Source: Gemmatimonadales bacterium
GTDB lineage: Bacteria > Gemmatimonadota > Gemmatimonadetes > Gemmatimonadales > GWC2-71-9
Assembly (NCBI GenBank): GCA_039794085.1
Contig: JBDIWC010000024.1
Location: 1 to 60,384 of the forward strand
Reading direction: 5' to 3'
Length of the DNA stretch: 60,384 bases
Shown here: positions 1 through 60,384 of the stretch, one piece after another
Layout of the letters: each line of letters begins with the position of its first letter
How positions within the stretch are numbered: the first letter of the stretch is position 1
Position numbers and translations under genes: made by a program
The notes under the pieces: model-generated
Databases searched by the model: none
The model's input: the letters and a program-made list of their open reading frames with translations, nothing else
What the model was told of the DNA's origin: nothing

Positions 1-845
1 CTCACCCACGCGAAACCCTGAAGAGCCCCAAGTGGGATGCCGTCACAGACGCCGTCACACGCACGGCCGGAGCGGGTGTCCGGGGGGCGCCCAAAATATT
101 GTTGCCGTTTTGTGTTCAATCTTGTCCATAAGGGACTACTGTCCTGTCCTCCGCCTCGCACCACTTCCGCCCGAATCACCCGGTCCAGCGCCGGCCACGC
201 CCGGTCGAGCCAGGCGTTCCCCTGGAGAATGATCGAATCCTGGGCGCCGGCCCGCATCCCGCCGCCGGAGCGTTCTCCATACTCGCCGTAGAGCGATCTC
301 ACCACATCCATGCCCTCGACCACTCGGCCGAAGGGGGCAAATCCCTGGGCGTCGAGCCGAGTGTTGTCCACCAGGCTGATGAAGATCTGGGTCGAGCGTG
401 TTCCCGGCTCGGTAAAGGCGTAGGCGACGGTACCGAGGTCGTTCTGAGCCACCACCGGGTCGTCGGGGATCGGGGTCCGGGTCCAGACCGCGTTCACCGC
501 CGGGTCGCCGGAGAGGCCCCACTGGACGATGAATCCGGGCACCACGCGGTGGAAGCGGGTGTCGTCGTAGTAGCCGAGCCGGACCAGGTTGTAAAAGCGA
601 TCGGCGCCGAGGGGAGCCCAGGCCCGCACCACCTCCAGCACGAAGTCGCCGCGGGTGGTGGTGAAGCGGGTCCGGAAGGTGTCGGGGGCGGCGACGGTCC
701 AGGCGGGGTGACCGGGGTCGAGAAGGGGAGGTGTGCCTCCACCGACGCCCCCGCCGCATGCAGCTGTCAGCAGGGCACAGAGCACAACGCCCCGGATGCC
801 CTCACCCCCGGCCCCCTCTCCCTCGTACTCTCGAAGCGTGATCAT
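1..845 (-). CDS. Cyclophilin-type peptidyl-prolyl cis-trans isomerase, probable lipoprotein; frame stays open to the window edge
   Basis: Manual translation from ATG 845: LCALLTAAC lipobox, then APLGADRFYNLVRLGYYDDTRFHRVVPGFIVQWG...TRSTQIFISL...GFAPFGRVVEGMDVV (cyclophilin motifs). Missing from the ORF track because no stop occurs before position 1. Confidence 0.85.
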   Translation of the reverse strand, partial: MITLREYEGEGAGGEGIRGVVLCALLTAACGGGVGGGTPPLLDPGHPAWTVAAPDTFRTRFTTTRGDFVLEVVRAWAPLGADRFYNLVRLGYYDDTRFHRVVPGFIVQWGLSGDPAVNAVWTRTPIPDDPVVAQNDLGTVAYAFTEPGTRSTQIFISLVDNTRLDAQGFAPFGRVVEGMDVVRSLYGEYGERSGGGMRAGAQDSIILQGNAWLDRAWPALDRVIRAEVVRGGGQDSSPLWTRLNTKRQQYFGRPPDTRSGRACDGVCDGIPLGALQGFAWV

Positions 846-1034
846 GTCCTCGACTCAAAGTTTAGGGTCCATCCCTGAACGGGCGTCTGCGGCTCCGCCC
901 TGCCGCCGTTGGCACCAGCTACTTTGTGAAATCTTTCACAAACGTCATTTCCGGTCCACGATGCCATGCCGCCGGGTTCCCTTCCAGAGACCACGGCCCT
1001 AGCGCCTGCCCCCGGTGGTGGCTAAGCTACCAGC

Positions 1035-1742
1035 ATGCCCCCCGTTGCACGGAGAACGACCGTCAAGAACGACATTCGCGACCGGCCCGCGTATGCCCTG
1101 GCCGAAGCCGCCCGATACCTGAAGGTGCCCGTGGCGACTGTGCGGTCCTGGTTCTTCGGCCGGCCGTACCAGACCACCCGGGGGCCCCGGCAATTTCCCG
1201 CAATCGTTGCGCCGGCCTCCCGTCGGCCCCCGGTCCTGTCGTTCTACAATCTCATCGAGGCCCACGTTCTCCGGGCCCTGCGGACCGACCACGGCGTTCC
1301 GGTCCTGGCGGTTCGCCAGGCGATATCCCATGCCGAAAGGGAGTTTGGCATCCATCGGCTCCTGCTGAGCCCCGAACTTCGGACCGACGCCGGCCGCCTC
1401 TTCCTCGACCGTTACGGAGAACTGATCGAGCTCTCCCCGAGCACACAGCTCTACCTGAGGCAGGTCCTGGAAGCATACCTCAAGCGAGTGGAATGGGATG
1501 AGTTCCAGTTTCCGGTCCGGCTCTACCCCTTCATGACGGCGGAGGCGTCCGTCGCCGAGCGCCCGATCGCGATCGATCCCGCAGTCGCGTTTGGCCGGCC
1601 GATTGTGCTCCGCCGGGGGATTTCGACCGCCGTCATCGCCGAACGGATCGACGCGGGGGAATCGGTCGAGGACCTGGCACGGGACTACGACCTCACTCCA
1701 AGTGACATCGAACAGGCGGTGCTCTACGAGAGAGCAGCTTGA
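1035..1742 (+). CDS. HTH + DUF433 antitoxin (VapB45/Rv2018-like)
   Basis: N-terminal HTH (YALAEAARYLKVPVATVRSW) and C-terminal DUF433 (IDPAVAFGRPIV...IAERIDAGESVEDLARDYDL); overlaps the downstream PIN gene by 4 nt. Confidence 0.85.
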   Translation: MPPVARRTTVKNDIRDRPAYALAEAARYLKVPVATVRSWFFGRPYQTTRGPRQFPAIVAPASRRPPVLSFYNLIEAHVLRALRTDHGVPVLAVRQAISHAEREFGIHRLLLSPELRTDAGRLFLDRYGELIELSPSTQLYLRQVLEAYLKRVEWDEFQFPVRLYPFMTAEASVAERPIAIDPAVAFGRPIVLRRGISTAVIAERIDAGESVEDLARDYDLTPSDIEQAVLYERAA

Positions 1743-2155
1743 GCGTTGTCTTCTTCACTGACCGTGACTTGGGCAAGCAGTTCCCCCAGATTCTTCGCCA
1801 TGCCGGCCTGACAGTCGAGCGCCACGACGACCACTTCTCACCCCGAACCCGGGATGAGGAGTGGCTTGCCGAAGTGGGAAGGCGCGGATGGGTTGCGATC
1901 TCCCACGACAGGCGCATCCGGTACAAGCCCAACGAGCAGAAGGCCGTCCGCGACCATGGAGCGGCCCTGCTGATCGTGATCGGGGACACGACCTTTGCGA
2001 ACCTGGCGCACTCATTCGTGGCAACACGGCACCGGATCGAGCGGTTCATCACCCAGCACACTCCACCGTATATCGCCAAGGTTTATCGGGGACAGGAACC
2101 AACGGAGTCAGCGGATTCTCCTCCCCCGGGACGAATCGAGCTCTGGTACCCCTGA
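1739..2155 (+). CDS. PIN-like toxin (VapC45/Rv2019-like)
   Basis: FFTDRDLG...DEEWLAEVGRRGWVAISHDRRIRY pattern; translationally coupled to the DUF433 gene. Confidence 0.8.
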   Translation: MSVVFFTDRDLGKQFPQILRHAGLTVERHDDHFSPRTRDEEWLAEVGRRGWVAISHDRRIRYKPNEQKAVRDHGAALLIVIGDTTFANLAHSFVATRHRIERFITQHTPPYIAKVYRGQEPTESADSPPPGRIELWYP

Positions 2156-2167
2156 GTGAGCAGGGAG

Positions 2168-2863
2168 TCAGAGATTCCCTCGCGTTGATCCCTCAGGCGC
2201 CTCAAGGCGCTCGTCGAGCCATGCCTTGGCGAGCGCGGTGATCAGAGTACGTGCCTCTCGAAAAGTCATCGGGTCCGGTGGGGGATCGTTCCTTTCTACT
2301 CCGTGCCGCGCAGCAAGACCGAGGATCGAGAGGCTCGTTTCAGGAGACGGTCGAGACCGAGAGGCCGCAACACTTCGTACGCTCGATACAGATCATTCCA
2401 GGTCAGGTCCGGCTGCCCCAGGAACAGGAGGAGCCGCTGGGTCTCCTCGGACTGCAACGCGGCATCGATGCCCCCATTCATCAGTCCAGCTTGGGGATCA
2501 CCTGCCGGAGCACCACTGTTGACCAATGTACCGAATGCCTTGCTCCTACCCTCGGCCACACCTGCAAGGAAGATGCTCACACCCCCGCCGTCGGAATCAC
2601 GACGACGAACGTTGCCAAGGGAGGCGGGTCGGTAGTTCTCCATCACGACCCGTGCCATGCCGTTCACCAACGACAGCAGTTCTTCCGCGCGGAGCCTGAC
2701 CTCGCCGGCATCCTGGAGTTCCTCCAGCATGGGCGAGACGAGAAACCACGACTCGTCTTTGGAGATGACCCGGACTTTCCCACCCGATGTCCACCGGGGC
2801 AGATCCTCGAGGTCAAATCTCTCTCCACGGAGCTCGACCGACCAGTGGTAGTTCCTCGGTCAT
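2168..2863 (-). pseudogene. Frameshifted conserved hypothetical protein
   Basis: Three frames join into one plausible protein: ATG 2863 after GGAGG; WSVELRGERFDLEDL...WNDLYRAYEVL; and ILGLAARHGVERNDPPPDPMTFREARTLITALAKAWL...stop 2168. Confidence 0.55.
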
Positions 2864-3204
2864 CCATCCTCCCATTTGGCAATGCTCGCACTACGGACAG
2901 GTCGGAACGCCGATGGCCTTCGATCAGGGCGCTGCGTGATGTTCCTCCTCTCCCAGCAGTACGCCGCCGGCACAGTGGTCGGCGGGGCGCTGGCGGCAGG
3001 TCATGGTTCGAACACGACAGGGCTGGGGCCGGGACTCTTGAAGGGGGGCGGGCCGATGGCCCGCTCTTGTGGAACGATCGGGGGTCTTGCGGTCCCAGGG
3101 TAGCGCCTGCGGCGCAACCCTGGGCTGTTGAGGACGATGCCCCTTCGGGGCATGACCCCGGTGCACCCTGGGTGTGAATGGTGCAAGGCCCGGGATACTG
3201 CGCC

Positions 3205-3378
3205 CCTACCGCCTACCGCCTATCGCCCACCGCCTGATTTTCCCCTCACCCCCGGCCCCTCTCCGAAGTTCGAAGTTCGAAGTTCGAAGTGTGAAGTGAA
3301 AGTGTGAAGTGTGAAGGCGGGGGCCACCCTGGGGTGTCGCCCCCCCCTACTCCCTACTCCCTATTCCCTACTCCCTGC
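3205..3378. repeat. Cluster of short heptamer tandem repeats (CCGCCTA)n, (GAAGTTC/GAAGTGT)n, (TCCCTAC)n
   Basis: Directly visible just downstream of the hsdM stop. Confidence 0.8.
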
Positions 3379-4876
3379 TTCTTACTTCCAGGTCGCCGAG
3401 CACATCCTCGATCTGGGCCAGCGCGGACCGCAGATCGTCGGCGATCTCCTGGGCCAGCAGATGCGGCTCGGGCAGCGTGTTCGAGTCCTCCAGGCTCTCG
3501 TCCCGGAGCCAGAAGAGGTCGAGGGAGACCTTGTCGCGCGCCAGGATCTCCTCGTACGAGTAGGACCGCCAGCGACCCTCCGGGGTCTCCGGACTCCATG
3601 TGGCGGTGCGGTTGTGGCGACTTCCGGGCCGGTAACATTCCACGAACTCGTCCAGGTCCGCGCGCACCATCCGTTTGGTCTTGAGCGTGAAGTGCTTGTT
3701 GGTCCGCAGGTCATACACCCAGACGGTCCGGGTCCACGGCTCCTTGGCTCCCGGCTTCCGGTCGAAAAAGAGCACGTTCGCCTTCACCCCCTGGGCGTAG
3801 AAGATCCCGGTCGGGAGCCGGAGCAGGGTGTGGACCTCGCACTCCTTGAGCAGGTTCCGCCGCACCGTCTCCCCCGCCCCTCCCTCGAACAGCACGTTGT
3901 CCGGCACCACGACGGCGGCTCGGCCCTGCACCGCGAGGAGCGACTTCACGTGCTGCACGAAGTTGAGCTGCTTGTTGGACGTCGTGGTCCAGAAATCGGG
4001 ACGGTTGTAGGTGAGGGTCTGGCGGTCGGTGTCCCCCTCCTCGTTCACGATGGTGATGGAGGATTTCTTGCCGAAGGGGGGATTGGTGACCACCACGTCG
4101 GCGTGGGAGGAGGGCTCGTCCCGCAGGGCGTCGTCGGTGCGGATCGGGGGCTCCTGGTGGTCCGCGCCGTCGGGGCCAATGCCGTGCAGGTAGAGGTTCA
4201 TCCCGCAGAGACGGGCGACGTTGGGCACCAGCTCGGTGCCGCGCAGGGCCTCGAAGCGGAGGTGGCGCTTCTGGTCGCGGTCCAGCTCGGCGTGGTTCTT
4301 GACGTACTCGTGCGCCGCGAGGAGAAAGCCGCCGGTGCCGCAGGCGGGGTCGGTGATGATCTCGCCGGGCTGGGGCCGGACGCACTCCACGATCGCGTCG
4401 ATCACGGCGCGCGGGGTGAAGTACTGTCCCGCGCCTCCCTTCACGTCCTGCGCGTTCCGTTCGAGGAGCCCCTCGTAGGCGTCGCCCTTCACATCGGCCG
4501 ACATCGCCGACCAGTTCTCCTTCCCGATAAGTTCCACCACGAGCTGGCGGAGCTTGGCGGGGTCCTGGATCTTGTTCTGCGCCTTCTCGAAGATGAGGCC
4601 GAGCATCCCGCCCTGGAGGCCGAGCTCGCGGAGGGTGTCGCGGTAGTGCTGCTCGAGCTCGACTCCCTCCATCTGGGGGGCGGCGAGATCGGCCCAGCGG
4701 TGGCCCTCGGGGATCGGCTGTGGCTCGCCGGTGAGCCGGGCCCGCTCGTCCGCCATCTTGAGGAAGAGGAGGAAGGTGAGCTGCTCCAGGTAGTCCTGGT
4801 AGGAGAGCCCGTCGTCGCGGAGGACGTGGCAGTAGGACCAGAGCTTCTGGACGATGCGGTTGGCGGCGTCGCTCAT
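3368..4876 (-). CDS. hsdM: Type I R-M N6-adenine methyltransferase subunit
   Basis: GQYFTPR, motif I DPACGTGGFL, motif IV NPPF, TSNKQLNFVQH, LRLPTGIFYAQGVKANVLFF. Confidence 0.97.
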   Translation of the reverse strand: MSDAANRIVQKLWSYCHVLRDDGLSYQDYLEQLTFLLFLKMADERARLTGEPQPIPEGHRWADLAAPQMEGVELEQHYRDTLRELGLQGGMLGLIFEKAQNKIQDPAKLRQLVVELIGKENWSAMSADVKGDAYEGLLERNAQDVKGGAGQYFTPRAVIDAIVECVRPQPGEIITDPACGTGGFLLAAHEYVKNHAELDRDQKRHLRFEALRGTELVPNVARLCGMNLYLHGIGPDGADHQEPPIRTDDALRDEPSSHADVVVTNPPFGKKSSITIVNEEGDTDRQTLTYNRPDFWTTTSNKQLNFVQHVKSLLAVQGRAAVVVPDNVLFEGGAGETVRRNLLKECEVHTLLRLPTGIFYAQGVKANVLFFDRKPGAKEPWTRTVWVYDLRTNKHFTLKTKRMVRADLDEFVECYRPGSRHNRTATWSPETPEGRWRSYSYEEILARDKVSLDLFWLRDESLEDSNTLPEPHLLAQEIADDLRSALAQIEDVLGDLEVRSRE

Positions 4877-4895
4877 CCGGTAAGCGCCTCATCTG

Positions 4896-5297
4896 TCATC
4901 GTGATCTCCTCCGCTTCCCCTTCGGACTCTTCGCAGCCGTGGGACTGCGACGACGCTGCGCCGCCACGGGTTGTTCTTCCACTACGGAAGCGAGGGCCGC
5001 TTCGACCCAGGCGTTCAGGCTCAGCCCCGATGCTTCGGCTACCCGTGCCGCAGCACGATGGAGTTCCGGGGTTGTGCGGACCAGAAACTCGCCCCGGTAC
5101 GGCCGTTCAGGATCTTTCCCGGCCTTGGCGCAGAGTTCCAGGTAGTCCTCAACCGACTCCGCCATCTCCCGGCGCAGCTCGTCCAGCGAACGACCCTGAA
5201 AGGTCACCACATCCTGCAGTCCCAGCACCCGGCCATGGAACGCATCGATGGAGGGGTCGAACTCGACCGCTCCGATATATCCCTTGTATTCCATCAT
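4896..5297 (-). CDS. hicB: HicB antitoxin
   Basis: MEYKGYIGAVEFD...FHGRVLG...DVVTFQG...PERPYRGEFLVR...LH...SLNAWV (HicB fold plus RHH). Confidence 0.92.
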   Translation of the reverse strand: MMEYKGYIGAVEFDPSIDAFHGRVLGLQDVVTFQGRSLDELRREMAESVEDYLELCAKAGKDPERPYRGEFLVRTTPELHRAAARVAEASGLSLNAWVEAALASVVEEQPVAAQRRRSPTAAKSPKGKRRRSR

Positions 5298-5548
5298 GGT
5301 TTGACTCCCGCGTTTTCCAGGAACCGTCGTACGTCTTCGAGCGTCCCCTTGCCGGTGACCCGCTCGGGGTGGGGCCCGTGGAACGTCGCCACCCGCTCGC
5401 CAAGCCGGAACCGGACCCGAGATCCGCGACCCTGCGAGACCTCCCCACCCAGCGCCTTGATCAGGGCCTCGATTCGGGACCAGCGGACATCCGAGCGGGT
5501 CGGACGTTCGAGGATCTCGTGGAGCGTCCTCCGCTGAGCCGCGTTCAT
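5294..5548 (-). CDS. hicA: HicA mRNA interferase toxin
   Basis: WSRIEALIKALG...GRGSRVRF...FHGPHP...VRRFLENAGVKP; overlaps hicB by 4 nt; likely start ATG 5548. Confidence 0.9.
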   Translation of the reverse strand: MNAAQRRTLHEILERPTRSDVRWSRIEALIKALGGEVSQGRGSRVRFRLGERVATFHGPHPERVTGKGTLEDVRRFLENAGVKP

Positions 5549-5553
5549 GTCAA

Positions 5554-5583
5554 ATGATATCACGAAATGCTATCACGATGCAA
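5554..5583 (-). promoter_or_regulatory. Putative hicAB promoter with two operator half-sites
   Basis: Minus strand TTGCAT-N18-TATCAT ends 5 nt before the ATG (leaderless-like); it overlaps the repeated quasi-palindromes TGATAGCA and TGATATCA, 13 bp apart. Confidence 0.55.
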
Positions 5584-5721
5584 GGATGTGCCACATCAGT
5601 CGGTGGGGTGGGACGAGAGGAGGGAGGATTCCCCTGCCGGTCGAGGTCGGTCCCATGGTACGTAACCCCAACATCCACAGCGGCTTATGGGAGTCAGTGT
5701 GTCAAGGTAACAGGTTTTACC

Positions 5722-5889
5722 TTATCGGCCCGCGTCACGCAGCATGCAGTCGGCCTTGGCAAGAACAGCGTCCAGGGACCCGCCCTTTCCCTCCCCGATC
5801 TCGCGGTTCCCCTGGGCCAGGAGCCGAAGGATCTGCCGCTCCCGTTCCCCCTGTTCGAAGGCCTCGACGCTGAGCATGACGTCTGCGGC
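5722..5889 (-). pseudogene. C-terminal remnant of a Phd/YefM antitoxin
   Basis: AADVMLSVEAFEQGERERQILRLLAQGNREIGEGKGGSLDAVLAKADCML*; no N-terminal DNA-binding part and no partner toxin. Confidence 0.6.
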
Positions 5890-6081
5890 TCATCCGGTGA
5901 GGGTCACCGAACGCGGCTCCTCAACTCGTGTGGACGCGTCGAGAACTTCGATCGCAATCAGGTTTCCCTGGTCATCGTAGTCGAGGATGACACCGGGCTT
6001 GTCCTCATCGCTCTCGGCGACCGGCGCGTCCCGCAGTACGACCGTCAGAATGTCGGTGGCCACGTCGTAATTCACCTTCAT
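5890..6081 (-). CDS. DUF2283 family protein (orphan antitoxin-like)
   Basis: MKVNYDVATDILTVVL...ESDEDKPGVILDYDDQGNLIAIEVLDAS; GGAGG RBS upstream of ATG 6081. Confidence 0.88.
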   Translation of the reverse strand: MKVNYDVATDILTVVLRDAPVAESDEDKPGVILDYDDQGNLIAIEVLDASTRVEEPRSVTLTG

Positions 6082-6131
6082 CAGATCCTCCACAGATCCA
6101 CGATACATCGGCCCCCGAACACCGATCGCTT

Positions 6132-6361
6132 TCAGGCCGCGGCAACGGGGCGGGCGTGGGCGATCTCGTGCCGGTCGATGGGCCGCACCTACTCGGCCGT
6201 GAGGGTCGTGACGGCGTAGGTGTCCCCGGCGAGGGTCACGAATTCGACCTCGTACCCGCGCCCGCCATCGTGTACCAGGACGACCGTGCCAACGTCCCCG
6301 GCCTCAGGCCGATCGGTTCCAGATCTTTCGTCAGCACGATGCGATCGAGTTCTTGAATCAT
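6132..6361 (-). pseudogene. DUF4926 family pseudogene
   Basis: MIQELDRIVLTKDLEPIGL, frameshift near 6303, then AGDVGTVVLVHDGGRGYEVEFVTLAGDTYAVTTL with an in-frame TAG, then VRPIDRHEIAHAR. Confidence 0.8.
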
Positions 6362-6430
6362 CGCGCTACCTCCGCGTACGGAAACGCAGTGACCAGTCGG
6401 GTGACCAGTCGGGGGGGATGGAGCCCTGCA

Positions 6431-6875
6431 TCACGTCCTTCCCGGCGTGCGCTTGGCCCGCCGAGCAGGGCGCCCCCCCTTGATGCCGTTCTTCCGTGCT
6501 GCCCTGGCCTTGGCCGCGCTCCGAATCTGTCCCAGAATGCGTGGCGCCCACTCCCGCAGATTCAGCGCATCGGCGATGAGGCCCGTCAGCGAGGCATGAG
6601 CATCCACCTGATCCCAGTGGAGCCCATCACCACTGGGCGAGATCGCAATATCCTGAAGCTGAGCCCTGGTCGCCTTCTCGAGTCCCGGAACTCGTTCCGG
6701 AGGAAATCCAAAGACATAGCCATTCCGAAGCTGAACCAGAACCAACGCCTGCTCACAGTCATATCTGACCGACGTGGCACGCGGTTCGACGCGGTCCGCC
6801 TCACGCGCCACACGAAGCGCGAGCTCATTCTGTCGCTCAAACTCGTTGTCGTCCATCGCTGTGGGCTTAGCCATG
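6431..6875 (-). CDS. DUF2442 family antitoxin
   Basis: LVQLRNGYVFGFPPERVPGLEKATRAQLQDIAISPSGDGLHWDQVDAHASL; basic tail AKARAARKNGIKGGRP; start probably at MAKPTAM. Confidence 0.85.
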
Positions 6876-7124
6876 AAGCCGTCTCCATTCTCCAAGCAAG
6901 CGCGACTGATGCTGCTCCACGATGCGGAGCGCCTGACGAGCATCCAGCGCACTCATGTGGTGGTTCTGCCAGAGGGAAGGTCCCTCCTCGTCGGTGCCTA
7001 GAAAAACGACCAACTCGCCGCCTCGCGTACACTCGACATGCACATGCGGAGGGCCGTGCTCTCGCGGCGGCGAGTAGACATACACGCTGAAGGCACCTTC
7101 CGCGCACGCCTTGACCATTGCCAA
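6867..7124 (-). CDS. DUF4160 family toxin
   Basis: YVYSPPREHGPPHVHV...LLGEWRRLHG; overlaps the DUF2442 gene. Confidence 0.85.
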   Translation of the reverse strand: MAMVKACAEGAFSVYVYSPPREHGPPHVHVECTRGGELVVFLGTDEEGPSLWQNHHMSALDARQALRIVEQHQSRLLGEWRRLHG

Positions 7125-7148
7125 CGATAAAACCCAGCGCTGGGTTTG

Positions 7149-8708
7149 TCAAGAATTGAGGCGCTCGGCGCGGATCCGCTCCAGGAGCGCCGAGGCCGGC
7201 TCATCCGTGGGGTCCTGATCCACGAGACGGCCTTCGAAGGCCCACTTGAGGATAGACTGACGAAGGCGATTGCACCGAGTGGTACATCGCAATGTCACCT
7301 CGCCTACGGCTTCCGCCCCGCTGAGCAACCGCTCGATTTCAGCTTGTACCCGGCCTTGCTCAGCCTTTGGAGGGAGTGGAATAAGGCAACTTTCGAGGTC
7401 ACTCTGATTGACCTTGAAGATCCCAGCCGTAGTCTTTGCCTTCACTTCGATCTGGTCGCGAACTGCTCTGGAGTTCCATATCTGTGCAAAGAACCCGGGC
7501 GCGACTCCATCACAAAGTCGGAATCGAATCATCGTATCGGGATAGGCGACTTGGTCAGGGAGTGCCCGCACGAGTCCGCCAAGCCCAACGAGTCGAATCG
7601 AACCATTGCCGCGGGAGACGAGAAAGTCACCCTCCTGAATCAAGTACGGCTCGGCCTCCTGTGCAGTCCACGCTCCGGTTTTGCGTTCTTTGACGTCGAT
7701 GAGTCCTTCCCGCAGCGATGTCAGCCGGAGCACTGGGAAGCCGGAGGAAGCCGTCTTGACCGACCTTCCGTTCGTAAGTGGCTCCGCGAGAAGCTGATCC
7801 GCCGTCACCCAGCACCAGCCCTCCGGCAACTCGGGCAAGTCCGCCGTGTCCGGCGCGGCGGGCTGCTGGTACTTCGCCTTCCACTTGTCGTCCTTTGGGA
7901 CCTTCCCCTTCGCCGCCATCCTGGCCAGCTCGGCTTCCTCCCAGCGGCGGCGGCGCTCGGCGAGGATCCGCTCCAGGAGCACCGACGCGGGCTCGTAGGT
8001 AGACGCGGCGTCCCGCCGCGTCAGGGGTGGGACTTCGGGAATCTCGCTTGCGGAGGAAAGTTCAATGAAGCGGCGGGACGTCGCACGCGCCAGCTCCGCC
8101 TCGGTCGGCACCAGACGCCCCTCGACCGCGGCCTTGAGCACCGAGGCGCGATACCGCTTCAGGTTACGCTGCACCCGCTCCAGCGTGGCCACGGCGTCAT
8201 CCAGCCGGGTGAAGTAGGACTCAATGGCCTCGACGATGCGGTGCTGCTCCCCCATGGGCGGGAGCGGCAGCTGATGGCGTCGAACATCGTGCGGGCGAAT
8301 CGCAGGATATACGACTCCTTGGAGATCTTTGCATACGTCCGCGATGAATTCATTGGTACGGACGCGGTAGAAGACCCATTCTGGGACTACGCTCACGGGG
8401 CGAAGAACATCAAACCCGGTGGATGCGACCGCACCATCGAGGTCGTCGTGGACTTGAGCGACCGCGTTCAGGTTGGGGCGGGTCATGGACACAAGAACAT
8501 CCTTCGCCCGGACCCACTGCCTTGCGCGTGTGGGGGCGTCCTGGATCGTCACGAGCTTGGTTTCGCCTATTCGCTTCGTAGTGCGGTCGATCGAGCTGAT
8601 GTCGATGTACGAAACGTGATCCAGTGTGGGTGGTCCCTGCGGAACCTTCTTTACGCAAATATCGCGAAGGGAAGTAACCGTCCACGTGGGGGGGAGCGAG
8701 TCCGTCAT
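7149..8708 (-). CDS. hsdS: Type I R-M specificity subunit with two TRDs and an internal REP-like in-frame insertion
   Basis: LPPTWTVTSL / LPEGWCW TRD starts, LPLPPMGEQHRIV and IPLPPKAEQGRV conserved regions, RQSILKWAFEGRLVDQDPTDEPASALLERIRAER end. Confidence 0.95.
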   Translation of the reverse strand: MTDSLPPTWTVTSLRDICVKKVPQGPPTLDHVSYIDISSIDRTTKRIGETKLVTIQDAPTRARQWVRAKDVLVSMTRPNLNAVAQVHDDLDGAVASTGFDVLRPVSVVPEWVFYRVRTNEFIADVCKDLQGVVYPAIRPHDVRRHQLPLPPMGEQHRIVEAIESYFTRLDDAVATLERVQRNLKRYRASVLKAAVEGRLVPTEAELARATSRRFIELSSASEIPEVPPLTRRDAASTYEPASVLLERILAERRRRWEEAELARMAAKGKVPKDDKWKAKYQQPAAPDTADLPELPEGWCWVTADQLLAEPLTNGRSVKTASSGFPVLRLTSLREGLIDVKERKTGAWTAQEAEPYLIQEGDFLVSRGNGSIRLVGLGGLVRALPDQVAYPDTMIRFRLCDGVAPGFFAQIWNSRAVRDQIEVKAKTTAGIFKVNQSDLESCLIPLPPKAEQGRVQAEIERLLSGAEAVGEVTLRCTTRCNRLRQSILKWAFEGRLVDQDPTDEPASALLERIRAERLNS

Positions 8709-11575
8709 GCCGCCAGCACCCCGTTCAACTCGTCAATGATCGCCGTCAGGTCCTCTCCGAACACCTGGACCGCCCTTCCGAGTCCGCCATCCTGGGCAAA
8801 CGGCACGTTGTCGAGGTCTCCCACCGTCATCTCCACGCTCGCCGCCACATGGTCCCGCATCATCTCGAGCCAGCGGACCTGCTCCGGGGTGAACGCCCGG
8901 CCCCGGTTCCGCTGCTGCTGCATCCACTCCGCGAACCGCTCCCGCACCTGCTCGCCGAAGGGGACCAGTTCGTCGTCCCGGTGGGTGGCAAAGCGCACCA
9001 GGGAGACGATGTCGGTCAGCAGCCGCTGCGCCGAGGCGCCCCGGACCTTGTGCCCGTTCAGCGTTTCGTAGGCGCGCCAGAGCCGCTCCGGGGTCCACGC
9101 CCGCGGCGGCGCCTGGATCGCCGCGGCGAGCTGCTTGATGTCCTGGAAGGAAAGCCGCCGGGAATACGGCTGCGCGTAGAAGAACTGGAGCGCCTCGATC
9201 TCGTCCTTGTTCTCTTCGATGAAGCGTTCGAAGTCCGCCACGAGCGAGCGGGCCTTTTCCCGCGCCTCCACGCTCGCCCCCGCCTCCAGCACCTCGTCCA
9301 CCGACACCTCGTCGATCACCTGCTCCATCTCCCGCTTCAGATCCTGCAGCAGGGTCCGCAGGGCAGGCCTCGTCGCCAGCGGCTCCGTGGCCCGTTTGAG
9401 CAATGACTCGGCGGCCTGATTCCTCTGCGCCTCGGTCGGCTCCTGTCCCGGGGGCACGTCGAATGCACTTCTTGCCTCGGTGACCTGCACGTCGGGGTCG
9501 AGCCCGTCCACGATCTTCCGGCAGATGCCGGGAAGCCCGACCCCGCCCGACGCTTCCACCACCCGCGCGTGTTCCTCCGGGCCGCACCGCTTCGAGAGGC
9601 GCGCCAGGCGGCTCGCCAGGGAGGAGAGGAACTCCCGGTCGGTGCCCCCCATCGCCACGTGCTCCAGCAGCGCCTTGAGGCTCACCGTGCGCTTCCGGTC
9701 GAGCGGCTGGGTGTCGGCCAGCGCGGTCTCGGTCATCCCGACACAGTCCACGATCACGAAGTGGGTCTTGGCCACGGCATCCGCCCCGCTCACGGCGCGC
9801 AGGTCGTTGGGGTCGATGATGCGGACCCCCCGCCCCTTCATCTGTTCAAAGAGGACCCGGCTCTTGACCGCGCGCATGAACATCACGATCTCGATCGGCT
9901 TGATGTCGGTGCCGGTGGCCACCATGTCCACGGTGACGGCGATGCGCGGCTCGTACTGGTTGCGGAAGGCCTGGATCAGGTCCCGCGGGTTCGCGGCGGT
10001 GACCTTGTAGGTGATCTTCTGGCAAAAGGTATTCCCCCGCCCGAACTCGTCCCGCACGACCTCCACGATGTCCTCGGCGTGGCTGTCGTCCTTGGCGAAG
10101 ATGAGGGTCTTGGGGACCTCGGTGCGGCCGGGGAAGATGTCGACCGGGAGCCGGTCGCGGAAGGTGCGGATGATGGTGCGGATCTGGTCCTTCGCCACCA
10201 CTCGGCGGTCGAGCTCGTTGGGGTCGTAGTTCAGCGGCTCGTCGGGCACTTCCCAGCGGAGGGCCCGGGTCTCCTTGTCGCGGTAGCCGAGCATGGTGTC
10301 GGGGTGGGCCTCGACGGTGGAACCCTGGGTTGTGATCTTGGTGCGGATGGTGTAGACCTCGAAGTCCACGTTCACGCCGTCGGCCACGGCGCGTTCGTGG
10401 TCGTACTCCATCACCAGGTTCTTGTTGAAAAAGCCGAGCGTCTGCTTGGAGGGGGTGGCGGTGAGACCGATGAGGAAGGCGTCGAAGTACTCCACCACCT
10501 GGCGCCAGAGGGTATAGATCGATCGGTGCACCTCGTCGATCACCACCACGTCGAAGTACTCAGGCGGGTAGGCGGCGTTGTACACCACCGGAAGGGGCTC
10601 CTTTATGGCGGCGCCGCTGGTCTCGAACTGGGAACCCTCCTCCTCCGCCGGGTCGTAATCCGGGTCCCCCTTGAGCATCGAGTAGACCCGCTGGATGGTG
10701 GAGATGACCACCCGGCTCGAGTCCATGATGGTATTGGAGGTGAGGCGCTGGACGTTGTAGAGTTCGGTGAACTTCCGGTTGACGTCGGGCGCCCGGTAGC
10801 CCTGGAACTCCTTTTCCGCCTGCTCGCCCAGGTTGCTTCGGTCCACCAGGAAGAGCACCCGCCGGGCGCCGCCGTACTTGATGAGACGGTAGATGGCGGT
10901 GATCGCCGCGATGGTCTTGCCCGACCCGGTGGCCATCTGGATCAGGGCGCGGGGGCGGTTCCGCCGGAGGGAATCCTCCAGGTTGGTGACCGCCTCGACC
11001 TGGTTGGGGTAGAGCCCGCCCGGTACCAGGGGCGGCAGGGTCCTGATCCGGGCACGGAAGGAGGAGGGGCGGGTGTCGTCCGCCGCGGTGTGGAGCCCTC
11101 CCTCGGCGTGCAGGCGCCTCACCCAGGCGTCGAGGGTCTCGGCCCCGATCCACTCGGCGAGGGTCTCGGGCTGGTGGATGTGGGGGAGGTTCCGGGAGAT
11201 CTCGCGGGTCTTCGGGTCGGGGTCGAGGCCGTTGATGAAGCGGGTCTCGATGCCGGTGGAGAGGTAGAGGAAAGGGAGAGGGTTGACCGGCGGGTTGAGA
11301 CCAGCGGGGAGCCCAGTGGCGTACTTGTCGGCCTGGAGTTCGACGTTGCCGAGCGCCACCCCGGCCGGTTTCGCCTCGAGAACGCCGACCGCCTTTCCGT
11401 CGACGAAGAGGAGGTAATCGGCAAAGCCGTGGCCGGGGGCCATTTTGAACTCCCGGACCGCGACGCCGAGTGCGGCGGAGAGGTTGATCCCGTCGCGGTT
11501 CTGGATGACCCAGCCCGCGGCGACGAGGGCGGCGTCGATATCGACGCGGGCCCGTTGCTCGGGGGTCAGGTTCAT
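8705..11575 (-). CDS. hsdR: Type I R-M restriction subunit (EcoEI-like)
   Basis: ADYLL...VLEAK nuclease motif, MATGSGKT Walker A, DEVHR, GLTATP, QMKGRG; likely start MNLTPEQRAR at 11575, since the upstream extension is repeat-derived. Confidence 0.96.
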   Translation of the reverse strand: MNLTPEQRARVDIDAALVAAGWVIQNRDGINLSAALGVAVREFKMAPGHGFADYLLFVDGKAVGVLEAKPAGVALGNVELQADKYATGLPAGLNPPVNPLPFLYLSTGIETRFINGLDPDPKTREISRNLPHIHQPETLAEWIGAETLDAWVRRLHAEGGLHTAADDTRPSSFRARIRTLPPLVPGGLYPNQVEAVTNLEDSLRRNRPRALIQMATGSGKTIAAITAIYRLIKYGGARRVLFLVDRSNLGEQAEKEFQGYRAPDVNRKFTELYNVQRLTSNTIMDSSRVVISTIQRVYSMLKGDPDYDPAEEEGSQFETSGAAIKEPLPVVYNAAYPPEYFDVVVIDEVHRSIYTLWRQVVEYFDAFLIGLTATPSKQTLGFFNKNLVMEYDHERAVADGVNVDFEVYTIRTKITTQGSTVEAHPDTMLGYRDKETRALRWEVPDEPLNYDPNELDRRVVAKDQIRTIIRTFRDRLPVDIFPGRTEVPKTLIFAKDDSHAEDIVEVVRDEFGRGNTFCQKITYKVTAANPRDLIQAFRNQYEPRIAVTVDMVATGTDIKPIEIVMFMRAVKSRVLFEQMKGRGVRIIDPNDLRAVSGADAVAKTHFVIVDCVGMTETALADTQPLDRKRTVSLKALLEHVAMGGTDREFLSSLASRLARLSKRCGPEEHARVVEASGGVGLPGICRKIVDGLDPDVQVTEARSAFDVPPGQEPTEAQRNQAAESLLKRATEPLATRPALRTLLQDLKREMEQVIDEVSVDEVLEAGASVEAREKARSLVADFERFIEENKDEIEALQFFYAQPYSRRLSFQDIKQLAAAIQAPPRAWTPERLWRAYETLNGHKVRGASAQRLLTDIVSLVRFATHRDDELVPFGEQVRERFAEWMQQQRNRGRAFTPEQVRWLEMMRDHVAASVEMTVGDLDNVPFAQDGGLGRAVQVFGEDLTAIIDELNGVLAA

Positions 11576-11625
11576 GCCGGGAGGCGGGCGAGGGTGATCA
11601 GGAGGGCTCCGGGAGTCGGTGTTTC

Positions 11626-11803
11626 GTAGGGGCGACACATGCGTCGCCCGGGTTTGCGGTACGGGGTCGGGAGACCACGAGGAGTGGTCATTCCGGCGAA
11701 GGACATTGCAGGGGCCGTCATTCCCGCGAAGGACATTGCAAGGGCCTTGATTCCGGTGGAAGACCTCCCAAGGGCCGTCATTCCGGCGAAAGCCGGAATC
11801 CAT
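11626..11803. repeat. GTAG-type REP palindrome plus four 30-bp tandem units derived from the GTCATTCCGGCGAAAGCCGGAATCCA REP
   Basis: GTAGGGGCGACACATGCGTCGCCC at 11626; units start at 11687, 11717, 11747 and 11777. Confidence 0.8.
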
Positions 11804-11922
11804 GTTCGGTTGTCAGTGACCCAACTCGGTGTCCGGCAAAGGTCACCGAGGTTTCGTTCCGACAAGTGGCCATCTATACGTCCCGCGAAGGTTAGCAATC
11901 GCCACCCGATTGGGGAAGGCCG

Positions 11923-13647
11923 TCAGAGCTCCACCAATACTCCTCGCGTCGAAATATCCAGGATGTAGTGAATCGGGAGCACTGTACAGTACTCTCTACC
12001 AGGCACGCGTTCCATCGTCTCTTCATATGCCGATTCGATGACAATGCCAATGACTCTCCCTCGGCTGTCAATAACGGGCCCTCCGCTCAGACCACCAGCG
12101 GAGGCAACCGAGATCTGAAGCAGTTGTAGGGTTTGCCGGTAATTGTTTCGAACGGATTCTACAGTTCCGCTGTAGATGCCGAGGTCAGGATGGCGATCAG
12201 GAATTGAAGCGTATCCGAGTACCGCGATGGGTTCTCCAGCTTCGGGGATCCTGCGATCGGTCTGGATGCTCGTGAGTCCATGATCGATCGGAACCAAGGC
12301 ACCGTCGATTACATGACGGCCCATGCTGTGGAAACGGGCCGCCTTAATCTCTCTATTCCCAGTTCCGCGAACGAGGTGCACACAACCATCGAGGTTATGT
12401 GCCGCGGTGACTATTGTCCCACCGTCGATCGCGAATGCCGATCCGAGCCTCGTGCTCCTTGTTGTCGAGGTCACCTCCAGGAGAGCGATCGCGGTCCGTC
12501 TCTTTCCCAAAAGATTGCTCCACCGATCGGAGCTGACCCACGGAGTGCCGCCGGGGTACTGACCTGGGGTTGGTGCTGCACGGATGAGAGTGGGCTCGCA
12601 TTCGTGCAAAGTGTTCCTGAGTGTGCAGTATACTGGATCGGTTCGTCCGCGAATGAAGCCAATGTACTCAATGCGCCCTCGCAGGACAGCACCAAAGTGC
12701 ATTTCTGCATTCTCGGTACCCGAGAAAGGGTGTTGATCTCGTTCACAGAAGCTCATTGCGGCAAGGGTCTTACCGAAACGCCGCCACGCATGCAACAGGC
12801 CTCGTACTTCACGCACGTAAGCCCATGGTACATTCACAAACTTGTTCACCACCAACCCGGTGACTTCTTGGTGTTGTCCGCGGAACTGCAGCCGTGTCTT
12901 ACCCGTATTGATCCGAAAACCATTTTGGGATATGACAGAGCCCAGCGTGTCACCAACTACTACATTCGAGCCAATCCATCCACCAGTTGCGCTTGCGATA
13001 GATGGCGGGAACTGGTCCCGATTGCATGACAGCGTTATGTCGTCGCAGTAACGGGTGTAGGTGAGACCCAGTTTTTTTGCAATCGCCATCAGTTGACCAT
13101 CAAGGCGAGCGCAAATGATATTTGAGACGAATGGAGACGTAGGTGCACCTTGGGGCAACACGCCGTTTGCCATTGTGCACACTTGTGCGAGTGCGGTGGC
13201 AGCATATTGGGGGAGTTCGAAGGGTCGAGCCATGAACGCACCACGCACCCGTCCCAGGTGAATGCTCGGGAAGAAGTCTTCAAGATCCACGTTGAGGATC
13301 CACCGGCGCTGCACATGTCGGGCAGCGTTCGTTCGGATCGAGTGCTTCCAGCGGTACCCATGCACAGCGGGTTTCGGGGTGTAGACCAATTGAAGCACGT
13401 AATTGAGCTTTTCCTGCAGGATTCGAAGGGGCTTGGGAGGCACGGCGATCTGCCTTCCGCCACCCCTTTTCTTCGGGACTGTGAAGATGCTGTACTTGGC
13501 GCGTTCTTGTCGAGTCCCCAAGAGGCGCTTGAAATATGGGCGCGGGATCTCAAGAAGATCAGCAACATCAGCACCTGTCGTCATCCCCTGAAACAACGAG
13601 ATAATGTCGCTGTCAGATCGGGAAAGCCGGGGAAGGAGATCTGTCAC
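11923..13647 (-). CDS. Retron-type reverse transcriptase fused to a C-terminal trypsin-like serine protease (type XI-like retron)
   Basis: RT: KKRGGGRQI, NAARH (retron region X NAxxH), DLEDFFPSI, LPQGAPTSP, YTRYCDD, QEVTGLVVN (region Y VTG). Protease: TAAH, D in VIDGALV, GLSGGPV. Likely start GTG 13647, because the longer ORF from 13719 overlaps the predicted ncRNA. Confidence 0.9.
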   Translation of the reverse strand: MTDLLPRLSRSDSDIISLFQGMTTGADVADLLEIPRPYFKRLLGTRQERAKYSIFTVPKKRGGGRQIAVPPKPLRILQEKLNYVLQLVYTPKPAVHGYRWKHSIRTNAARHVQRRWILNVDLEDFFPSIHLGRVRGAFMARPFELPQYAATALAQVCTMANGVLPQGAPTSPFVSNIICARLDGQLMAIAKKLGLTYTRYCDDITLSCNRDQFPPSIASATGGWIGSNVVVGDTLGSVISQNGFRINTGKTRLQFRGQHQEVTGLVVNKFVNVPWAYVREVRGLLHAWRRFGKTLAAMSFCERDQHPFSGTENAEMHFGAVLRGRIEYIGFIRGRTDPVYCTLRNTLHECEPTLIRAAPTPGQYPGGTPWVSSDRWSNLLGKRRTAIALLEVTSTTRSTRLGSAFAIDGGTIVTAAHNLDGCVHLVRGTGNREIKAARFHSMGRHVIDGALVPIDHGLTSIQTDRRIPEAGEPIAVLGYASIPDRHPDLGIYSGTVESVRNNYRQTLQLLQISVASAGGLSGGPVIDSRGRVIGIVIESAYEETMERVPGREYCTVLPIHYILDISTRGVLVEL

Positions 13648-13666
13648 GTGGGAGTATGGAAGGGGT

Positions 13667-13805
13667 GGATAGGCTAGCCCGAGGTCATTCTGTGCTTCCG
13701 CCACGCCAGGTGAAACCACATGCCCCGGCGCAGGAGTGAGGTCAGACTTTCTCGTTGCCTGTCGCGTATTCGCGACATGAGTAAATGTGCTGGACTAGCC
13801 CATCC
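13667..13805 (-). ncRNA. Candidate retron msr-msd ncRNA
   Basis: Minus-strand arms GGAUGGGCUAGUCC (13805-13792) and GGGCUAGCCUAUCC (13680-13667) pair over 14 positions with two G-U wobbles. AGC follows the 5' arm, then a perfect hairpin UGUCGCG-AAUA-CGCGACA and an imperfect GC-rich hairpin. Immediately 5' of the RT. Confidence 0.7.
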
Positions 13806-14131
13806 CCCATTGGAAACGTGCTGTGTTGTCCTTGCTGTCGCAAGCCTTGAGCGGCCGCCTTGGACTTCCGGCCCCACAACCACTCCCTCCAGCACCGGCC
13901 TCCCTAGTCACCCACCAGGCGGAACGGCACGGGCGCCGTCGCGTCCTGCAGCGCCATCAGGATGTCCATCTCCCCCTGGGAGCATCGGCCCTCGTTGGGG
14001 TTGATCGCCCTCGGGGCAGGAATAGCAAACCCATTGCAGCGCCGATTCGATACGCCGCCCGCCATTTACGGCGAACAGCATTCATCAAACCAATTATGTT
14101 CACCTGATGGCATAGTTCTTCTGTAAAAGGA

Positions 14132-16078
14132 TCATCCCTGGTTCCAGTCCTCCGGAACCAATGCGGGAGGCTTTGTCCAGGGCAGTTCGACCAACGCCTC
14201 CTGAAACCACTGCTCCCGAAGATTCGCATGCTCGGTGACGATCAACTGGAAGCCGGGGACGTCCTCCTGGGTGAACTTCAGCAACAGCTCGAACAGTCGG
14301 CGAACCGCATTGAGGTCGGCGTCTGCCTCGGTCCTTTGCACCGAGCCATCAGCATCCTTGTAGACCTGCTCGGACGGGAAGTAGACCTGGGTCGGCTGGT
14401 CAATCAGGAGAAAGCGCGGTATCGGGCGGTTGTTCTGGGCCGCGAACAGATGCAGGGCGAGCAGTGCCGACAGGTGGTAGGCCAGATGGTTCTCGCCGCC
14501 CCCAGTCCGGCCCATCGGGACCGGACGTTCGGGTCGATCGAAAATGACCGTCAACTGCGGCAGGTTCAGTCGCGCAGGGTAGGCCCCGAACTCGGCGCCG
14601 AACATCTGGACGTACCGCGTCACCTGCGCGGAAATGTTGTTGAGGATCGAGACGAGACGGTCGTTGCTATCGTCGGCGCCGATCTGGCCCTCAAGCTGCT
14701 GCACCTTGTTCGTGAGACGGCGATTCTCCGCTTCCAGTCTGGCAAGATCCTCGTTCGGGAGAAGGGTCTCCAGGAACAGGCTGATGCGGCCGACAACGCG
14801 CGCGGCCGCGTTGTTGCGGGTGCCCATTTGGGCGAGGACCTCGTTGGCCGAGATCGCCGCGGATAGCTCAACCTCTTTCTGCTTGATGGTTGCTGCGATC
14901 CCGTCCGCCTTGTCGGCCAGTTCGATCAGGTAGGCTTCGAGTTTCGGGCGCTGACCGGTAGCGATGCGCAATTCCTTGTCGAGCGATTCCAGTTCGTTGA
15001 GCAGGACGGCGCCGACCGGGGATTCCAGCGCCAGGTTCCGCTCGCTGAACGGCCATTGCCACTCACCGCTTTCGGGGTTCTTCGGCAGAGCCTTGATCGA
15101 GGCCAGCCGGTCTATCTGTTCGGCTGCCTCACTTTCGTAGCCGCCCGCCCGCTTGGCGAACTGTCGCGCCGCGTCGATCCTGGTCTGGGCGTCGCGGCGA
15201 TCCTGGCGCAACTGGCTCAGTTCCTCCTCCAGAAGCGAAACCCGGCTGCCGTCGTCGTTGGGCACCGTTTCGGGCTTCCACGACAGTGCGGACCTCAATG
15301 CGTTGATGATCTCCTCGGCGTTCGGGTTCCCGTCGATGTGGCTGATGACGCTGACTGTCCTACCTTCAGAGTAGAGACCGATGGCCTGCTCGTGTGACGT
15401 GTCGACAGCGTGGCGCGCCTGCTCCAGCTGCTTGCTGTTGATCCTCAGATCCCGCTGCGCCGTGCGAAGCCGGGATTCCAGTTCGTAGCGGTCGTTGGAC
15501 GAGACGCCGAGGAGGATCGGCAGAGTATCGCGGATTGCCTGTGGCTGGAATTGCTCGTTCTGACGGTAGAACAGCTGATCCTTGTTGGCGACCAACCCCT
15601 GCTTCTGGAACAGATAGTAGAACGTGTGCTTGACGTTCGCGTCGTAGCTGTCGCGGCTGTGTGCAAACGCGACATCGGTGCGGTTCTCGGGAATGCCGAG
15701 CAGACGCGACAGCAGTTCGACGATAGCGGTGTCGTCCGTGTTGACCGCAAGCTCCTCGAACGAAGGCGCCTCCAGCTGACTTCCCCGCCGCAGCATCGCG
15801 GTACTGCAACTGGCGCCACCAGCGGTCGGGGTCGGCTTGGCGACCAGCACCTGCTCGTTCTCGAACTGGAAGATCACGGCGAACCAGGCCACCTTGTCGC
15901 GGATGACGCCTTCGGGAACGTTGAACGAGGAACGCCCCATGCAGTATTCGATGATCTCGGAGAGAGCGGACTTGCCGGTGGAAGACCGGCCGGTGATGAC
16001 GTTGAGCCCGTCCACTTTGAACCGAAGATCCCGGCGCTGGCCGTGGTGGCTGTAGATGTTGATAGATCTGATCTTCAT
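14132..16078 (-). CDS. lmuB: SMC-like ABC ATPase, DUF3732 family (Lamassu LmuB / ABC-3C ATPase)
   Basis: Walker A ITGRSSTGKS, long coiled coil, TGGGENHLAYHL, Walker B LLIDQPTQVYF, FQLIVTEHA. Confidence 0.88.
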   Translation of the reverse strand: MKIRSINIYSHHGQRRDLRFKVDGLNVITGRSSTGKSALSEIIEYCMGRSSFNVPEGVIRDKVAWFAVIFQFENEQVLVAKPTPTAGGASCSTAMLRRGSQLEAPSFEELAVNTDDTAIVELLSRLLGIPENRTDVAFAHSRDSYDANVKHTFYYLFQKQGLVANKDQLFYRQNEQFQPQAIRDTLPILLGVSSNDRYELESRLRTAQRDLRINSKQLEQARHAVDTSHEQAIGLYSEGRTVSVISHIDGNPNAEEIINALRSALSWKPETVPNDDGSRVSLLEEELSQLRQDRRDAQTRIDAARQFAKRAGGYESEAAEQIDRLASIKALPKNPESGEWQWPFSERNLALESPVGAVLLNELESLDKELRIATGQRPKLEAYLIELADKADGIAATIKQKEVELSAAISANEVLAQMGTRNNAAARVVGRISLFLETLLPNEDLARLEAENRRLTNKVQQLEGQIGADDSNDRLVSILNNISAQVTRYVQMFGAEFGAYPARLNLPQLTVIFDRPERPVPMGRTGGGENHLAYHLSALLALHLFAAQNNRPIPRFLLIDQPTQVYFPSEQVYKDADGSVQRTEADADLNAVRRLFELLLKFTQEDVPGFQLIVTEHANLREQWFQEALVELPWTKPPALVPEDWNQG

Positions 16079-16563
16079 GGACGAATCCCGAAAGTCGTGT
16101 AAACGGTCGCCCGGTCGGCGATGCGTGCGAATTCCCTTCCGACGATGCGTGCCACTTTCTGACAGGAGACGGTCTCGTTGGTTCCGCTGAAGGTCTTGCG
16201 CACTTTGCCGGGCACCGTCTGAATGCGCCCGTCGTCCGCGACGGCGATGCAGCCCTTTTCCATCAGCAGGCCGAACCCCTCGAAGGCATAGGGGAGCATC
16301 TGCGTGACCCGGTCGGCGAAGCCCACCATGACCTGCTGGTTTTTCTCCGTGGTCTTGAGCAGGTAGCTACGCGGACTGCCGGCGATCACCTCGCGCGAAT
16401 CTTTGTGCAGGCACAAGGGCAGCACGAGCAGCGACAGCGAGAAGGGCATGCCGCGGGCGTCTTCTTCCTCGTAGCCATGCAGGGCGCGGAACAGGACCAG
16501 ACCGCAGAAGGCAGGGTTGAACAGGTTCCGAATCTCGAAGGGGCGCTGGTTCCATCGCTTCAC
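16075..16563 (-). CDS. lmuC: ABC-3C middle component (LmuC-like)
   Basis: W..RPFEIRNLFNPAFCG...LLVLPLCLH pattern; overlaps both neighbours by 4 nt. Confidence 0.8.
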   Translation of the reverse strand: MKRWNQRPFEIRNLFNPAFCGLVLFRALHGYEEEDARGMPFSLSLLVLPLCLHKDSREVIAGSPRSYLLKTTEKNQQVMVGFADRVTQMLPYAFEGFGLLMEKGCIAVADDGRIQTVPGKVRKTFSGTNETVSCQKVARIVGREFARIADRATVYTTFGIRP

Positions 16564-17783
16564 GGAGCCACCCCCAGCACCTCGACGAGGCGGTCGAGGA
16601 ACCTGGGATGCCAGTAGACCCTAGGTTCGGGCTTGGCATCGGCCAAGATGTGGAAACTCCCGCGAAGGACATAGGCCTCAGTCACCCGTGCGCGGATGCG
16701 CAGGGATTCTAACTTGCGGGTCTCGAACTCCATCCAGGTGAAGAGGGTCGCGCCGGCTTCGCGAAGCGCGTCTTCGGCGCTGTCATCCCTTAACTTCTCG
16801 AAGGCGAAATCCTTGTAGCGGTTCCACTCGTCGGCGAGACGATCTTCGTACTCCTCCACCTCTCCCGACACCAGCAGGCTCTCGCGCGCCCAGGCCGATC
16901 GCTGCTCGAACGCCCGGTAGTAGTCCAGGATCGCGCTCCTGATCCGGCTGGAGGAAATCCCGATCTCGCGGAGTTGCACCACGAACAGGCGCGGATCGGC
17001 CTCGGTGTCGATCTCGTCGGCGGGCACCTTTCCGAGGAAGGTGATGGGTAAGTTGTCCGTCTTGTATTCCTCGGCGATGTTGGAGAGTTTGTCCGAGACC
17101 TCGTAACCAAAGATTCCTTCCGCCCTCGTGCCGGTCAACTGCTTGATCACAGCATCAGTCCACCAGCCTTCCAGCCGCTCGAAGACGAACTCGCGGTGCT
17201 CGCGCCGGATGCTTCGCATATGCTTGTCCCTGATGATCGCCGGGATGTCGGTGATGCGCGGGCTGCCGTCGAGGATCAAGATGCGTTCGAGGAAATCCTG
17301 TTTTTCGAGATCGCTCAGTTCGTTGAACGCCGTTGCGATCGGCGCGATCTGTTTTGACGTTGACTTGGCGAGCGCGGCATTGGCTATCTCAGTCAGTGTT
17401 GCGACATCGCCGGAAGCGACGGGCTGGTCGGGCAGGAGACGGGCGAGGAACGAGTTGGTCGATACCGTGCCGGTGGTGAACAGAAAGAACCGCAGGTTCG
17501 ATGTGGCCCGGCCATCGCGTTTGTATCGCGCCAGCCAGATGTTGGCGGACTTCCAGAAGTCAGTCGACAGGTCGGTCATCCTGTCGCCGACTGCCTTGTG
17601 CTTGAGCGAGGCCAGGGACTTGCCACCGTCCCCGTCGATAAAATCGAGATCGTCGTCCTTTTCCAGGAAGACGGTGCTGTCCTCCGGCAACTGCAACAGA
17701 TGGAGCAGGGCGAGACGCGCCTGGTAGATGTATCCCAAGCCTTGGTCGCCGGCGGAGTATTTGTCGGTGATCTGGGCTGTCAT
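16560..17783 (-). CDS. lmuA: Lamassu LmuA-like effector: Cap4-like nuclease-fold N-terminus plus ABC-3C C-terminal domain
   Basis: A..QGLGYIYQ...EKDDD...SLKHK...DFWKS..IW N-terminus; C-terminal AILDYYRAFEQRSAW...RGSFHILAD...VYWHPRF. Confidence 0.78.
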   Translation of the reverse strand: MTAQITDKYSAGDQGLGYIYQARLALLHLLQLPEDSTVFLEKDDDLDFIDGDGGKSLASLKHKAVGDRMTDLSTDFWKSANIWLARYKRDGRATSNLRFFLFTTGTVSTNSFLARLLPDQPVASGDVATLTEIANAALAKSTSKQIAPIATAFNELSDLEKQDFLERILILDGSPRITDIPAIIRDKHMRSIRREHREFVFERLEGWWTDAVIKQLTGTRAEGIFGYEVSDKLSNIAEEYKTDNLPITFLGKVPADEIDTEADPRLFVVQLREIGISSSRIRSAILDYYRAFEQRSAWARESLLVSGEVEEYEDRLADEWNRYKDFAFEKLRDDSAEDALREAGATLFTWMEFETRKLESLRIRARVTEAYVLRGSFHILADAKPEPRVYWHPRFLDRLVEVLGVAP

Positions 17784-18269
17784 CGATCCAATCGGCACCT
17801 AAGGTTACTTGCTGTTGCCAGTGGTCTCACAGTTGCTCAGATCGAATATCGGAAAACGTCGTCCATCACAGACTCGACCCATACGGAGTCGCCACATCTG
17901 CCTTCCTGCGGCATAACTTCTCTGTTCCATCGTTTCCGCACTTCGCTGCCGCTGCCCGCAGGATAACTCCAGAACGCTGCGAGCCCCCTCCCGTGACTAT
18001 CACGCCGGCAGTGCCTGCCGGCACCGGACCGGAAGCCCGCTCCAGGAGCCGGATCGCCCGACCTTCTCCTTGCGTGCACCGGCCATGCTGCCGCCAACCG
18101 CCGCCTCGTCGCCGCCCACTATCGCGTCTGGATCCTCGATTCCCCCGTCGCGGCACATGCGCGCGCGGGTTGAATCCGCTTCGGTCATCTCAGCGCTGTC
18201 GCAAGGTACCGCCCGCAACCCAATCCCGGAAGGTCCTGTCAGCATCGAGGCCCAACTGGGTTCCTTGAT

Positions 18270-18556
18270 CCCCGGGGCTTTCGCCCCGGGCTCGGCGGCG
18301 GGGCCGTTCACACAGCCGGGTGTTCACCCCTGCTCCCGGTGGCGTGAGCCACCGCAATCGGCCGAGCAAGGGGCGTGAGCCCCGGGAAAACTCTAGCAAC
18401 GCGGCCAAGCAACGGGCGGACGATTTCGTGAACCACGGGGGTGACACCCCGGGCTCGGCGGCGAGAGGCCGTTCACACGACCGGGTGCTCACCCTTTCTC
18501 TCGGTGGCGTCCGCCACCTCAATCGGCCGAGCAAGGGGCGTGAGCCCCGGAAAACA
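18270..18556. repeat. Two direct copies of a ~105-bp REP-like element
   Basis: CCCCGGGCTCGGCGGCG...GGCCGTTCACAC...AATCGGCCGAGCAAGGGGCGTGAGCCCCGG at ~18284 and ~18447. Confidence 0.8.
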
Positions 18557-18725
18557 CCAATCAAACGCCGAGCACACCGAGCCCGGGGGGCGCGACTCCG
18601 CCCCTTTGCGTCACCCGTTCTGGAGCTCAGCGCTGGGACAATCGCCACATTGCACGGCCCGCAGGAAACCCCGAAGAGCCGGTAAAGAGAGCCCGCGGCC
18701 AATCGTTGAGGAGGCACTGCACGGC

Positions 18726-18821
18726 TGCGTACGACACGACTTCTGCTGGCGATACCCGCCCAACCGTCGAGTCCACCGGCCCGCGGAGGTAGGGCGGGTC
18801 CGGTATAGCAAGAGGTTAGAC
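18726..18821 (-). other. Degenerate integron attC-like site closing the FRG cassette
   Basis: R'' GTCTAAC contains the FRG stop codon; inner inverted repeats CTCTTGCT/AGCAGAAG and ACCCGCCC/GGGCGGGT; R' is degenerate (GTACGCA). Confidence 0.5.
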
Positions 18822-19844
18822 CTTATCGCCGCGCTCAGTGCGGACGAGCGAAAAGCCAACACCGCGATAGAACTCGCTACTCACAGTCTGCCACTCGCTC
18901 TCAGCGGAGACGAGATCGGCCGTTGAGTATGTGACGGACGATCTGTTCGAGAGAGCGCACTTGAGTTGGTCTTTCAATATCTGTCGTAAACCTCTTGCCT
19001 CATCCACCGGCACTCCGGACGGGTCACTGGCCATATCAGATTCGGCCTCCTCGACGTAGGAAACGGGAATCTCGTCCGCGATGCACATGGCCGCGGCCAG
19101 GCGCGCGGTTGGGTCTGGTGGTAGCAGGTCGGGACCGCCGCCAAAGCGCTTGAGCACCTCTTCGCCGACTTTAGGATCATGCTCGAATCGGAAGGCCTGA
19201 AGCATTGGGGCTTGGAGAAAGTCTTCTCCCAGGCGAAGCTCCACAGTCCACGCCCACTGCCGTGATGGTCTGGGGAATGGCTGATAGGCAATTGGAGAGG
19301 CTCGCTCATCGACAGCTTCACGGTGGAGGCGATACATCACTCCTTCACCCTCACGCATGGGTTCCCACTGGTCTGTGGCATGGATGTAGCGACAAGTTGC
19401 AAAAAAGGCAGAGACCTCGAACGATTCAGACGCATCCATGTAGCCGGTGGGTACGCCGTAGTGCTGCGCGATCGCGGTCGTGTCGACCGCGATTCGCTCC
19501 TTTGCGGCCCACTTCATCATTGGGTGCTTGGCCACCTCGTCCGTAAACCAGTTGTTGAGAGCGAGTGCGCGTAGCAATCGAGCTCGGTCCAAGGGGTCCA
19601 GGTCGCGGACAAGGTAAGTGTTCTCACGGAAGCGTCGGCAAAGCGACGGCCAGCATGGATCGTGGTGGCGGTTCTGGCCGCGATAGAGGAAGCGAGGTCG
19701 ATGCGCGCGCTCCAGCTTTACCCTCCCGGTGGACCCGTCTCCCTCATGGACCATCAGCCAGCGCGATCTTCCCTCAGAACGGGCCTCGCGCTCTGCCCGG
19801 TCTTGATCGGACATCTGCAGGAGAGCGTATGCAGGTAGTTTCAT
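18816..19844 (-). CDS. FRG domain protein
   Basis: FLYRGQ...PSL.R...IAQHYGVPTGYMDASESFEVSAFFAT; ATG 19844 sits 3 nt after the attC R' box. Confidence 0.88.
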   Translation of the reverse strand: MKLPAYALLQMSDQDRAEREARSEGRSRWLMVHEGDGSTGRVKLERAHRPRFLYRGQNRHHDPCWPSLCRRFRENTYLVRDLDPLDRARLLRALALNNWFTDEVAKHPMMKWAAKERIAVDTTAIAQHYGVPTGYMDASESFEVSAFFATCRYIHATDQWEPMREGEGVMYRLHREAVDERASPIAYQPFPRPSRQWAWTVELRLGEDFLQAPMLQAFRFEHDPKVGEEVLKRFGGGPDLLPPDPTARLAAAMCIADEIPVSYVEEAESDMASDPSGVPVDEARGLRQILKDQLKCALSNRSSVTYSTADLVSAESEWQTVSSEFYRGVGFSLVRTERGDKV

Positions 19845-19847
19845 GTG

Positions 19848-19909
19848 GCCTGACGCCATGCCGATCAGCGGCCGGCCGAAGGCCGGCCCGCGGTATCGGC
19901 TTGTTGGGC
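19848..19909 (-). other. Integron attC-like site (62 bp)
   Basis: GCCCAAC-AAGCCGATACCGCGGGCCGGCCTTCGGCCGGCCGCTGATCGGCATGGC-GTCAGGC: RYYYAAC box, palindromic core and near-GTTRRRY box. Confidence 0.7.
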
Positions 19910-20074
19910 GGCGTTCTTGTCGTCCTCGGCAAGGCACTTTGCCAGGTCAGTCGAGGCGGCCTTCTCCGAGATGTACCTAACGCGCTCTTCGGGTGTCATG
20001 CGCTCCATCTCCTGGCTCAGCCTGTCGCGGAGCTCACGCATGAGTTTCACTGCGTCAAACGTCTTCGTTTTCAT
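19865..20074 (-). CDS. Small antitoxin-like partner of the PIN protein
   Basis: MKTKTFDAVKLMRELRDRLSQEMERMTPEERVRYI; stop codon lies inside the attC-like site. Confidence 0.7.
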   Translation of the reverse strand: MKTKTFDAVKLMRELRDRLSQEMERMTPEERVRYISEKAASTDLAKCLAEDDKNAAQQADTAGRPSAGR

Positions 20075-20523
20075 ATGTCCACACCTCCAAGGGCGACCGG
20101 ATCTCCAGAAGCGGATAGCCTCCACGAAGATTCACCGCGTTGAATCCGTGGATGCGATCCAGGTTGACAACATTGCCGGAAGTTCCAGCTCACCAGAACG
20201 TCCACCCTTGCGACTGTGGCCACCGCGATGTGCTGCGCGTCGGCGAGCATTCGGCGTGAAACAACCGCCTGTCTGATGTATTCCTCTGCGAGTGCTTCCG
20301 ACTCGATGCTCTGCCGGATGAACTCCACGCACTTCCTCGGCAGATCTTCGATCACGTCACGAACCTTCGGCGGAGCCGACGCAAGTTCGGCCAAGGTCGT
20401 GTCGGAGATCACCAGAAGCGCATGTCCCGCGCGGCTGCGATCAAACAGCCGAAGTGATGCCGCCCGGAACTCGTCATCCAGGCAACCGCCGATCACGGAG
20501 GTGTCGACGTAGACGCGAATCAT
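20055..20523 (-). pseudogene. PIN-domain toxin with a +1 frameshift
   Basis: RVYVDTSVIGGCLDDEF...DAQHIAVATVARVDVLVSWNFR; removing one base at 20173-20174 restores HVVNLDRIHGFNAVNL...LEIRSPLEV, stop 20055. Confidence 0.8.
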
Positions 20524-20604
20524 TCTACCGGGGCCAGCCATGCACGTATCCTACGACTCCTACCCCTCCCGGGGAAGCCCGAAGCTCGAACCTGCTTCAG
20601 CCCG

Positions 20605-20790
20605 GAGGATGGACCCCGGCTCTCCGCTTTCGCGGAGACAAGGTTCGCCGGGGTGACGATCCTGCTCTCTCCAGATGGTTGTCGTCTGGGGAACTGACTG
20701 GCGCCCCTCCGGGGCGCAGGCTCCCTGTTGCGCCCAACCTCCCACGGCTGAAGCCGTGGGCCATGTCCTTCGGCCGCTACGCGGCCCGTG
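20605..20790. repeat. REP-like palindrome cluster
   Basis: TGGACCCCGGC...GCCGGGGTGAC, GCGCCCCTCCGGGGCGC, CCCACGGCTGAAGCCGTGGG. Confidence 0.65.
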
Positions 20791-20884
20791 GGGAGAGCAG
20801 CGAGGAGTGTGAGAGGGCTTCCGGCCCGCCACAGGGAGGAGTGAGGGGAGAGCAGTGAGGAGTGGGAGGAACCGAGGAACTGGC

Positions 20885-22243
20885 TCACGAAGCGTCCGTC
20901 GAAAAGTAGCGGCGTTTGGGGTCCTGCGGACCGGTGCCGATTTCGCGCACCAGCCCCAGGGCCACCAGGGCGGCGAGGCGTGTGCGTGTCGCGCGCGGCG
21001 TGAGTCCGATCCGGGCGGCGATCTGGCGGGTCGCGAGTCCTTCGGGCGCCTGCACCAGGTCCACGATGGACCGGTCGGTTTCGTCGAGGATGGCCGACTG
21101 CACCTGGCCTGTGCGCAGCGTCACGCGGAAGCGGATGCCGATCTCCTCCAGCACCGGTGCCGCGAGTCCGGCGTCACGGCACGCCGCGAACATGCGCTGA
21201 ACGCCGCTGCCCCATTGCTCCACCAGGCCGAGCTCGTGGAACACCCGGCCCATCACCCGGTTGCGCAGCTTGGAGACTCCGAGGGGCAAATCGGCGACGG
21301 TCAGGCCGAAGGGCAGCAGGCCGGGATTCTCGACTTCCAGCCGGTCGTCGTACAGAGCGACGCGAATCGGCGCGCCACTCTGGGAATAATCGCTGTGCGC
21401 CACCGCGTTGATCACGGCCTCGCGCACTGCGACGGGGGGCAGGGACCAGCGCTCCTGGCGCCGCAGCCGCCCGACCTGCGCGCCATGGGTCGAGTGCTTT
21501 TCGACGAAACCGATGGCCGCTTCGATCCCCGCCAGGAGTGAGTCCTTCCACTCGGCCTGATCCGCGATCCTGGAGCGATCCGTGCCGCTGAACCGGCCTG
21601 CCTGGATCCAGGCATCGGGAAAGTGTCGCAGCCGGTCGCGACCGAACAGCAGAACGCCACCCACTGTCGGCACTTGGCGGCCCTGGTGCGTGGTGACCAG
21701 GCGGAGGGTGTCCAGGTCCTTCCTGGCCAGCGGCCGGACGCCGGCGAAAGACTGGGAAGCCGCTCGGAAGTCGATCGCTTCCGAGTCGAGATCGGGCATC
21801 GCGCGTTCGTCGAACACCTCGCCGCGCGCGAAGCGCTGCATTTCGGCGATGAGCGCCTCATCGGCCCGCCGGTTGGTCGAGCCCACCCGCACGTAGATCC
21901 CCGCCGACACGCCGGCCCTGAGGAGATGGTGCGGTCGTGCGGGGCTGGGATGGACCTGGACCGCCACCACGTGGGTCTTCCGCCAGGCCAGAATCTCGAG
22001 ATCCGGCAACAGGCGCGGGGCGATGGAGTCGGTGATCAGGCTGGTGATCCGCTCTTCCAACCCGAACGGGTCGGCCACACCGCGGACGTGCCGGGTCCCA
22101 TCCTCGACGCCGACGAGAATGACGCCGCCGGCGGTGTTGGCAAAGGCGACCACCGTGCGCAACACTCCCTCCGGCGACGACAGGTCGCGCTTGAACTCGA
22201 GGGTCTTCCCTTCCGGGCGGCGGAGGGCGTCGAGGAGATCCAT
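20885..22243 (-). CDS. AlbA_2/Schlafen-like domain + HATPase_c_4 (RecG-like ATP-binding) + wHTH protein
   Basis: EGKTLEFK...VVAFANTAGGVILVGVED; VREAVINAVAHSDY...RLEVENPG...LRN...EQWGSGV; C-terminal HTH. Confidence 0.9.
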   Translation of the reverse strand: MDLLDALRRPEGKTLEFKRDLSSPEGVLRTVVAFANTAGGVILVGVEDGTRHVRGVADPFGLEERITSLITDSIAPRLLPDLEILAWRKTHVVAVQVHPSPARPHHLLRAGVSAGIYVRVGSTNRRADEALIAEMQRFARGEVFDERAMPDLDSEAIDFRAASQSFAGVRPLARKDLDTLRLVTTHQGRQVPTVGGVLLFGRDRLRHFPDAWIQAGRFSGTDRSRIADQAEWKDSLLAGIEAAIGFVEKHSTHGAQVGRLRRQERWSLPPVAVREAVINAVAHSDYSQSGAPIRVALYDDRLEVENPGLLPFGLTVADLPLGVSKLRNRVMGRVFHELGLVEQWGSGVQRMFAACRDAGLAAPVLEEIGIRFRVTLRTGQVQSAILDETDRSIVDLVQAPEGLATRQIAARIGLTPRATRTRLAALVALGLVREIGTGPQDPKRRYFSTDAS

Positions 22244-22390
22244 GACTAGGAAGTGTACTCAGAAGCGATGACGGTCGCCAGCCTTCCGAGTCCGCAGGCT
22301 CGCGGGACGCGGCCGAGCCCTGTCATGCGACTGCCCGGCCAGAGCGTACGATACCACCCCTTCACCGGGGTGATGAATGTCCAGAGCCCC

Positions 22391-22727
22391 CTACGGCTCG
22401 GAAAGGAATCGGACGATCTCCCGCATCAGCCGCTCCCCCTGGTCGGTCGCGAAGAGATACTGGGCGTGGGCCGCGCCCTCGAGAATCACCAGCTCCTTGG
22501 GACCCGGCGCCCGCTCGTACTGATCGCGAATGACCGGGAGTCGAAGCGCGCCACTGCTCGTCGTGTCGCCGCCGGCGGTGATGAAGAGCGTGCGGCCCTT
22601 CATCCGCTCGGGCTCATCGATGGCCGACGCCGCCAGCAGCACGACCCGATCGATCTCACCCTCCCCCGCCTCGACGGCCGCCCTCGCTGCGGCTCCCCCA
22701 CCGAAACTCGCCCCGACAACGGAGACA
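22391..22727 (-). pseudogene. 5'-truncated alpha/beta hydrolase
   Basis: VSVVGASFGG nucleophile elbow...GAAHAQYLF; no N-terminal half or start codon; abuts the parE stop. Confidence 0.65.
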
Positions 22728-22758
22728 AGACTACACCGACCCGCCTTGAAGCCCGTGA

Positions 22759-23061
22759 TCAGTCCGCGTCACTGACTTCGGCGGGATCCCATTGCCGCCG
22801 CCCATGGCGCACGGTCAACACCACCAGCCGCTTGGCCTCGATCCGATAGATCAGCCGGTAGTCGCCATGGACCACCTCGCGGACCTCATCCCGGTTGACC
22901 TCGGGCACCCGACGGCCCCGTCGGGGGTGCTCGCTCAGTGTGGCGGCCCGCTCGAACAATGCGATCGCCCAGGTACGGGCGGCCCCGGGACGGTCCGCTG
23001 CGATGTACCGACCGATCTCCACAACACGCATGAGCGCGCGTGGCGACCAGATGACTCTCAT
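22759..23061 (-). CDS. RelE/ParE family toxin
   Basis: VIWSPRA...YIAADRPGAA...HPRRGRRVPE...REVVHGDYRLIYRI...VRHGRR. Confidence 0.9.
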   Translation of the reverse strand: MRVIWSPRALMRVVEIGRYIAADRPGAARTWAIALFERAATLSEHPRRGRRVPEVNRDEVREVVHGDYRLIYRIEAKRLVVLTVRHGRRQWDPAEVSDAD

Positions 23062-23339
23062 CCCCTCAGCTGCCGGAGTACCGCAGCCCTGGCCTTGCCA
23101 TGGGGAACACCCTTGCCCTCCGCAACCTCCGTTTCAGCCACCCGAATGTCCTCGAGGAGAGCCGCCCGATCGAGGAGGGCTTCATACTCACCCGCATCCA
23201 CAAGAACGGCCGCGCTCCGGCCGTGCTGCGTCAGGATCACCGGTCGTCTGGTTTCCTGCACCTGGCGGACCACAGCCGCGAGATTGGCCCGGAAGTCGGC
23301 AAGCGGGCGGATGTCCTGGGTCGGGCGCACTCGGGGCAT
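23058..23339 (-). CDS. Phd/YefM family antitoxin
   Basis: DIRPLADFRAN...RPVILTQHGRSAAVL; overlaps the toxin gene by 4 nt. Confidence 0.9.
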   Translation of the reverse strand: MPRVRPTQDIRPLADFRANLAAVVRQVQETRRPVILTQHGRSAAVLVDAGEYEALLDRAALLEDIRVAETEVAEGKGVPHGKARAAVLRQLRG

Positions 23340-23355
23340 AGACTATCTCCGAAAA

Positions 23356-23375
23356 GTGTACGTAATAACGTACAC
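23356..23375. promoter_or_regulatory. Putative TA autoregulatory operator
   Basis: Perfect inverted repeat GTGTACGT-AATA-ACGTACAC, 17 nt upstream of the antitoxin ATG. Confidence 0.65.
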
Positions 23376-23589
23376 AATGGAGCCCCTCTACGCCAGAGGG
23401 TTCAAAGAGACCAGGGCGTGTTTCGGATCGCCGCGGGTTTCAGCAGGTGGCACCCCCATGGTCACGCCGACTCGCCGTGGTCCCGCCCCAACGGCCCTGC
23501 TCGATGAGTGAAATTACTCAAAAGGGTGAGTAGGTGGGTGTTCCGCGTACCAGACCAGATCTCCAGCCTGGCGACCGACGCGGAGCAGG

Positions 23590-23792
23590 CATGGATTCCG
23601 GCTTTCGCCGGAATGACGGCCTCGGAGCACTCCCGTCATCCTGGACCATCAACAAGGGCGGTTCACGTACCGTCCCGTCCCCGGCGTCCGCCGGGGTGAC
23701 GATCAGGGACAAGCCGATCATCCTCAAGGGCGGCTCACGAGCCGCCCCTACAGCCGCCCCCTACCGCCTACCGCCTATCGCCTATCGCCTAC
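23590..23792. repeat. REP palindromes and (CCGCCTA)n heptamers
   Basis: TGGATTCCGGCTTTCGCCGGAATGAC, CCCCGGCGTCCGCCGGGGTGAC, GGGCGGCTCACGAGCCGCCCCTAC, then CTACCGC/CTATCGC repeats. Confidence 0.75.
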
Positions 23793-24290
23793 TTCACAGC
23801 CTCCCGCCTTTAACTCCTCCTGGTACCGCCGCCGGAGATCCCGGCGCAACTTCGCCTCGCAATGCATCTTGTCCTCCTCGGGCGTCTCCACCCGGACCGG
23901 GGGGACGGCCTCCGGCTTTCCGTCGTCGTCCACGGCCACCATGGTGAAGAAGCAGCGGCAGGTGACCCGTTCGTCGCCCGGCTTCCGGGGATCCGCCGCG
24001 GTCACCTCGATGCCGATCTCCATCGAGGATCGCCCGGTCAGGGTCACGCGGGCGGCGAGAGTGAGCAGGTCACCCACCCGCACCGGCGCCACCAGCTCGA
24101 TCGCGTCCGCCGCCACCGTGACACAGTACGCCCCGCTGTACCGGGTGGCACACGCGTACGCGACCTCATCCATCAGAGCCAGGAGGGTTCCTCCATGCAC
24201 GTTGCCCCGGAAATTGGCCTGCTGGGGACGCATCAACTGCGTCATGGTGACGAGAGTCTCGGACACGGAACGGGAGGGAGCGGCGGTCAT
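23775..24290 (-). CDS. Acyl-CoA thioesterase (hotdog fold, YciA-like)
   Basis: ANFRGNVHGGTLLALMDEVAY...TGRSSMEIG...FFTMVAVDDDGKP. Confidence 0.9.
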   Translation of the reverse strand: MTAAPSRSVSETLVTMTQLMRPQQANFRGNVHGGTLLALMDEVAYACATRYSGAYCVTVAADAIELVAPVRVGDLLTLAARVTLTGRSSMEIGIEVTAADPRKPGDERVTCRCFFTMVAVDDDGKPEAVPPVRVETPEEDKMHCEAKLRRDLRRRYQEELKAGGCEVGDRR

Positions 24291-24496
24291 GCGCAATTCC
24301 TGGCTGAGGGAACGTCCCAAGTTACCCCCCCCTGAACGATCCCGGCCTGCGACCGGGTTCCCCACACTTGACTGGCAGGGAGGAGGCGTCTTAATTGAAC
24401 ACCAAGTCAAATACTGTCCGGTGCGCCTTCCGGTGCGTCGCAACTCGCAGGTGGCGTCAGGTTCATGTCTCCCGATTTCCATTCCCGATCCCGGCC

Positions 24497-25204
24497 ATGA
24501 GATCCGACTCCCCGGCTCCCCCTCCCCCTCCCCCTCCCCGGTGGCGCCGCCGGCCGGCCGAGCGCCGCCGCGAGATTCTGGATGCCGCCCTCATCGTGTT
24601 CGGGAGCCGTGGTTACGACTGCGCCACCGTGGCCGATGTGGCCAAGCGAGCAGGGGTCTGCCCGGCGACGGTGCTCCACTACTTCGGATCGAAGGCCTCC
24701 CTCTTCGAGACCCTGCTGGAGGACCGTTTCCTGGGCGGCCTGGACGAGGAGGAGGCGCTGGTGACGGAGGTGCGGGACGAGCCGGTGCGTCTCACGATGC
24801 GCCGTCTGCTGACCCGGATGTGGGAGCGGCTGATGGCGCCCGGAATGGCGGACCTCCTCCTGGTGGGGATGGCCAAGTCGACCACCTTTCCCGAGGCGGG
24901 TCACGTGGTGTTCCGGTCGATCTCCGAGCGGTGGCGACGCCTTCTGGTCACCCTCCTTCAGGCCGCCGCCGACCGGGGGGAGTACCGCGCCGTGGATCCC
25001 GACCTCACCGCCCGGATTCTGGCCGGCGGCCTGGGCGGGATGATGATGGGGATGCACCGCTTTGCCTGTTACGACCCGAGCGCCCCCCCTCCCGACGCGC
25101 TTCTCGAACACTATCTGGACCTCGTGGACCACGCCCTCTCTCCCGCCTCTGAAGTCACCACGTCATCCCCGGTGTTCGATGCACCGGGCAAAGGAGAACG
25201 TTAG
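24497..25204 (+). CDS. TetR/AcrR family regulator
   Basis: REILDAALIVF...TVADVAKRAGV...HYFGSK; heads the RND operon. Confidence 0.92.
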   Translation: MRSDSPAPPPPPPPRWRRRPAERRREILDAALIVFGSRGYDCATVADVAKRAGVCPATVLHYFGSKASLFETLLEDRFLGGLDEEEALVTEVRDEPVRLTMRRLLTRMWERLMAPGMADLLLVGMAKSTTFPEAGHVVFRSISERWRRLLVTLLQAAADRGEYRAVDPDLTARILAGGLGGMMMGMHRFACYDPSAPPPDALLEHYLDLVDHALSPASEVTTSSPVFDAPGKGER

Positions 25205-26314
25205 GTGTTCCCGCATTCCTCTTTCCGTACTTCCCGGCTCTCCCTCCTGGGGGCCGTGAGCCTCCTCGCGGCGTGCGCCGACGCTCCGCCGCCCGCGGCC
25301 AGCGCGACCCGGGTGGAGGTGATCACCGTCGCCCCGCGCCCCCTCGCCGAGACCTTCGATTTCACCGGCGAGGTGGTGGCCTGGCGACGGGTCGAGGTCC
25401 GCGCCGCCATCGAGGGAATCATCGAGGAACGCACCTTCCAGGAGGGCGCCGAGGTCCGTCCCGGCCAGGTCCTGTACCGGATCGATCGGACGGTGTGGGA
25501 GGCCGCCCTGCGCGACGCCGAGGCCCGGCGCCAGTTGGCCGAACGCACGGTGGAGCGGCTGCGCCCCCTGCTGGCCAACAACGCCGTGGCTCGGCAGGAC
25601 GTGGACAACGCCGAGGCGGAGCTGCTCCGTGCCCGGGCCGAGGAGGACGAGGCGCGGAAGCACCTCGATGACACCATCGTGCGCGCCGAGATCGGAGGTC
25701 GTGTCGGGAAGACGCGTCTCGACCGCGGGGGCCGCATCACCGGCTCAGATGATCTGCTCACCACGATCGACCAGCTCGACCCGGTCTACGTCTCCTTTCA
25801 CCCTTCCCGTCAGCAGGTGGCCGCCTGGTTGTCGCGTCCGGACGGCCCCTCCCTCATCCGGCCCGGGAGTGCCCTCCGGATCGACGCCATCCTCCCCGAC
25901 GGCTCGGTGTACCCCGTCGCCGGAACCCTCGACTACATCGACCCGGTGGTCGGTGCGGGGACCGGGACGCAGGAGTTCCGGGCCCGCCTGGCCAATCCCG
26001 ACCGGGTGCTGGTTCCGGGGCAGTTCGTCCGGGCCCGGGTGAGCGGCTTCGTGCGGGACAGTGCCCTCGCGGTTCCTCAACGGGCGGTGCAGCAGTCACT
26101 GGGCCGTCAGTTCGTCTACCTGGTCGGTCCGGGGGACACGGTGGCGGTTCGCACTGTCGTGCCAGGCACGTGGACCGGCGACCAGTGGGTGATCGAGGAG
26201 GGTCTCGCACCCGGGGACCGGGTGGTGGTGAGTGGCGTGCAGAAGATTCGCGCCGGGATGGTGGTGTCCCCCGTGGTGATTCCCGCGGACAGCACGGACG
26301 CCTCCGGTGAGTAA
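25205..26314 (+). CDS. RND efflux membrane fusion protein (AcrA/MexA-like lipoprotein)
   Basis: LLAAC lipobox, EVRAAIEGII, GQVLYRID, LVPGQFVRA, GLAPGDRVVVSGVQK. Confidence 0.93.
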   Translation: MFPHSSFRTSRLSLLGAVSLLAACADAPPPAASATRVEVITVAPRPLAETFDFTGEVVAWRRVEVRAAIEGIIEERTFQEGAEVRPGQVLYRIDRTVWEAALRDAEARRQLAERTVERLRPLLANNAVARQDVDNAEAELLRARAEEDEARKHLDDTIVRAEIGGRVGKTRLDRGGRITGSDDLLTTIDQLDPVYVSFHPSRQQVAAWLSRPDGPSLIRPGSALRIDAILPDGSVYPVAGTLDYIDPVVGAGTGTQEFRARLANPDRVLVPGQFVRARVSGFVRDSALAVPQRAVQQSLGRQFVYLVGPGDTVAVRTVVPGTWTGDQWVIEEGLAPGDRVVVSGVQKIRAGMVVSPVVIPADSTDASGE

Positions 26315-29300
26315 CGCTCCCCTCCCGCCCGCCGACGCCCCGGAGGAGATCCGCTGGCTCTTCATCCGTCGCCCGATTGCGGCCGCGGTGGTGAGCATCG
26401 TGATCACCTTGCTCGGCGTCTTCACCCTGACCCGCCTCCCGGTGGCGCAGTACCCGTCGATCACGCCGCCATCGGTTCAGGTGACCGCACTCTTCCCCGG
26501 AGCCACCGCGGGCGACGTGGCCGAGGCGGTGGCGGCGCCGATCGAACAGCAGCTGGCGGGGCTCGACGGTCTCCTCTATTACAAGTCGATCAGCACCAGC
26601 AGCGGGGTGATGAGTCTCCAGCTCTTTTTCGACGTGGAACGCGACCCGGATCTCGCCGCCGTGGACGTGCAGAACGCGGTGAAGCTGGCCGAGCCGCAGT
26701 TGCCCGAGGAGGTGCGCCGCCAGGGGGTGGTGATCGCCAAGGCGCAGACCGACATCATGCTGGTGGCGTCGCTGGTGTCGGACGATCCCCAGTTCGATGC
26801 CACCTACCTGGCCAACTACGCCAAGCTCAACCTGATCGATGAAATCAAGCAGATCCCCGGGGTCGGAAGCGCGCGGGTGTTCGGCGACCTCGACTACACC
26901 ATGACGATCCGGCTCGATCCCGACCGCATGGCCCAGCTCGGCCTCACCGTGGGTGACATCCAGGCCGCGGTGCGCGAACAGAACGCCACCAACCCCGCCG
27001 GTCAATTGGGCCGGGAGCCGGCGCCCCCGGGCACCGAGATCACTCTTCCTGTCACCGCACTCGGCCGGCTCCGCACCCCGGCCGAGTTCGAGAATGTCAT
27101 CGTGCGCGCCGAGCCGAACGGCGCCATGCTTCGGGTCGGGGACGTGGGAACGGTGGAACTGGTGTCGCGGAATGCCGACCTCGCCGGCCGCCTGAACGGG
27201 AAGCCGACCACTCCGATGCTCGTCTTCCTCCGATCCGGCGCCAACCAGCTCGACGTGCGGAACGCCTTCGTGGCCCGGATGAACGAACTGGAGCGGAGCT
27301 TTCCCCCCGGAGTCGGGTGGGCCATCCCGTTCGACACGACCCCGTTCATCACGGCGTCGATCACCGAGGTGGTGAAGACGCTGGGGGAGGCGATGCTCCT
27401 CGTCACCCTGGTGGTGTTCCTCTTCCTGCAGAGCTGGCGCGCCACGCTGATCCCGATCCTCGCGGTGCCGGTGAGCGTGATCGGCACCTTCCTGGGCTTC
27501 ACGCTGCTCGGCTACTCGATCAACGTGCTCACCCTCTTCGGGCTGGTCCTCGCCATCGGCATCGTGGTGGACGACGCCATCGTGGTCATCGAGAACGTCG
27601 AGCGGATCATGGCGGAGGAGGGGGTTTCCGCCCGGGTGGCGGCCGACCGGGCGATGGGGCAGGTGGGGGGAGCCCTGGTGGCGATCGTGCTGGTGCTGAT
27701 GTCGGTGTTCATTCCGGTGGCGTTCCTGGGCGGGATCACGGGCACCATGCTGCAGCAGTTCGCCGTCACCCTGGTCATTTCCGTGGTGCTCTCCGGTGTC
27801 GTGGCACTGACCCTCACGCCGGCTCTCTGCGCCCTCCTCCTCAAGGAAGCCCAGGGACACAGCCCCAACCCCGTCTTTTCCCGCTTCAACCGGACCTTCG
27901 ATCGAATCACGGGAGGATATCTGAGTGGGGTGCGACTCTCCATCCGGCGGCCCCGGTCGGTGCTCGCCGTCTTCGCCGTGCTCCTCGCGCTGACCGCGGT
28001 GCTGGTGCGTCGCACCCCGACCGGGTTCCTGCCCAGCGAGGACAAGGGAATCCTCCTCGTCGTGGCCCAGTTGCCCGACGGCGCCTCCACCCAGCGCACC
28101 ACCCGGGTGGTGGAACAGATCGAGGCGTTTTTGCGGGAAGAGCCGGCCGTGGAGCGGTTCACGGCGCTGGTGGGGTTCAACTTCATCGCCGGGGCCAACC
28201 AGACCAACGGAGCCAGTATCTTCGCCACGCTGAAGCCGTGGGATGAACGCACCGCCCTGCACAGCGTCGACGCGATTCTCGGTCGACTCAACCGCAAGCT
28301 CGCAGGGATGCCCGATGCCATTGCCTTCGCCTTCAACCGGCCGGAAATCACCGGTCTCGGGGTCACCGCCGGTCTTGAGATCAACCTGCAGGCCCGTAGC
28401 GGGCAGGAGATTCCCGAGCTGGCCCGCCAGGTGGACGCCTTCGTGTCCGCGGCGGGGGAGTTGCCGGAGCTGGTTCAGGTGGGAACCACGTTCCGCTCGG
28501 AGGTTCCCCAACTCTATCTGCATGTGGACCGCGAGGCGGCCAAGGCGCGGGGCGTGGCCCTGCCCGATCTCTTCGGCACCCTCCAGGCGATGCTCTCCTC
28601 GGTCTACATCAACGACTTCAACATGGCGGGCCGGACCTTCCGGGTGCAGGCCGAGGCGGAGTCGCGGTTCCGGCAGACGCCCGAGGACATCGGCCGGATC
28701 CAGATCCGAAGCACCTACGGCGAGATGATCCCCCTCTCGGCCCTGACCCGTGCCGAATTCCAGGCGGCGCCGAGCATCCTCACCCGGTTCAACGGATTCA
28801 CGTCTGCCATGATCACCGGGACGGCGCCGGAAGGAGTGAGCTCCGGCGCGGTGCTCGATGCGGTGGAGCAGCTGATGGCGGAGCGGTTCGAACCGGAGGG
28901 GATCGGGTACGCCTACAGCGGCCAGAGCTATCAGGAACGCGCCTCCAGCGGAGAGGCGGGACTGGTCTTTGTCCTGGGCCTCGTGCTTGTCTTTCTGGTG
29001 CTCGCCGCGCAGTATGAAAGCTGGGCGATTCCCTTCGCCGTCATCCTGGGGATTCCCTTCGGCGTGTTCGGCGCCTTTCTCGGCGCCACGGTACGGGGCT
29101 TCCCCAGCGACATCTATTTCCAGGTCGGGCTTCTGACCGTGGCGGGACTCGCCGCCAAGAACGCGATCCTCATCGTGGAGTTCGCTTCGGCAGCACACCG
29201 GCGAGGGGCCTCCCTGGCGGAGGCCACCCTGCAGGCGGCCCGGGACCGGTTCCGTCCCATTCTCATGACCTCCTTCGCCTTCATCCTCGGCGTCCTGCCG

Positions 29301-29480
29301 CTGGTGATCGCCAGCGGGGCCGGCGCCAAGAGCCGCCACTCCCTGGGCACCGCGGTGTTCAGCGGCATGCTCGTCGCCACCACGGTCGGCATCTTTTTCA
29401 TCCCGCTCTTTTTCCATGTCATCCGGACCATTGCCGATCGGGCACGCACCCGGCCGGCCACCCTGGACCAAACCCCATGA
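26307..29480 (+). CDS. RND efflux permease (HAE1, AcrB/MexB-like)
   Basis: FIRRPIAA, LPVAQYPSITPP, GIVVDDAIVVIENVER, AKNAILIVEFA, RFRPILMTS; 1057 aa. Confidence 0.97.
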   Translation: MSNAPLPPADAPEEIRWLFIRRPIAAAVVSIVITLLGVFTLTRLPVAQYPSITPPSVQVTALFPGATAGDVAEAVAAPIEQQLAGLDGLLYYKSISTSSGVMSLQLFFDVERDPDLAAVDVQNAVKLAEPQLPEEVRRQGVVIAKAQTDIMLVASLVSDDPQFDATYLANYAKLNLIDEIKQIPGVGSARVFGDLDYTMTIRLDPDRMAQLGLTVGDIQAAVREQNATNPAGQLGREPAPPGTEITLPVTALGRLRTPAEFENVIVRAEPNGAMLRVGDVGTVELVSRNADLAGRLNGKPTTPMLVFLRSGANQLDVRNAFVARMNELERSFPPGVGWAIPFDTTPFITASITEVVKTLGEAMLLVTLVVFLFLQSWRATLIPILAVPVSVIGTFLGFTLLGYSINVLTLFGLVLAIGIVVDDAIVVIENVERIMAEEGVSARVAADRAMGQVGGALVAIVLVLMSVFIPVAFLGGITGTMLQQFAVTLVISVVLSGVVALTLTPALCALLLKEAQGHSPNPVFSRFNRTFDRITGGYLSGVRLSIRRPRSVLAVFAVLLALTAVLVRRTPTGFLPSEDKGILLVVAQLPDGASTQRTTRVVEQIEAFLREEPAVERFTALVGFNFIAGANQTNGASIFATLKPWDERTALHSVDAILGRLNRKLAGMPDAIAFAFNRPEITGLGVTAGLEINLQARSGQEIPELARQVDAFVSAAGELPELVQVGTTFRSEVPQLYLHVDREAAKARGVALPDLFGTLQAMLSSVYINDFNMAGRTFRVQAEAESRFRQTPEDIGRIQIRSTYGEMIPLSALTRAEFQAAPSILTRFNGFTSAMITGTAPEGVSSGAVLDAVEQLMAERFEPEGIGYAYSGQSYQERASSGEAGLVFVLGLVLVFLVLAAQYESWAIPFAVILGIPFGVFGAFLGATVRGFPSDIYFQVGLLTVAGLAAKNAILIVEFASAAHRRGASLAEATLQAARDRFRPILMTSFAFILGVLPLVIASGAGAKSRHSLGTAVFSGMLVATTVGIFFIPLFFHVIRTIADRARTRPATLDQTP

Positions 29481-30934
29481 TGCGCATTCGATCGTTTTCT
29501 CTCGTCCTCCTCGCCCTGGTCCCGGCCTGCGCCGTGGGTCCGTCGCCCAATCGCCCCGCTCCGGAGACAGGTCAACTCGCCACGGGAGCCGGCGGGCGGG
29601 ACAGCATCCGGACCTTCTTCGATTCGCTCGCGGCCAGCCGGACAGGGACCGACACCCCGGCGCCTGCTCCGGTCCAGCTCACGGCCGACACAAGTGGTAC
29701 CATGGCCTGGCTCTCCCTCTTCAACGACCCCGCCCTCACGTCCCTGGTTCAGGCCGCGCTGGAGGAGAACCGCGACGTGGCCGTGGCCCGCGCCCGGATT
29801 CGCGAGTTCCGCGCCCAGGTGGGCGTGGCCCGGTCCGATCTCTTCCCCCAGCTCACCGGAAACGCGTCTGTCGCCAGTCAGCAGATCGTCTTCGGTGCGC
29901 TCGGCAATTCGCAGTTCGAGGCGTACCGCCTGACGGCCGATCTCGCCTGGGAGCTTGATTTCTGGGGGAAGATCCGCCGCGGCACCCAGGCGGCGCAGTT
30001 CGACCTCGGCGCGCGCGACGCCGACCTCCAAGCCACCATCCTGACCCTGGTGAGCGACGTGGCCCGGGTCTACCTCGAGCTTCGCGAGGCCGACGCCAAC
30101 CGGGCCATCGCCGAGCGGACCCTGGCGTCGCGACGGGAAACGCTGCGGATCGCGCGGGAGCGCTTTGCCCAGGGTGTCACCTCGGAGCTCGACGTCCGGC
30201 AATTCGAGTCACAGCTCGCCGCCCCGGCCACGGCGCTCGCGGAACTCACCCGGCAGATCGCCCAGAAGGAGCACGAAATGAGTCTCCTGCTGGGCCGGCG
30301 TCCCGGGGAGATCCCTCGGGGCATGCCGCTGGAACAGGCAGTGAGGGGGATTACCCTCCCCGATTCGGTGCCGGCCCGTTTGATCGAGCGCCGCCCCGAC
30401 GTGCTCCGGGCCATGGAGGAGCGGAACGCCGCCCGGGCCCGCATTGGCGTGGCGGTGGGCAACCGGCTTCCCCGGTTCTTTCTCACCGGGCAGTATGGCC
30501 GCCAGGGCGACAAGCTGAGCAACGTGTTCGAGGACAAGAAGGAGATCTTCACCGCACTTGCGGGCGTTTCCATCCCGTTGTTCACCGGAGGCAGGCTCGA
30601 GAATCAGCAGCGCGCCGCCCAGGCCCGGGCGGAGCAGGCCGACATCGCGCATGAACGGGTGGTGCTCACGGCATTGCGCGAGGTGAGCGACGCGCTGGTC
30701 GGGATCCGTACCCTGGCCGATCAGGTCACAGCGCAGCAGGTGCAGGTGGATGCGCTCCGGCGGGCGCTGGAGCTGTCCGACCAGCGGTACCTGGCGGGAG
30801 TGGCGAACTGGCTGGAGGTGCTGGAGTCGCAAAGGAGCCTGTTCGGCGCGGAGATCGCGCTCACGCAATCCCGGAGGGCGTGGCTCGCCTCGGCGGTGCA
30901 ACTCTACAAGGCGCTGGGCGGGAGCTGGAACTAG
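29477..30934 (+). CDS. Outer-membrane efflux lipoprotein (OprM/NodT)
   Basis: ACAVGP lipobox, WELDFWGKIRR, LIERRPDV, LYKALGGSW. Confidence 0.95.
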   Translation: MMRIRSFSLVLLALVPACAVGPSPNRPAPETGQLATGAGGRDSIRTFFDSLAASRTGTDTPAPAPVQLTADTSGTMAWLSLFNDPALTSLVQAALEENRDVAVARARIREFRAQVGVARSDLFPQLTGNASVASQQIVFGALGNSQFEAYRLTADLAWELDFWGKIRRGTQAAQFDLGARDADLQATILTLVSDVARVYLELREADANRAIAERTLASRRETLRIARERFAQGVTSELDVRQFESQLAAPATALAELTRQIAQKEHEMSLLLGRRPGEIPRGMPLEQAVRGITLPDSVPARLIERRPDVLRAMEERNAARARIGVAVGNRLPRFFLTGQYGRQGDKLSNVFEDKKEIFTALAGVSIPLFTGGRLENQQRAAQARAEQADIAHERVVLTALREVSDALVGIRTLADQVTAQQVQVDALRRALELSDQRYLAGVANWLEVLESQRSLFGAEIALTQSRRAWLASAVQLYKALGGSWN

Positions 30935-31143
30935 GCGATAGGCGGTAGGCGATAGGCGGTAGGGGTGCTGGGTGTCGGGTGTTGGGTGTTGGGAACTGCG
31001 GGGGGCGGGCCCATTACCCAGTACCCAATACCCAGAACCCGGGGTGTTGGGGCTGTAGGCAGGAGGCAATCGGCCTGCACACGGAACGTCACCCCGGCGG
31101 ACGCCGGGGTCCAGTGCGCAGGGCGGTCCACGGACCGCCCGTA
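30932..31143. repeat. Heptamer repeats (TAGGCGR, GGGTGTY) and REP palindromes
   Basis: TAGGCGATAGGCGGTAGGCGATAGGCGG; GTCACCCCGGCGGACGCCGGGGTCCA; GGGCGGTCCACGGACCGCCC. Confidence 0.75.
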
Positions 31144-31256
31144 CATTGGCAGCCGACAGAATGACGGCGATGCTGCCGCGTAAAAACGGCCTATCCGTGT
31201 GGAGAAATGGTGACATGGTTTCTCTCCTGGCTGGTATCTTATTGCCATGGCACGCA

Positions 31257-31285
31257 TTGACAATAGTGCTAGCAACGCCTACAAT
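31257..31285 (+). promoter_or_regulatory. Near-consensus sigma70 promoter, probably giving a leaderless transcript
   Basis: TTGACA-N17-TACAAT, 6 nt before ATG 31292; TGCTAGCA palindrome in the spacer. Confidence 0.75.
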
Positions 31286-31291
31286 GCTGTC

Positions 31292-31582
31292 ATGGCGACG
31301 ATCACGGTGCGCAACCTCCCCGACGAAGTCCACGCGGCGCTGCGCGTGCGCGCGGCGCGGAACGGCCGGAGCATGGAGGCGGAGGTGCGGGAGATTCTGG
31401 CGGGGATGGCCACGCAAGGCACGGGAACGCTCACACCGGCTGAGCTGCAGGCCCGCGCCGCCAAACGATATCGCCACATCCCGCCCGGTGTTTCCGCTGT
31501 TGATGAGCTCATCGCCGAGCGGCGGCGGGAGTTCCTGAAAGAGGAGGAAGAGTATCTGCTCCGGAAGCGAAGCCCGCCATGA
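31292..31582 (+). CDS. FitA-like ribbon-helix-helix antitoxin
   Basis: MATITVRNLPDEVHAALRVRAARNGRSMEAEVREIL...SAVDELIAERRRE. Confidence 0.9.
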   Translation: MATITVRNLPDEVHAALRVRAARNGRSMEAEVREILAGMATQGTGTLTPAELQARAAKRYRHIPPGVSAVDELIAERRREFLKEEEEYLLRKRSPP

Positions 31583-31956
31583 TCGCTCTCGATGCGTCGG
31601 CTCTGTTGGCCTTCCTGCGTCGGGAACCCGGCCAGGCGCGCGTCGCGGCAGCGCTCTCTGACGGCCTCCTCTCAACAGTCAATCTGATCGAGGTCCTGAG
31701 CGTGGAAGCCCGCGAGGGAGTCAACCCGAAGCTGTTGCTCGCGGACCTCCTGGAAACGTCGCTGACTTTCACGTCGCTGTCCGTCCCGGAGGCCCTGCTG
31801 GCAGCCGAGCTTTTTGAACCGACCCGGCCCTTCGGCCTCTCCCTCGGCGACCGCGCCTGCCTGGCTACCGCCATCACCCGCGGTATTCCCGTCCTCACCG
31901 CCGATCAGGCGTGGAAAGAGTTGGATGTGGGGGTGGAGGTGGAGATGGTGAGGTAA
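31579..31956 (+). CDS. vapC: VapC PIN-domain toxin
   Basis: LDASALLAFL...STVNLIEV...GLSLGDRACLA...VLTAD. Confidence 0.92.
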   Translation: MIALDASALLAFLRREPGQARVAAALSDGLLSTVNLIEVLSVEAREGVNPKLLLADLLETSLTFTSLSVPEALLAAELFEPTRPFGLSLGDRACLATAITRGIPVLTADQAWKELDVGVEVEMVR

Positions 31957-31984
31957 GCAGTGTCAGGGCGCACCACGCTGCGCG

Positions 31985-32160
31985 CCAGGGGCGACGCATG
32001 CGTCGCCCTTGGCGGTAGGCGGGTAGGGGCTCGGCCAGCACGCCGAACGTCACCCCGGCGGACGCCGGGGTCCATTGCGCAGGGCGGTCCACGGACCGCC
32101 CCTGGGGCGGCCCGTGGGCCGCCCCGGATAATAGGCACGGAACGTCACCCCGGCGAACGC
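31985..32160. repeat. REP palindrome cluster
   Basis: GGGCGACGCATGCGTCGCCC, GTCACCCCGGCGGACGCCGGGGTCCA, GGGCGGTCCACGGACCGCCC, GGGGCGGCCCGTGGGCCGCCCC. Confidence 0.75.
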
Positions 32161-32187
32161 GCAAATGGTTCCCGCTCAGGAGGCGGA

Positions 32188-32631
32188 TCACGGAACCACG
32201 ACAAGGGGCATCCATCCCGTTGCGCCGGTGGGGGCCACTCGTGCCCGCAAGTCGACCGTCGCCGGCCGGACCCCTCGGACCCATGCGGTGGTGTCGGACG
32301 TCACCAGGATCGACACAGCACTGTCGGGCCGAGGTTCGTATGTGACGACAAAGGCGACCCCGGGGAAGCAGGAAGCGAACGACGAAATCGGGCGGGCCAG
32401 GACGTGGACGGAGTCCCCGACAGCGATGGTATCCGCCGACAAGGTCAGCCCGATGAAGCTTCCGAAGCATGAGTCGTTGGGGGGAGGGGGGAACGTGGGG
32501 TTGCCGCCGCACGCCGCGAGGAGACCAGCACTAACCAGGATCCCTCTCGCCCCGGCGATCGCACGGGCTGGGTGGAGCCAAGGACGCGGCACCCCACCGC
32601 CCGGATCCCGCATCAGGGGGAGTGACAACAT
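32188..32631 (-). CDS. Hypothetical lipoprotein, beta-rich (Ig-like?), paralog 2
   Basis: LLAACGG lipobox; N-terminus nearly identical to 32766-33215, mature part divergent. Confidence 0.55.
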   Translation of the reverse strand: MLSLPLMRDPGGGVPRPWLHPARAIAGARGILVSAGLLAACGGNPTFPPPPNDSCFGSFIGLTLSADTIAVGDSVHVLARPISSFASCFPGVAFVVTYEPRPDSAVSILVTSDTTAWVRGVRPATVDLRARVAPTGATGWMPLVVVP

Positions 32632-33276
32632 CAGAGACCTCCCTGGTTGTAGAGATTGAAGAGCCAGAGCTGGGCGGAAGAATGCCTTGTTCCTGGCCGA
32701 CCGACCAGTGGCGAATTACCTCTGCCCGTGACCGGTGTTCTGCCTGGCCCCCGGCTGGACGCCTGTCAGTTCGGCGGCCGAACCACGAGAGTCATCAACC
32801 CGGAGATTCCGCTGGTGACCCGGGCAAAGATCGCGACCGTGCCCACCGCGACGCCACGTACCCATACACTGGTGTCCGAATCGGCGGAGAGAACGACTGC
32901 ACTGTCGGGTCGGGCTTCCCAGCCAACCACAAAGGGCACCCCCGAATGGCAGGACGTGAACGCCGGAGTAGGGAGTGCCACCACATGGACCGAGTCACCC
33001 ACTGGAACTGTATCCGTCAGAGACCTTACGGCCACGGGGGTGCCGAGACATGTGTCGTTGGTGGGAAGCGGAAGCTCAGCAGGGTTTCCGCCGCACGCCG
33101 CGATGAGGCCCGCAATAACCAGGATCCCTCTCGCCCCGACGATCGCACGGGCTGGATGGAGCCGAGGACGCGGCACCCCACCGCCCGGATCCCGCATCAG
33201 GGGGAGGGACAACATCAGAGACCTCCCTGGTTGTAGAGATTGAAGAGCCAGAGCTGGCGGAAGTAGGCCTTGTTCC
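32498..33276. repeat. ~195-bp direct repeat (32498-32693 and 33082-33276)
   Basis: Covers the 3' end of the metalloprotease gene and the 5' end of the lipoprotein gene. Confidence 0.9.
32766..33215 (-). CDS. Hypothetical lipoprotein, beta-rich (Ig-like?), paralog 1
   Basis: LIAACGG lipobox; start overlaps the upstream stop (TGATG). Confidence 0.6.
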   Translation of the reverse strand: MLSLPLMRDPGGGVPRPRLHPARAIVGARGILVIAGLIAACGGNPAELPLPTNDTCLGTPVAVRSLTDTVPVGDSVHVVALPTPAFTSCHSGVPFVVGWEARPDSAVVLSADSDTSVWVRGVAVGTVAIFARVTSGISGLMTLVVRPPN

Positions 33277-34320
33277 AGGTTGGCGGAAGCGTGGCCGACA
33301 CCGTGATCTGGTTGTACAGCCTGCCGGTGGCGAAGTACCGTTGCCCCGTGGCCGGGTTGATCGCTGTCTGCGGATCGAAGGGCGGGGAGATGTCGGGAGT
33401 GTCAAGGCAATAAATGAACTGGTCGATGCCCCCCAGCTTCGTGTCCCAGAGCCCGGTGGACGCGTCCTTCAATGCACATGATTGGAGGACCTGGACGATG
33501 AGGTTACCTGGCCAGGTCACCTGATCATCATCCGGCCCAGTCTCGTTCTGAGGACCATTGGGATCAGAGGATCCGTCTACCAGGTCGTAGAGGAATCCCG
33601 AAACGGCTCCCTCCACAATCGAGCCATTTCCGATAATCCTCTCGTCGTTTTTCTCTGCCTGCCAATCCGAATACCTCAGGTTCTGGAAGATCTTGCTGCC
33701 ACCGACCCATGCCGAGAAGAAATCAGCGAATCCCTCGGTAAGAGCGCAGGTCAAAGTGGTCAGGCTATCCACGTGATGCGGATTGGGGCAACCTGTGGGG
33801 AGCTGCCACTTTTCTATGCCCACATACTGGAAGCCATGGCCGTACTCGTGCAGTGCCACAAAAACCCCATCCTCCCCGAACGCCCCGGGGTCCTTCATCA
33901 GAACAACCTCGGTGGAGCATCCGAAGTCGGGATGGCAGTAGCTGATATCAACATCGGGATCATTGGGGATATCGGACGCCCAGATCAGCATGCTGGACCG
34001 GGAGTGTCCGAACTTGTTGAACGCTTGGGGAACAAACTCCTCCACGATCGAGAATGCACTGTGAACTGCACTCCCGTGGCTTGGACTCGGCCAGCCAGCC
34101 GGGCGGTAATCGCGACCGGCTCCCCCGGCCGGAGGGATCCGGTGGCGGTCAGCTCGATGTCGGCGAAGGGGACGGTGGGATGTTCGATGGGGCGCTCGCC
34201 CCGGCCAGTGGCTGCCACACCCACCAGCGGCTGGGTGCCGGTCCCGTCGGGTCCCGTCGATTCAGGAAAGCATCCAGCCACTACGACCGCAAGGAGCGCA
34301 AGCCCCGCCAGGGGCCTCAA
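33215..34320 (-). pseudogene. Zinc metalloprotease lipoprotein split over two frames (probable internal deletion)
   Basis: 5' piece MRPLAGLALLAVVVAGC (33985-34320); 3' piece with HEYGH...EGFADF gluzincin-like motifs (33215-34045). Confidence 0.6.
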
Positions 34321-34364
34321 AACCAGCGACGTCCAGCGTCCAGATCCGGTCCCGGCAGCCGGTC

Positions 34365-34418
34365 GGGGCGGCGGGGCGGCGGGGCGGCGGGGCGGCGGGG
34401 CGGCGGGGCGGCGGGGCG
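34365..34418. repeat. Octamer tandem repeat (GGGGCGGC)6+
   Basis: Six full copies and one partial copy. Confidence 0.95.
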
Positions 34419-34624
34419 AATGAAATCACAGGCACCTCATCAAGGTTGGAGTTGTTCCAACAGTACAGAGAATCACTTGTACTGTCAAGAACATATCGCC
34501 GAGATATAAATTACTATTTTTCAATCTGGGCTATCACCACCGTGGTTCCCTTCAATCTGCTCGCCCGGCGGCCCCCGCGCCGTGCGCCAGGTCACAGCCC
34601 GCTCCTCATTCACCCGGGGATGTG

Positions 34625-34910
34625 TGGTAGGCGGTACGCGGTAGGTGGCAGGCGATAGGGGAATCCGGCGCTTCAGCGCGGTGCACCGAGAGGCGCTTCG
34701 CGCGGGGCGTGGGCCGCCCTGGAATCACGGGTGGGGTCCAGTGTAGGGGCGGCCCGTGGACCGCCCGGAAGTCAGGACAGGTCCGGCGTAGGGGCACCCC
34801 TTGTGGGTCCCCTTGTGGGTGCCCGCTCACAGGCGATAAGCGTTAGGCGATCGGGCCTGCACGCGGGACGTCACCCCGGCGAACGCCGGGGTCCACGGAC
34901 CGCCCCTACG
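34625..34910. repeat. Cluster of GTAG-type and GTCACCCCGGC REP palindromes
   Basis: GTAGGGGCGGCCCGTGGACCGCCC, GTAGGGGCACCCCTTGTGGGTCCCCT, GTCACCCCGGCGAACGCCGGGGTCCA. Confidence 0.75.
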
Positions 34911-37853
34911 TTACATCCCGCTATCGTCCGCGGTGGGGGCCCCCTTCGCCTTCCCGGCATCGAGGTCGTTCCAGTTCAGGATCGTGTTGAAGCCCAGGAA
35001 GAACGTCCCCTGGGTCTGCCACCGCCAGAACGGCCGGATGGCGAACATCACCACGTGACCCTTCCCCATCGGGGCGTCCACCACCTGGGCCTTGTTGGCC
35101 AGCGCCTCCCCGCCGGCCAGGGTGCCGGACAGGAGCATCTGGTCGGCCCGTGCCGGGAACTGCATGATGACCCGGGGACGTGCCGCGTCGAGGTTCAACC
35201 CGAACTGGCGGGCCCGCCGCCGGAACTCGGCCGCGTCGGCGTCGCCACCGCCGCCTGCTCCCTGGCCGCGACGGGGCCGAGCGTTGCTGTCGGCCTCCCA
35301 CGGGCTGAGCTGCAGGCGGGATGCCATCGGGGTGATGTTCTGGCTCCGGGATGACGTGGCGCCGCCGAACCCGCCGAACCCGCCGAACCCACCGACGTTG
35401 AGCACCGGTCCCTGGTTGAAGTACACCGGCAGTTGGCGCCCCGCGTACCCATAGGCGATGGGACTCGCGGCATCGGCGATCATGCCCCGGATGATCGAAC
35501 CCCGCACGAAGAGATCCTCCGGCTCCTCCACCGTCACGCCGCTGGTGAGTCCGTAGGCCGGGAAGATGTTGGTGGTGGCGCCCTCGACGAGGAGGGTCCC
35601 CCCCTCCTCCACGAACCGGGCCAGCTCGGCCAGGCCTTCGAGCCCCATGCCACCCCGGATGTCGTCACTCTGGTCGAGGGCGCCGAGGTGCGGGGTCTTG
35701 TCCGTCTTCCGGTACGGCAGCGGCACGTCATCGGCCTTCGCGATGCCGTTCACCTGGGCGGTGGCGCTCCCCCCGACATGGGGATAGATGATCACGTCAT
35801 ACCTGGCCCGGAGGTTCCCCTCCCGGAGCTTCTGGTCGGCAAAGTAGGTGTAGGGCACTCCGTAGGTGTCGAGCGCCGCCCGCACCCATCCCTCGTCCTG
35901 GGTCCGCTGCCAGCTGTGGACGTACCCGATCCGCGGAAGATCGAGCTCATGGGTCCGCACCGACGGTGCTTCGGCCACGGCCCGGCCGGTAAGGCCAAGC
36001 TCGGTGAGGGTCGGCGCCAGGGCGGCACGATCGGCGTCGGGGATGATGAAGGTCCCGGCCCGATAGCTCTTCCCGTCGAGGGTGAAATCCTCCTCGGCGG
36101 CGAGCATCCTCACGCCCGCGTGGCGATACCGGAACGCCATCAGGTTGTTGTCGGTCGTGTGCTCCACCACCACCACGTTGCCGGTGCCGCTCAGGCCGCC
36201 CGTGGCACGCGCATCGGTGGTCAGGGCGGCGAGGCGCTGCGACAGGACCGCCTTGTCGGTCACCGGGGTGACGGTGACATTTCGCATCAGTTGGAAGGTC
36301 CACCCCGTGTCGTCATAGGGGCGCGGGTTGCTGGGCGAGAAGTTCTGGAGCGAGAAGTACATGTCGGCCATGGTGCGATAGGGCTGGTCGGCGCGGATCA
36401 CCCAGTCCCCCGTCTTCACCTGCACCGTGCCGGCCCGGAAGTCGGCCTGGGCCACGTGGATCTCCAGCCCCTGCCTCCGCAGCTCGTTCACGGCATCGGC
36501 GGCGTCGGCCTGGCGCCGCTGGCCGGCGGGAATCACCCAGGCGTGGATCGGACCGTTCCGCCCCTTCTCCACCGAGCGCTTGTTCTTGATCCAGTAGTTC
36601 TCCAGATACGCCTCCCCGTTCTTCGCCACGTGATTGAGGGCGATCAACAGGGCCGACTGCTGGATGTTGGTGTTGTTCCGCGGGCCCCAGGCGATGGACG
36701 AGAGCGGCGGGTTGCCCCGGAACCACTCCCGGCTCGTGGTGGTGGCGCCGGCCCGCACGGTGGTGGTGTCGGGTCCGTAGCTCTGCACCTCGTAGAACCG
36801 CCCCACCGCATTGTGGGTATGGGCGATGAAGAACATGTAGTTGGGAGTCCAGCCGTCGTAGAACCCGTAGGTCCACACCCCGGGGACCCCGCGCTTGGTC
36901 ATCTCCATCACTTCGGTCTTCGCGAGGAGCCACCACTCATCGATCGTGATCGGATCGATCGCCTCGTTATAGGGGCCGGTTCCGGTCGAGGCATAGAGAT
37001 AGGTGGCCGCCTCGTGCAAGTCGTGCATGATGGTCGGCTTCCACTCGTTGTAGAAGCGGGTGACGTTCCGGGTCAGGGCCAGGAACTGCCCCATGCCGTC
37101 CCGGTTGTTATCATGGGCCACATACTTGCCCCAGTACATCAGGGGGAGCCGGGACGACCCCTCGGGCCGGCTCTTGTTGAAATAGTAGGTGTCGACCTGC
37201 TTTTCCCGGCCATCCACCTCGACCACGGGGGTGATGAAGGTGATGACGCCGTTCCGGATCGCCTGGATGAACGGAGTCTCCTCCACCGCCAGGCGGTAGG
37301 CCAGCTCCATGAGCATCTCGGGTCCGCCCGTTTCCGGCGAATGCATCCCGCTGGTGACCCAGTAGATCGGCTTCGCCTCGCCGATCAGTCGCCGCGCCTC
37401 GGCCTCGGTGGTTTTCCGCGGATCGGTCAGGGCCCCGATCATCCCCTTGTACCGGTCGAGCTGGCGGATCGTCTCCTCGTCGGCCACGGCGAGCACCACC
37501 ATGTCCCGCCCCTCCTCCGTCTTCCCGATGGTCCAGACCTTCACCCGGTCGGACGCCGCATCCAGCGCCTCGTAATACCGCTGGATGTCCTTCGCGTAGG
37601 TCAGCTCTCCCGGGGTTCCCACGATCCGGCCCAGGAACTTGAGGGGTGTCGGCACCGTGGCCGACGCCGGGAGATGATCCACCAGTTCGGTCGTGATCCG
37701 GTCATCCCGGAGGTATTCCTTGATCTTCCGGGTGTATTCCTCGTCGTTCCGTTGGGTGGACTGGGCCGCCACCATCCCCGCGGAGGCCAGCAGGGTCAGG
37801 GTCAGCAGGGCGACGCGTGCCGGGCGAAGCGTCGACGCGATCGTGCGGAACAT
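34911..37853 (-). CDS. Secreted M14-family zinc carboxypeptidase-like protein
   Basis: Signal peptide; GMHSPE, HDNNRD, HDLHE motifs; C-terminal glutamine-amidotransferase-like region (DEGWVR). Confidence 0.88.
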   Translation of the reverse strand: MFRTIASTLRPARVALLTLTLLASAGMVAAQSTQRNDEEYTRKIKEYLRDDRITTELVDHLPASATVPTPLKFLGRIVGTPGELTYAKDIQRYYEALDAASDRVKVWTIGKTEEGRDMVVLAVADEETIRQLDRYKGMIGALTDPRKTTEAEARRLIGEAKPIYWVTSGMHSPETGGPEMLMELAYRLAVEETPFIQAIRNGVITFITPVVEVDGREKQVDTYYFNKSRPEGSSRLPLMYWGKYVAHDNNRDGMGQFLALTRNVTRFYNEWKPTIMHDLHEAATYLYASTGTGPYNEAIDPITIDEWWLLAKTEVMEMTKRGVPGVWTYGFYDGWTPNYMFFIAHTHNAVGRFYEVQSYGPDTTTVRAGATTTSREWFRGNPPLSSIAWGPRNNTNIQQSALLIALNHVAKNGEAYLENYWIKNKRSVEKGRNGPIHAWVIPAGQRRQADAADAVNELRRQGLEIHVAQADFRAGTVQVKTGDWVIRADQPYRTMADMYFSLQNFSPSNPRPYDDTGWTFQLMRNVTVTPVTDKAVLSQRLAALTTDARATGGLSGTGNVVVVEHTTDNNLMAFRYRHAGVRMLAAEEDFTLDGKSYRAGTFIIPDADRAALAPTLTELGLTGRAVAEAPSVRTHELDLPRIGYVHSWQRTQDEGWVRAALDTYGVPYTYFADQKLREGNLRARYDVIIYPHVGGSATAQVNGIAKADDVPLPYRKTDKTPHLGALDQSDDIRGGMGLEGLAELARFVEEGGTLLVEGATTNIFPAYGLTSGVTVEEPEDLFVRGSIIRGMIADAASPIAYGYAGRQLPVYFNQGPVLNVGGFGGFGGFGGATSSRSQNITPMASRLQLSPWEADSNARPRRGQGAGGGGDADAAEFRRRARQFGLNLDAARPRVIMQFPARADQMLLSGTLAGGEALANKAQVVDAPMGKGHVVMFAIRPFWRWQTQGTFFLGFNTILNWNDLDAGKAKGAPTADDSGM

Positions 37854-38022
37854 GGGTTCTCCTGAGTAAAGTGGCGGACAGGGGGCCGGGGATCTCGGAG
37901 AGTACCGGTCACCGTGAATACGCGCAACACCACGGCAGCGTTGCGCGAGTGGCGTCCGGTCGGGTCGGAGGTATCTTCCGGAGGACCCCCGCACGATCCA
38001 TTCGTCCGAGAGCAGGCCGACC

Positions 38023-38571
38023 ATGCCCCCCGATTCCATCTTCCGCAATCCCTCCGCCGGCGCGGCCGAGCGCCGGTCGGCCTACGTGACTGGCGTGCTC
38101 GCCCTGGTCGAGGGGCACGATCCGATGGCGGTCCTCCGTGAAACGCCCGGAGTGCTCGAGGAGGTCGTGGCCACCATGGAACCGGACGCCTTGGGCGTGC
38201 GGGAGGGGGAGAACAAGTGGTCGGTCGCGATCGTCCTGCAGCACCTCGCCGACTCCGAGCTGGTCTGGGGATGGCGCCTCCGCGTGGTGCTCGCCGAGGA
38301 CCGCCCTCCGCTCACGGGATACGACCAGGACCGGTGGGTCGATCGACTGCTCTACGCCAAGTGCGATCCCGCGGACGCGCTGCAGATGTTCAGCGTCCTG
38401 CGCCGGTCGCACCTCTGTCTCCTCGATAACATCGGCCCCGAGGACCGGCAGCGGGTGGGAGTGCACGCCGAACGGGGCGAGGAGTCGGTGGAGCACATGA
38501 TCCGACTCTACGCGGGACACGACCTGGTGCACCGTCGCCAGATCGACCGGATCCGCCGCGCGGTGTCCTGA
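38023..38571 (+). CDS. DinB/YfiT-like metal-dependent protein
   Basis: KWSVAIVLQHLADSE...GYDQDRW...GVHAERGEES...AGHDLVHRRQI. Confidence 0.88.
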   Translation: MPPDSIFRNPSAGAAERRSAYVTGVLALVEGHDPMAVLRETPGVLEEVVATMEPDALGVREGENKWSVAIVLQHLADSELVWGWRLRVVLAEDRPPLTGYDQDRWVDRLLYAKCDPADALQMFSVLRRSHLCLLDNIGPEDRQRVGVHAERGEESVEHMIRLYAGHDLVHRRQIDRIRRAVS

Positions 38572-38603
38572 CCGGAACCGGGCGGTTCGCACTCCTACCC
38601 CGG

Positions 38604-38761
38604 GTCATCCCGAGGGCGAAGCCCGAGGGATCTGTGAAAATCGGTCGGTGAACTTCCCGACGGCCGCGTCATCCATTCGTTGCCACCGCGACGCATCGCA
38701 ATCCAGACAACGGGAAGTACACCTGCTGATTCCACAGATCCCTCACTTCGTTCGGGATGAC
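38604..38761. repeat. Paired REP element (GTCATCCCGAG...GGGATCT / AGATCCCTCACTTCGTTCGGGATGAC)
   Basis: Inverted termini visible in the intergenic space. Confidence 0.7.
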
Positions 38762-38907
38762 TCCGTTCCTTCGTGGCTGGCGACGAGACGCCTGTCGTCC
38801 CGGGGCGGGTACTCCCACCCAACCTCCGCGAACTCCTCAGTTCCCTACCGCTTGCATCCCCGCGCGCTCCCGCAGACCTTTCCCGGATCACCCTGCGGAG
38901 TTCACCC

Positions 38908-39363
38908 ATGCGCAAACCCCTCCAGACCTACACCCACGGGGCCCTGACCGTCACCTTCGACCCCAACGTCTGCCTCCACTCCGGAGTCTGTCTCCACGCC
39001 CTGCCCCGCGTGTTCGACATCACGCAGAAGCGCTGGATCCAACTGGAACACGAGCCCGCCAACCTCATTGCCGACGTGGTGTCCCGCTGTCCCTCGGGAG
39101 CCCTGCAGTACGAGATGGCCGATGCGCCTGCTGCCCCGGAGCCGCCGCCGACCACCGCGTCACCGGTCCTGATGGAGCTCCTCGCCGATGGCCCGGTGCG
39201 GGTCGAGGGCCCCATCCGCATCACCCTGGAGAGCGGTGAGATCGTGGAGAAACCGGGCCGGGTCCATCTCTGCCGCTGCGGCGCCAGCCAGAAGAAGCCG
39301 TTCTGTGATGGAAGTCACAAGCAGACAGGATTCAAGTCCACCGTCACCCTTCCCGCGGGCTGA
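38908..39363 (+). CDS. Divergent 4Fe-4S domain + CDGSH iron-sulfur domain protein
   Basis: CLHSGVC...RCPSGAL and LCRCGASQKKPFCDGSH. Confidence 0.92.
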   Translation: MRKPLQTYTHGALTVTFDPNVCLHSGVCLHALPRVFDITQKRWIQLEHEPANLIADVVSRCPSGALQYEMADAPAAPEPPPTTASPVLMELLADGPVRVEGPIRITLESGEIVEKPGRVHLCRCGASQKKPFCDGSHKQTGFKSTVTLPAG

Positions 39364-39375
39364 CCGGTTTCCTCA

Positions 39376-41337
39376 ATGCCGGCCGATGCGTCCCTTGAGT
39401 TTGCCGATCTCCAGGAGGCCCTGGCGGGACGCTATTCCCTCGATCGGGAGATCGGCCGCGGAGGGATGGGCATCGTCTATCTCGCCCGCGATGTGAGCCT
39501 CGACCGTCCGGTCGCGATCAAGCTCTTCCCCCCCGATCTGGCCCGGATCCCCGAGGCCCGCGCCCGGTTCCTGCAGGAGGCCCGGACCGCCGCCCGCCTC
39601 TCCCATCCCCACATCGTGCCGGTGCATGCGGTCGAGGAGGCGGGCTCGTTCGTCTTCATGGTGATGACCTTCGTGGATGGGGAGTCGCTGACCGAACGGA
39701 TCGCGCGCACCGGACCGCTGTCGCCGAGGGATGCCACCCGGGTGATCCGGGAGGTGGCGTGGGCCCTGGCACATGCGCATGCGCAGGGTGTCATCCATCG
39801 CGACGTCAAGGCCGACAACATCCTGTTGGAGACGGGGGGGGGGAGCGGCCGGGCCCTCGTGTCCGATTTCGGCATCGCCACCTCGCTGGCCGATGGCGAC
39901 GGGATCGAGGTCACCGGCACCCCCGCCTACATGAGCCCGGAACAGGCCACCGGGTCCCCCCTCGACGGCCGGAGTGACCTCTACAGCCTCGGCGTCGTCG
40001 GTTTTCTGGCCCTTGCCGGTTCCCTGCCGTTCGAGGGACCCACCGCGGCCGACACCCTGGCACTTCACCTGCGCGCCCCGGTCCCGCGTCTCCACCCGAA
40101 GGTCCCCGGCGCTCCGGCCCGGCTCTGCGCCCTGGTGGAACGGTGCCTGGCCAAGGATCCTGAGTCGCGTCCCCGATCGGCGCAATCGCTCGCCGATGCC
40201 CTGGAGACGGCGCTGGAGACCCGGCGGGAGCTCCCGGTGGCGGTACGACACTTCGTGGAGCAGAGCAGGGGAGCGATGCGAGGCGCCGTGGGGTTCCTGC
40301 TTTTTTTCTGGCTCATGGGTCCGCTGGTCGTCGTCGGGCTCAGCCTGGGGATCACTGCCGCCATCGGCGTAGGACTCGGGATTCTCCTCGTGCCCGTCAG
40401 CATCGCGATTGCCCGGTGTCGGCGGGTGCTCCACGCCGGGTTCGAGCACGCCGACATTGTCCGGGGATTCGAACGGGATCTCGAGGCCCGGCACGACGAG
40501 CTCACCTTCCTCTACGGTGCCGACCACCTCACACTGACGAAGCGGCTCCGTCCGCTCGGCTACGCCCTCCTCGCCGCCGCCCTCGGACTGGCCATTGCCC
40601 CGGCGACCGGCCTGATTGCCCTCGGAGCCGGAGTGACTGGCGGCGGTTCGATGCTGCTGGGGGCCGCCGGCATCATCGCGCTGGTGCAGGCGGACAAGCG
40701 CTCCGACATCCCGCACAAGCGGCGCCGGAAGTTCTGGAAGGGACGGATCGGATCCTGGCTCTTTCGGCTCGCGGGATTCCGGCTGGCACAGCCCTCGCCT
40801 GCGGTCGCCTTCACCCACCGTCCCACCGAGATGGCGATCGGCCTGAGCGTACTCGGACTCTATCAGGCCCTTCCCGCAGCATCCCGCGAGGCACTCGGCG
40901 ATCTGCCCGGGGTCGTGAAGGGACTGGAGACGGAGGCACGCCGGATGCGGGAGCGCGTCGAGGAACTGTCCGCGATCCTCCAGGACGAACCTCCCGGCGC
41001 TCGAGAGGCCGATGACGACCTCACCCGGCAGAGGGAGGCCGCGATCCATCAGGTGCAGACCATTCACGACCAGGCCCAGGCCCGGCTCCGGGAGGCCGTC
41101 ACGGCCCTGGAGACGCTCCGCGTCGACCTCCTCCGCTTGCAAGGTGGCTCCACCGACCTCGCGCGCGTTACCACGCGGCTCGGTGCTGCCCGGGAGATCG
41201 CCGCGGACCTGGAGCGCCTCCTGGAGGGGCAGGCCGAGCTCGAAGAGGTGACCCGGAACCCCTCATTGCGAGGAGGCGAAGAGATTGCTTCAGGCCCTTC
41301 CGGCCTTCGCAACAAGGCCGACGTGGCAATCCGGTGA
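39376..41337 (+). CDS. Hanks-type Ser/Thr protein kinase with membrane segments and C-terminal coiled coil
   Basis: GRGGMGIVY, VAIK, HRDVKADNIL, DFGIA, GTPAYMSPEQ, DLYSLG. Confidence 0.95.
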   Translation: MPADASLEFADLQEALAGRYSLDREIGRGGMGIVYLARDVSLDRPVAIKLFPPDLARIPEARARFLQEARTAARLSHPHIVPVHAVEEAGSFVFMVMTFVDGESLTERIARTGPLSPRDATRVIREVAWALAHAHAQGVIHRDVKADNILLETGGGSGRALVSDFGIATSLADGDGIEVTGTPAYMSPEQATGSPLDGRSDLYSLGVVGFLALAGSLPFEGPTAADTLALHLRAPVPRLHPKVPGAPARLCALVERCLAKDPESRPRSAQSLADALETALETRRELPVAVRHFVEQSRGAMRGAVGFLLFFWLMGPLVVVGLSLGITAAIGVGLGILLVPVSIAIARCRRVLHAGFEHADIVRGFERDLEARHDELTFLYGADHLTLTKRLRPLGYALLAAALGLAIAPATGLIALGAGVTGGGSMLLGAAGIIALVQADKRSDIPHKRRRKFWKGRIGSWLFRLAGFRLAQPSPAVAFTHRPTEMAIGLSVLGLYQALPAASREALGDLPGVVKGLETEARRMRERVEELSAILQDEPPGAREADDDLTRQREAAIHQVQTIHDQAQARLREAVTALETLRVDLLRLQGGSTDLARVTTRLGAAREIAADLERLLEGQAELEEVTRNPSLRGGEEIASGPSGLRNKADVAIR

Positions 41338-41903
41338 ACACGGTTCCAGAATCAGGTCGGCACGCCACTCCACACTCCCGAGCATTACCCGGGCTCGATG
41401 GGTCGGGCTTTCAGCCCTTCGGATCGTCTGCACCTTCGATTCCCGGGGCGTTGCCCCGGGCTGGTATGCGCCGGGCCTTCAGCCCGGAGAAAGCATGGCG
41501 GGCTCCTCCGGTCCACCCGTCCCCGCAGTGTATCCAGAGCTCGGACTGCCTGGTGGCGGACTGGAAGGTCGGGGAAGGATCCGGAGGGCAACGCATTCCC
41601 CAAGTCTCGCGTAATCTCTGGCGATCGGGTAACCGGATTCCGGCAGGGCGGATCCCGGAAACGCGAGACGTGCGCCGAGGGTCCCGGCACCCAGGGCCGA
41701 CGGCCCGGAGAAAGCATGGCGGGGTCCTCCGGTCCGCCCGTCCCTGCAGTGTGACCAGACCGCAGACTGCCTGGTGGGGGACGGGGAAGGATCCGGTGGG
41801 TGACGCATGCCCCGAGTATCGCGGGATCTCTGGCGATCGGGTAACCGGATCCCGGCAGGGCGGAGCCCGGAAACGCGAGCACGAGACGTGCGCCGAGGGT
41901 TTC

Positions 41904-42290
41904 GGCACCCAGGGCCAACGGCCCGACCGACCCATATCAGCCCGGGGCAACGCCCCGGGGGGCCATCAGGTGACGAACCCATCGGGCTGCGAGAACCGGC
42001 CCGGCACCCAGGGCCAACGGCCCGTCCCATATCAGCCCGGGGCAACGCCCCGGGGGGAGCCATCAGGTGACGAACCCATCGGGCTGCGAGAACCGGCCCG
42101 GCACCCAGGGCCAACGGCCCGCCCCATATCAGCCCGGGGCAACGCCCCGGGGTGGGCCATCAGGTGACGAACCCATCGGGCTGCGAGAACCGGCCCGGGA
42201 CCCAGGGCCAACGGCCCGCCCCATATCAGCCCGGGGCAACGCCCCGGGGGGCCATCGGGTGACGAACCCATCGGGCTGAAGGCCCGAGCC
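41904..42290. repeat. Four tandem ~97-bp units with the palindrome CCCGGGGCAACGCCCCGGG
   Basis: Units start at ~41904, 42003, 42100 and 42197. Confidence 0.9.
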
Positions 42291-42296
42291 ATTTTC

Positions 42297-42746
42297 TCAT
42301 CCCCATACGAAACGTTCGTCGAAGGCCACCTCGTGTCTCGCCAGGAGCTCTCGATACTCCTCCTCGAAGGTCCGAATCCGGTGATGTTCGTCCTGTCGCT
42401 CGATGTACCGACAGAGTCGCTCTCGCTCCGAAGCCCGCACGGAAAAGGCACCATACCCCCTCTGCCAGGCGAAGTCCGCCAACCCCGCCTCCTGTTTCAG
42501 CCACTTCGACGAGGACACCTTCAAAGTCTCGACCAGGCCCGCGACCGTCCGTGTACGGGCCAGGTCGAGCGCCAGGTGGACGTGGTCCGCTGTCCCTCCC
42601 ACTCGATAACACTCGCACCCGGCGGTACGGGACACGCCGGCCAGATACGCATGCAGCGCCGGCCGGAGTGACGGGTTCAGCACGGGGCGCCGATCCTTCG
42701 TGCTGAACACCACGTGGATGAGGACCAGGGAGAGGGATTGTGGCAT
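42297..42746 (-). CDS. tnpA: IS200/IS605-family Y1 HUH transposase
   Basis: MPQSLSLVLIHVVFSTKDRR...DHVHL (HUH)...LKVSSSKW...FAWQRGYGAFSV...RYIERQDEHH. Confidence 0.93.
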   Translation of the reverse strand: MPQSLSLVLIHVVFSTKDRRPVLNPSLRPALHAYLAGVSRTAGCECYRVGGTADHVHLALDLARTRTVAGLVETLKVSSSKWLKQEAGLADFAWQRGYGAFSVRASERERLCRYIERQDEHHRIRTFEEEYRELLARHEVAFDERFVWG

Positions 42747-43029
42747 TATCCGAGCTCGATGGGTCGGGCTTTCAGCCCTTCGGGATCGTCTACACTTTCC
42801 ATTCCCGGGGCGTTGCCCCGGGCTGGTATGCTCCGGGCCTTCAGCCCGGAGAGCATTGCGGGTCCTCCGGTCCACCCGTCCCCGCGGTGCGACCAGATCT
42901 GAGACTGCCTGCTGGGGGAAGGACCCGGAGGGCGACGCATGCCTGGAGTTTCGCGTGATCTCTGGCGATCGGGTAACCGGATCCCGGCAGGGCGGAGCCC
43001 GGAAACGCGAGACGTGCGCCGAGGGTCCC

Positions 43030-43390
43030 GGCACCCAGGGCCAACGGCCCGACCGACCCATATCAGCCCGGGGCAACGCCCCGGGGGGCCATCAGGTGAC
43101 GAACCCATCGGGCTGCGAGAACCAGCCCGGGACCCAGGGCCAACGGCCCGCCCCATATCAGCCCGGGGCAGCGCCCCGGGGGGGGCATCGGGTGACGAAC
43201 CCATATCAGCCCGGGGCAACGCCCCGGGGGGGGGCATCGGGTGACGAACCCATCGGGCTGCGAGAACCGGCCCGGGACCCAGGGCCAACGGCCCGGGACC
43301 CAGGGCCAACGGCCCGCCCCATATCAGCCCGGGGCAACGCCCCGGGGGGCCATCGGGTGACGAACCCATCGGGCTGAAGGCCCGAGCCAT
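43030..43390. repeat. Second array of the ~97-bp unit, with partial copies
   Basis: Same unit as 41904-42290, with internal sub-duplications. Confidence 0.88.
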
Positions 43391-43427
43391 TTTTCTCATC
43401 CTCATGCGAAGCGTTTGTCGAACGCTG

Positions 43428-43535
43428 TCAGGGCCCGACCGGATTGATCTCGCCACCGAGCCCGATCGGATCCTCTCTGAGGAACCGCCCTGTACCCGGC
43501 TCGTACCACCGGTTCCGCATATAGTAGGGATCGAG
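43428..43535 (-). pseudogene. RHS repeat-associated core remnant
   Basis: YYMRNRWYEPGTGRFLREDPIGLGGEINP matches the RHS core signature; no RHS body or toxin tip. Confidence 0.75.
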
Positions 43536-43831
43536 CTCCGGCCCCACCCAGAGAACAGTGAGCGGAGAGGGGTCAGGAGTGACCGCAGACGTGGTTCCCA
43601 GGTGCTCTGGAATTGTGCTCGCCACCCGGCTCAGGGCACCGGCACTTCTTCAACACCACCCTCCGAGGATACCTTGAAACCCGAAACGCCTCGTTGCGAG
43701 GATGTGGAGCTGACTCCCACGGGCCCTGCGGGCCCTCGCGATGACAGCCCCTCGCGAAGCGTCACCGCGAGGTGGCGAACCGATTGCCACAGGCCCTTCG
43801 GGCCCTACGCGATGACCACACCGAGGTGGTG

Positions 43832-46423
43832 ATGATCCGACTCCTTCCGTTCACGATGCTCCTCGCCCTCGCCGCGTGCGCCGAGTTCGGGGCGCCACCC
43901 CTCCCGGACCCCGGCGTCTCCACGACCCTCGCCGCCGCGCGCCGCGCCGACCTCTCGGACATCGCCTACGACCTCCGGTTCACCATCCCCGACTCCGCCA
44001 GCACACCGGTCACCGGATCGGTCACGATCTCCTTCACCCGCGCGTCCGCCGAACAACCGCTGGTGCTCGACTTCCGGGCCCCCGCCGATCGGGTGCAGCG
44101 GGTGCGCGTCGATGGGGACAGTCTCCAGGCCACCATAGCCAACGGTCACATCATCGTTCCCGCGAGCCATGTCGGGACTGGGGCGCACACTGTCTCCATC
44201 GATTTCATCTCCACCAACGACGCGCTCAACCGGAACCCCGAGTTCCTCTACGCCCTCTTCGTGCCCGATCGCGCCTCCACCGCCTTCCCCGGTTTCGACC
44301 AACCCGACCTCAAGGCGCGGTACCGTCTCACACTCGACATCCCCGCCGCCTGGCAGGCGCTGGCCAACGGATCGGTCACGGCGGTCGATTCCACTTCTCC
44401 CGGCCGGCGCCTCCCCACCTTCCGAGAGACGGCCCCGATCAGCACCTATCTCTTCGCCTTTGCGGCCGGTCGGCTCACCAGCGACACCGCCACCCGGAAC
44501 GGCCGCCTCTTCACCATGTACCACCGGGAGACCGACACCGCCAAGGTGGCCCGCAACCGCGACGCCATCTTCGATCTCCACGCCGGAGCGCTCGCCTGGC
44601 TTGAGGAGTACACCGGCATCGCCTATCCCTTCGAGAAGTTCGACTTCTTTGCCGTTCCGTCGTTCCAGTTTGGCGGCATGGAGCACCCGGGAGCCGTCTG
44701 GTACCGCGCGGGAGGACTCCTCCTCGATGAGTCCGCCACCCGCAACCAGGAGTTGGGACGGGCCAGTGTCATCGCGCATGAAACCGCCCACATGTGGTTC
44801 GGCGACCTCGTCACGATGGAGTGGTTCAATGACGTCTGGATGAAGGAGGTGTTCGCCAACTTCATGGCCGCCAAGATCGTGCGACCCGCCTTTCCCGACG
44901 TGGACCACGACCTCCGCTTCTTCCTGGCCCACCACCCGACCGCCTACGGGGTGGACCGGACCCGGGGCGCCAACCCGATCCGGCAGGAGCTCGACAACCT
45001 GCGAAACGCTGGTTCGCTCTACGGTGCCGTCATCTACCAGAAAGCGCCGGTGGTGATGCGCCAGTTGGAGCAACTCATCGGCGACACCGCAATGCAAGTC
45101 GGGCTCCGGGAATACCTGCAAGAGCACCGCTTCGGGAACGCCACCTGGCCCGATCTCGTGGCCGTTCTTGATCGCCACACCACCTCCGACCTCACCGACT
45201 GGAGCCGGATCTGGGTGGAATCGCCCGGCCGGCCCCGGATCCGGGCCTCCTGGAACGACGGAATCCTTCGCGTCACCCAGGACGACCCCGACCGTGGGCG
45301 CGGGCTCCGGTGGATCGAACCGGTGGGAGTGCTGGTGGGAGACGGGGACTCCACCCGCCTGGTGGAGCTTCTCCTCCGCGACTCGTCGGCAGAGACCTCA
45401 CTCTCCCTTGCTGCGCCACCTCGCTTTCTCCTCCCCGGCGCCGACGGTGTGAGCTACGGGCGGATGCAGCTCGATTCCGCGAGCCGCGCGGCACTCCTCA
45501 CCTCCGCCGCGACGTTACCCACCCCGCTCTGGCGCGCCACCGCCTGGTCCGCGCTCTTCGAGAGCATGCTCGGCAACGAACTGGCACCCCGGTTTCTCGC
45601 CGACGCCTTGATCCGGTCCCTCCCCGCCGAACCCGACGACCTCGTCCTCCAGCAACTGCTCGGCCTGCTGGAAACCACCTACTGGCGCTTCCTCCCCCCC
45701 GGCGAGCGCCTCACCCTGGCACCTCGCATCGAGAGGACACTCCAGGCCTCCCTCCACGGCGCCGGAAGTGCGGGACGGAAGGGCACTTTCTGGAACTCCC
45801 TGGTCGACGTCACCCTGAGTGATTCAGGTCTCGCGTACCTGGAACGGGTGTGGCGTCATCGATCGCCGCCTCCGGGACTTCCCCTGTCGGAGTCGCAGTA
45901 CATCTCCCTCGCCGAGGCCCTGGCCCTCCGCACTCCCTCCCGCGGGGAAACCATCCTCACCACCCAGGAAGGGAGAATCACCAACCCCGACCGCCTGGCG
46001 CGCTTCCAGTTTGTGCGGCAGGCCCTGGTGCATGACGCCGCGGCGCAGGACGCCTTCATGGCCCGGCTGGCCCGGGTGGAGGAACGCCGGAGGGAACCGT
46101 GGGTGCTGAGCGCCGTCGGCTATCTCAACCATCCCCTGCGCGCCCCCGCCTCGGAACGGTTCCTTTACCCGAGCCTCGAACTGGTGGAGGAGATCCAGGC
46201 CACCGGCGACATCTTCTTCCCGCTCGGCTGGATGCAGGCCGTGATGGGAGGGCATCAGTCCGGCGAGGCCGCGGAGATCGTGGCCCGGTACCTGGCCGAG
46301 CATCCGCGCATGCCACCGCGCCTGCAGGGAAAGATGCTCCAGGCCGCCGACAATCTCTTCCGCGCCGCCCGGATCGTGGACCAATGGCGGGGCGGCCCTC
46401 CGCTCGAAGGGGACACCCCCTGA
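43832..46423 (+). CDS. pepN: M1-family aminopeptidase N (lipoprotein)
   Basis: LALAAC lipobox; FPGFDQPDLKA, GGMEH, HETAHMWFGDLVTMEWFNDVWMKE, YQKAP. Confidence 0.93.
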   Translation: MIRLLPFTMLLALAACAEFGAPPLPDPGVSTTLAAARRADLSDIAYDLRFTIPDSASTPVTGSVTISFTRASAEQPLVLDFRAPADRVQRVRVDGDSLQATIANGHIIVPASHVGTGAHTVSIDFISTNDALNRNPEFLYALFVPDRASTAFPGFDQPDLKARYRLTLDIPAAWQALANGSVTAVDSTSPGRRLPTFRETAPISTYLFAFAAGRLTSDTATRNGRLFTMYHRETDTAKVARNRDAIFDLHAGALAWLEEYTGIAYPFEKFDFFAVPSFQFGGMEHPGAVWYRAGGLLLDESATRNQELGRASVIAHETAHMWFGDLVTMEWFNDVWMKEVFANFMAAKIVRPAFPDVDHDLRFFLAHHPTAYGVDRTRGANPIRQELDNLRNAGSLYGAVIYQKAPVVMRQLEQLIGDTAMQVGLREYLQEHRFGNATWPDLVAVLDRHTTSDLTDWSRIWVESPGRPRIRASWNDGILRVTQDDPDRGRGLRWIEPVGVLVGDGDSTRLVELLLRDSSAETSLSLAAPPRFLLPGADGVSYGRMQLDSASRAALLTSAATLPTPLWRATAWSALFESMLGNELAPRFLADALIRSLPAEPDDLVLQQLLGLLETTYWRFLPPGERLTLAPRIERTLQASLHGAGSAGRKGTFWNSLVDVTLSDSGLAYLERVWRHRSPPPGLPLSESQYISLAEALALRTPSRGETILTTQEGRITNPDRLARFQFVRQALVHDAAAQDAFMARLARVEERRREPWVLSAVGYLNHPLRAPASERFLYPSLELVEEIQATGDIFFPLGWMQAVMGGHQSGEAAEIVARYLAEHPRMPPRLQGKMLQAADNLFRAARIVDQWRGGPPLEGDTP

Positions 46424-46523
46424 TCGTGCTGGACCTTCGGCGCCCACGGGGATAGGATCCGAGGATACCCCGCGGCCGTCGCACCCGTCTCACCCCAACG
46501 ATCGTTCCTTCGAGGAGCACATC

Positions 46524-47828
46524 ATGTCCGTTCTTTGTCCCCCCGCCAGGTCCGTGATGGGCGCTGCCGTTGTTCTCCTCGCCCTGGCCGGAGCCCGGCC
46601 CGCGATGGCGCAGGGCGCCGAATATCGCTCTGTGGTGCCCGCAACGGCCCGCTCGGACGACGGCCTCTTCACGGTGCATCACGTGGGGACCACGCTGCTC
46701 TTCGAGATCCCCGACTCATTGCTCGGGCGTGAGATGATCATCATGAGCCGCTTTGCCAAGGCGCAGGACGGCCTCGCGGACGGCGGCGCCAACATGTCTC
46801 CCAACATCGTTGTCCGGTGGGAACGACGGGACGATCGGATCATCCTGCGCGGGGTGTCCCACGACGAGGGTGCCGATGAGGGGTCCAGCCTCGCCCTCGC
46901 CGTGGCCAACTCCAACTTTGCCCCGGTGCTCCACGCTCTCCCCATCAAGGCCCGGGGCACCGGCAGCTCCGTGGTGGACGTCACCGATCTCTACCTCGGC
47001 GACACCCCCACCTTCTCGCTCCCCCGGGCGCGACGCACCCAGCTCCAGATCCGTTCCCACGATCGAAACCGCACCTGGCTCGAATGGGCCCGGAGTTTCC
47101 CGATCAACCTCGAAGTCCGCGTGGTGCGGACCTATGCCTCGGATCAACCTCCGTCCACGGGCCGCGGGGGATCGGTCTCCTTCGAGGTGAATCACTCGAT
47201 GATCCTCCTCCCCGCGACACCGATGATGCCGCGGCTCGCCGACGAGCGGGTCACCTATATCTCTTCCCAGCGCACCAACTACTCGAGTCCGTTCCAGGGC
47301 GTCCGGCCCGAGGAGTACATCCGGCGCTACCGGCTGGAACCCTCCGACACCGCCGCCTTCCTGCGGGGTGAGCTGGTGGAGCCGGTGAAGCCGTGGGTCT
47401 GGTACATCGATCCCGCCACCCCCCCCGAGTGGATTCCCTACTTCGAGGCCGGGGTGCTCGAGTGGAACGCCGCGTTTGAACTCGCAGGGTTCAAGAACGC
47501 CATGCAGGTCCGGGTGGCGCCCACCGAGGAGGAGGACCCCGAGTTCTCGCTGCTCGATGCCCGGTACTCCGTCATCCGGTACGTGGCGTCGACGGTGCGG
47601 TCCGCCAACTCGAGCGGAGATGTGATCGATCCGCGCTCCGGCGAGGCGCTCCGGGCCCACACCAACATGTACCACGGGCTGATGGAGCGGCTCCGCTGGT
47701 GGCTCGTGTCGCAGGTGGCGGCGCGGGCTCCCTGCCGTCCGGGATGCTGCACCCCGACGCGAATGCGCCCCGGATCGGATCGATGCAGCAGCCCGACCCA
47801 GACGCCCGCCGAGCTGATCTTCTTGTAG
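46524..47828 (+). pseudogene. 3'-truncated DUF5117/DUF5118 zinc-dependent metalloprotease
   Basis: FEIPDSLLGRE, HSMILLP..PMMPRLADERV, LVEPVKP..WYIDPATP, DPRSGE; plausible homology stops at ~47720, before any HExxH. Confidence 0.75.
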
Positions 47829-48136
47829 TTCCAGACGGTTTCGGGCAGGTCGGGGTTGGTGGCCCACACGTTGAAGAGGAACCGGATGCGCTGCCCCACC
47901 AGCGGCGCCCGGGCCGCATGCAGCGTCTGCATCGCCTCGTCGGCCCGGACGTCGTTCCCGGTGGCCTTGGCCTCGGCCAGTTGCCTGACCAGGCCTCCCC
48001 ACCAGATCGCCGCTCGATCGCGGTTGTTCGGATCGAAATCGGACGGGGCCGCGTTTCCTCCTCCGCTGTCGCCGCCGCAGCCCGCCATCAGCAGCGAGGC
48101 CGATACGACGCATGCGATCAGTCGATGCACCCGCAT
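47720..48136 (-). pseudogene. Hypothetical lipoprotein, apparently 3'-truncated and reading on into the antisense of the neighbour
   Basis: AGGAG RBS, MRVHRLIACVVSASLLMAGC lipobox; ORF continues to 47438 over the opposite-strand gene. Confidence 0.5.
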
Positions 48137-48161
48137 TGTGTCTCTCCTGTCCAGGGTCGGC

Positions 48162-48842
48162 TTACGACTGGGGGCAGAACCGCATGTCCACCGAGGAATT
48201 TCCGCGGCCATCCCAGATGCAGCGCCCGTCGCTGTGGAAGGTGAAGAGGCGCCGTTCACCGCGGGTCTCCGGTCCGGCGCCCGTCAGGCGGATCTCCTTT
48301 CCCCGCACCTCCCAGGTCCAGCGCCGGGCGCCGCCCTGGCTGTACGTCGTGACCGTGCCGTCGTCGGAGAACTCCCAGCGCCGATCGGCGGCCGCGGCGG
48401 CCAGTCGCCTCTCGCTCGCCGGGACGTCGCCCAACTGGGGCACATAGGTTCCGGAGAGGGACGGCCCGCCTCCCTTGCTTTTTCCTGCCCCATCGGACGC
48501 CGTTCCTCCCGCGGAGACGAGGCGCTGACACAGGGGAGCGAGTCGTTCCGTCTCCTGCAGTGCCCCCAGGAGCACGGAGTCGCCGAATGCGCTCATCGCC
48601 ACCATCCCCTTCGCCTGGTCGCCATCGGCGGCGGCGTAGGATTCCACGTAGGTGGCCATGGCCGCCAGGCCCTCCTCATCGAGGATGGTCGCGAGGGAAT
48701 CGGCGAGGCAGGCACACTGCGCCCGGTTCTCTCCCTCGCTGGCGCACGCCTCGGTGATCCGGGCGACATGCTTCGAGCCGCCTCCCCCACAAGCACCGAG
48801 AAGAACAACGGCAGAACAGGTCAGGAGGGCGCCGAGACGCAT
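48162..48842 (-). CDS. Hypothetical lipoprotein
   Basis: GGAG RBS, MRLGALLTCSAVVLLGAC; C..CACLAD motif. Confidence 0.65.
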   Translation of the reverse strand: MRLGALLTCSAVVLLGACGGGGSKHVARITEACASEGENRAQCACLADSLATILDEEGLAAMATYVESYAAADGDQAKGMVAMSAFGDSVLLGALQETERLAPLCQRLVSAGGTASDGAGKSKGGGPSLSGTYVPQLGDVPASERRLAAAAADRRWEFSDDGTVTTYSQGGARRWTWEVRGKEIRLTGAGPETRGERRLFTFHSDGRCIWDGRGNSSVDMRFCPQS

Positions 48843-49862
48843 GAGGTATCTCCGAGATAGGGGAACGCGCGAGGCACATCTCCGGACCTGAGCCAGCGAA
48901 ACGTGCCGGGTTTCTCCTCCCTCTTGCGCAAAGAAGGGCGTTGACCTGTCATTCCCGGGAATCACAGGTTCGGAACAGTGATGCTTCGCCATTGCTTCCG
49001 ACCACGCGAGATCTTCACGGGCACCGCCCGGGATCTCGCGGATTATCTGGAGAACGTGGACATCTCCACCCCCGACTCCCTGACCATCCACCGCGTGGGC
49101 GTGGTCCATCCGCTGGATGAGTCGCGGGTGATCTCCTGTTCCAAGGGAGCGTTTTTCCAGCGGGTCCGGGAGACCCAGGAGCAGAGGAAGGAGCCGGGAA
49201 CCCCGATCGACCTTCGACCGACGGAGGACAGGGTATGACCCACTCCTCCCCGCCGGTCGGCCCGCTGTTACCGGCTCGGCAGCCGGGCCACCACAAGAAC
49301 CACAAGAGGGATTTGTTGCTTGGGGGGTGGAAGGGCCCCATCCAACCGATGCCCACCGTCCGAGACTGGGAGCGTGTCGTGGATACCGTCAACCCTCTGT
49401 GCCCTCAGCGCTCTCTGTGGTTTACACGAGGTTGGCTCCACGCCTCGCGCACCGAGATCGGCCGAACCACAGGAACCACGAAAGACACGAAAGGCACGAA
49501 AGGGTCCGTCGGGCCTTGTGATGCGGGAGGGGGGTGGGGGGGGGAACCACAGATGACGCAGAGGACACCGAGCCGCTTCCCCCCTGCCGACTCGACTCGG
49601 GACGGGCTGGGCAGGATTCCATCTGCGTCATCGGTGTCATCTGCTGTTTCTCAAAGCCTGAAGAGCCTTCAATTCAATCGAATTGTATTGAATTGTATTG
49701 AATTGAATCGTGGGGGAGATCCATTCTCTGACGTATGGACGTATTATCAGAGCGACAATCTCAGGCTCACCGTTTTCGACCCCTTGGCCGGCTGGCGTCT
49801 CCCCCGGCTCCAGGACAGGACACCGCGCCATCATCCTCATTCTTCCGGGGAGGAAGTTCATC

Positions 49863-50342
49863 ATGATCCGCAAGCGCTATCGAGTCCAGGTTGATTTTGA
49901 TGTGATGATCCATGAACCCACGCCTGAACGGTGCGCCGCCGTTTTCGAGAGGTTCTGGGCCGGCCAGGCCAGGCTCGGTCTCGTCCCCTTCCCGGAAAGC
50001 AGGCCCGACGGCCCCAGCCAGGATGCCATCGACTCCACGCAGGCCCTGATGGCCGAAATCATGAAGGATCCCGCCCTGCTCGACTCCTGGATCTGCAAGG
50101 GCATCCTGTTGTACGCGGAGGATGCGGTTGCCGGGGCAAACCAAGCGTCCGAACGGGATCGGGAGATTCTGCATCCCGCCGTGGAGCGGTTGCCCCCCCG
50201 GGCCCGCCACTGGTGGCGCGAGGCGTTCAACGCGGGTGATGCGGATGATGACGCGATGGTGGAGAGGGTAGAATACCTCTTCGACACGGTGAGTTTCCAC
50301 ACTCGCCGTCCCACGGTGTTCGAGGTGGACTTGGGGGAGTAA
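49863..50342 (+). CDS. Hypothetical protein
   Basis: GGAGG RBS, globular acidic composition, AT-rich upstream region. Confidence 0.55.
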   Translation: MIRKRYRVQVDFDVMIHEPTPERCAAVFERFWAGQARLGLVPFPESRPDGPSQDAIDSTQALMAEIMKDPALLDSWICKGILLYAEDAVAGANQASERDREILHPAVERLPPRARHWWREAFNAGDADDDAMVERVEYLFDTVSFHTRRPTVFEVDLGE

Positions 50343-50346
50343 GCCG

Positions 50347-50769
50347 ATGAGGTCGGCGATAGCCCGCTGGTGCCTGTGGGCGACACTGGTTGGCTCGGCA
50401 GGGTCGCTGCGAGCTCAAGGCGGAGACACGGTCCGGATTCGAGTCGTGGACTCGGAAGGGGCACCCGTCCCCCAGGCCGTTGTCGCTCTCTGGCAGGGAA
50501 GCCGAGAGCGGGCAACGGGACTGACCAGCGGCAGCGGACGAGTTGGCCTGATGCTCACGGCGGCTCCGTCCGGACTGCGCACGATCGTGGTTCGGGCGGT
50601 CGGCTTCGACCCTGCCAGCCGACTGCTACCGAGGAGCGAGGCGGAGATCGTTTTCCGGCTGGAACGCCGAATCGCCTCGGATCGTATCACCATACTGCCA
50701 GGGATTACTGCTCACGGAACAGCCCCGGATGCGGCGATCTTCAGGGGAATAGAGTTTCGCGATCCATAG
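50347..50769 (+). CDS. Signal peptide + carboxypeptidase-regulatory-like domain, probably a truncated larger protein
   Basis: RVVDSEGAPVPQAVV...T..SG...VRAVGF.P pattern. Confidence 0.55.
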   Translation: MRSAIARWCLWATLVGSAGSLRAQGGDTVRIRVVDSEGAPVPQAVVALWQGSRERATGLTSGSGRVGLMLTAAPSGLRTIVVRAVGFDPASRLLPRSEAEIVFRLERRIASDRITILPGITAHGTAPDAAIFRGIEFRDP

Positions 50770-51124
50770 CTGTATGGGAAACTCTGATCAATTGACGGAC
50801 AGCCAATGCCCGTCATTCCCGCGTCCGCGGGAATCCATTTTCGGCTCGGCAGCCCTCTGTGAGCGCCCGGGGCTCGCAAAGGACAGATGCTCACGCGGAG
50901 GCGCGGAGCAGGAAAAGAGTCAACCACGAAAGGCACGAAAGGATACGAACGGGGGTGAGGGGGGGAGGGGGGCCCTCTTTCGTGTCTTTTCGTGTATTTC
51001 GCGGTTTCTGTTACTCACCGAAGCAGCACGGGATCTCCCGAAGAGTTCTCCCAGTGGGTCCGGTGTTCGGCCGACGGAGCAGGATGAGGTGTGACCCCTC
51101 CCCGCTCCGCCGGCCGGACGGCCC

Positions 51125-51649
51125 TTACCGGGTGAGAACCGAGAAGCCGATCTGCACGAAGGCGGTCGAGGCCTTCTGCACGTCATCCGATTCGAACCCC
51201 TGCCGGAATCCTCCCTCGAGACGAACCGCGAACCGGTTCTTGACCGGCAGCTTGACGCCGAGTGCTCCCCCGACCGAAAACTGCGACGCCGTCTCGCCCC
51301 CTCCGGTGATGAGGTTCACCCCGGCGAGCGGCCGAAAGTACCCCTGCGGGCGCTCCCGGTCCCGGCTGAAGTGCACCAGCACGCCGAGTTCCGCCCCCAC
51401 CGTGTTCAGGGCACTCGCACCCTCGAGCTTGAGCAGGTTCCACGAGAAGCGCGGCTCGACGGACACCAGATCGCTGGCGAAGAACCCGGCCCGAAAGCTC
51501 TGCACCGGGACCGTGGCGGCGAACAACGTGGGCGAGTTGGCCTTGTAGCTGAACCCGGCGTCCAGGCCAAGCTCGACCGGTTTCTGACCCACGACGACCG
51601 GCGTGCCGGCCAGGGTCAGGGCGAGGAGACAACACACGATGCGATGCAT
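51125..51649 (-). CDS. Outer-membrane beta-barrel protein
   Basis: Signal peptide, alternating amphipathic strands (FSVGGALGVKLPV...AVRLEGGF...QIGFSV); AGGAGG RBS. Confidence 0.75.
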   Translation of the reverse strand: MHRIVCCLLALTLAGTPVVVGQKPVELGLDAGFSYKANSPTLFAATVPVQSFRAGFFASDLVSVEPRFSWNLLKLEGASALNTVGAELGVLVHFSRDRERPQGYFRPLAGVNLITGGGETASQFSVGGALGVKLPVKNRFAVRLEGGFRQGFESDDVQKASTAFVQIGFSVLTR

Positions 51650-51882
51650 GACACCCTCCTTGGGTTTGAGTGACGGCAATCCCTCCTGTCTCCGCCAGGC
51701 ACATCGCCGGGGAACGAGGGCGGAGCCAACCTCGACCGGGTACGTCAAGAAGTTGTCAAGAGGAGTCTGGCAGCGGACACCGGCGGAGCGTACCTTCTCC
51801 TCCTCGGGGGACGTCGAGCCCCGCCCCCGACGAGGGTGACCCCGCGGGACGAAACGGCGCGGCAACGATTGGAGGTGTTTCC

Positions 51883-53799
51883 ATGCCACACGGTGCGGTG
51901 ATCGACCTGCGGGTGCTCGGACCGGTCCATGTCCTGGTGGAGGGAGCCCCGGCGCCCTCCGAGCTCCTCTGGAAGAAGCACCTCGCCCTCCTGGTCTATC
52001 TGGCCATGGCCGAGCGTCCGGTGTCGCGGGAACATCTGGTGGGGCTGCTCTGGGCGGACAAGCCCGACGCCGCGGCACGGCACTCCCTCAACGAGGCCCT
52101 CCGGGTCCTCCGGCGCGTCACCGGCGCCGAGAGCATCGTCGGCACCGGGGGCCAACTCACCATGACCGCCGGGACCGTGACACTCGACACGACCCGGCTT
52201 GTCGAGGCGGAGACGGCAGGCCGCTGGGAGGAGGCGGCCGGTCTCGTCGTGGGGCCGTTTCTGGAGGGATTCGGAGTTCCCGATTCCTCTGGATTCGAGG
52301 ATTGGCTGGCGGCCGAACGGGCCCGGTGGTCCCATCGAGCCGCGACCGCTCTGACGCACCATGCCCAGGACCTCTACCGGGCGGGGCGCCTGACGGAAGC
52401 GATCGAGGTCGGCACCCGCGCCCTGCACGTTTCCCCCCACGCTGATGCCGCGCTCGGGATCGTCATGCGATCCCTCGCCGTGTCGGGGAACCGCGCCGCG
52501 GCGATCGAGCTGCACGACCGCCACTCCTCCGCCATGCGCGAGTTCCTCGGCACATCCCCCGGTCGCGACATCGAGACCCTCGTCGCCCGCATCCAGGCGG
52601 ATCATCTGGCCCACCCCGCACCCGTCTCCGTGACGGATTCACCTCTTGCGCTTCCGCTGGTGGGACGGACAGGGGTGCTGGAACGCCTGTCCACCGTTGG
52701 AGCCCGCATCGCTCGGGAAGCACAATGCGGAATCGGGATTGTTCTGGGAGACGAGGGCTGCGGAAAGACCAGGCTCCTCGCCGAGGTCACCAGCCGACTC
52801 CGGCTCGACGGCTGGACCGTTCTCGAAACCTCGGCGGTGCCCGGCGACCAGGCCGGGGCCTGGGGGACCTTTCTCGCCCTGGCCCGGCAGGCCGCGACCA
52901 TCCCGGGGGTCGGCGGAGCCCACCCCGAGGCGATTCGGACCTTTGTCGAACGATTCGACGTCTGGTCCGAGCACTATCGCGGGATTGGCACCGGATCCAG
53001 CATGGCCATCGAGCCGGCCCTCCGCGATGTGCTCTCCGCCTCCCTGGAGGAGAGTCCGATGGTGGTGGTGCTGGACGACGCGCACTGGATGGACCACGAG
53101 TCGCTCCGGGCCATCTCCCTCTGGTTCCGGGAGTTCACCGGCCGACCCTTGTTGTGCCTCCTCTCCGCCACCACCTCTCTCGTCACCGAGGACATCGACT
53201 ATCTCCGGTCACGGGTGGGGCGTGACATGGAGGGTGAGGTCGTCACGTTGGGCCCCTTGTCCTCGGCCGACCTCGGTGAACTGGTGCGGACCCAGCTGCC
53301 GGACTGGAGTCCCGTCGAGGTCGAACGGCTGGTGCGGCGCCTCGCCACCGACTCGGCCGGCATTCCCCTGTTGGCCACTCTCCTCCTGTCGGCTGTGACG
53401 GAGGGGCTGCAGCCGGAGGGGGGCGCCTGGCCCGCCCCGATGCAGACACTGGACCAGTCCCTTCCCGTGGACCTCCCCGATGGTGTCGTGGCCGCTCTCC
53501 GGGTCCGGTTTCACCGGCTCGAGGCCGACTCTCGGACCCTGCTCGGAATTCTCAGTGTCATCGAAGGCCGTCTGGAGGAATCCGAGGCGGCGGCCCTCAC
53601 CGAATGGCCCCTCGATCGGGTCCACTCCACCTTTGACTCGCTGGAACGATCCCGCTGGATCACGGGCGACACCCGCGGATATGCCATCGCCGGGCGTATC
53701 GTCCGGGAGGTCATTGGCCGGGACATGGTGACGCCGGGTCAGCGCCGACGCATCCTGGCCCGTCGCTCACCGGAAGCCCCCTCCCCCCCTGCGGGGTGA
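51883..53799 (+). CDS. SARP/BTAD transcriptional regulator with AAA ATPase domain
   Basis: LRVLGP...LALLVYLA...SREHLVGLLW...ARHSLNEAL; FEDWLAAER; Walker A GDEGCGKT; Walker B LDDAHWMD. Confidence 0.88.
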   Translation: MPHGAVIDLRVLGPVHVLVEGAPAPSELLWKKHLALLVYLAMAERPVSREHLVGLLWADKPDAAARHSLNEALRVLRRVTGAESIVGTGGQLTMTAGTVTLDTTRLVEAETAGRWEEAAGLVVGPFLEGFGVPDSSGFEDWLAAERARWSHRAATALTHHAQDLYRAGRLTEAIEVGTRALHVSPHADAALGIVMRSLAVSGNRAAAIELHDRHSSAMREFLGTSPGRDIETLVARIQADHLAHPAPVSVTDSPLALPLVGRTGVLERLSTVGARIAREAQCGIGIVLGDEGCGKTRLLAEVTSRLRLDGWTVLETSAVPGDQAGAWGTFLALARQAATIPGVGGAHPEAIRTFVERFDVWSEHYRGIGTGSSMAIEPALRDVLSASLEESPMVVVLDDAHWMDHESLRAISLWFREFTGRPLLCLLSATTSLVTEDIDYLRSRVGRDMEGEVVTLGPLSSADLGELVRTQLPDWSPVEVERLVRRLATDSAGIPLLATLLLSAVTEGLQPEGGAWPAPMQTLDQSLPVDLPDGVVAALRVRFHRLEADSRTLLGILSVIEGRLEESEAAALTEWPLDRVHSTFDSLERSRWITGDTRGYAIAGRIVREVIGRDMVTPGQRRRILARRSPEAPSPPAG

Positions 53800-53845
53800 G
53801 TGCCCCGACTCACGGGAGGGAGGGGGTCTCCAGAGAACGAGTCCG

Positions 53846-54970
53846 TCATGGACGGGCGGTCCCTGAGGGGCGCGGAGTCAACAGGGTGGCCACCACGCCG
53901 GCATGATCCGAGGACCACCGGGGGCCGGATGCCGGCAGCTGTTCCTGCGGTCCCAATCCGACCAGGTCGATCTGTCCCTGCACGCCGGCCTGCGGCTGGC
54001 CGAGGACTCCGCGGCTGAAGACGTAGTCGAGGCGCATGGTCATGTCGGCCTGGGGGTTGGAGAGATCGGCCGCGTGACAACAGGTGTTGCCGGTCACGCC
54101 GGGGCGCAACGACGTCCACACATCCTGAAACCCGATCTCCCGCAACGTCTGGTGCATCGGCGAGTCGGGGACATCGTTCAGGTCTCCCAGAAGAATCACC
54201 CGCGGGGCATTCTGGGTGGCCGCGATGATTTCCAGTGCCTGGACCGTCCGCAGGAACTCCAGTTCACCCCCGGGGCCGGATTCCAGGTGAGTGCTGACAA
54301 CGGTGTACGTCGAGCCATCCACCACGGCCTCCAGTGAGACCCATCCGCGGAACAGGTCGACTCCCGGGACCACGGTGCCGAGATTCAGGTCGAACCTCTT
54401 GCCCTGCACCGATCCCGGGGTGACGGTCACTCGGCTCCGGTCCACCAGCATGACATCGTGATCGACGAGGCGAATGCCGGGAAGCGGCATCGCAGTGATG
54501 TTCTGCACCGTGGCGGCCGCGTCGTAGGTCAGGCCTCGACTCGCCAGTTCGTCCAGCAGCACCGGCAGGAAGGAGATCTGGACGTCGATCGGCAGCCCGA
54601 GCTCGGTCAGGTCGATGTCGATGTCGGAGACTTCCTGCAGGCCGACCAGGTGGGGACGGGTGCGTTGGATCTCGTCGGCGATGGCGGCGGCGCGGGCGGG
54701 GAAGTCGGTCTGCTCCAGAACGGCGATGGCGCCGGTGAGGGTCGGCAGGTCGTCGTCCGGGTCGGGTGACGCGAGTGCCGCGATGACGGCATCAACATCG
54801 GCGCCGATGTACATGTTCCGGGACATCACCGTGACGGACGATGCCTGGGGTTCGGTCACGGTGGGTCCCTCGGGCTGGGTGGGCTGGTCGGGCCGACTGG
54901 GGTCCGCGACATCGATGTCGCAGGCCGACAGGGTGGCCGCGAGGGTGAGCAGGGAGATGAGAGATCGCAT
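53846..54970 (-). CDS. Endonuclease/exonuclease/phosphatase family lipoprotein
   Basis: LSAC lipobox; MSRN, GLQEV, STHLE, GDLN, RLDYVF, SDHAGV. Confidence 0.9.
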   Translation of the reverse strand: MRSLISLLTLAATLSACDIDVADPSRPDQPTQPEGPTVTEPQASSVTVMSRNMYIGADVDAVIAALASPDPDDDLPTLTGAIAVLEQTDFPARAAAIADEIQRTRPHLVGLQEVSDIDIDLTELGLPIDVQISFLPVLLDELASRGLTYDAAATVQNITAMPLPGIRLVDHDVMLVDRSRVTVTPGSVQGKRFDLNLGTVVPGVDLFRGWVSLEAVVDGSTYTVVSTHLESGPGGELEFLRTVQALEIIAATQNAPRVILLGDLNDVPDSPMHQTLREIGFQDVWTSLRPGVTGNTCCHAADLSNPQADMTMRLDYVFSRGVLGQPQAGVQGQIDLVGLGPQEQLPASGPRWSSDHAGVVATLLTPRPSGTARP

Positions 54971-55057
54971 GGTGTCCTCCTCCGGGTGGTTCGATGGGGT
55001 TCGTGCAGCGGACACCCGGAGGATGGCGAGGGACAGTCAAGCGGGGATCAAGCGGCT

Positions 55058-55615
55058 CTAGAACTCCACTCGCAGTCCCGCGGTCACCGGCGGAAGCCGG
55101 TGAGGGCGGCGGGTGAAGGTCTTCGGGTCGGCGTCCCGCCAGATGGGGCTCGGCGAGGAGATGGCGGCGGAGATCCCCCCGATCGAGGCTCCAATCAGGA
55201 AACCGCCGAATCCGCCAATGAGCGCGCCGCTCTCCGGGCCGCAGGCGACCTGTACGCTGAACACACCGGTATCTTCGCAGGATGAGGCCGCCACGGCCCC
55301 CAGGAGAGCGCCGAGCACGGCACCGACCGCGCCGCCGGCCAGCGCGGCACGGCCCATGTTCCGGCGTCGTCCCACGGCCATGGACACCTTCTTCACGCTG
55401 TCGACGGGGACGCAGCGTTCCACCTTTCGATCGGTCCGAATGCTGATGCACTGTTCCTGGGGATCCAGCAGAGCACCGGTCAGGATCCGCTGGTGTCGGC
55501 GCTGATACCTGTCGACGGTCTCGATCCTCAGGGTCACCTCCTCGGTCTGGGCGGCGAGCGGGAGGCCGGGAAGGAGGAGAAGAAGACAGTGTGCAGCCGT
55601 GATCATCCGGGACAT
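55058..55615 (-). CDS. Hypothetical exported/membrane protein with glycine-zipper segments
   Basis: Signal peptide; GGAVGAVLGALLG and GGFGGFLIGASIG. Confidence 0.6.
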   Translation of the reverse strand: MSRMITAAHCLLLLLPGLPLAAQTEEVTLRIETVDRYQRRHQRILTGALLDPQEQCISIRTDRKVERCVPVDSVKKVSMAVGRRRNMGRAALAGGAVGAVLGALLGAVAASSCEDTGVFSVQVACGPESGALIGGFGGFLIGASIGGISAAISSPSPIWRDADPKTFTRRPHRLPPVTAGLRVEF

Positions 55616-55880
55616 GGCTCACGCTCCGTGAAAGAGACCGGAGCACAGTGGGCCCGGTGGGTCAAGCGAAGGTCAAGAGGCACCCGGTCTCGGGTCCGAA
55701 AGGAGCTGCTGTACGCCCGCATCGACGAATCAACAGGGGCCGTTCTCCGCCCCCCCTCCGACTCCAGGGCATCGGGAGTAGGGAGCGCGGCGCAGGGCCC
55801 TATTTCCTATTCCCTACTCCCTATTCCCTATTCCCTGCTATATCCTATGTTCCATCTTTCCCACCCCGGAGACCCATCCC

Positions 55881-56735
55881 ATGAAGCCCATGCTCCTCGC
55901 GTCGGCGGCCCTCGTTGCCCTCGCCGCCTGTGCCCCCGCCACACCGGACCAGGAACTGCCATCGGTCGAACTCTACGCCATGGAGTGCGGACGCATCCAG
56001 CTCACCGACGCCGCGCCCTTCGCCGATGACGGTTCCTTCGACGGCGTGGCGCGGGAACTCGTCGATCCCTGCTACCTCATCCGTCATCCCTCCGGCGACC
56101 TGCTCTGGGACACCGGCTTCCCCGACACCGTGGCGAGCATGCCGGACGGGATGGAGATCCGGGGACTAGGCGCCCGGGTGATCCGCGCGGCCACTCTCGT
56201 CTCCCAGCTCGCGCAGCTCGGCCTCACCCCGGCGGACATCGAGTTCATATCCGTCTCCCACAGCCACGGCGACCACGTTGGGAACGCAGGGCTCTTCTCG
56301 TCGTCCACCTTCCTGGTGGATGTGGATGAGCACGCCGTGCTGTTCAGTGAGGAGGCCCGTGCCGGTGAGGCCTTCCCGAACTACGCCGCGCTGGAGAATG
56401 CCACCACCCGGCTCATCGAGGGTGAGGGGGACCATGATGTGTTTGGAGACGGTACCGTCACCATTGTCCAGGCTCCGGGTCACACGCCGGGCCACACGGT
56501 CCTGCGGGTCGATCTGTCCGATGCCGGCCCCGTCCTCCTCACCGGGGACATGTGGCACCTGGCCGAAAGCCGGGAGCGGCGCACCGTCCCGCGATTCAAC
56601 GTGGATCGGGATCAGACCCTGGCCTCGATGGACAAGGTGGAGGCGCTGGCGCGGGAGACGGGTGCCCGGGTGATCCGCCAGCATGTGCTCGAGGACTTCG
56701 CCGGGCTGCCGCGGTTTCCGGAGGCTCTGCGGTAG
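55881..56735 (+). CDS. N-acyl homoserine lactonase-like metallo-beta-lactamase (AttM/AiiA family), lipoprotein
   Basis: LAAC lipobox; CYLIRH..LLWDTG, SHSHGDH, HDVFGDG, PGHTPGH, LTGD. Confidence 0.85.
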   Translation: MKPMLLASAALVALAACAPATPDQELPSVELYAMECGRIQLTDAAPFADDGSFDGVARELVDPCYLIRHPSGDLLWDTGFPDTVASMPDGMEIRGLGARVIRAATLVSQLAQLGLTPADIEFISVSHSHGDHVGNAGLFSSSTFLVDVDEHAVLFSEEARAGEAFPNYAALENATTRLIEGEGDHDVFGDGTVTIVQAPGHTPGHTVLRVDLSDAGPVLLTGDMWHLAESRERRTVPRFNVDRDQTLASMDKVEALARETGARVIRQHVLEDFAGLPRFPEALR

Positions 56736-56833
56736 GAAGTGGGACAGAGGGACAGAGGGACGGGGGAGTCGGGAGTGGGGTGTAGGGAGTCGGGCAGGCA
56801 CAAGGCCTGCCCCTACACCCTACTCCCGACACC

Positions 56834-58912
56834 CTACTCCCTGCTTGCCGCCGCTTTCGGCGCCGCCCCATACTTCCCGTACCAGCTCTGCATGTAGAGC
56901 AGGGTCCGCATGAAGTTGGAGGGCTTGGAGCCCGTCCCGTGGTACTCCCCCTGGAATCGGAGAATCTCGGTCGGTATCCCCCGCAGCTTGAGCGCGGCAA
57001 AGTACTCCTCGGTTTGCGGCATCGGGGTGCGGAGATCGAGCTCGCCGGTCATGAGCAGCGTCGGGGTGGTGACATTTCCCACATACATGAGCGACGACTG
57101 CTTGAGCCACGGTGCGGGGTCCTCCCAGAACGGCTTGTCGAAGAAATTGGCCGTGAAGAGCGGCACGTCGGTGTGCCCCAGGAAGCTCAGCCAGTTCGTC
57201 ACCGGACAGCGGACCGCCGCGGCGGCGAAGCGGGTGGTATGCCCGATCACCCAGCTCGACAGCACGCCCCCGCCACTGCATCCGCCCACGTACATCCGAT
57301 CGGTGTCGATATATCCCTTCTCCACGACAGCATCGACGCCGGCCATCAGGTCGTCGTAGTCCACGCCCGGGTAGGCCCGTTCGATCGCGTTGCCGAACTC
57401 GGTGCCATACCCGGTGCTCCCGCGCGGGTTGGTGTAGAGCACCACGTTCCCGTTGGCGGCGAAATTCTGGAACATGTAGTTGAAGCCCACGTTGTACATG
57501 CCGTGCGGGCCGCCGTGGATCTCCAGGATCAATGGGTACCGCCGGGTCGGATCGAAGTCGGGGGGGGTGACGATCCATCCCTGGACCCGGGCCCCTCCCG
57601 ACGAGGTGTACCAGATTTCTTCCACCGCGCCGAGCCGGATCCGGTCGAGCACATCGTCGTTGACCTGGGTGAGCTCGGTGATCGCGTCGGGCGACCGGAC
57701 GTCGAAGGCCACCACGTCCCCCGGTTCATGCGGGGCCGACCGCACGCCCACCGCGATGCCGTTCCGGGAGATGGAACTCACGCCGAGCATGTGCTGCCCC
57801 CGGGTCACGGGACGGGGGGTGCCGCGCACCGGCTGGAAGTAGAGATTCGCCGTTCCTTCGGTGGCCGTTCCGAACCAGACCCCGCTGTTGTCCGGGGCCC
57901 AGAGGAAGCCGCCCGCGTCCCGGTCGAGGTTTCCGGAGACGAGCCGCGGGTTGCTCCCGTCGATGTCCATCAAATAGAGCTCGGACGTCTTGTAGCTCTT
58001 CCGGGTCGAGTCGTATCCCGCGTAGGCGATGGTCCGGCCGTCGGGCGACACCGAGGGGGAGGTCCAGGTCCCGACCCGGGTGGTGAGCTTCCGCATCGTT
58101 CCGGTGGCGATTTCCACGAGGTGGATGTCGGAGTTGCGGTAGATCATGTCGGCGTTGTTCTCCAGCCATCCGTCGAACACCAGCGCCTTGCTGTCCGGGG
58201 TCCAGTCGTACCCCACGCCGAAGCCGAGCCCGTCGAACTTGGCCCCGACGTCGAAGTCGCCGTGGGTCACTTGCCGTGGTGTGCCGCCCCCTGCCGACAC
58301 GATGAAGAGATGGGTGTGCACCTGCGGCATGAAGCCGGCCCGGTCCATCCGGTAGTGCAGGTTGGTCACCCGGCGGGGGGCCGGGGTCCACGTGGCACCC
58401 TGGGGTGCCTTCGGCATGCTGATCGGCCATGGGTTCTCATACGGCACCGCCATGCTGAAGGAGATCCACTGTCCGTCGGGCGACCAGGCGATGCTCCCCG
58501 GCGATTCCGTCACCCGCGTCACCTGGCTCGTGGCCCCCTCGGCGTCCATCCAACGGACAAAGATCTGGGATTTGCCGTCCACCGCGTGCGTGTAGGCGAT
58601 CCGGGTGCCGTCGGGCGACCAACGGGCGTTGGACCCGTCGGTCAGAAACCGCTGGCGGGATCCATCGGCGTTCATGATCCAGAGGGAGGACTCCCAGCGA
58701 TCTTCGAGCTGGTTGATCCAGCGCCGGGTGTACACGATCCGGCTCCCGTCCGGGGCGATCTGCGGGTCACTCACCTGCTCCCAATTGAGGTAGTGCTGGA
58801 CGGTGAGGAGGGTGTCGGACGCCGTCTCCTGGGCCGAGAGCGGCTGGGGAACCATGATGGCGAGGGTCACGAGGGCGGCGAGGGCAGTGCCGAGGAGGGA
58901 GCGGGGTCGCAT
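56834..58912 (-). CDS. S9-family peptidase (acylaminoacyl/dipeptidyl peptidase)
   Basis: Beta-propeller WSPDG repeats, IHGGPH, NPRGSTGYG, GCSGG nucleophile, D in DLRTP, EYHG. Confidence 0.93.
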   Translation of the reverse strand: MRPRSLLGTALAALVTLAIMVPQPLSAQETASDTLLTVQHYLNWEQVSDPQIAPDGSRIVYTRRWINQLEDRWESSLWIMNADGSRQRFLTDGSNARWSPDGTRIAYTHAVDGKSQIFVRWMDAEGATSQVTRVTESPGSIAWSPDGQWISFSMAVPYENPWPISMPKAPQGATWTPAPRRVTNLHYRMDRAGFMPQVHTHLFIVSAGGGTPRQVTHGDFDVGAKFDGLGFGVGYDWTPDSKALVFDGWLENNADMIYRNSDIHLVEIATGTMRKLTTRVGTWTSPSVSPDGRTIAYAGYDSTRKSYKTSELYLMDIDGSNPRLVSGNLDRDAGGFLWAPDNSGVWFGTATEGTANLYFQPVRGTPRPVTRGQHMLGVSSISRNGIAVGVRSAPHEPGDVVAFDVRSPDAITELTQVNDDVLDRIRLGAVEEIWYTSSGGARVQGWIVTPPDFDPTRRYPLILEIHGGPHGMYNVGFNYMFQNFAANGNVVLYTNPRGSTGYGTEFGNAIERAYPGVDYDDLMAGVDAVVEKGYIDTDRMYVGGCSGGGVLSSWVIGHTTRFAAAAVRCPVTNWLSFLGHTDVPLFTANFFDKPFWEDPAPWLKQSSLMYVGNVTTPTLLMTGELDLRTPMPQTEEYFAALKLRGIPTEILRFQGEYHGTGSKPSNFMRTLLYMQSWYGKYGAAPKAAASRE

Positions 58913-59029
58913 CAACGGTCTCCGGGTGCGGGATGTTCCGTGGGGGATCCTTCCAATCTCCACTTTGCGGCCCGTTCGGCAAGCCCTTCCCCCCGGCGTG
59001 CCGAGGCCGTTGGTGCTCAGGACCCTCAC

Positions 59030-59239
59030 TGCCAGGTTGAAGGCGGTCGGACTGTCTTCGTGCCCCAGGTGAAGGTGAGGCCCTCTCATGCGCAGGGCAT
59101 CATTCTGGTGCTGACGGTGAGCACCATGGCGGACCGGACGTGCACCGTCCATGGCGATTCGGTCTTTCCCGATGAGATCCTTGTGAATCCGGCTGCTGTC
59201 GTGGATCGGGCCATCGAGTGGCTGGCGACCGGGCAGTGA
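59030..59239 (+). pseudogene. Possible C-terminal remnant of an S41 peptidase
   Basis: LVLTVSTMADRT...VFPDE...VVDRAIEWL* resembles S41 C-termini; no start or catalytic core. Confidence 0.35.
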
Positions 59240-59350
59240 ACCCCGAGGCACCAGTCTTGCCCGCCTGCGTTGCTGCCGTGTCCCACGAGTTCCATGCCTG
59301 GACGGTGGCGCTCACGCTACATTAGGGGTGGATCCTGCCAGGAGTGTGAC

Positions 59351-60172
59351 ATGGAGACGCAGTTACCGCCGGCCGGTTCCCTCCGGGCGAGGGTGTACGA
59401 GATCATTTTCGGTCACGACACGCGAGCAGGAAAGACCTTCGACGTGATCTTGATCATGTTGATCGTCACCAGCGTGGTCGTCGTGATGCTGGACAGCGTG
59501 GGGAGCATACGCCAGAACCACGGATTCAGGTTGCGTGCGGCCGAATGGGTGCTCACGGTTGGCTTCACACTCGAGTATCTCCTCCGGCTCTGGTGTGCGC
59601 CGAGCGGGGTGCGCTATGCCCGCAGTTTTTTTGGGATGGTCGATTTGGTGGCCATCCTTCCCACGTATCTGAGCCTGGTGATCCCGGGAGGGGAGGCCCT
59701 CCTCACCGTCCGGGCCCTGCGACTGCTGAGAGTGTTCCGGGTTCTCAAGCTTGCCCACCATCTGTCCGAAGCCGCCGTGCTGATGCGGGCGATTCGCGCC
59801 AGCCGATACAAGATTACCGTGTTCTTCGCCGGGGTCATTATCCTGGCGGTGACCCTCGGCTCAATGATGTATCTGATCGAGGGAGCGGCCAACGGGTTCA
59901 CAAGCATTCCCCGGAGCGTGTATTGGGCCATCGTGACGCTCACGACAGTGGGGTATGGGGACATCGCTCCCCGCACCGCCATGGGACAGGGGTTGGCCAC
60001 CCTCATCATGGTTCTCGGATACGCGATCATCGCGGTTCCCACCGGGATCATGACCCTGGAGATCAGTGCGGCATCCCGGCAGGCGGATTCGCGATCGTGT
60101 CCCGGGTGCGCGCTCACCGATCACGATCGAGACGCTCGACATTGCAAGCGTTGTGGAATGGCCTTGGGGTGA
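59351..60172 (+). CDS. Voltage-gated potassium channel / ion transporter
   Basis: S4 RALRLLRVFRVLK, pore TLTTVGYGD, C-terminal CxxC...CxxCG. Confidence 0.93.
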   Translation: METQLPPAGSLRARVYEIIFGHDTRAGKTFDVILIMLIVTSVVVVMLDSVGSIRQNHGFRLRAAEWVLTVGFTLEYLLRLWCAPSGVRYARSFFGMVDLVAILPTYLSLVIPGGEALLTVRALRLLRVFRVLKLAHHLSEAAVLMRAIRASRYKITVFFAGVIILAVTLGSMMYLIEGAANGFTSIPRSVYWAIVTLTTVGYGDIAPRTAMGQGLATLIMVLGYAIIAVPTGIMTLEISAASRQADSRSCPGCALTDHDRDARHCKRCGMALG

Positions 60173-60384
60173 CGCGGCGAAGAGCCGGGAACCGGGTGGC
60201 AGGCGAGATATGCGAAGGGATGCAGACATCGTGACCGTCCATGACAACAGGGGGAAAAATGATGGGATTCACCGGTCGGTGCAGAATGATCCCCGCCATG
60301 GCGATGATTCTCGGCTGTTCCCTGCCGGCCATCCGGAGTGATCACACGATGTCGTCCGAGAGAACCCTGAACCAGGGGACCGTC

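Follow-up and report, generated by a model that had tools for sequence, protein, structure and literature searches.

The window analysed here covers positions 1 to 60,384 of contig JBDIWC010000024.1 (assembly GCA_039794085.1) of a Gemmatimonadales bacterium (GWC2-71-9). Its minus strand carries a gene for a reverse transcriptase (RT) fused to a trypsin-like protease, with a predicted msr-msd RNA upstream of it, and according to Pfam and PADLOC this retron sits between Lamassu and a type I restriction-modification (RM) operon. The longest frame of the fusion gene (13719-11923) encodes 598 aa, and all residue numbers below are those of this frame. Translation probably begins at GTG 13647 (V25), giving a gene at 11923..13647 and a protein of 574 aa (Pfam, PADLOC, alignment, AlphaFold2), since the N-termini of homologues begin there, residues 1-25 have pLDDT <50 and the longer frame overlaps the 3′ arm of the RNA stem. 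No Shine-Dalgarno sequence is visible upstream of this GTG and a promoter scan returned no sigma-70-like promoter on the minus strand. The GC content of the gene (55.3%) is below that of hsdR (67.4%), lmuABC (60.6-62.2%) and the window (65.7%), as had been remarked in an earlier annotation made from the letters alone (hereafter the sequence-only reading).

Two domains, both on the minus strand, make up the protein. The RT core (Pfam RVT_1, 12883..13479, aa 81-279, E 6e-19) holds NAARH (aa131, 13329-13315), matching the NAxxH of region X, the RT motif QGAPTSP (aa190) and YCDD (aa224, 13050-13039) as the catalytic YxDD, while the VTG of region Y (aa286, 12864-12856) lies 3′ of the RVT_1 core; the retron RT features NAxxH, VTG and YxDD are thus all present, and the four hallmarks listed by the sequence-only reading were recovered. 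The chymotrypsin-fold protease domain (Trypsin_2, 12043..12444, aa 426-559, E 2e-15, resembling DegS/HtrA folds) supplies the triad His from TAAH (aa438; H441 at 12399-12397), the Asp as D472 (12306-12304) and the Ser from GLSGGP (aa543, 12093-12076; S545 at 12087-12085). A homologue search gave 2005 matches at E≤0.001 among 8000 scored, of which the best 120 were listed, and we aligned our protein with 41 of the best-scoring protease-fused proteins among those 120: N131, H135, Y224, D226, D227 and V286-T287-G288 are invariant in 42/42 sequences, and so are H441, D472 and S545, which upholds the apparently complete triad noted earlier. The AlphaFold2 model has a mean pLDDT of 89.9 and is low at residues 1-25 and 390-393 only; Foldseek ranks Eco2 first, then other retron RTs and then DegS/HtrA proteases.

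The Lamassu/ABC-3C operon (14132-17798, minus strand; Pfam, PADLOC) encodes LmuA with CTD7 (412 aa), LmuC/MC3 and LmuB/DUF3732; the retron RNA follows it 324 bp downstream, in the same orientation. The type I RM genes, an EcoEI-like hsdR, hsdS and hsdM (3368-11803, minus strand; Pfam, PADLOC), lie 3′ of the retron and are interrupted by a DUF4160/DUF2442 pair (6431-7124) and by a pair labelled HicAB-like from reading the sequence alone (4896-5563). Between retron and hsdR, a 30-bp unit is repeated in tandem three to four times at 11690-11850, where there is also a palindromic element. Parts of 11767-11816 turn up on numerous further contigs from this sample, in the manner of a REP/RPE-type repeat; the repeat inflates the apparent N-terminus of hsdR, whose start is likely near 11576. 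Two more likely defence-island genes encode an FRG-domain protein (18816-19937, minus strand), which PADLOC matches weakly to PDC-S15, and a Schlafen-AlbA_2/HATPase/HTH protein (20885-22243, minus strand).

With such neighbours, the protease might not kill directly but activate a separate effector by cleavage, be it an adjacent defence protein or an antitoxin, or might release itself from the RT through a flexible linker. Trypsin-like domains of other defence systems cleave a partner nuclease, according to the accessible text of 10.1101/2025.09.03.673762, both Lamassu and the HicAB-like pair are nearby, and pLDDT is low in the linker around aa 380-393. We nevertheless consider this explanation improbable. 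None of the 154 flanking ORFs belongs to a family that recurs in more than 2 of 35 RT-protease loci, and no neighbour gene of the window recurs at the others, many of the 35 contigs being short. Given the lack of a conserved flanking family, the functional unit would be the RNA plus one gene, in line with the single-protein system lacking a substrate gene that had been proposed before.

Retron type and effector swaps

The locus is a type XI retron by the definition of Mestre et al. 2020 (PMC7736814; accessible text), namely a clade-8 RT fused to a trypsin-like protease, as domain matches, structure models and phylogeny agree. The two best PADLOC models are both RT-Protease_XI (aa 43-570, E 1e-133), followed, over the RT part only, by RT-TIR XII (E 2e-113, stopping at aa 377) and then RT-Toprim I-C; the best 25 matches listed are all retron RT models. 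In a FastTree phylogeny of 275 RT domains (292 before dropping rows >90% identical), midpoint-rooted and free of any labelled group II, DGR or Abi outgroup, the RT groups with the I-C (Eco2-like), XI and XII RTs and belongs to a subclade of protease fusions, with a support for the clade-8 placement of 0.77 inside and 0.93 for the outgroup. A search of PDB sequences ranks Eco2 (E 1e-50) before Eco1 (1e-29) and a group II intron RT (7e-8). Both parts of the definition are therefore represented, the clade-8 RT and the trypsin-like protease with its Trypsin_2 match, invariant triad and DegS-like fold. The type XI assignment of the sequence-only reading is confirmed by the RT tree and PADLOC run it had called for, and grouping with non-retron RTs, its own counter-test, was not seen in the PDB search or among the PADLOC matches listed. 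The RT-protease fusion itself is already known as a named type.

YCDD had also been singled out, and we rejected it as a special feature. It occurs in 22 of the 120 matches listed (118 with a parsable YxDD), and 19 of these 22 proteins form a single subclade (FastTree support 0.98), other type XI loci having YVDD, YSDD or YGDD. The YCDD subclade to which our protein belongs is only ~30-36% identical to the type XI loci that were fetched.

Several other effectors are attached to related RTs. Five proteins (P0048, P0050-P0053), nested inside the RT-protease subclade, join a clade-8 retron RT to an adenylate/guanylate cyclase domain of class III whose catalytic motifs look intact, and could possibly be retrons that make a cyclic-nucleotide signal; such a fusion is absent from the Mestre type table as surveyed, and we found no paper on it. 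Another five (P0072, P0082, P0088, P0089 and P0100), branching among a second RT-protease group, are clade-8 retron RTs with a fused GGDEF-family domain (E to 5e-40) and no canonical GGDEF signature by pattern search. Further swaps on the same RT chassis (P0078, P0093, P0108, P0120; loci L168, L172, L175, L176, L166, L173, L174, L177 and L178) comprise Schlafen/AlbA_2 and Mrr_cat fusions as well as many C-terminal extensions of 170-290 aa that match no Pfam family; effector-swap loci show the same RNA layout as described below, and the junction G is absent in 4 of 13 of them. A split arrangement is found in L169:1946-4144 (Ga0126311_10006000), where a stand-alone Trypsin_2 ORF lies directly 5′ of the RNA and the RT is short and effector-less.

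The predicted RNA and its branch junction

Beside the RT gene, a 17-nt inverted repeat (13808-13792 / 13680-13664) whose arms are 111 nt apart delimits a predicted msr-msd RNA of ~145 nt (13664..13808, minus strand), with 13792..13808 as the 5′ arm and 13664..13680 as the 3′ arm of its a1/a2 stem. The region, picked after the repeat was seen, folds with a z of -3.94, and none of 200 shuffles was as stable. The structured non-coding region announced by the sequence-only reading is thus borne out, with the correction that its 3′ arm lies inside the longest ORF.

Comparison with RT-protease loci from viral, metagenome and plasmid collections, whose proteins are mostly 27-36% identical, supports the earlier prediction of an msr-msd RNA by a recurrent repeat, a covarying hairpin and a covariance model; the closest homologues (P0002-P0047, ~36-60% identity) are protein sequences only and stand outside this comparison. 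An upstream inverted repeat beat 30/30 shuffles in 15 of 30 RT-protease loci, this one counted, and was matched by ≤2/30 shuffles in 23 of the 30, seven being weaker. Most of the other loci fetched have an Eco2-like RNA layout upstream of the gene. The msr hairpin (13760..13777, minus strand; folding, covariation), homologous to the Eco2 stem-loop, is 92% paired across loci, with compensatory changes in 5 of 6 pairs, compared to 30-54% for slid controls; none of 500 shuffles reached this pairing, in a test that kinship inflates. The a1/a2 arms cannot be aligned at the sequence level, so RNAalifold on a MAFFT alignment recovers the hairpin alone. We built a covariance model from 31 loci with the window left out; its sole match in the 60 kb, both strands considered, lies at 13678-13795 (minus strand) and is weak on its own (16.9 bits, E 0.37) but at the predicted place; genome-wide, this leave-one-out model did not recover the RNA at E≤1. 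In 66 other loci, model R1, likewise weak, gives only nine matches at E≤1, none of them to an Eco2-type RNA, and Rfam returns only a sub-threshold snoRNA match for the region (E 1.3).

A G stands 16-18 nt 3′ of the hairpin in 33/35 type XI and 38/38 I-C loci, and here the stop-type G13747 is at +17 after the closing C of the hairpin, as G52 is in Eco2. Applied to Eco2 itself (L038), our rule places a G 12 nt before the hairpin anchor, the stop G at +17 and a 67-nt DNA, in agreement with the G15, G52 and 67 nt given in the accessible text of PMC12916289 and PMC12405507. For the locus presented here, the same rule predicts an RT-DNA at 13692..13747 (plus strand) of 56 nt with its stop at G13747, if branched at A13782.

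We considered whether the RNA is the first for type XI and rejected this. Mestre et al. 2020 (PMC7736814) report, in the text accessible, no ncRNA found for type XI, and Toro 2026 (PMC13712802), likewise as far as accessible, models RNAs only for protease-less XI-like lineages, while the available part of Khan et al. 2024 (10.1101/2024.01.25.577267) includes some validated type XI ncRNAs and lists eight type XI retrons, five of them with RT-DNA vectors. What is new, as predicted from these sequences, is the G-less branch junction common to most type XI RNAs sampled, and the missing branch G, to which the sequence-only reading made no reference, is the more unusual feature of the locus.

The inner helix leading to the branch-equivalent junction spans 13782..13787 (minus strand), with 13787-13783 pairing with 13686-13690. 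By the helix rule the junction is A13782 opposite A13691, after a U·G wobble; by the covariance model it is U13783 opposite G13690. Neither placement gives a G on the 5′ side, so that the branching G expected directly after the a1/a2 stem is absent; the nearest unpaired G upstream, the more distant G13790, could substitute. All 38 I-C-like (Eco2-like) control RNAs have a G 9-13 nt before the hairpin anchor, which is missing in 22 of 35 protease-fused loci, the window included, and present in 13, counted over related, non-independent loci with 13 anchors set by hand. An automatic helix rule calls G·G at the inner stem end in 37/38 controls; in the 35 type XI loci it calls A·A in 21 (two of them with an inner G·G alternative), G·G in five, another pair in eight and none in one. 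Curation by eye of 33 junctions, leaving out L206 and L231, gave 21 A·A, one A·G and 11 G·G.

A bold reading of these counts, to which we give somewhat less than an even chance, is that in a majority of the sampled type XI retrons, ours among them, the 2′-OH of an adenosine would prime msDNA synthesis, and that this DNA would gate a protease acting as the sole killing effector. In that case A·A may replace the G·G mismatch at the a1/a2 stem end in several lineages, and the A-branched RNA-DNA may resemble the lariat branch of group II introns, as opposed to the G-branch described for retrons. A caveat is that A·A can take on the look of a conserved pair simply where runs of U pair with runs of A. 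Our search of the literature for non-G branching, with most subscription journals outside its reach, found no report of adenosine-branched msDNA. RTs at A-type loci retain YxDD, NxxxH and mostly VTG, and in a quick IQ-TREE phylogeny of 52 RTs (leaving out five ambiguous non-protease loci, the two unassigned L206 and L231 and one near-duplicate) the A label needs six changes, with strongly supported branches compatible with one origin. The RT column that best tracks A against G is aa232 (T/S/A in 18/18 G-type and F in 18/28 A-type RTs, C here); its score of 0.64, compared to a permutation maximum of 0.62 and obtained with no control for kinship, led us to set it aside as a determinant.

Priming could instead be canonical, from G13790 in an internal loop of the a1/a2 stem, with a DNA of ~65 nt and with A·A as a by-product of U-run/A-run pairing. 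As in Eco2, G13790 is part of an AG step that comes after the strong outer stem, a 65-nt product is close to the 67 nt of Eco2, every branch point described in the literature surveyed is a G, and a G is also present a short way upstream, by a few bases, in several A-type loci. We hold this rather unlikely: G13790 is 17 nt from the hairpin anchor, compared to 11-13 nt in 38/38 I-C RNAs, the upstream Gs of other loci occur at inconsistent offsets and are often paired, and 5 of the 33 curated loci (L049, L008, L018, L006 and L245) have no G at all from -8 to +3 of the junction.

Since the canonical branch G is missing, msDNA synthesis is not assured either. The RNA might serve as scaffold or antitoxin with no reverse transcription at rest, or DNA made upon infection might turn the protease on, as in type VI retrons, which have no constitutive msDNA according to the accessible text of 10.1101/2025.10.22.683967. 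While the branch G is absent in 22 of 35 loci, A-type loci keep the catalytic and retron motifs of the RT intact, conservation extends to the termination-type G and the a1/a2 stem, and for some type XI ncRNAs RT-DNA production served as validation (Khan et al., as far as accessible), all of which makes a retron silent at rest a poor prospect.

Finally, an RNA lacking its priming base could belong to a decaying, non-functional copy. The distribution of the gene is patchy: it was not found in 100 relatives nor when order, class and phylum were each sampled with 400 genomes (overlapping samples), the only other match there being G360/L244, which groups with I-C RTs. A scan of contig collections gave one weak locus, viral scans gave relatives of 29-43% identity or nothing, and the metagenome scan covered 4 of 64 parts. 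Even with this patchiness and no visible ribosome-binding site, decay is highly improbable, the ORF being intact with all invariant residues, the G-less junction extending across several well-supported subgroups and the four sequencing runs that contain the retron locus, all of one sample, showing no variant letters.

Proposed mechanism and related systems

The locus likely defends against phage, and with moderate confidence we favour a joint model in which a type XI retron makes a short msDNA that restrains the protease until phage factors destroy it, whereupon a host protein is cut. The RT would copy ~56 nt (13692-13747) and stop at G13747; priming would most likely be from A13782, because the junction has no G, with G13790 and U13783 as alternatives. 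The RT-msDNA complex would then oligomerise and cage the C-terminal protease domain as in Eco2, whose fused effector is caged by the msDNA until a phage nuclease sets it free (PMC12916289, accessible text); the restraint of the protease by msDNA, already proposed in the sequence-only reading, is drawn by analogy with that system. Damage to the msDNA by a phage nuclease or DNA-binding protein would release the protease to cleave one or several host proteins and so abort the infection. Eco2 as top PDB match, the invariant triad, the conserved RNA fold and the defence-island context speak for this model. Two considerations weigh against its caging step: in the work of Khan et al. the fused RTs were expressed in E. 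coli without truncation, so under this model any type XI member that failed to make DNA should have been toxic; and this RT subclade swapped effectors repeatedly, so the caging geometry of Eco2 may not carry over. The explanations weighed above overlap in part with the joint model, and priming from G13790 would alter the priming step alone.

Now that an RNA, DNA ends and a probable start codon have been predicted for it, this compact 1.9-kb unit lends itself to direct tests. If adenosine priming is true, the G-branch rule for retrons would be wrong for a whole group, which would help explain why type XI RNAs were missed by G-centred models and would change both the annotation of retron RNAs and their engineering for genome editing. 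We found no paper on the defence activity, trigger, protease activity or protease target of type XI retrons in a search that left most subscription journals outside.

Among known systems, the trypsin-MBL module of Hachiman, AVAST and Argonaute (10.1101/2025.09.03.673762, accessible text) has, as proposed for our locus, a trypsin-like protease held off by a sensor and released on infection, but requires an adjacent MBL nuclease as substrate, and no such conserved neighbour is present here. Type XII retrons (RT-TIR) share the RT clade and differ in their effector, a TIR domain, the match to their model ending at aa 377. Within type XI as defined in PMC7736814, our locus is set apart by its YCDD subclade and by A/U instead of G at the branch junction. 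The closest solved RT is that of Retron-Eco2 (Ec67), type I-C1 (PDB 9I2F, 9LM3), whose trimer, three-way junction and trigger our locus may or may not share. The Eco2 effector is a TOPRIM RNase and ours a protease, and where Eco2 has G15 opposite G and a 67-nt DNA, we predict A·A or U·G and ~56 nt. Like our retron, Eco2 is a single RT-effector fusion, and both have the same RNA layout, with the same hairpin and a termination G at +17.
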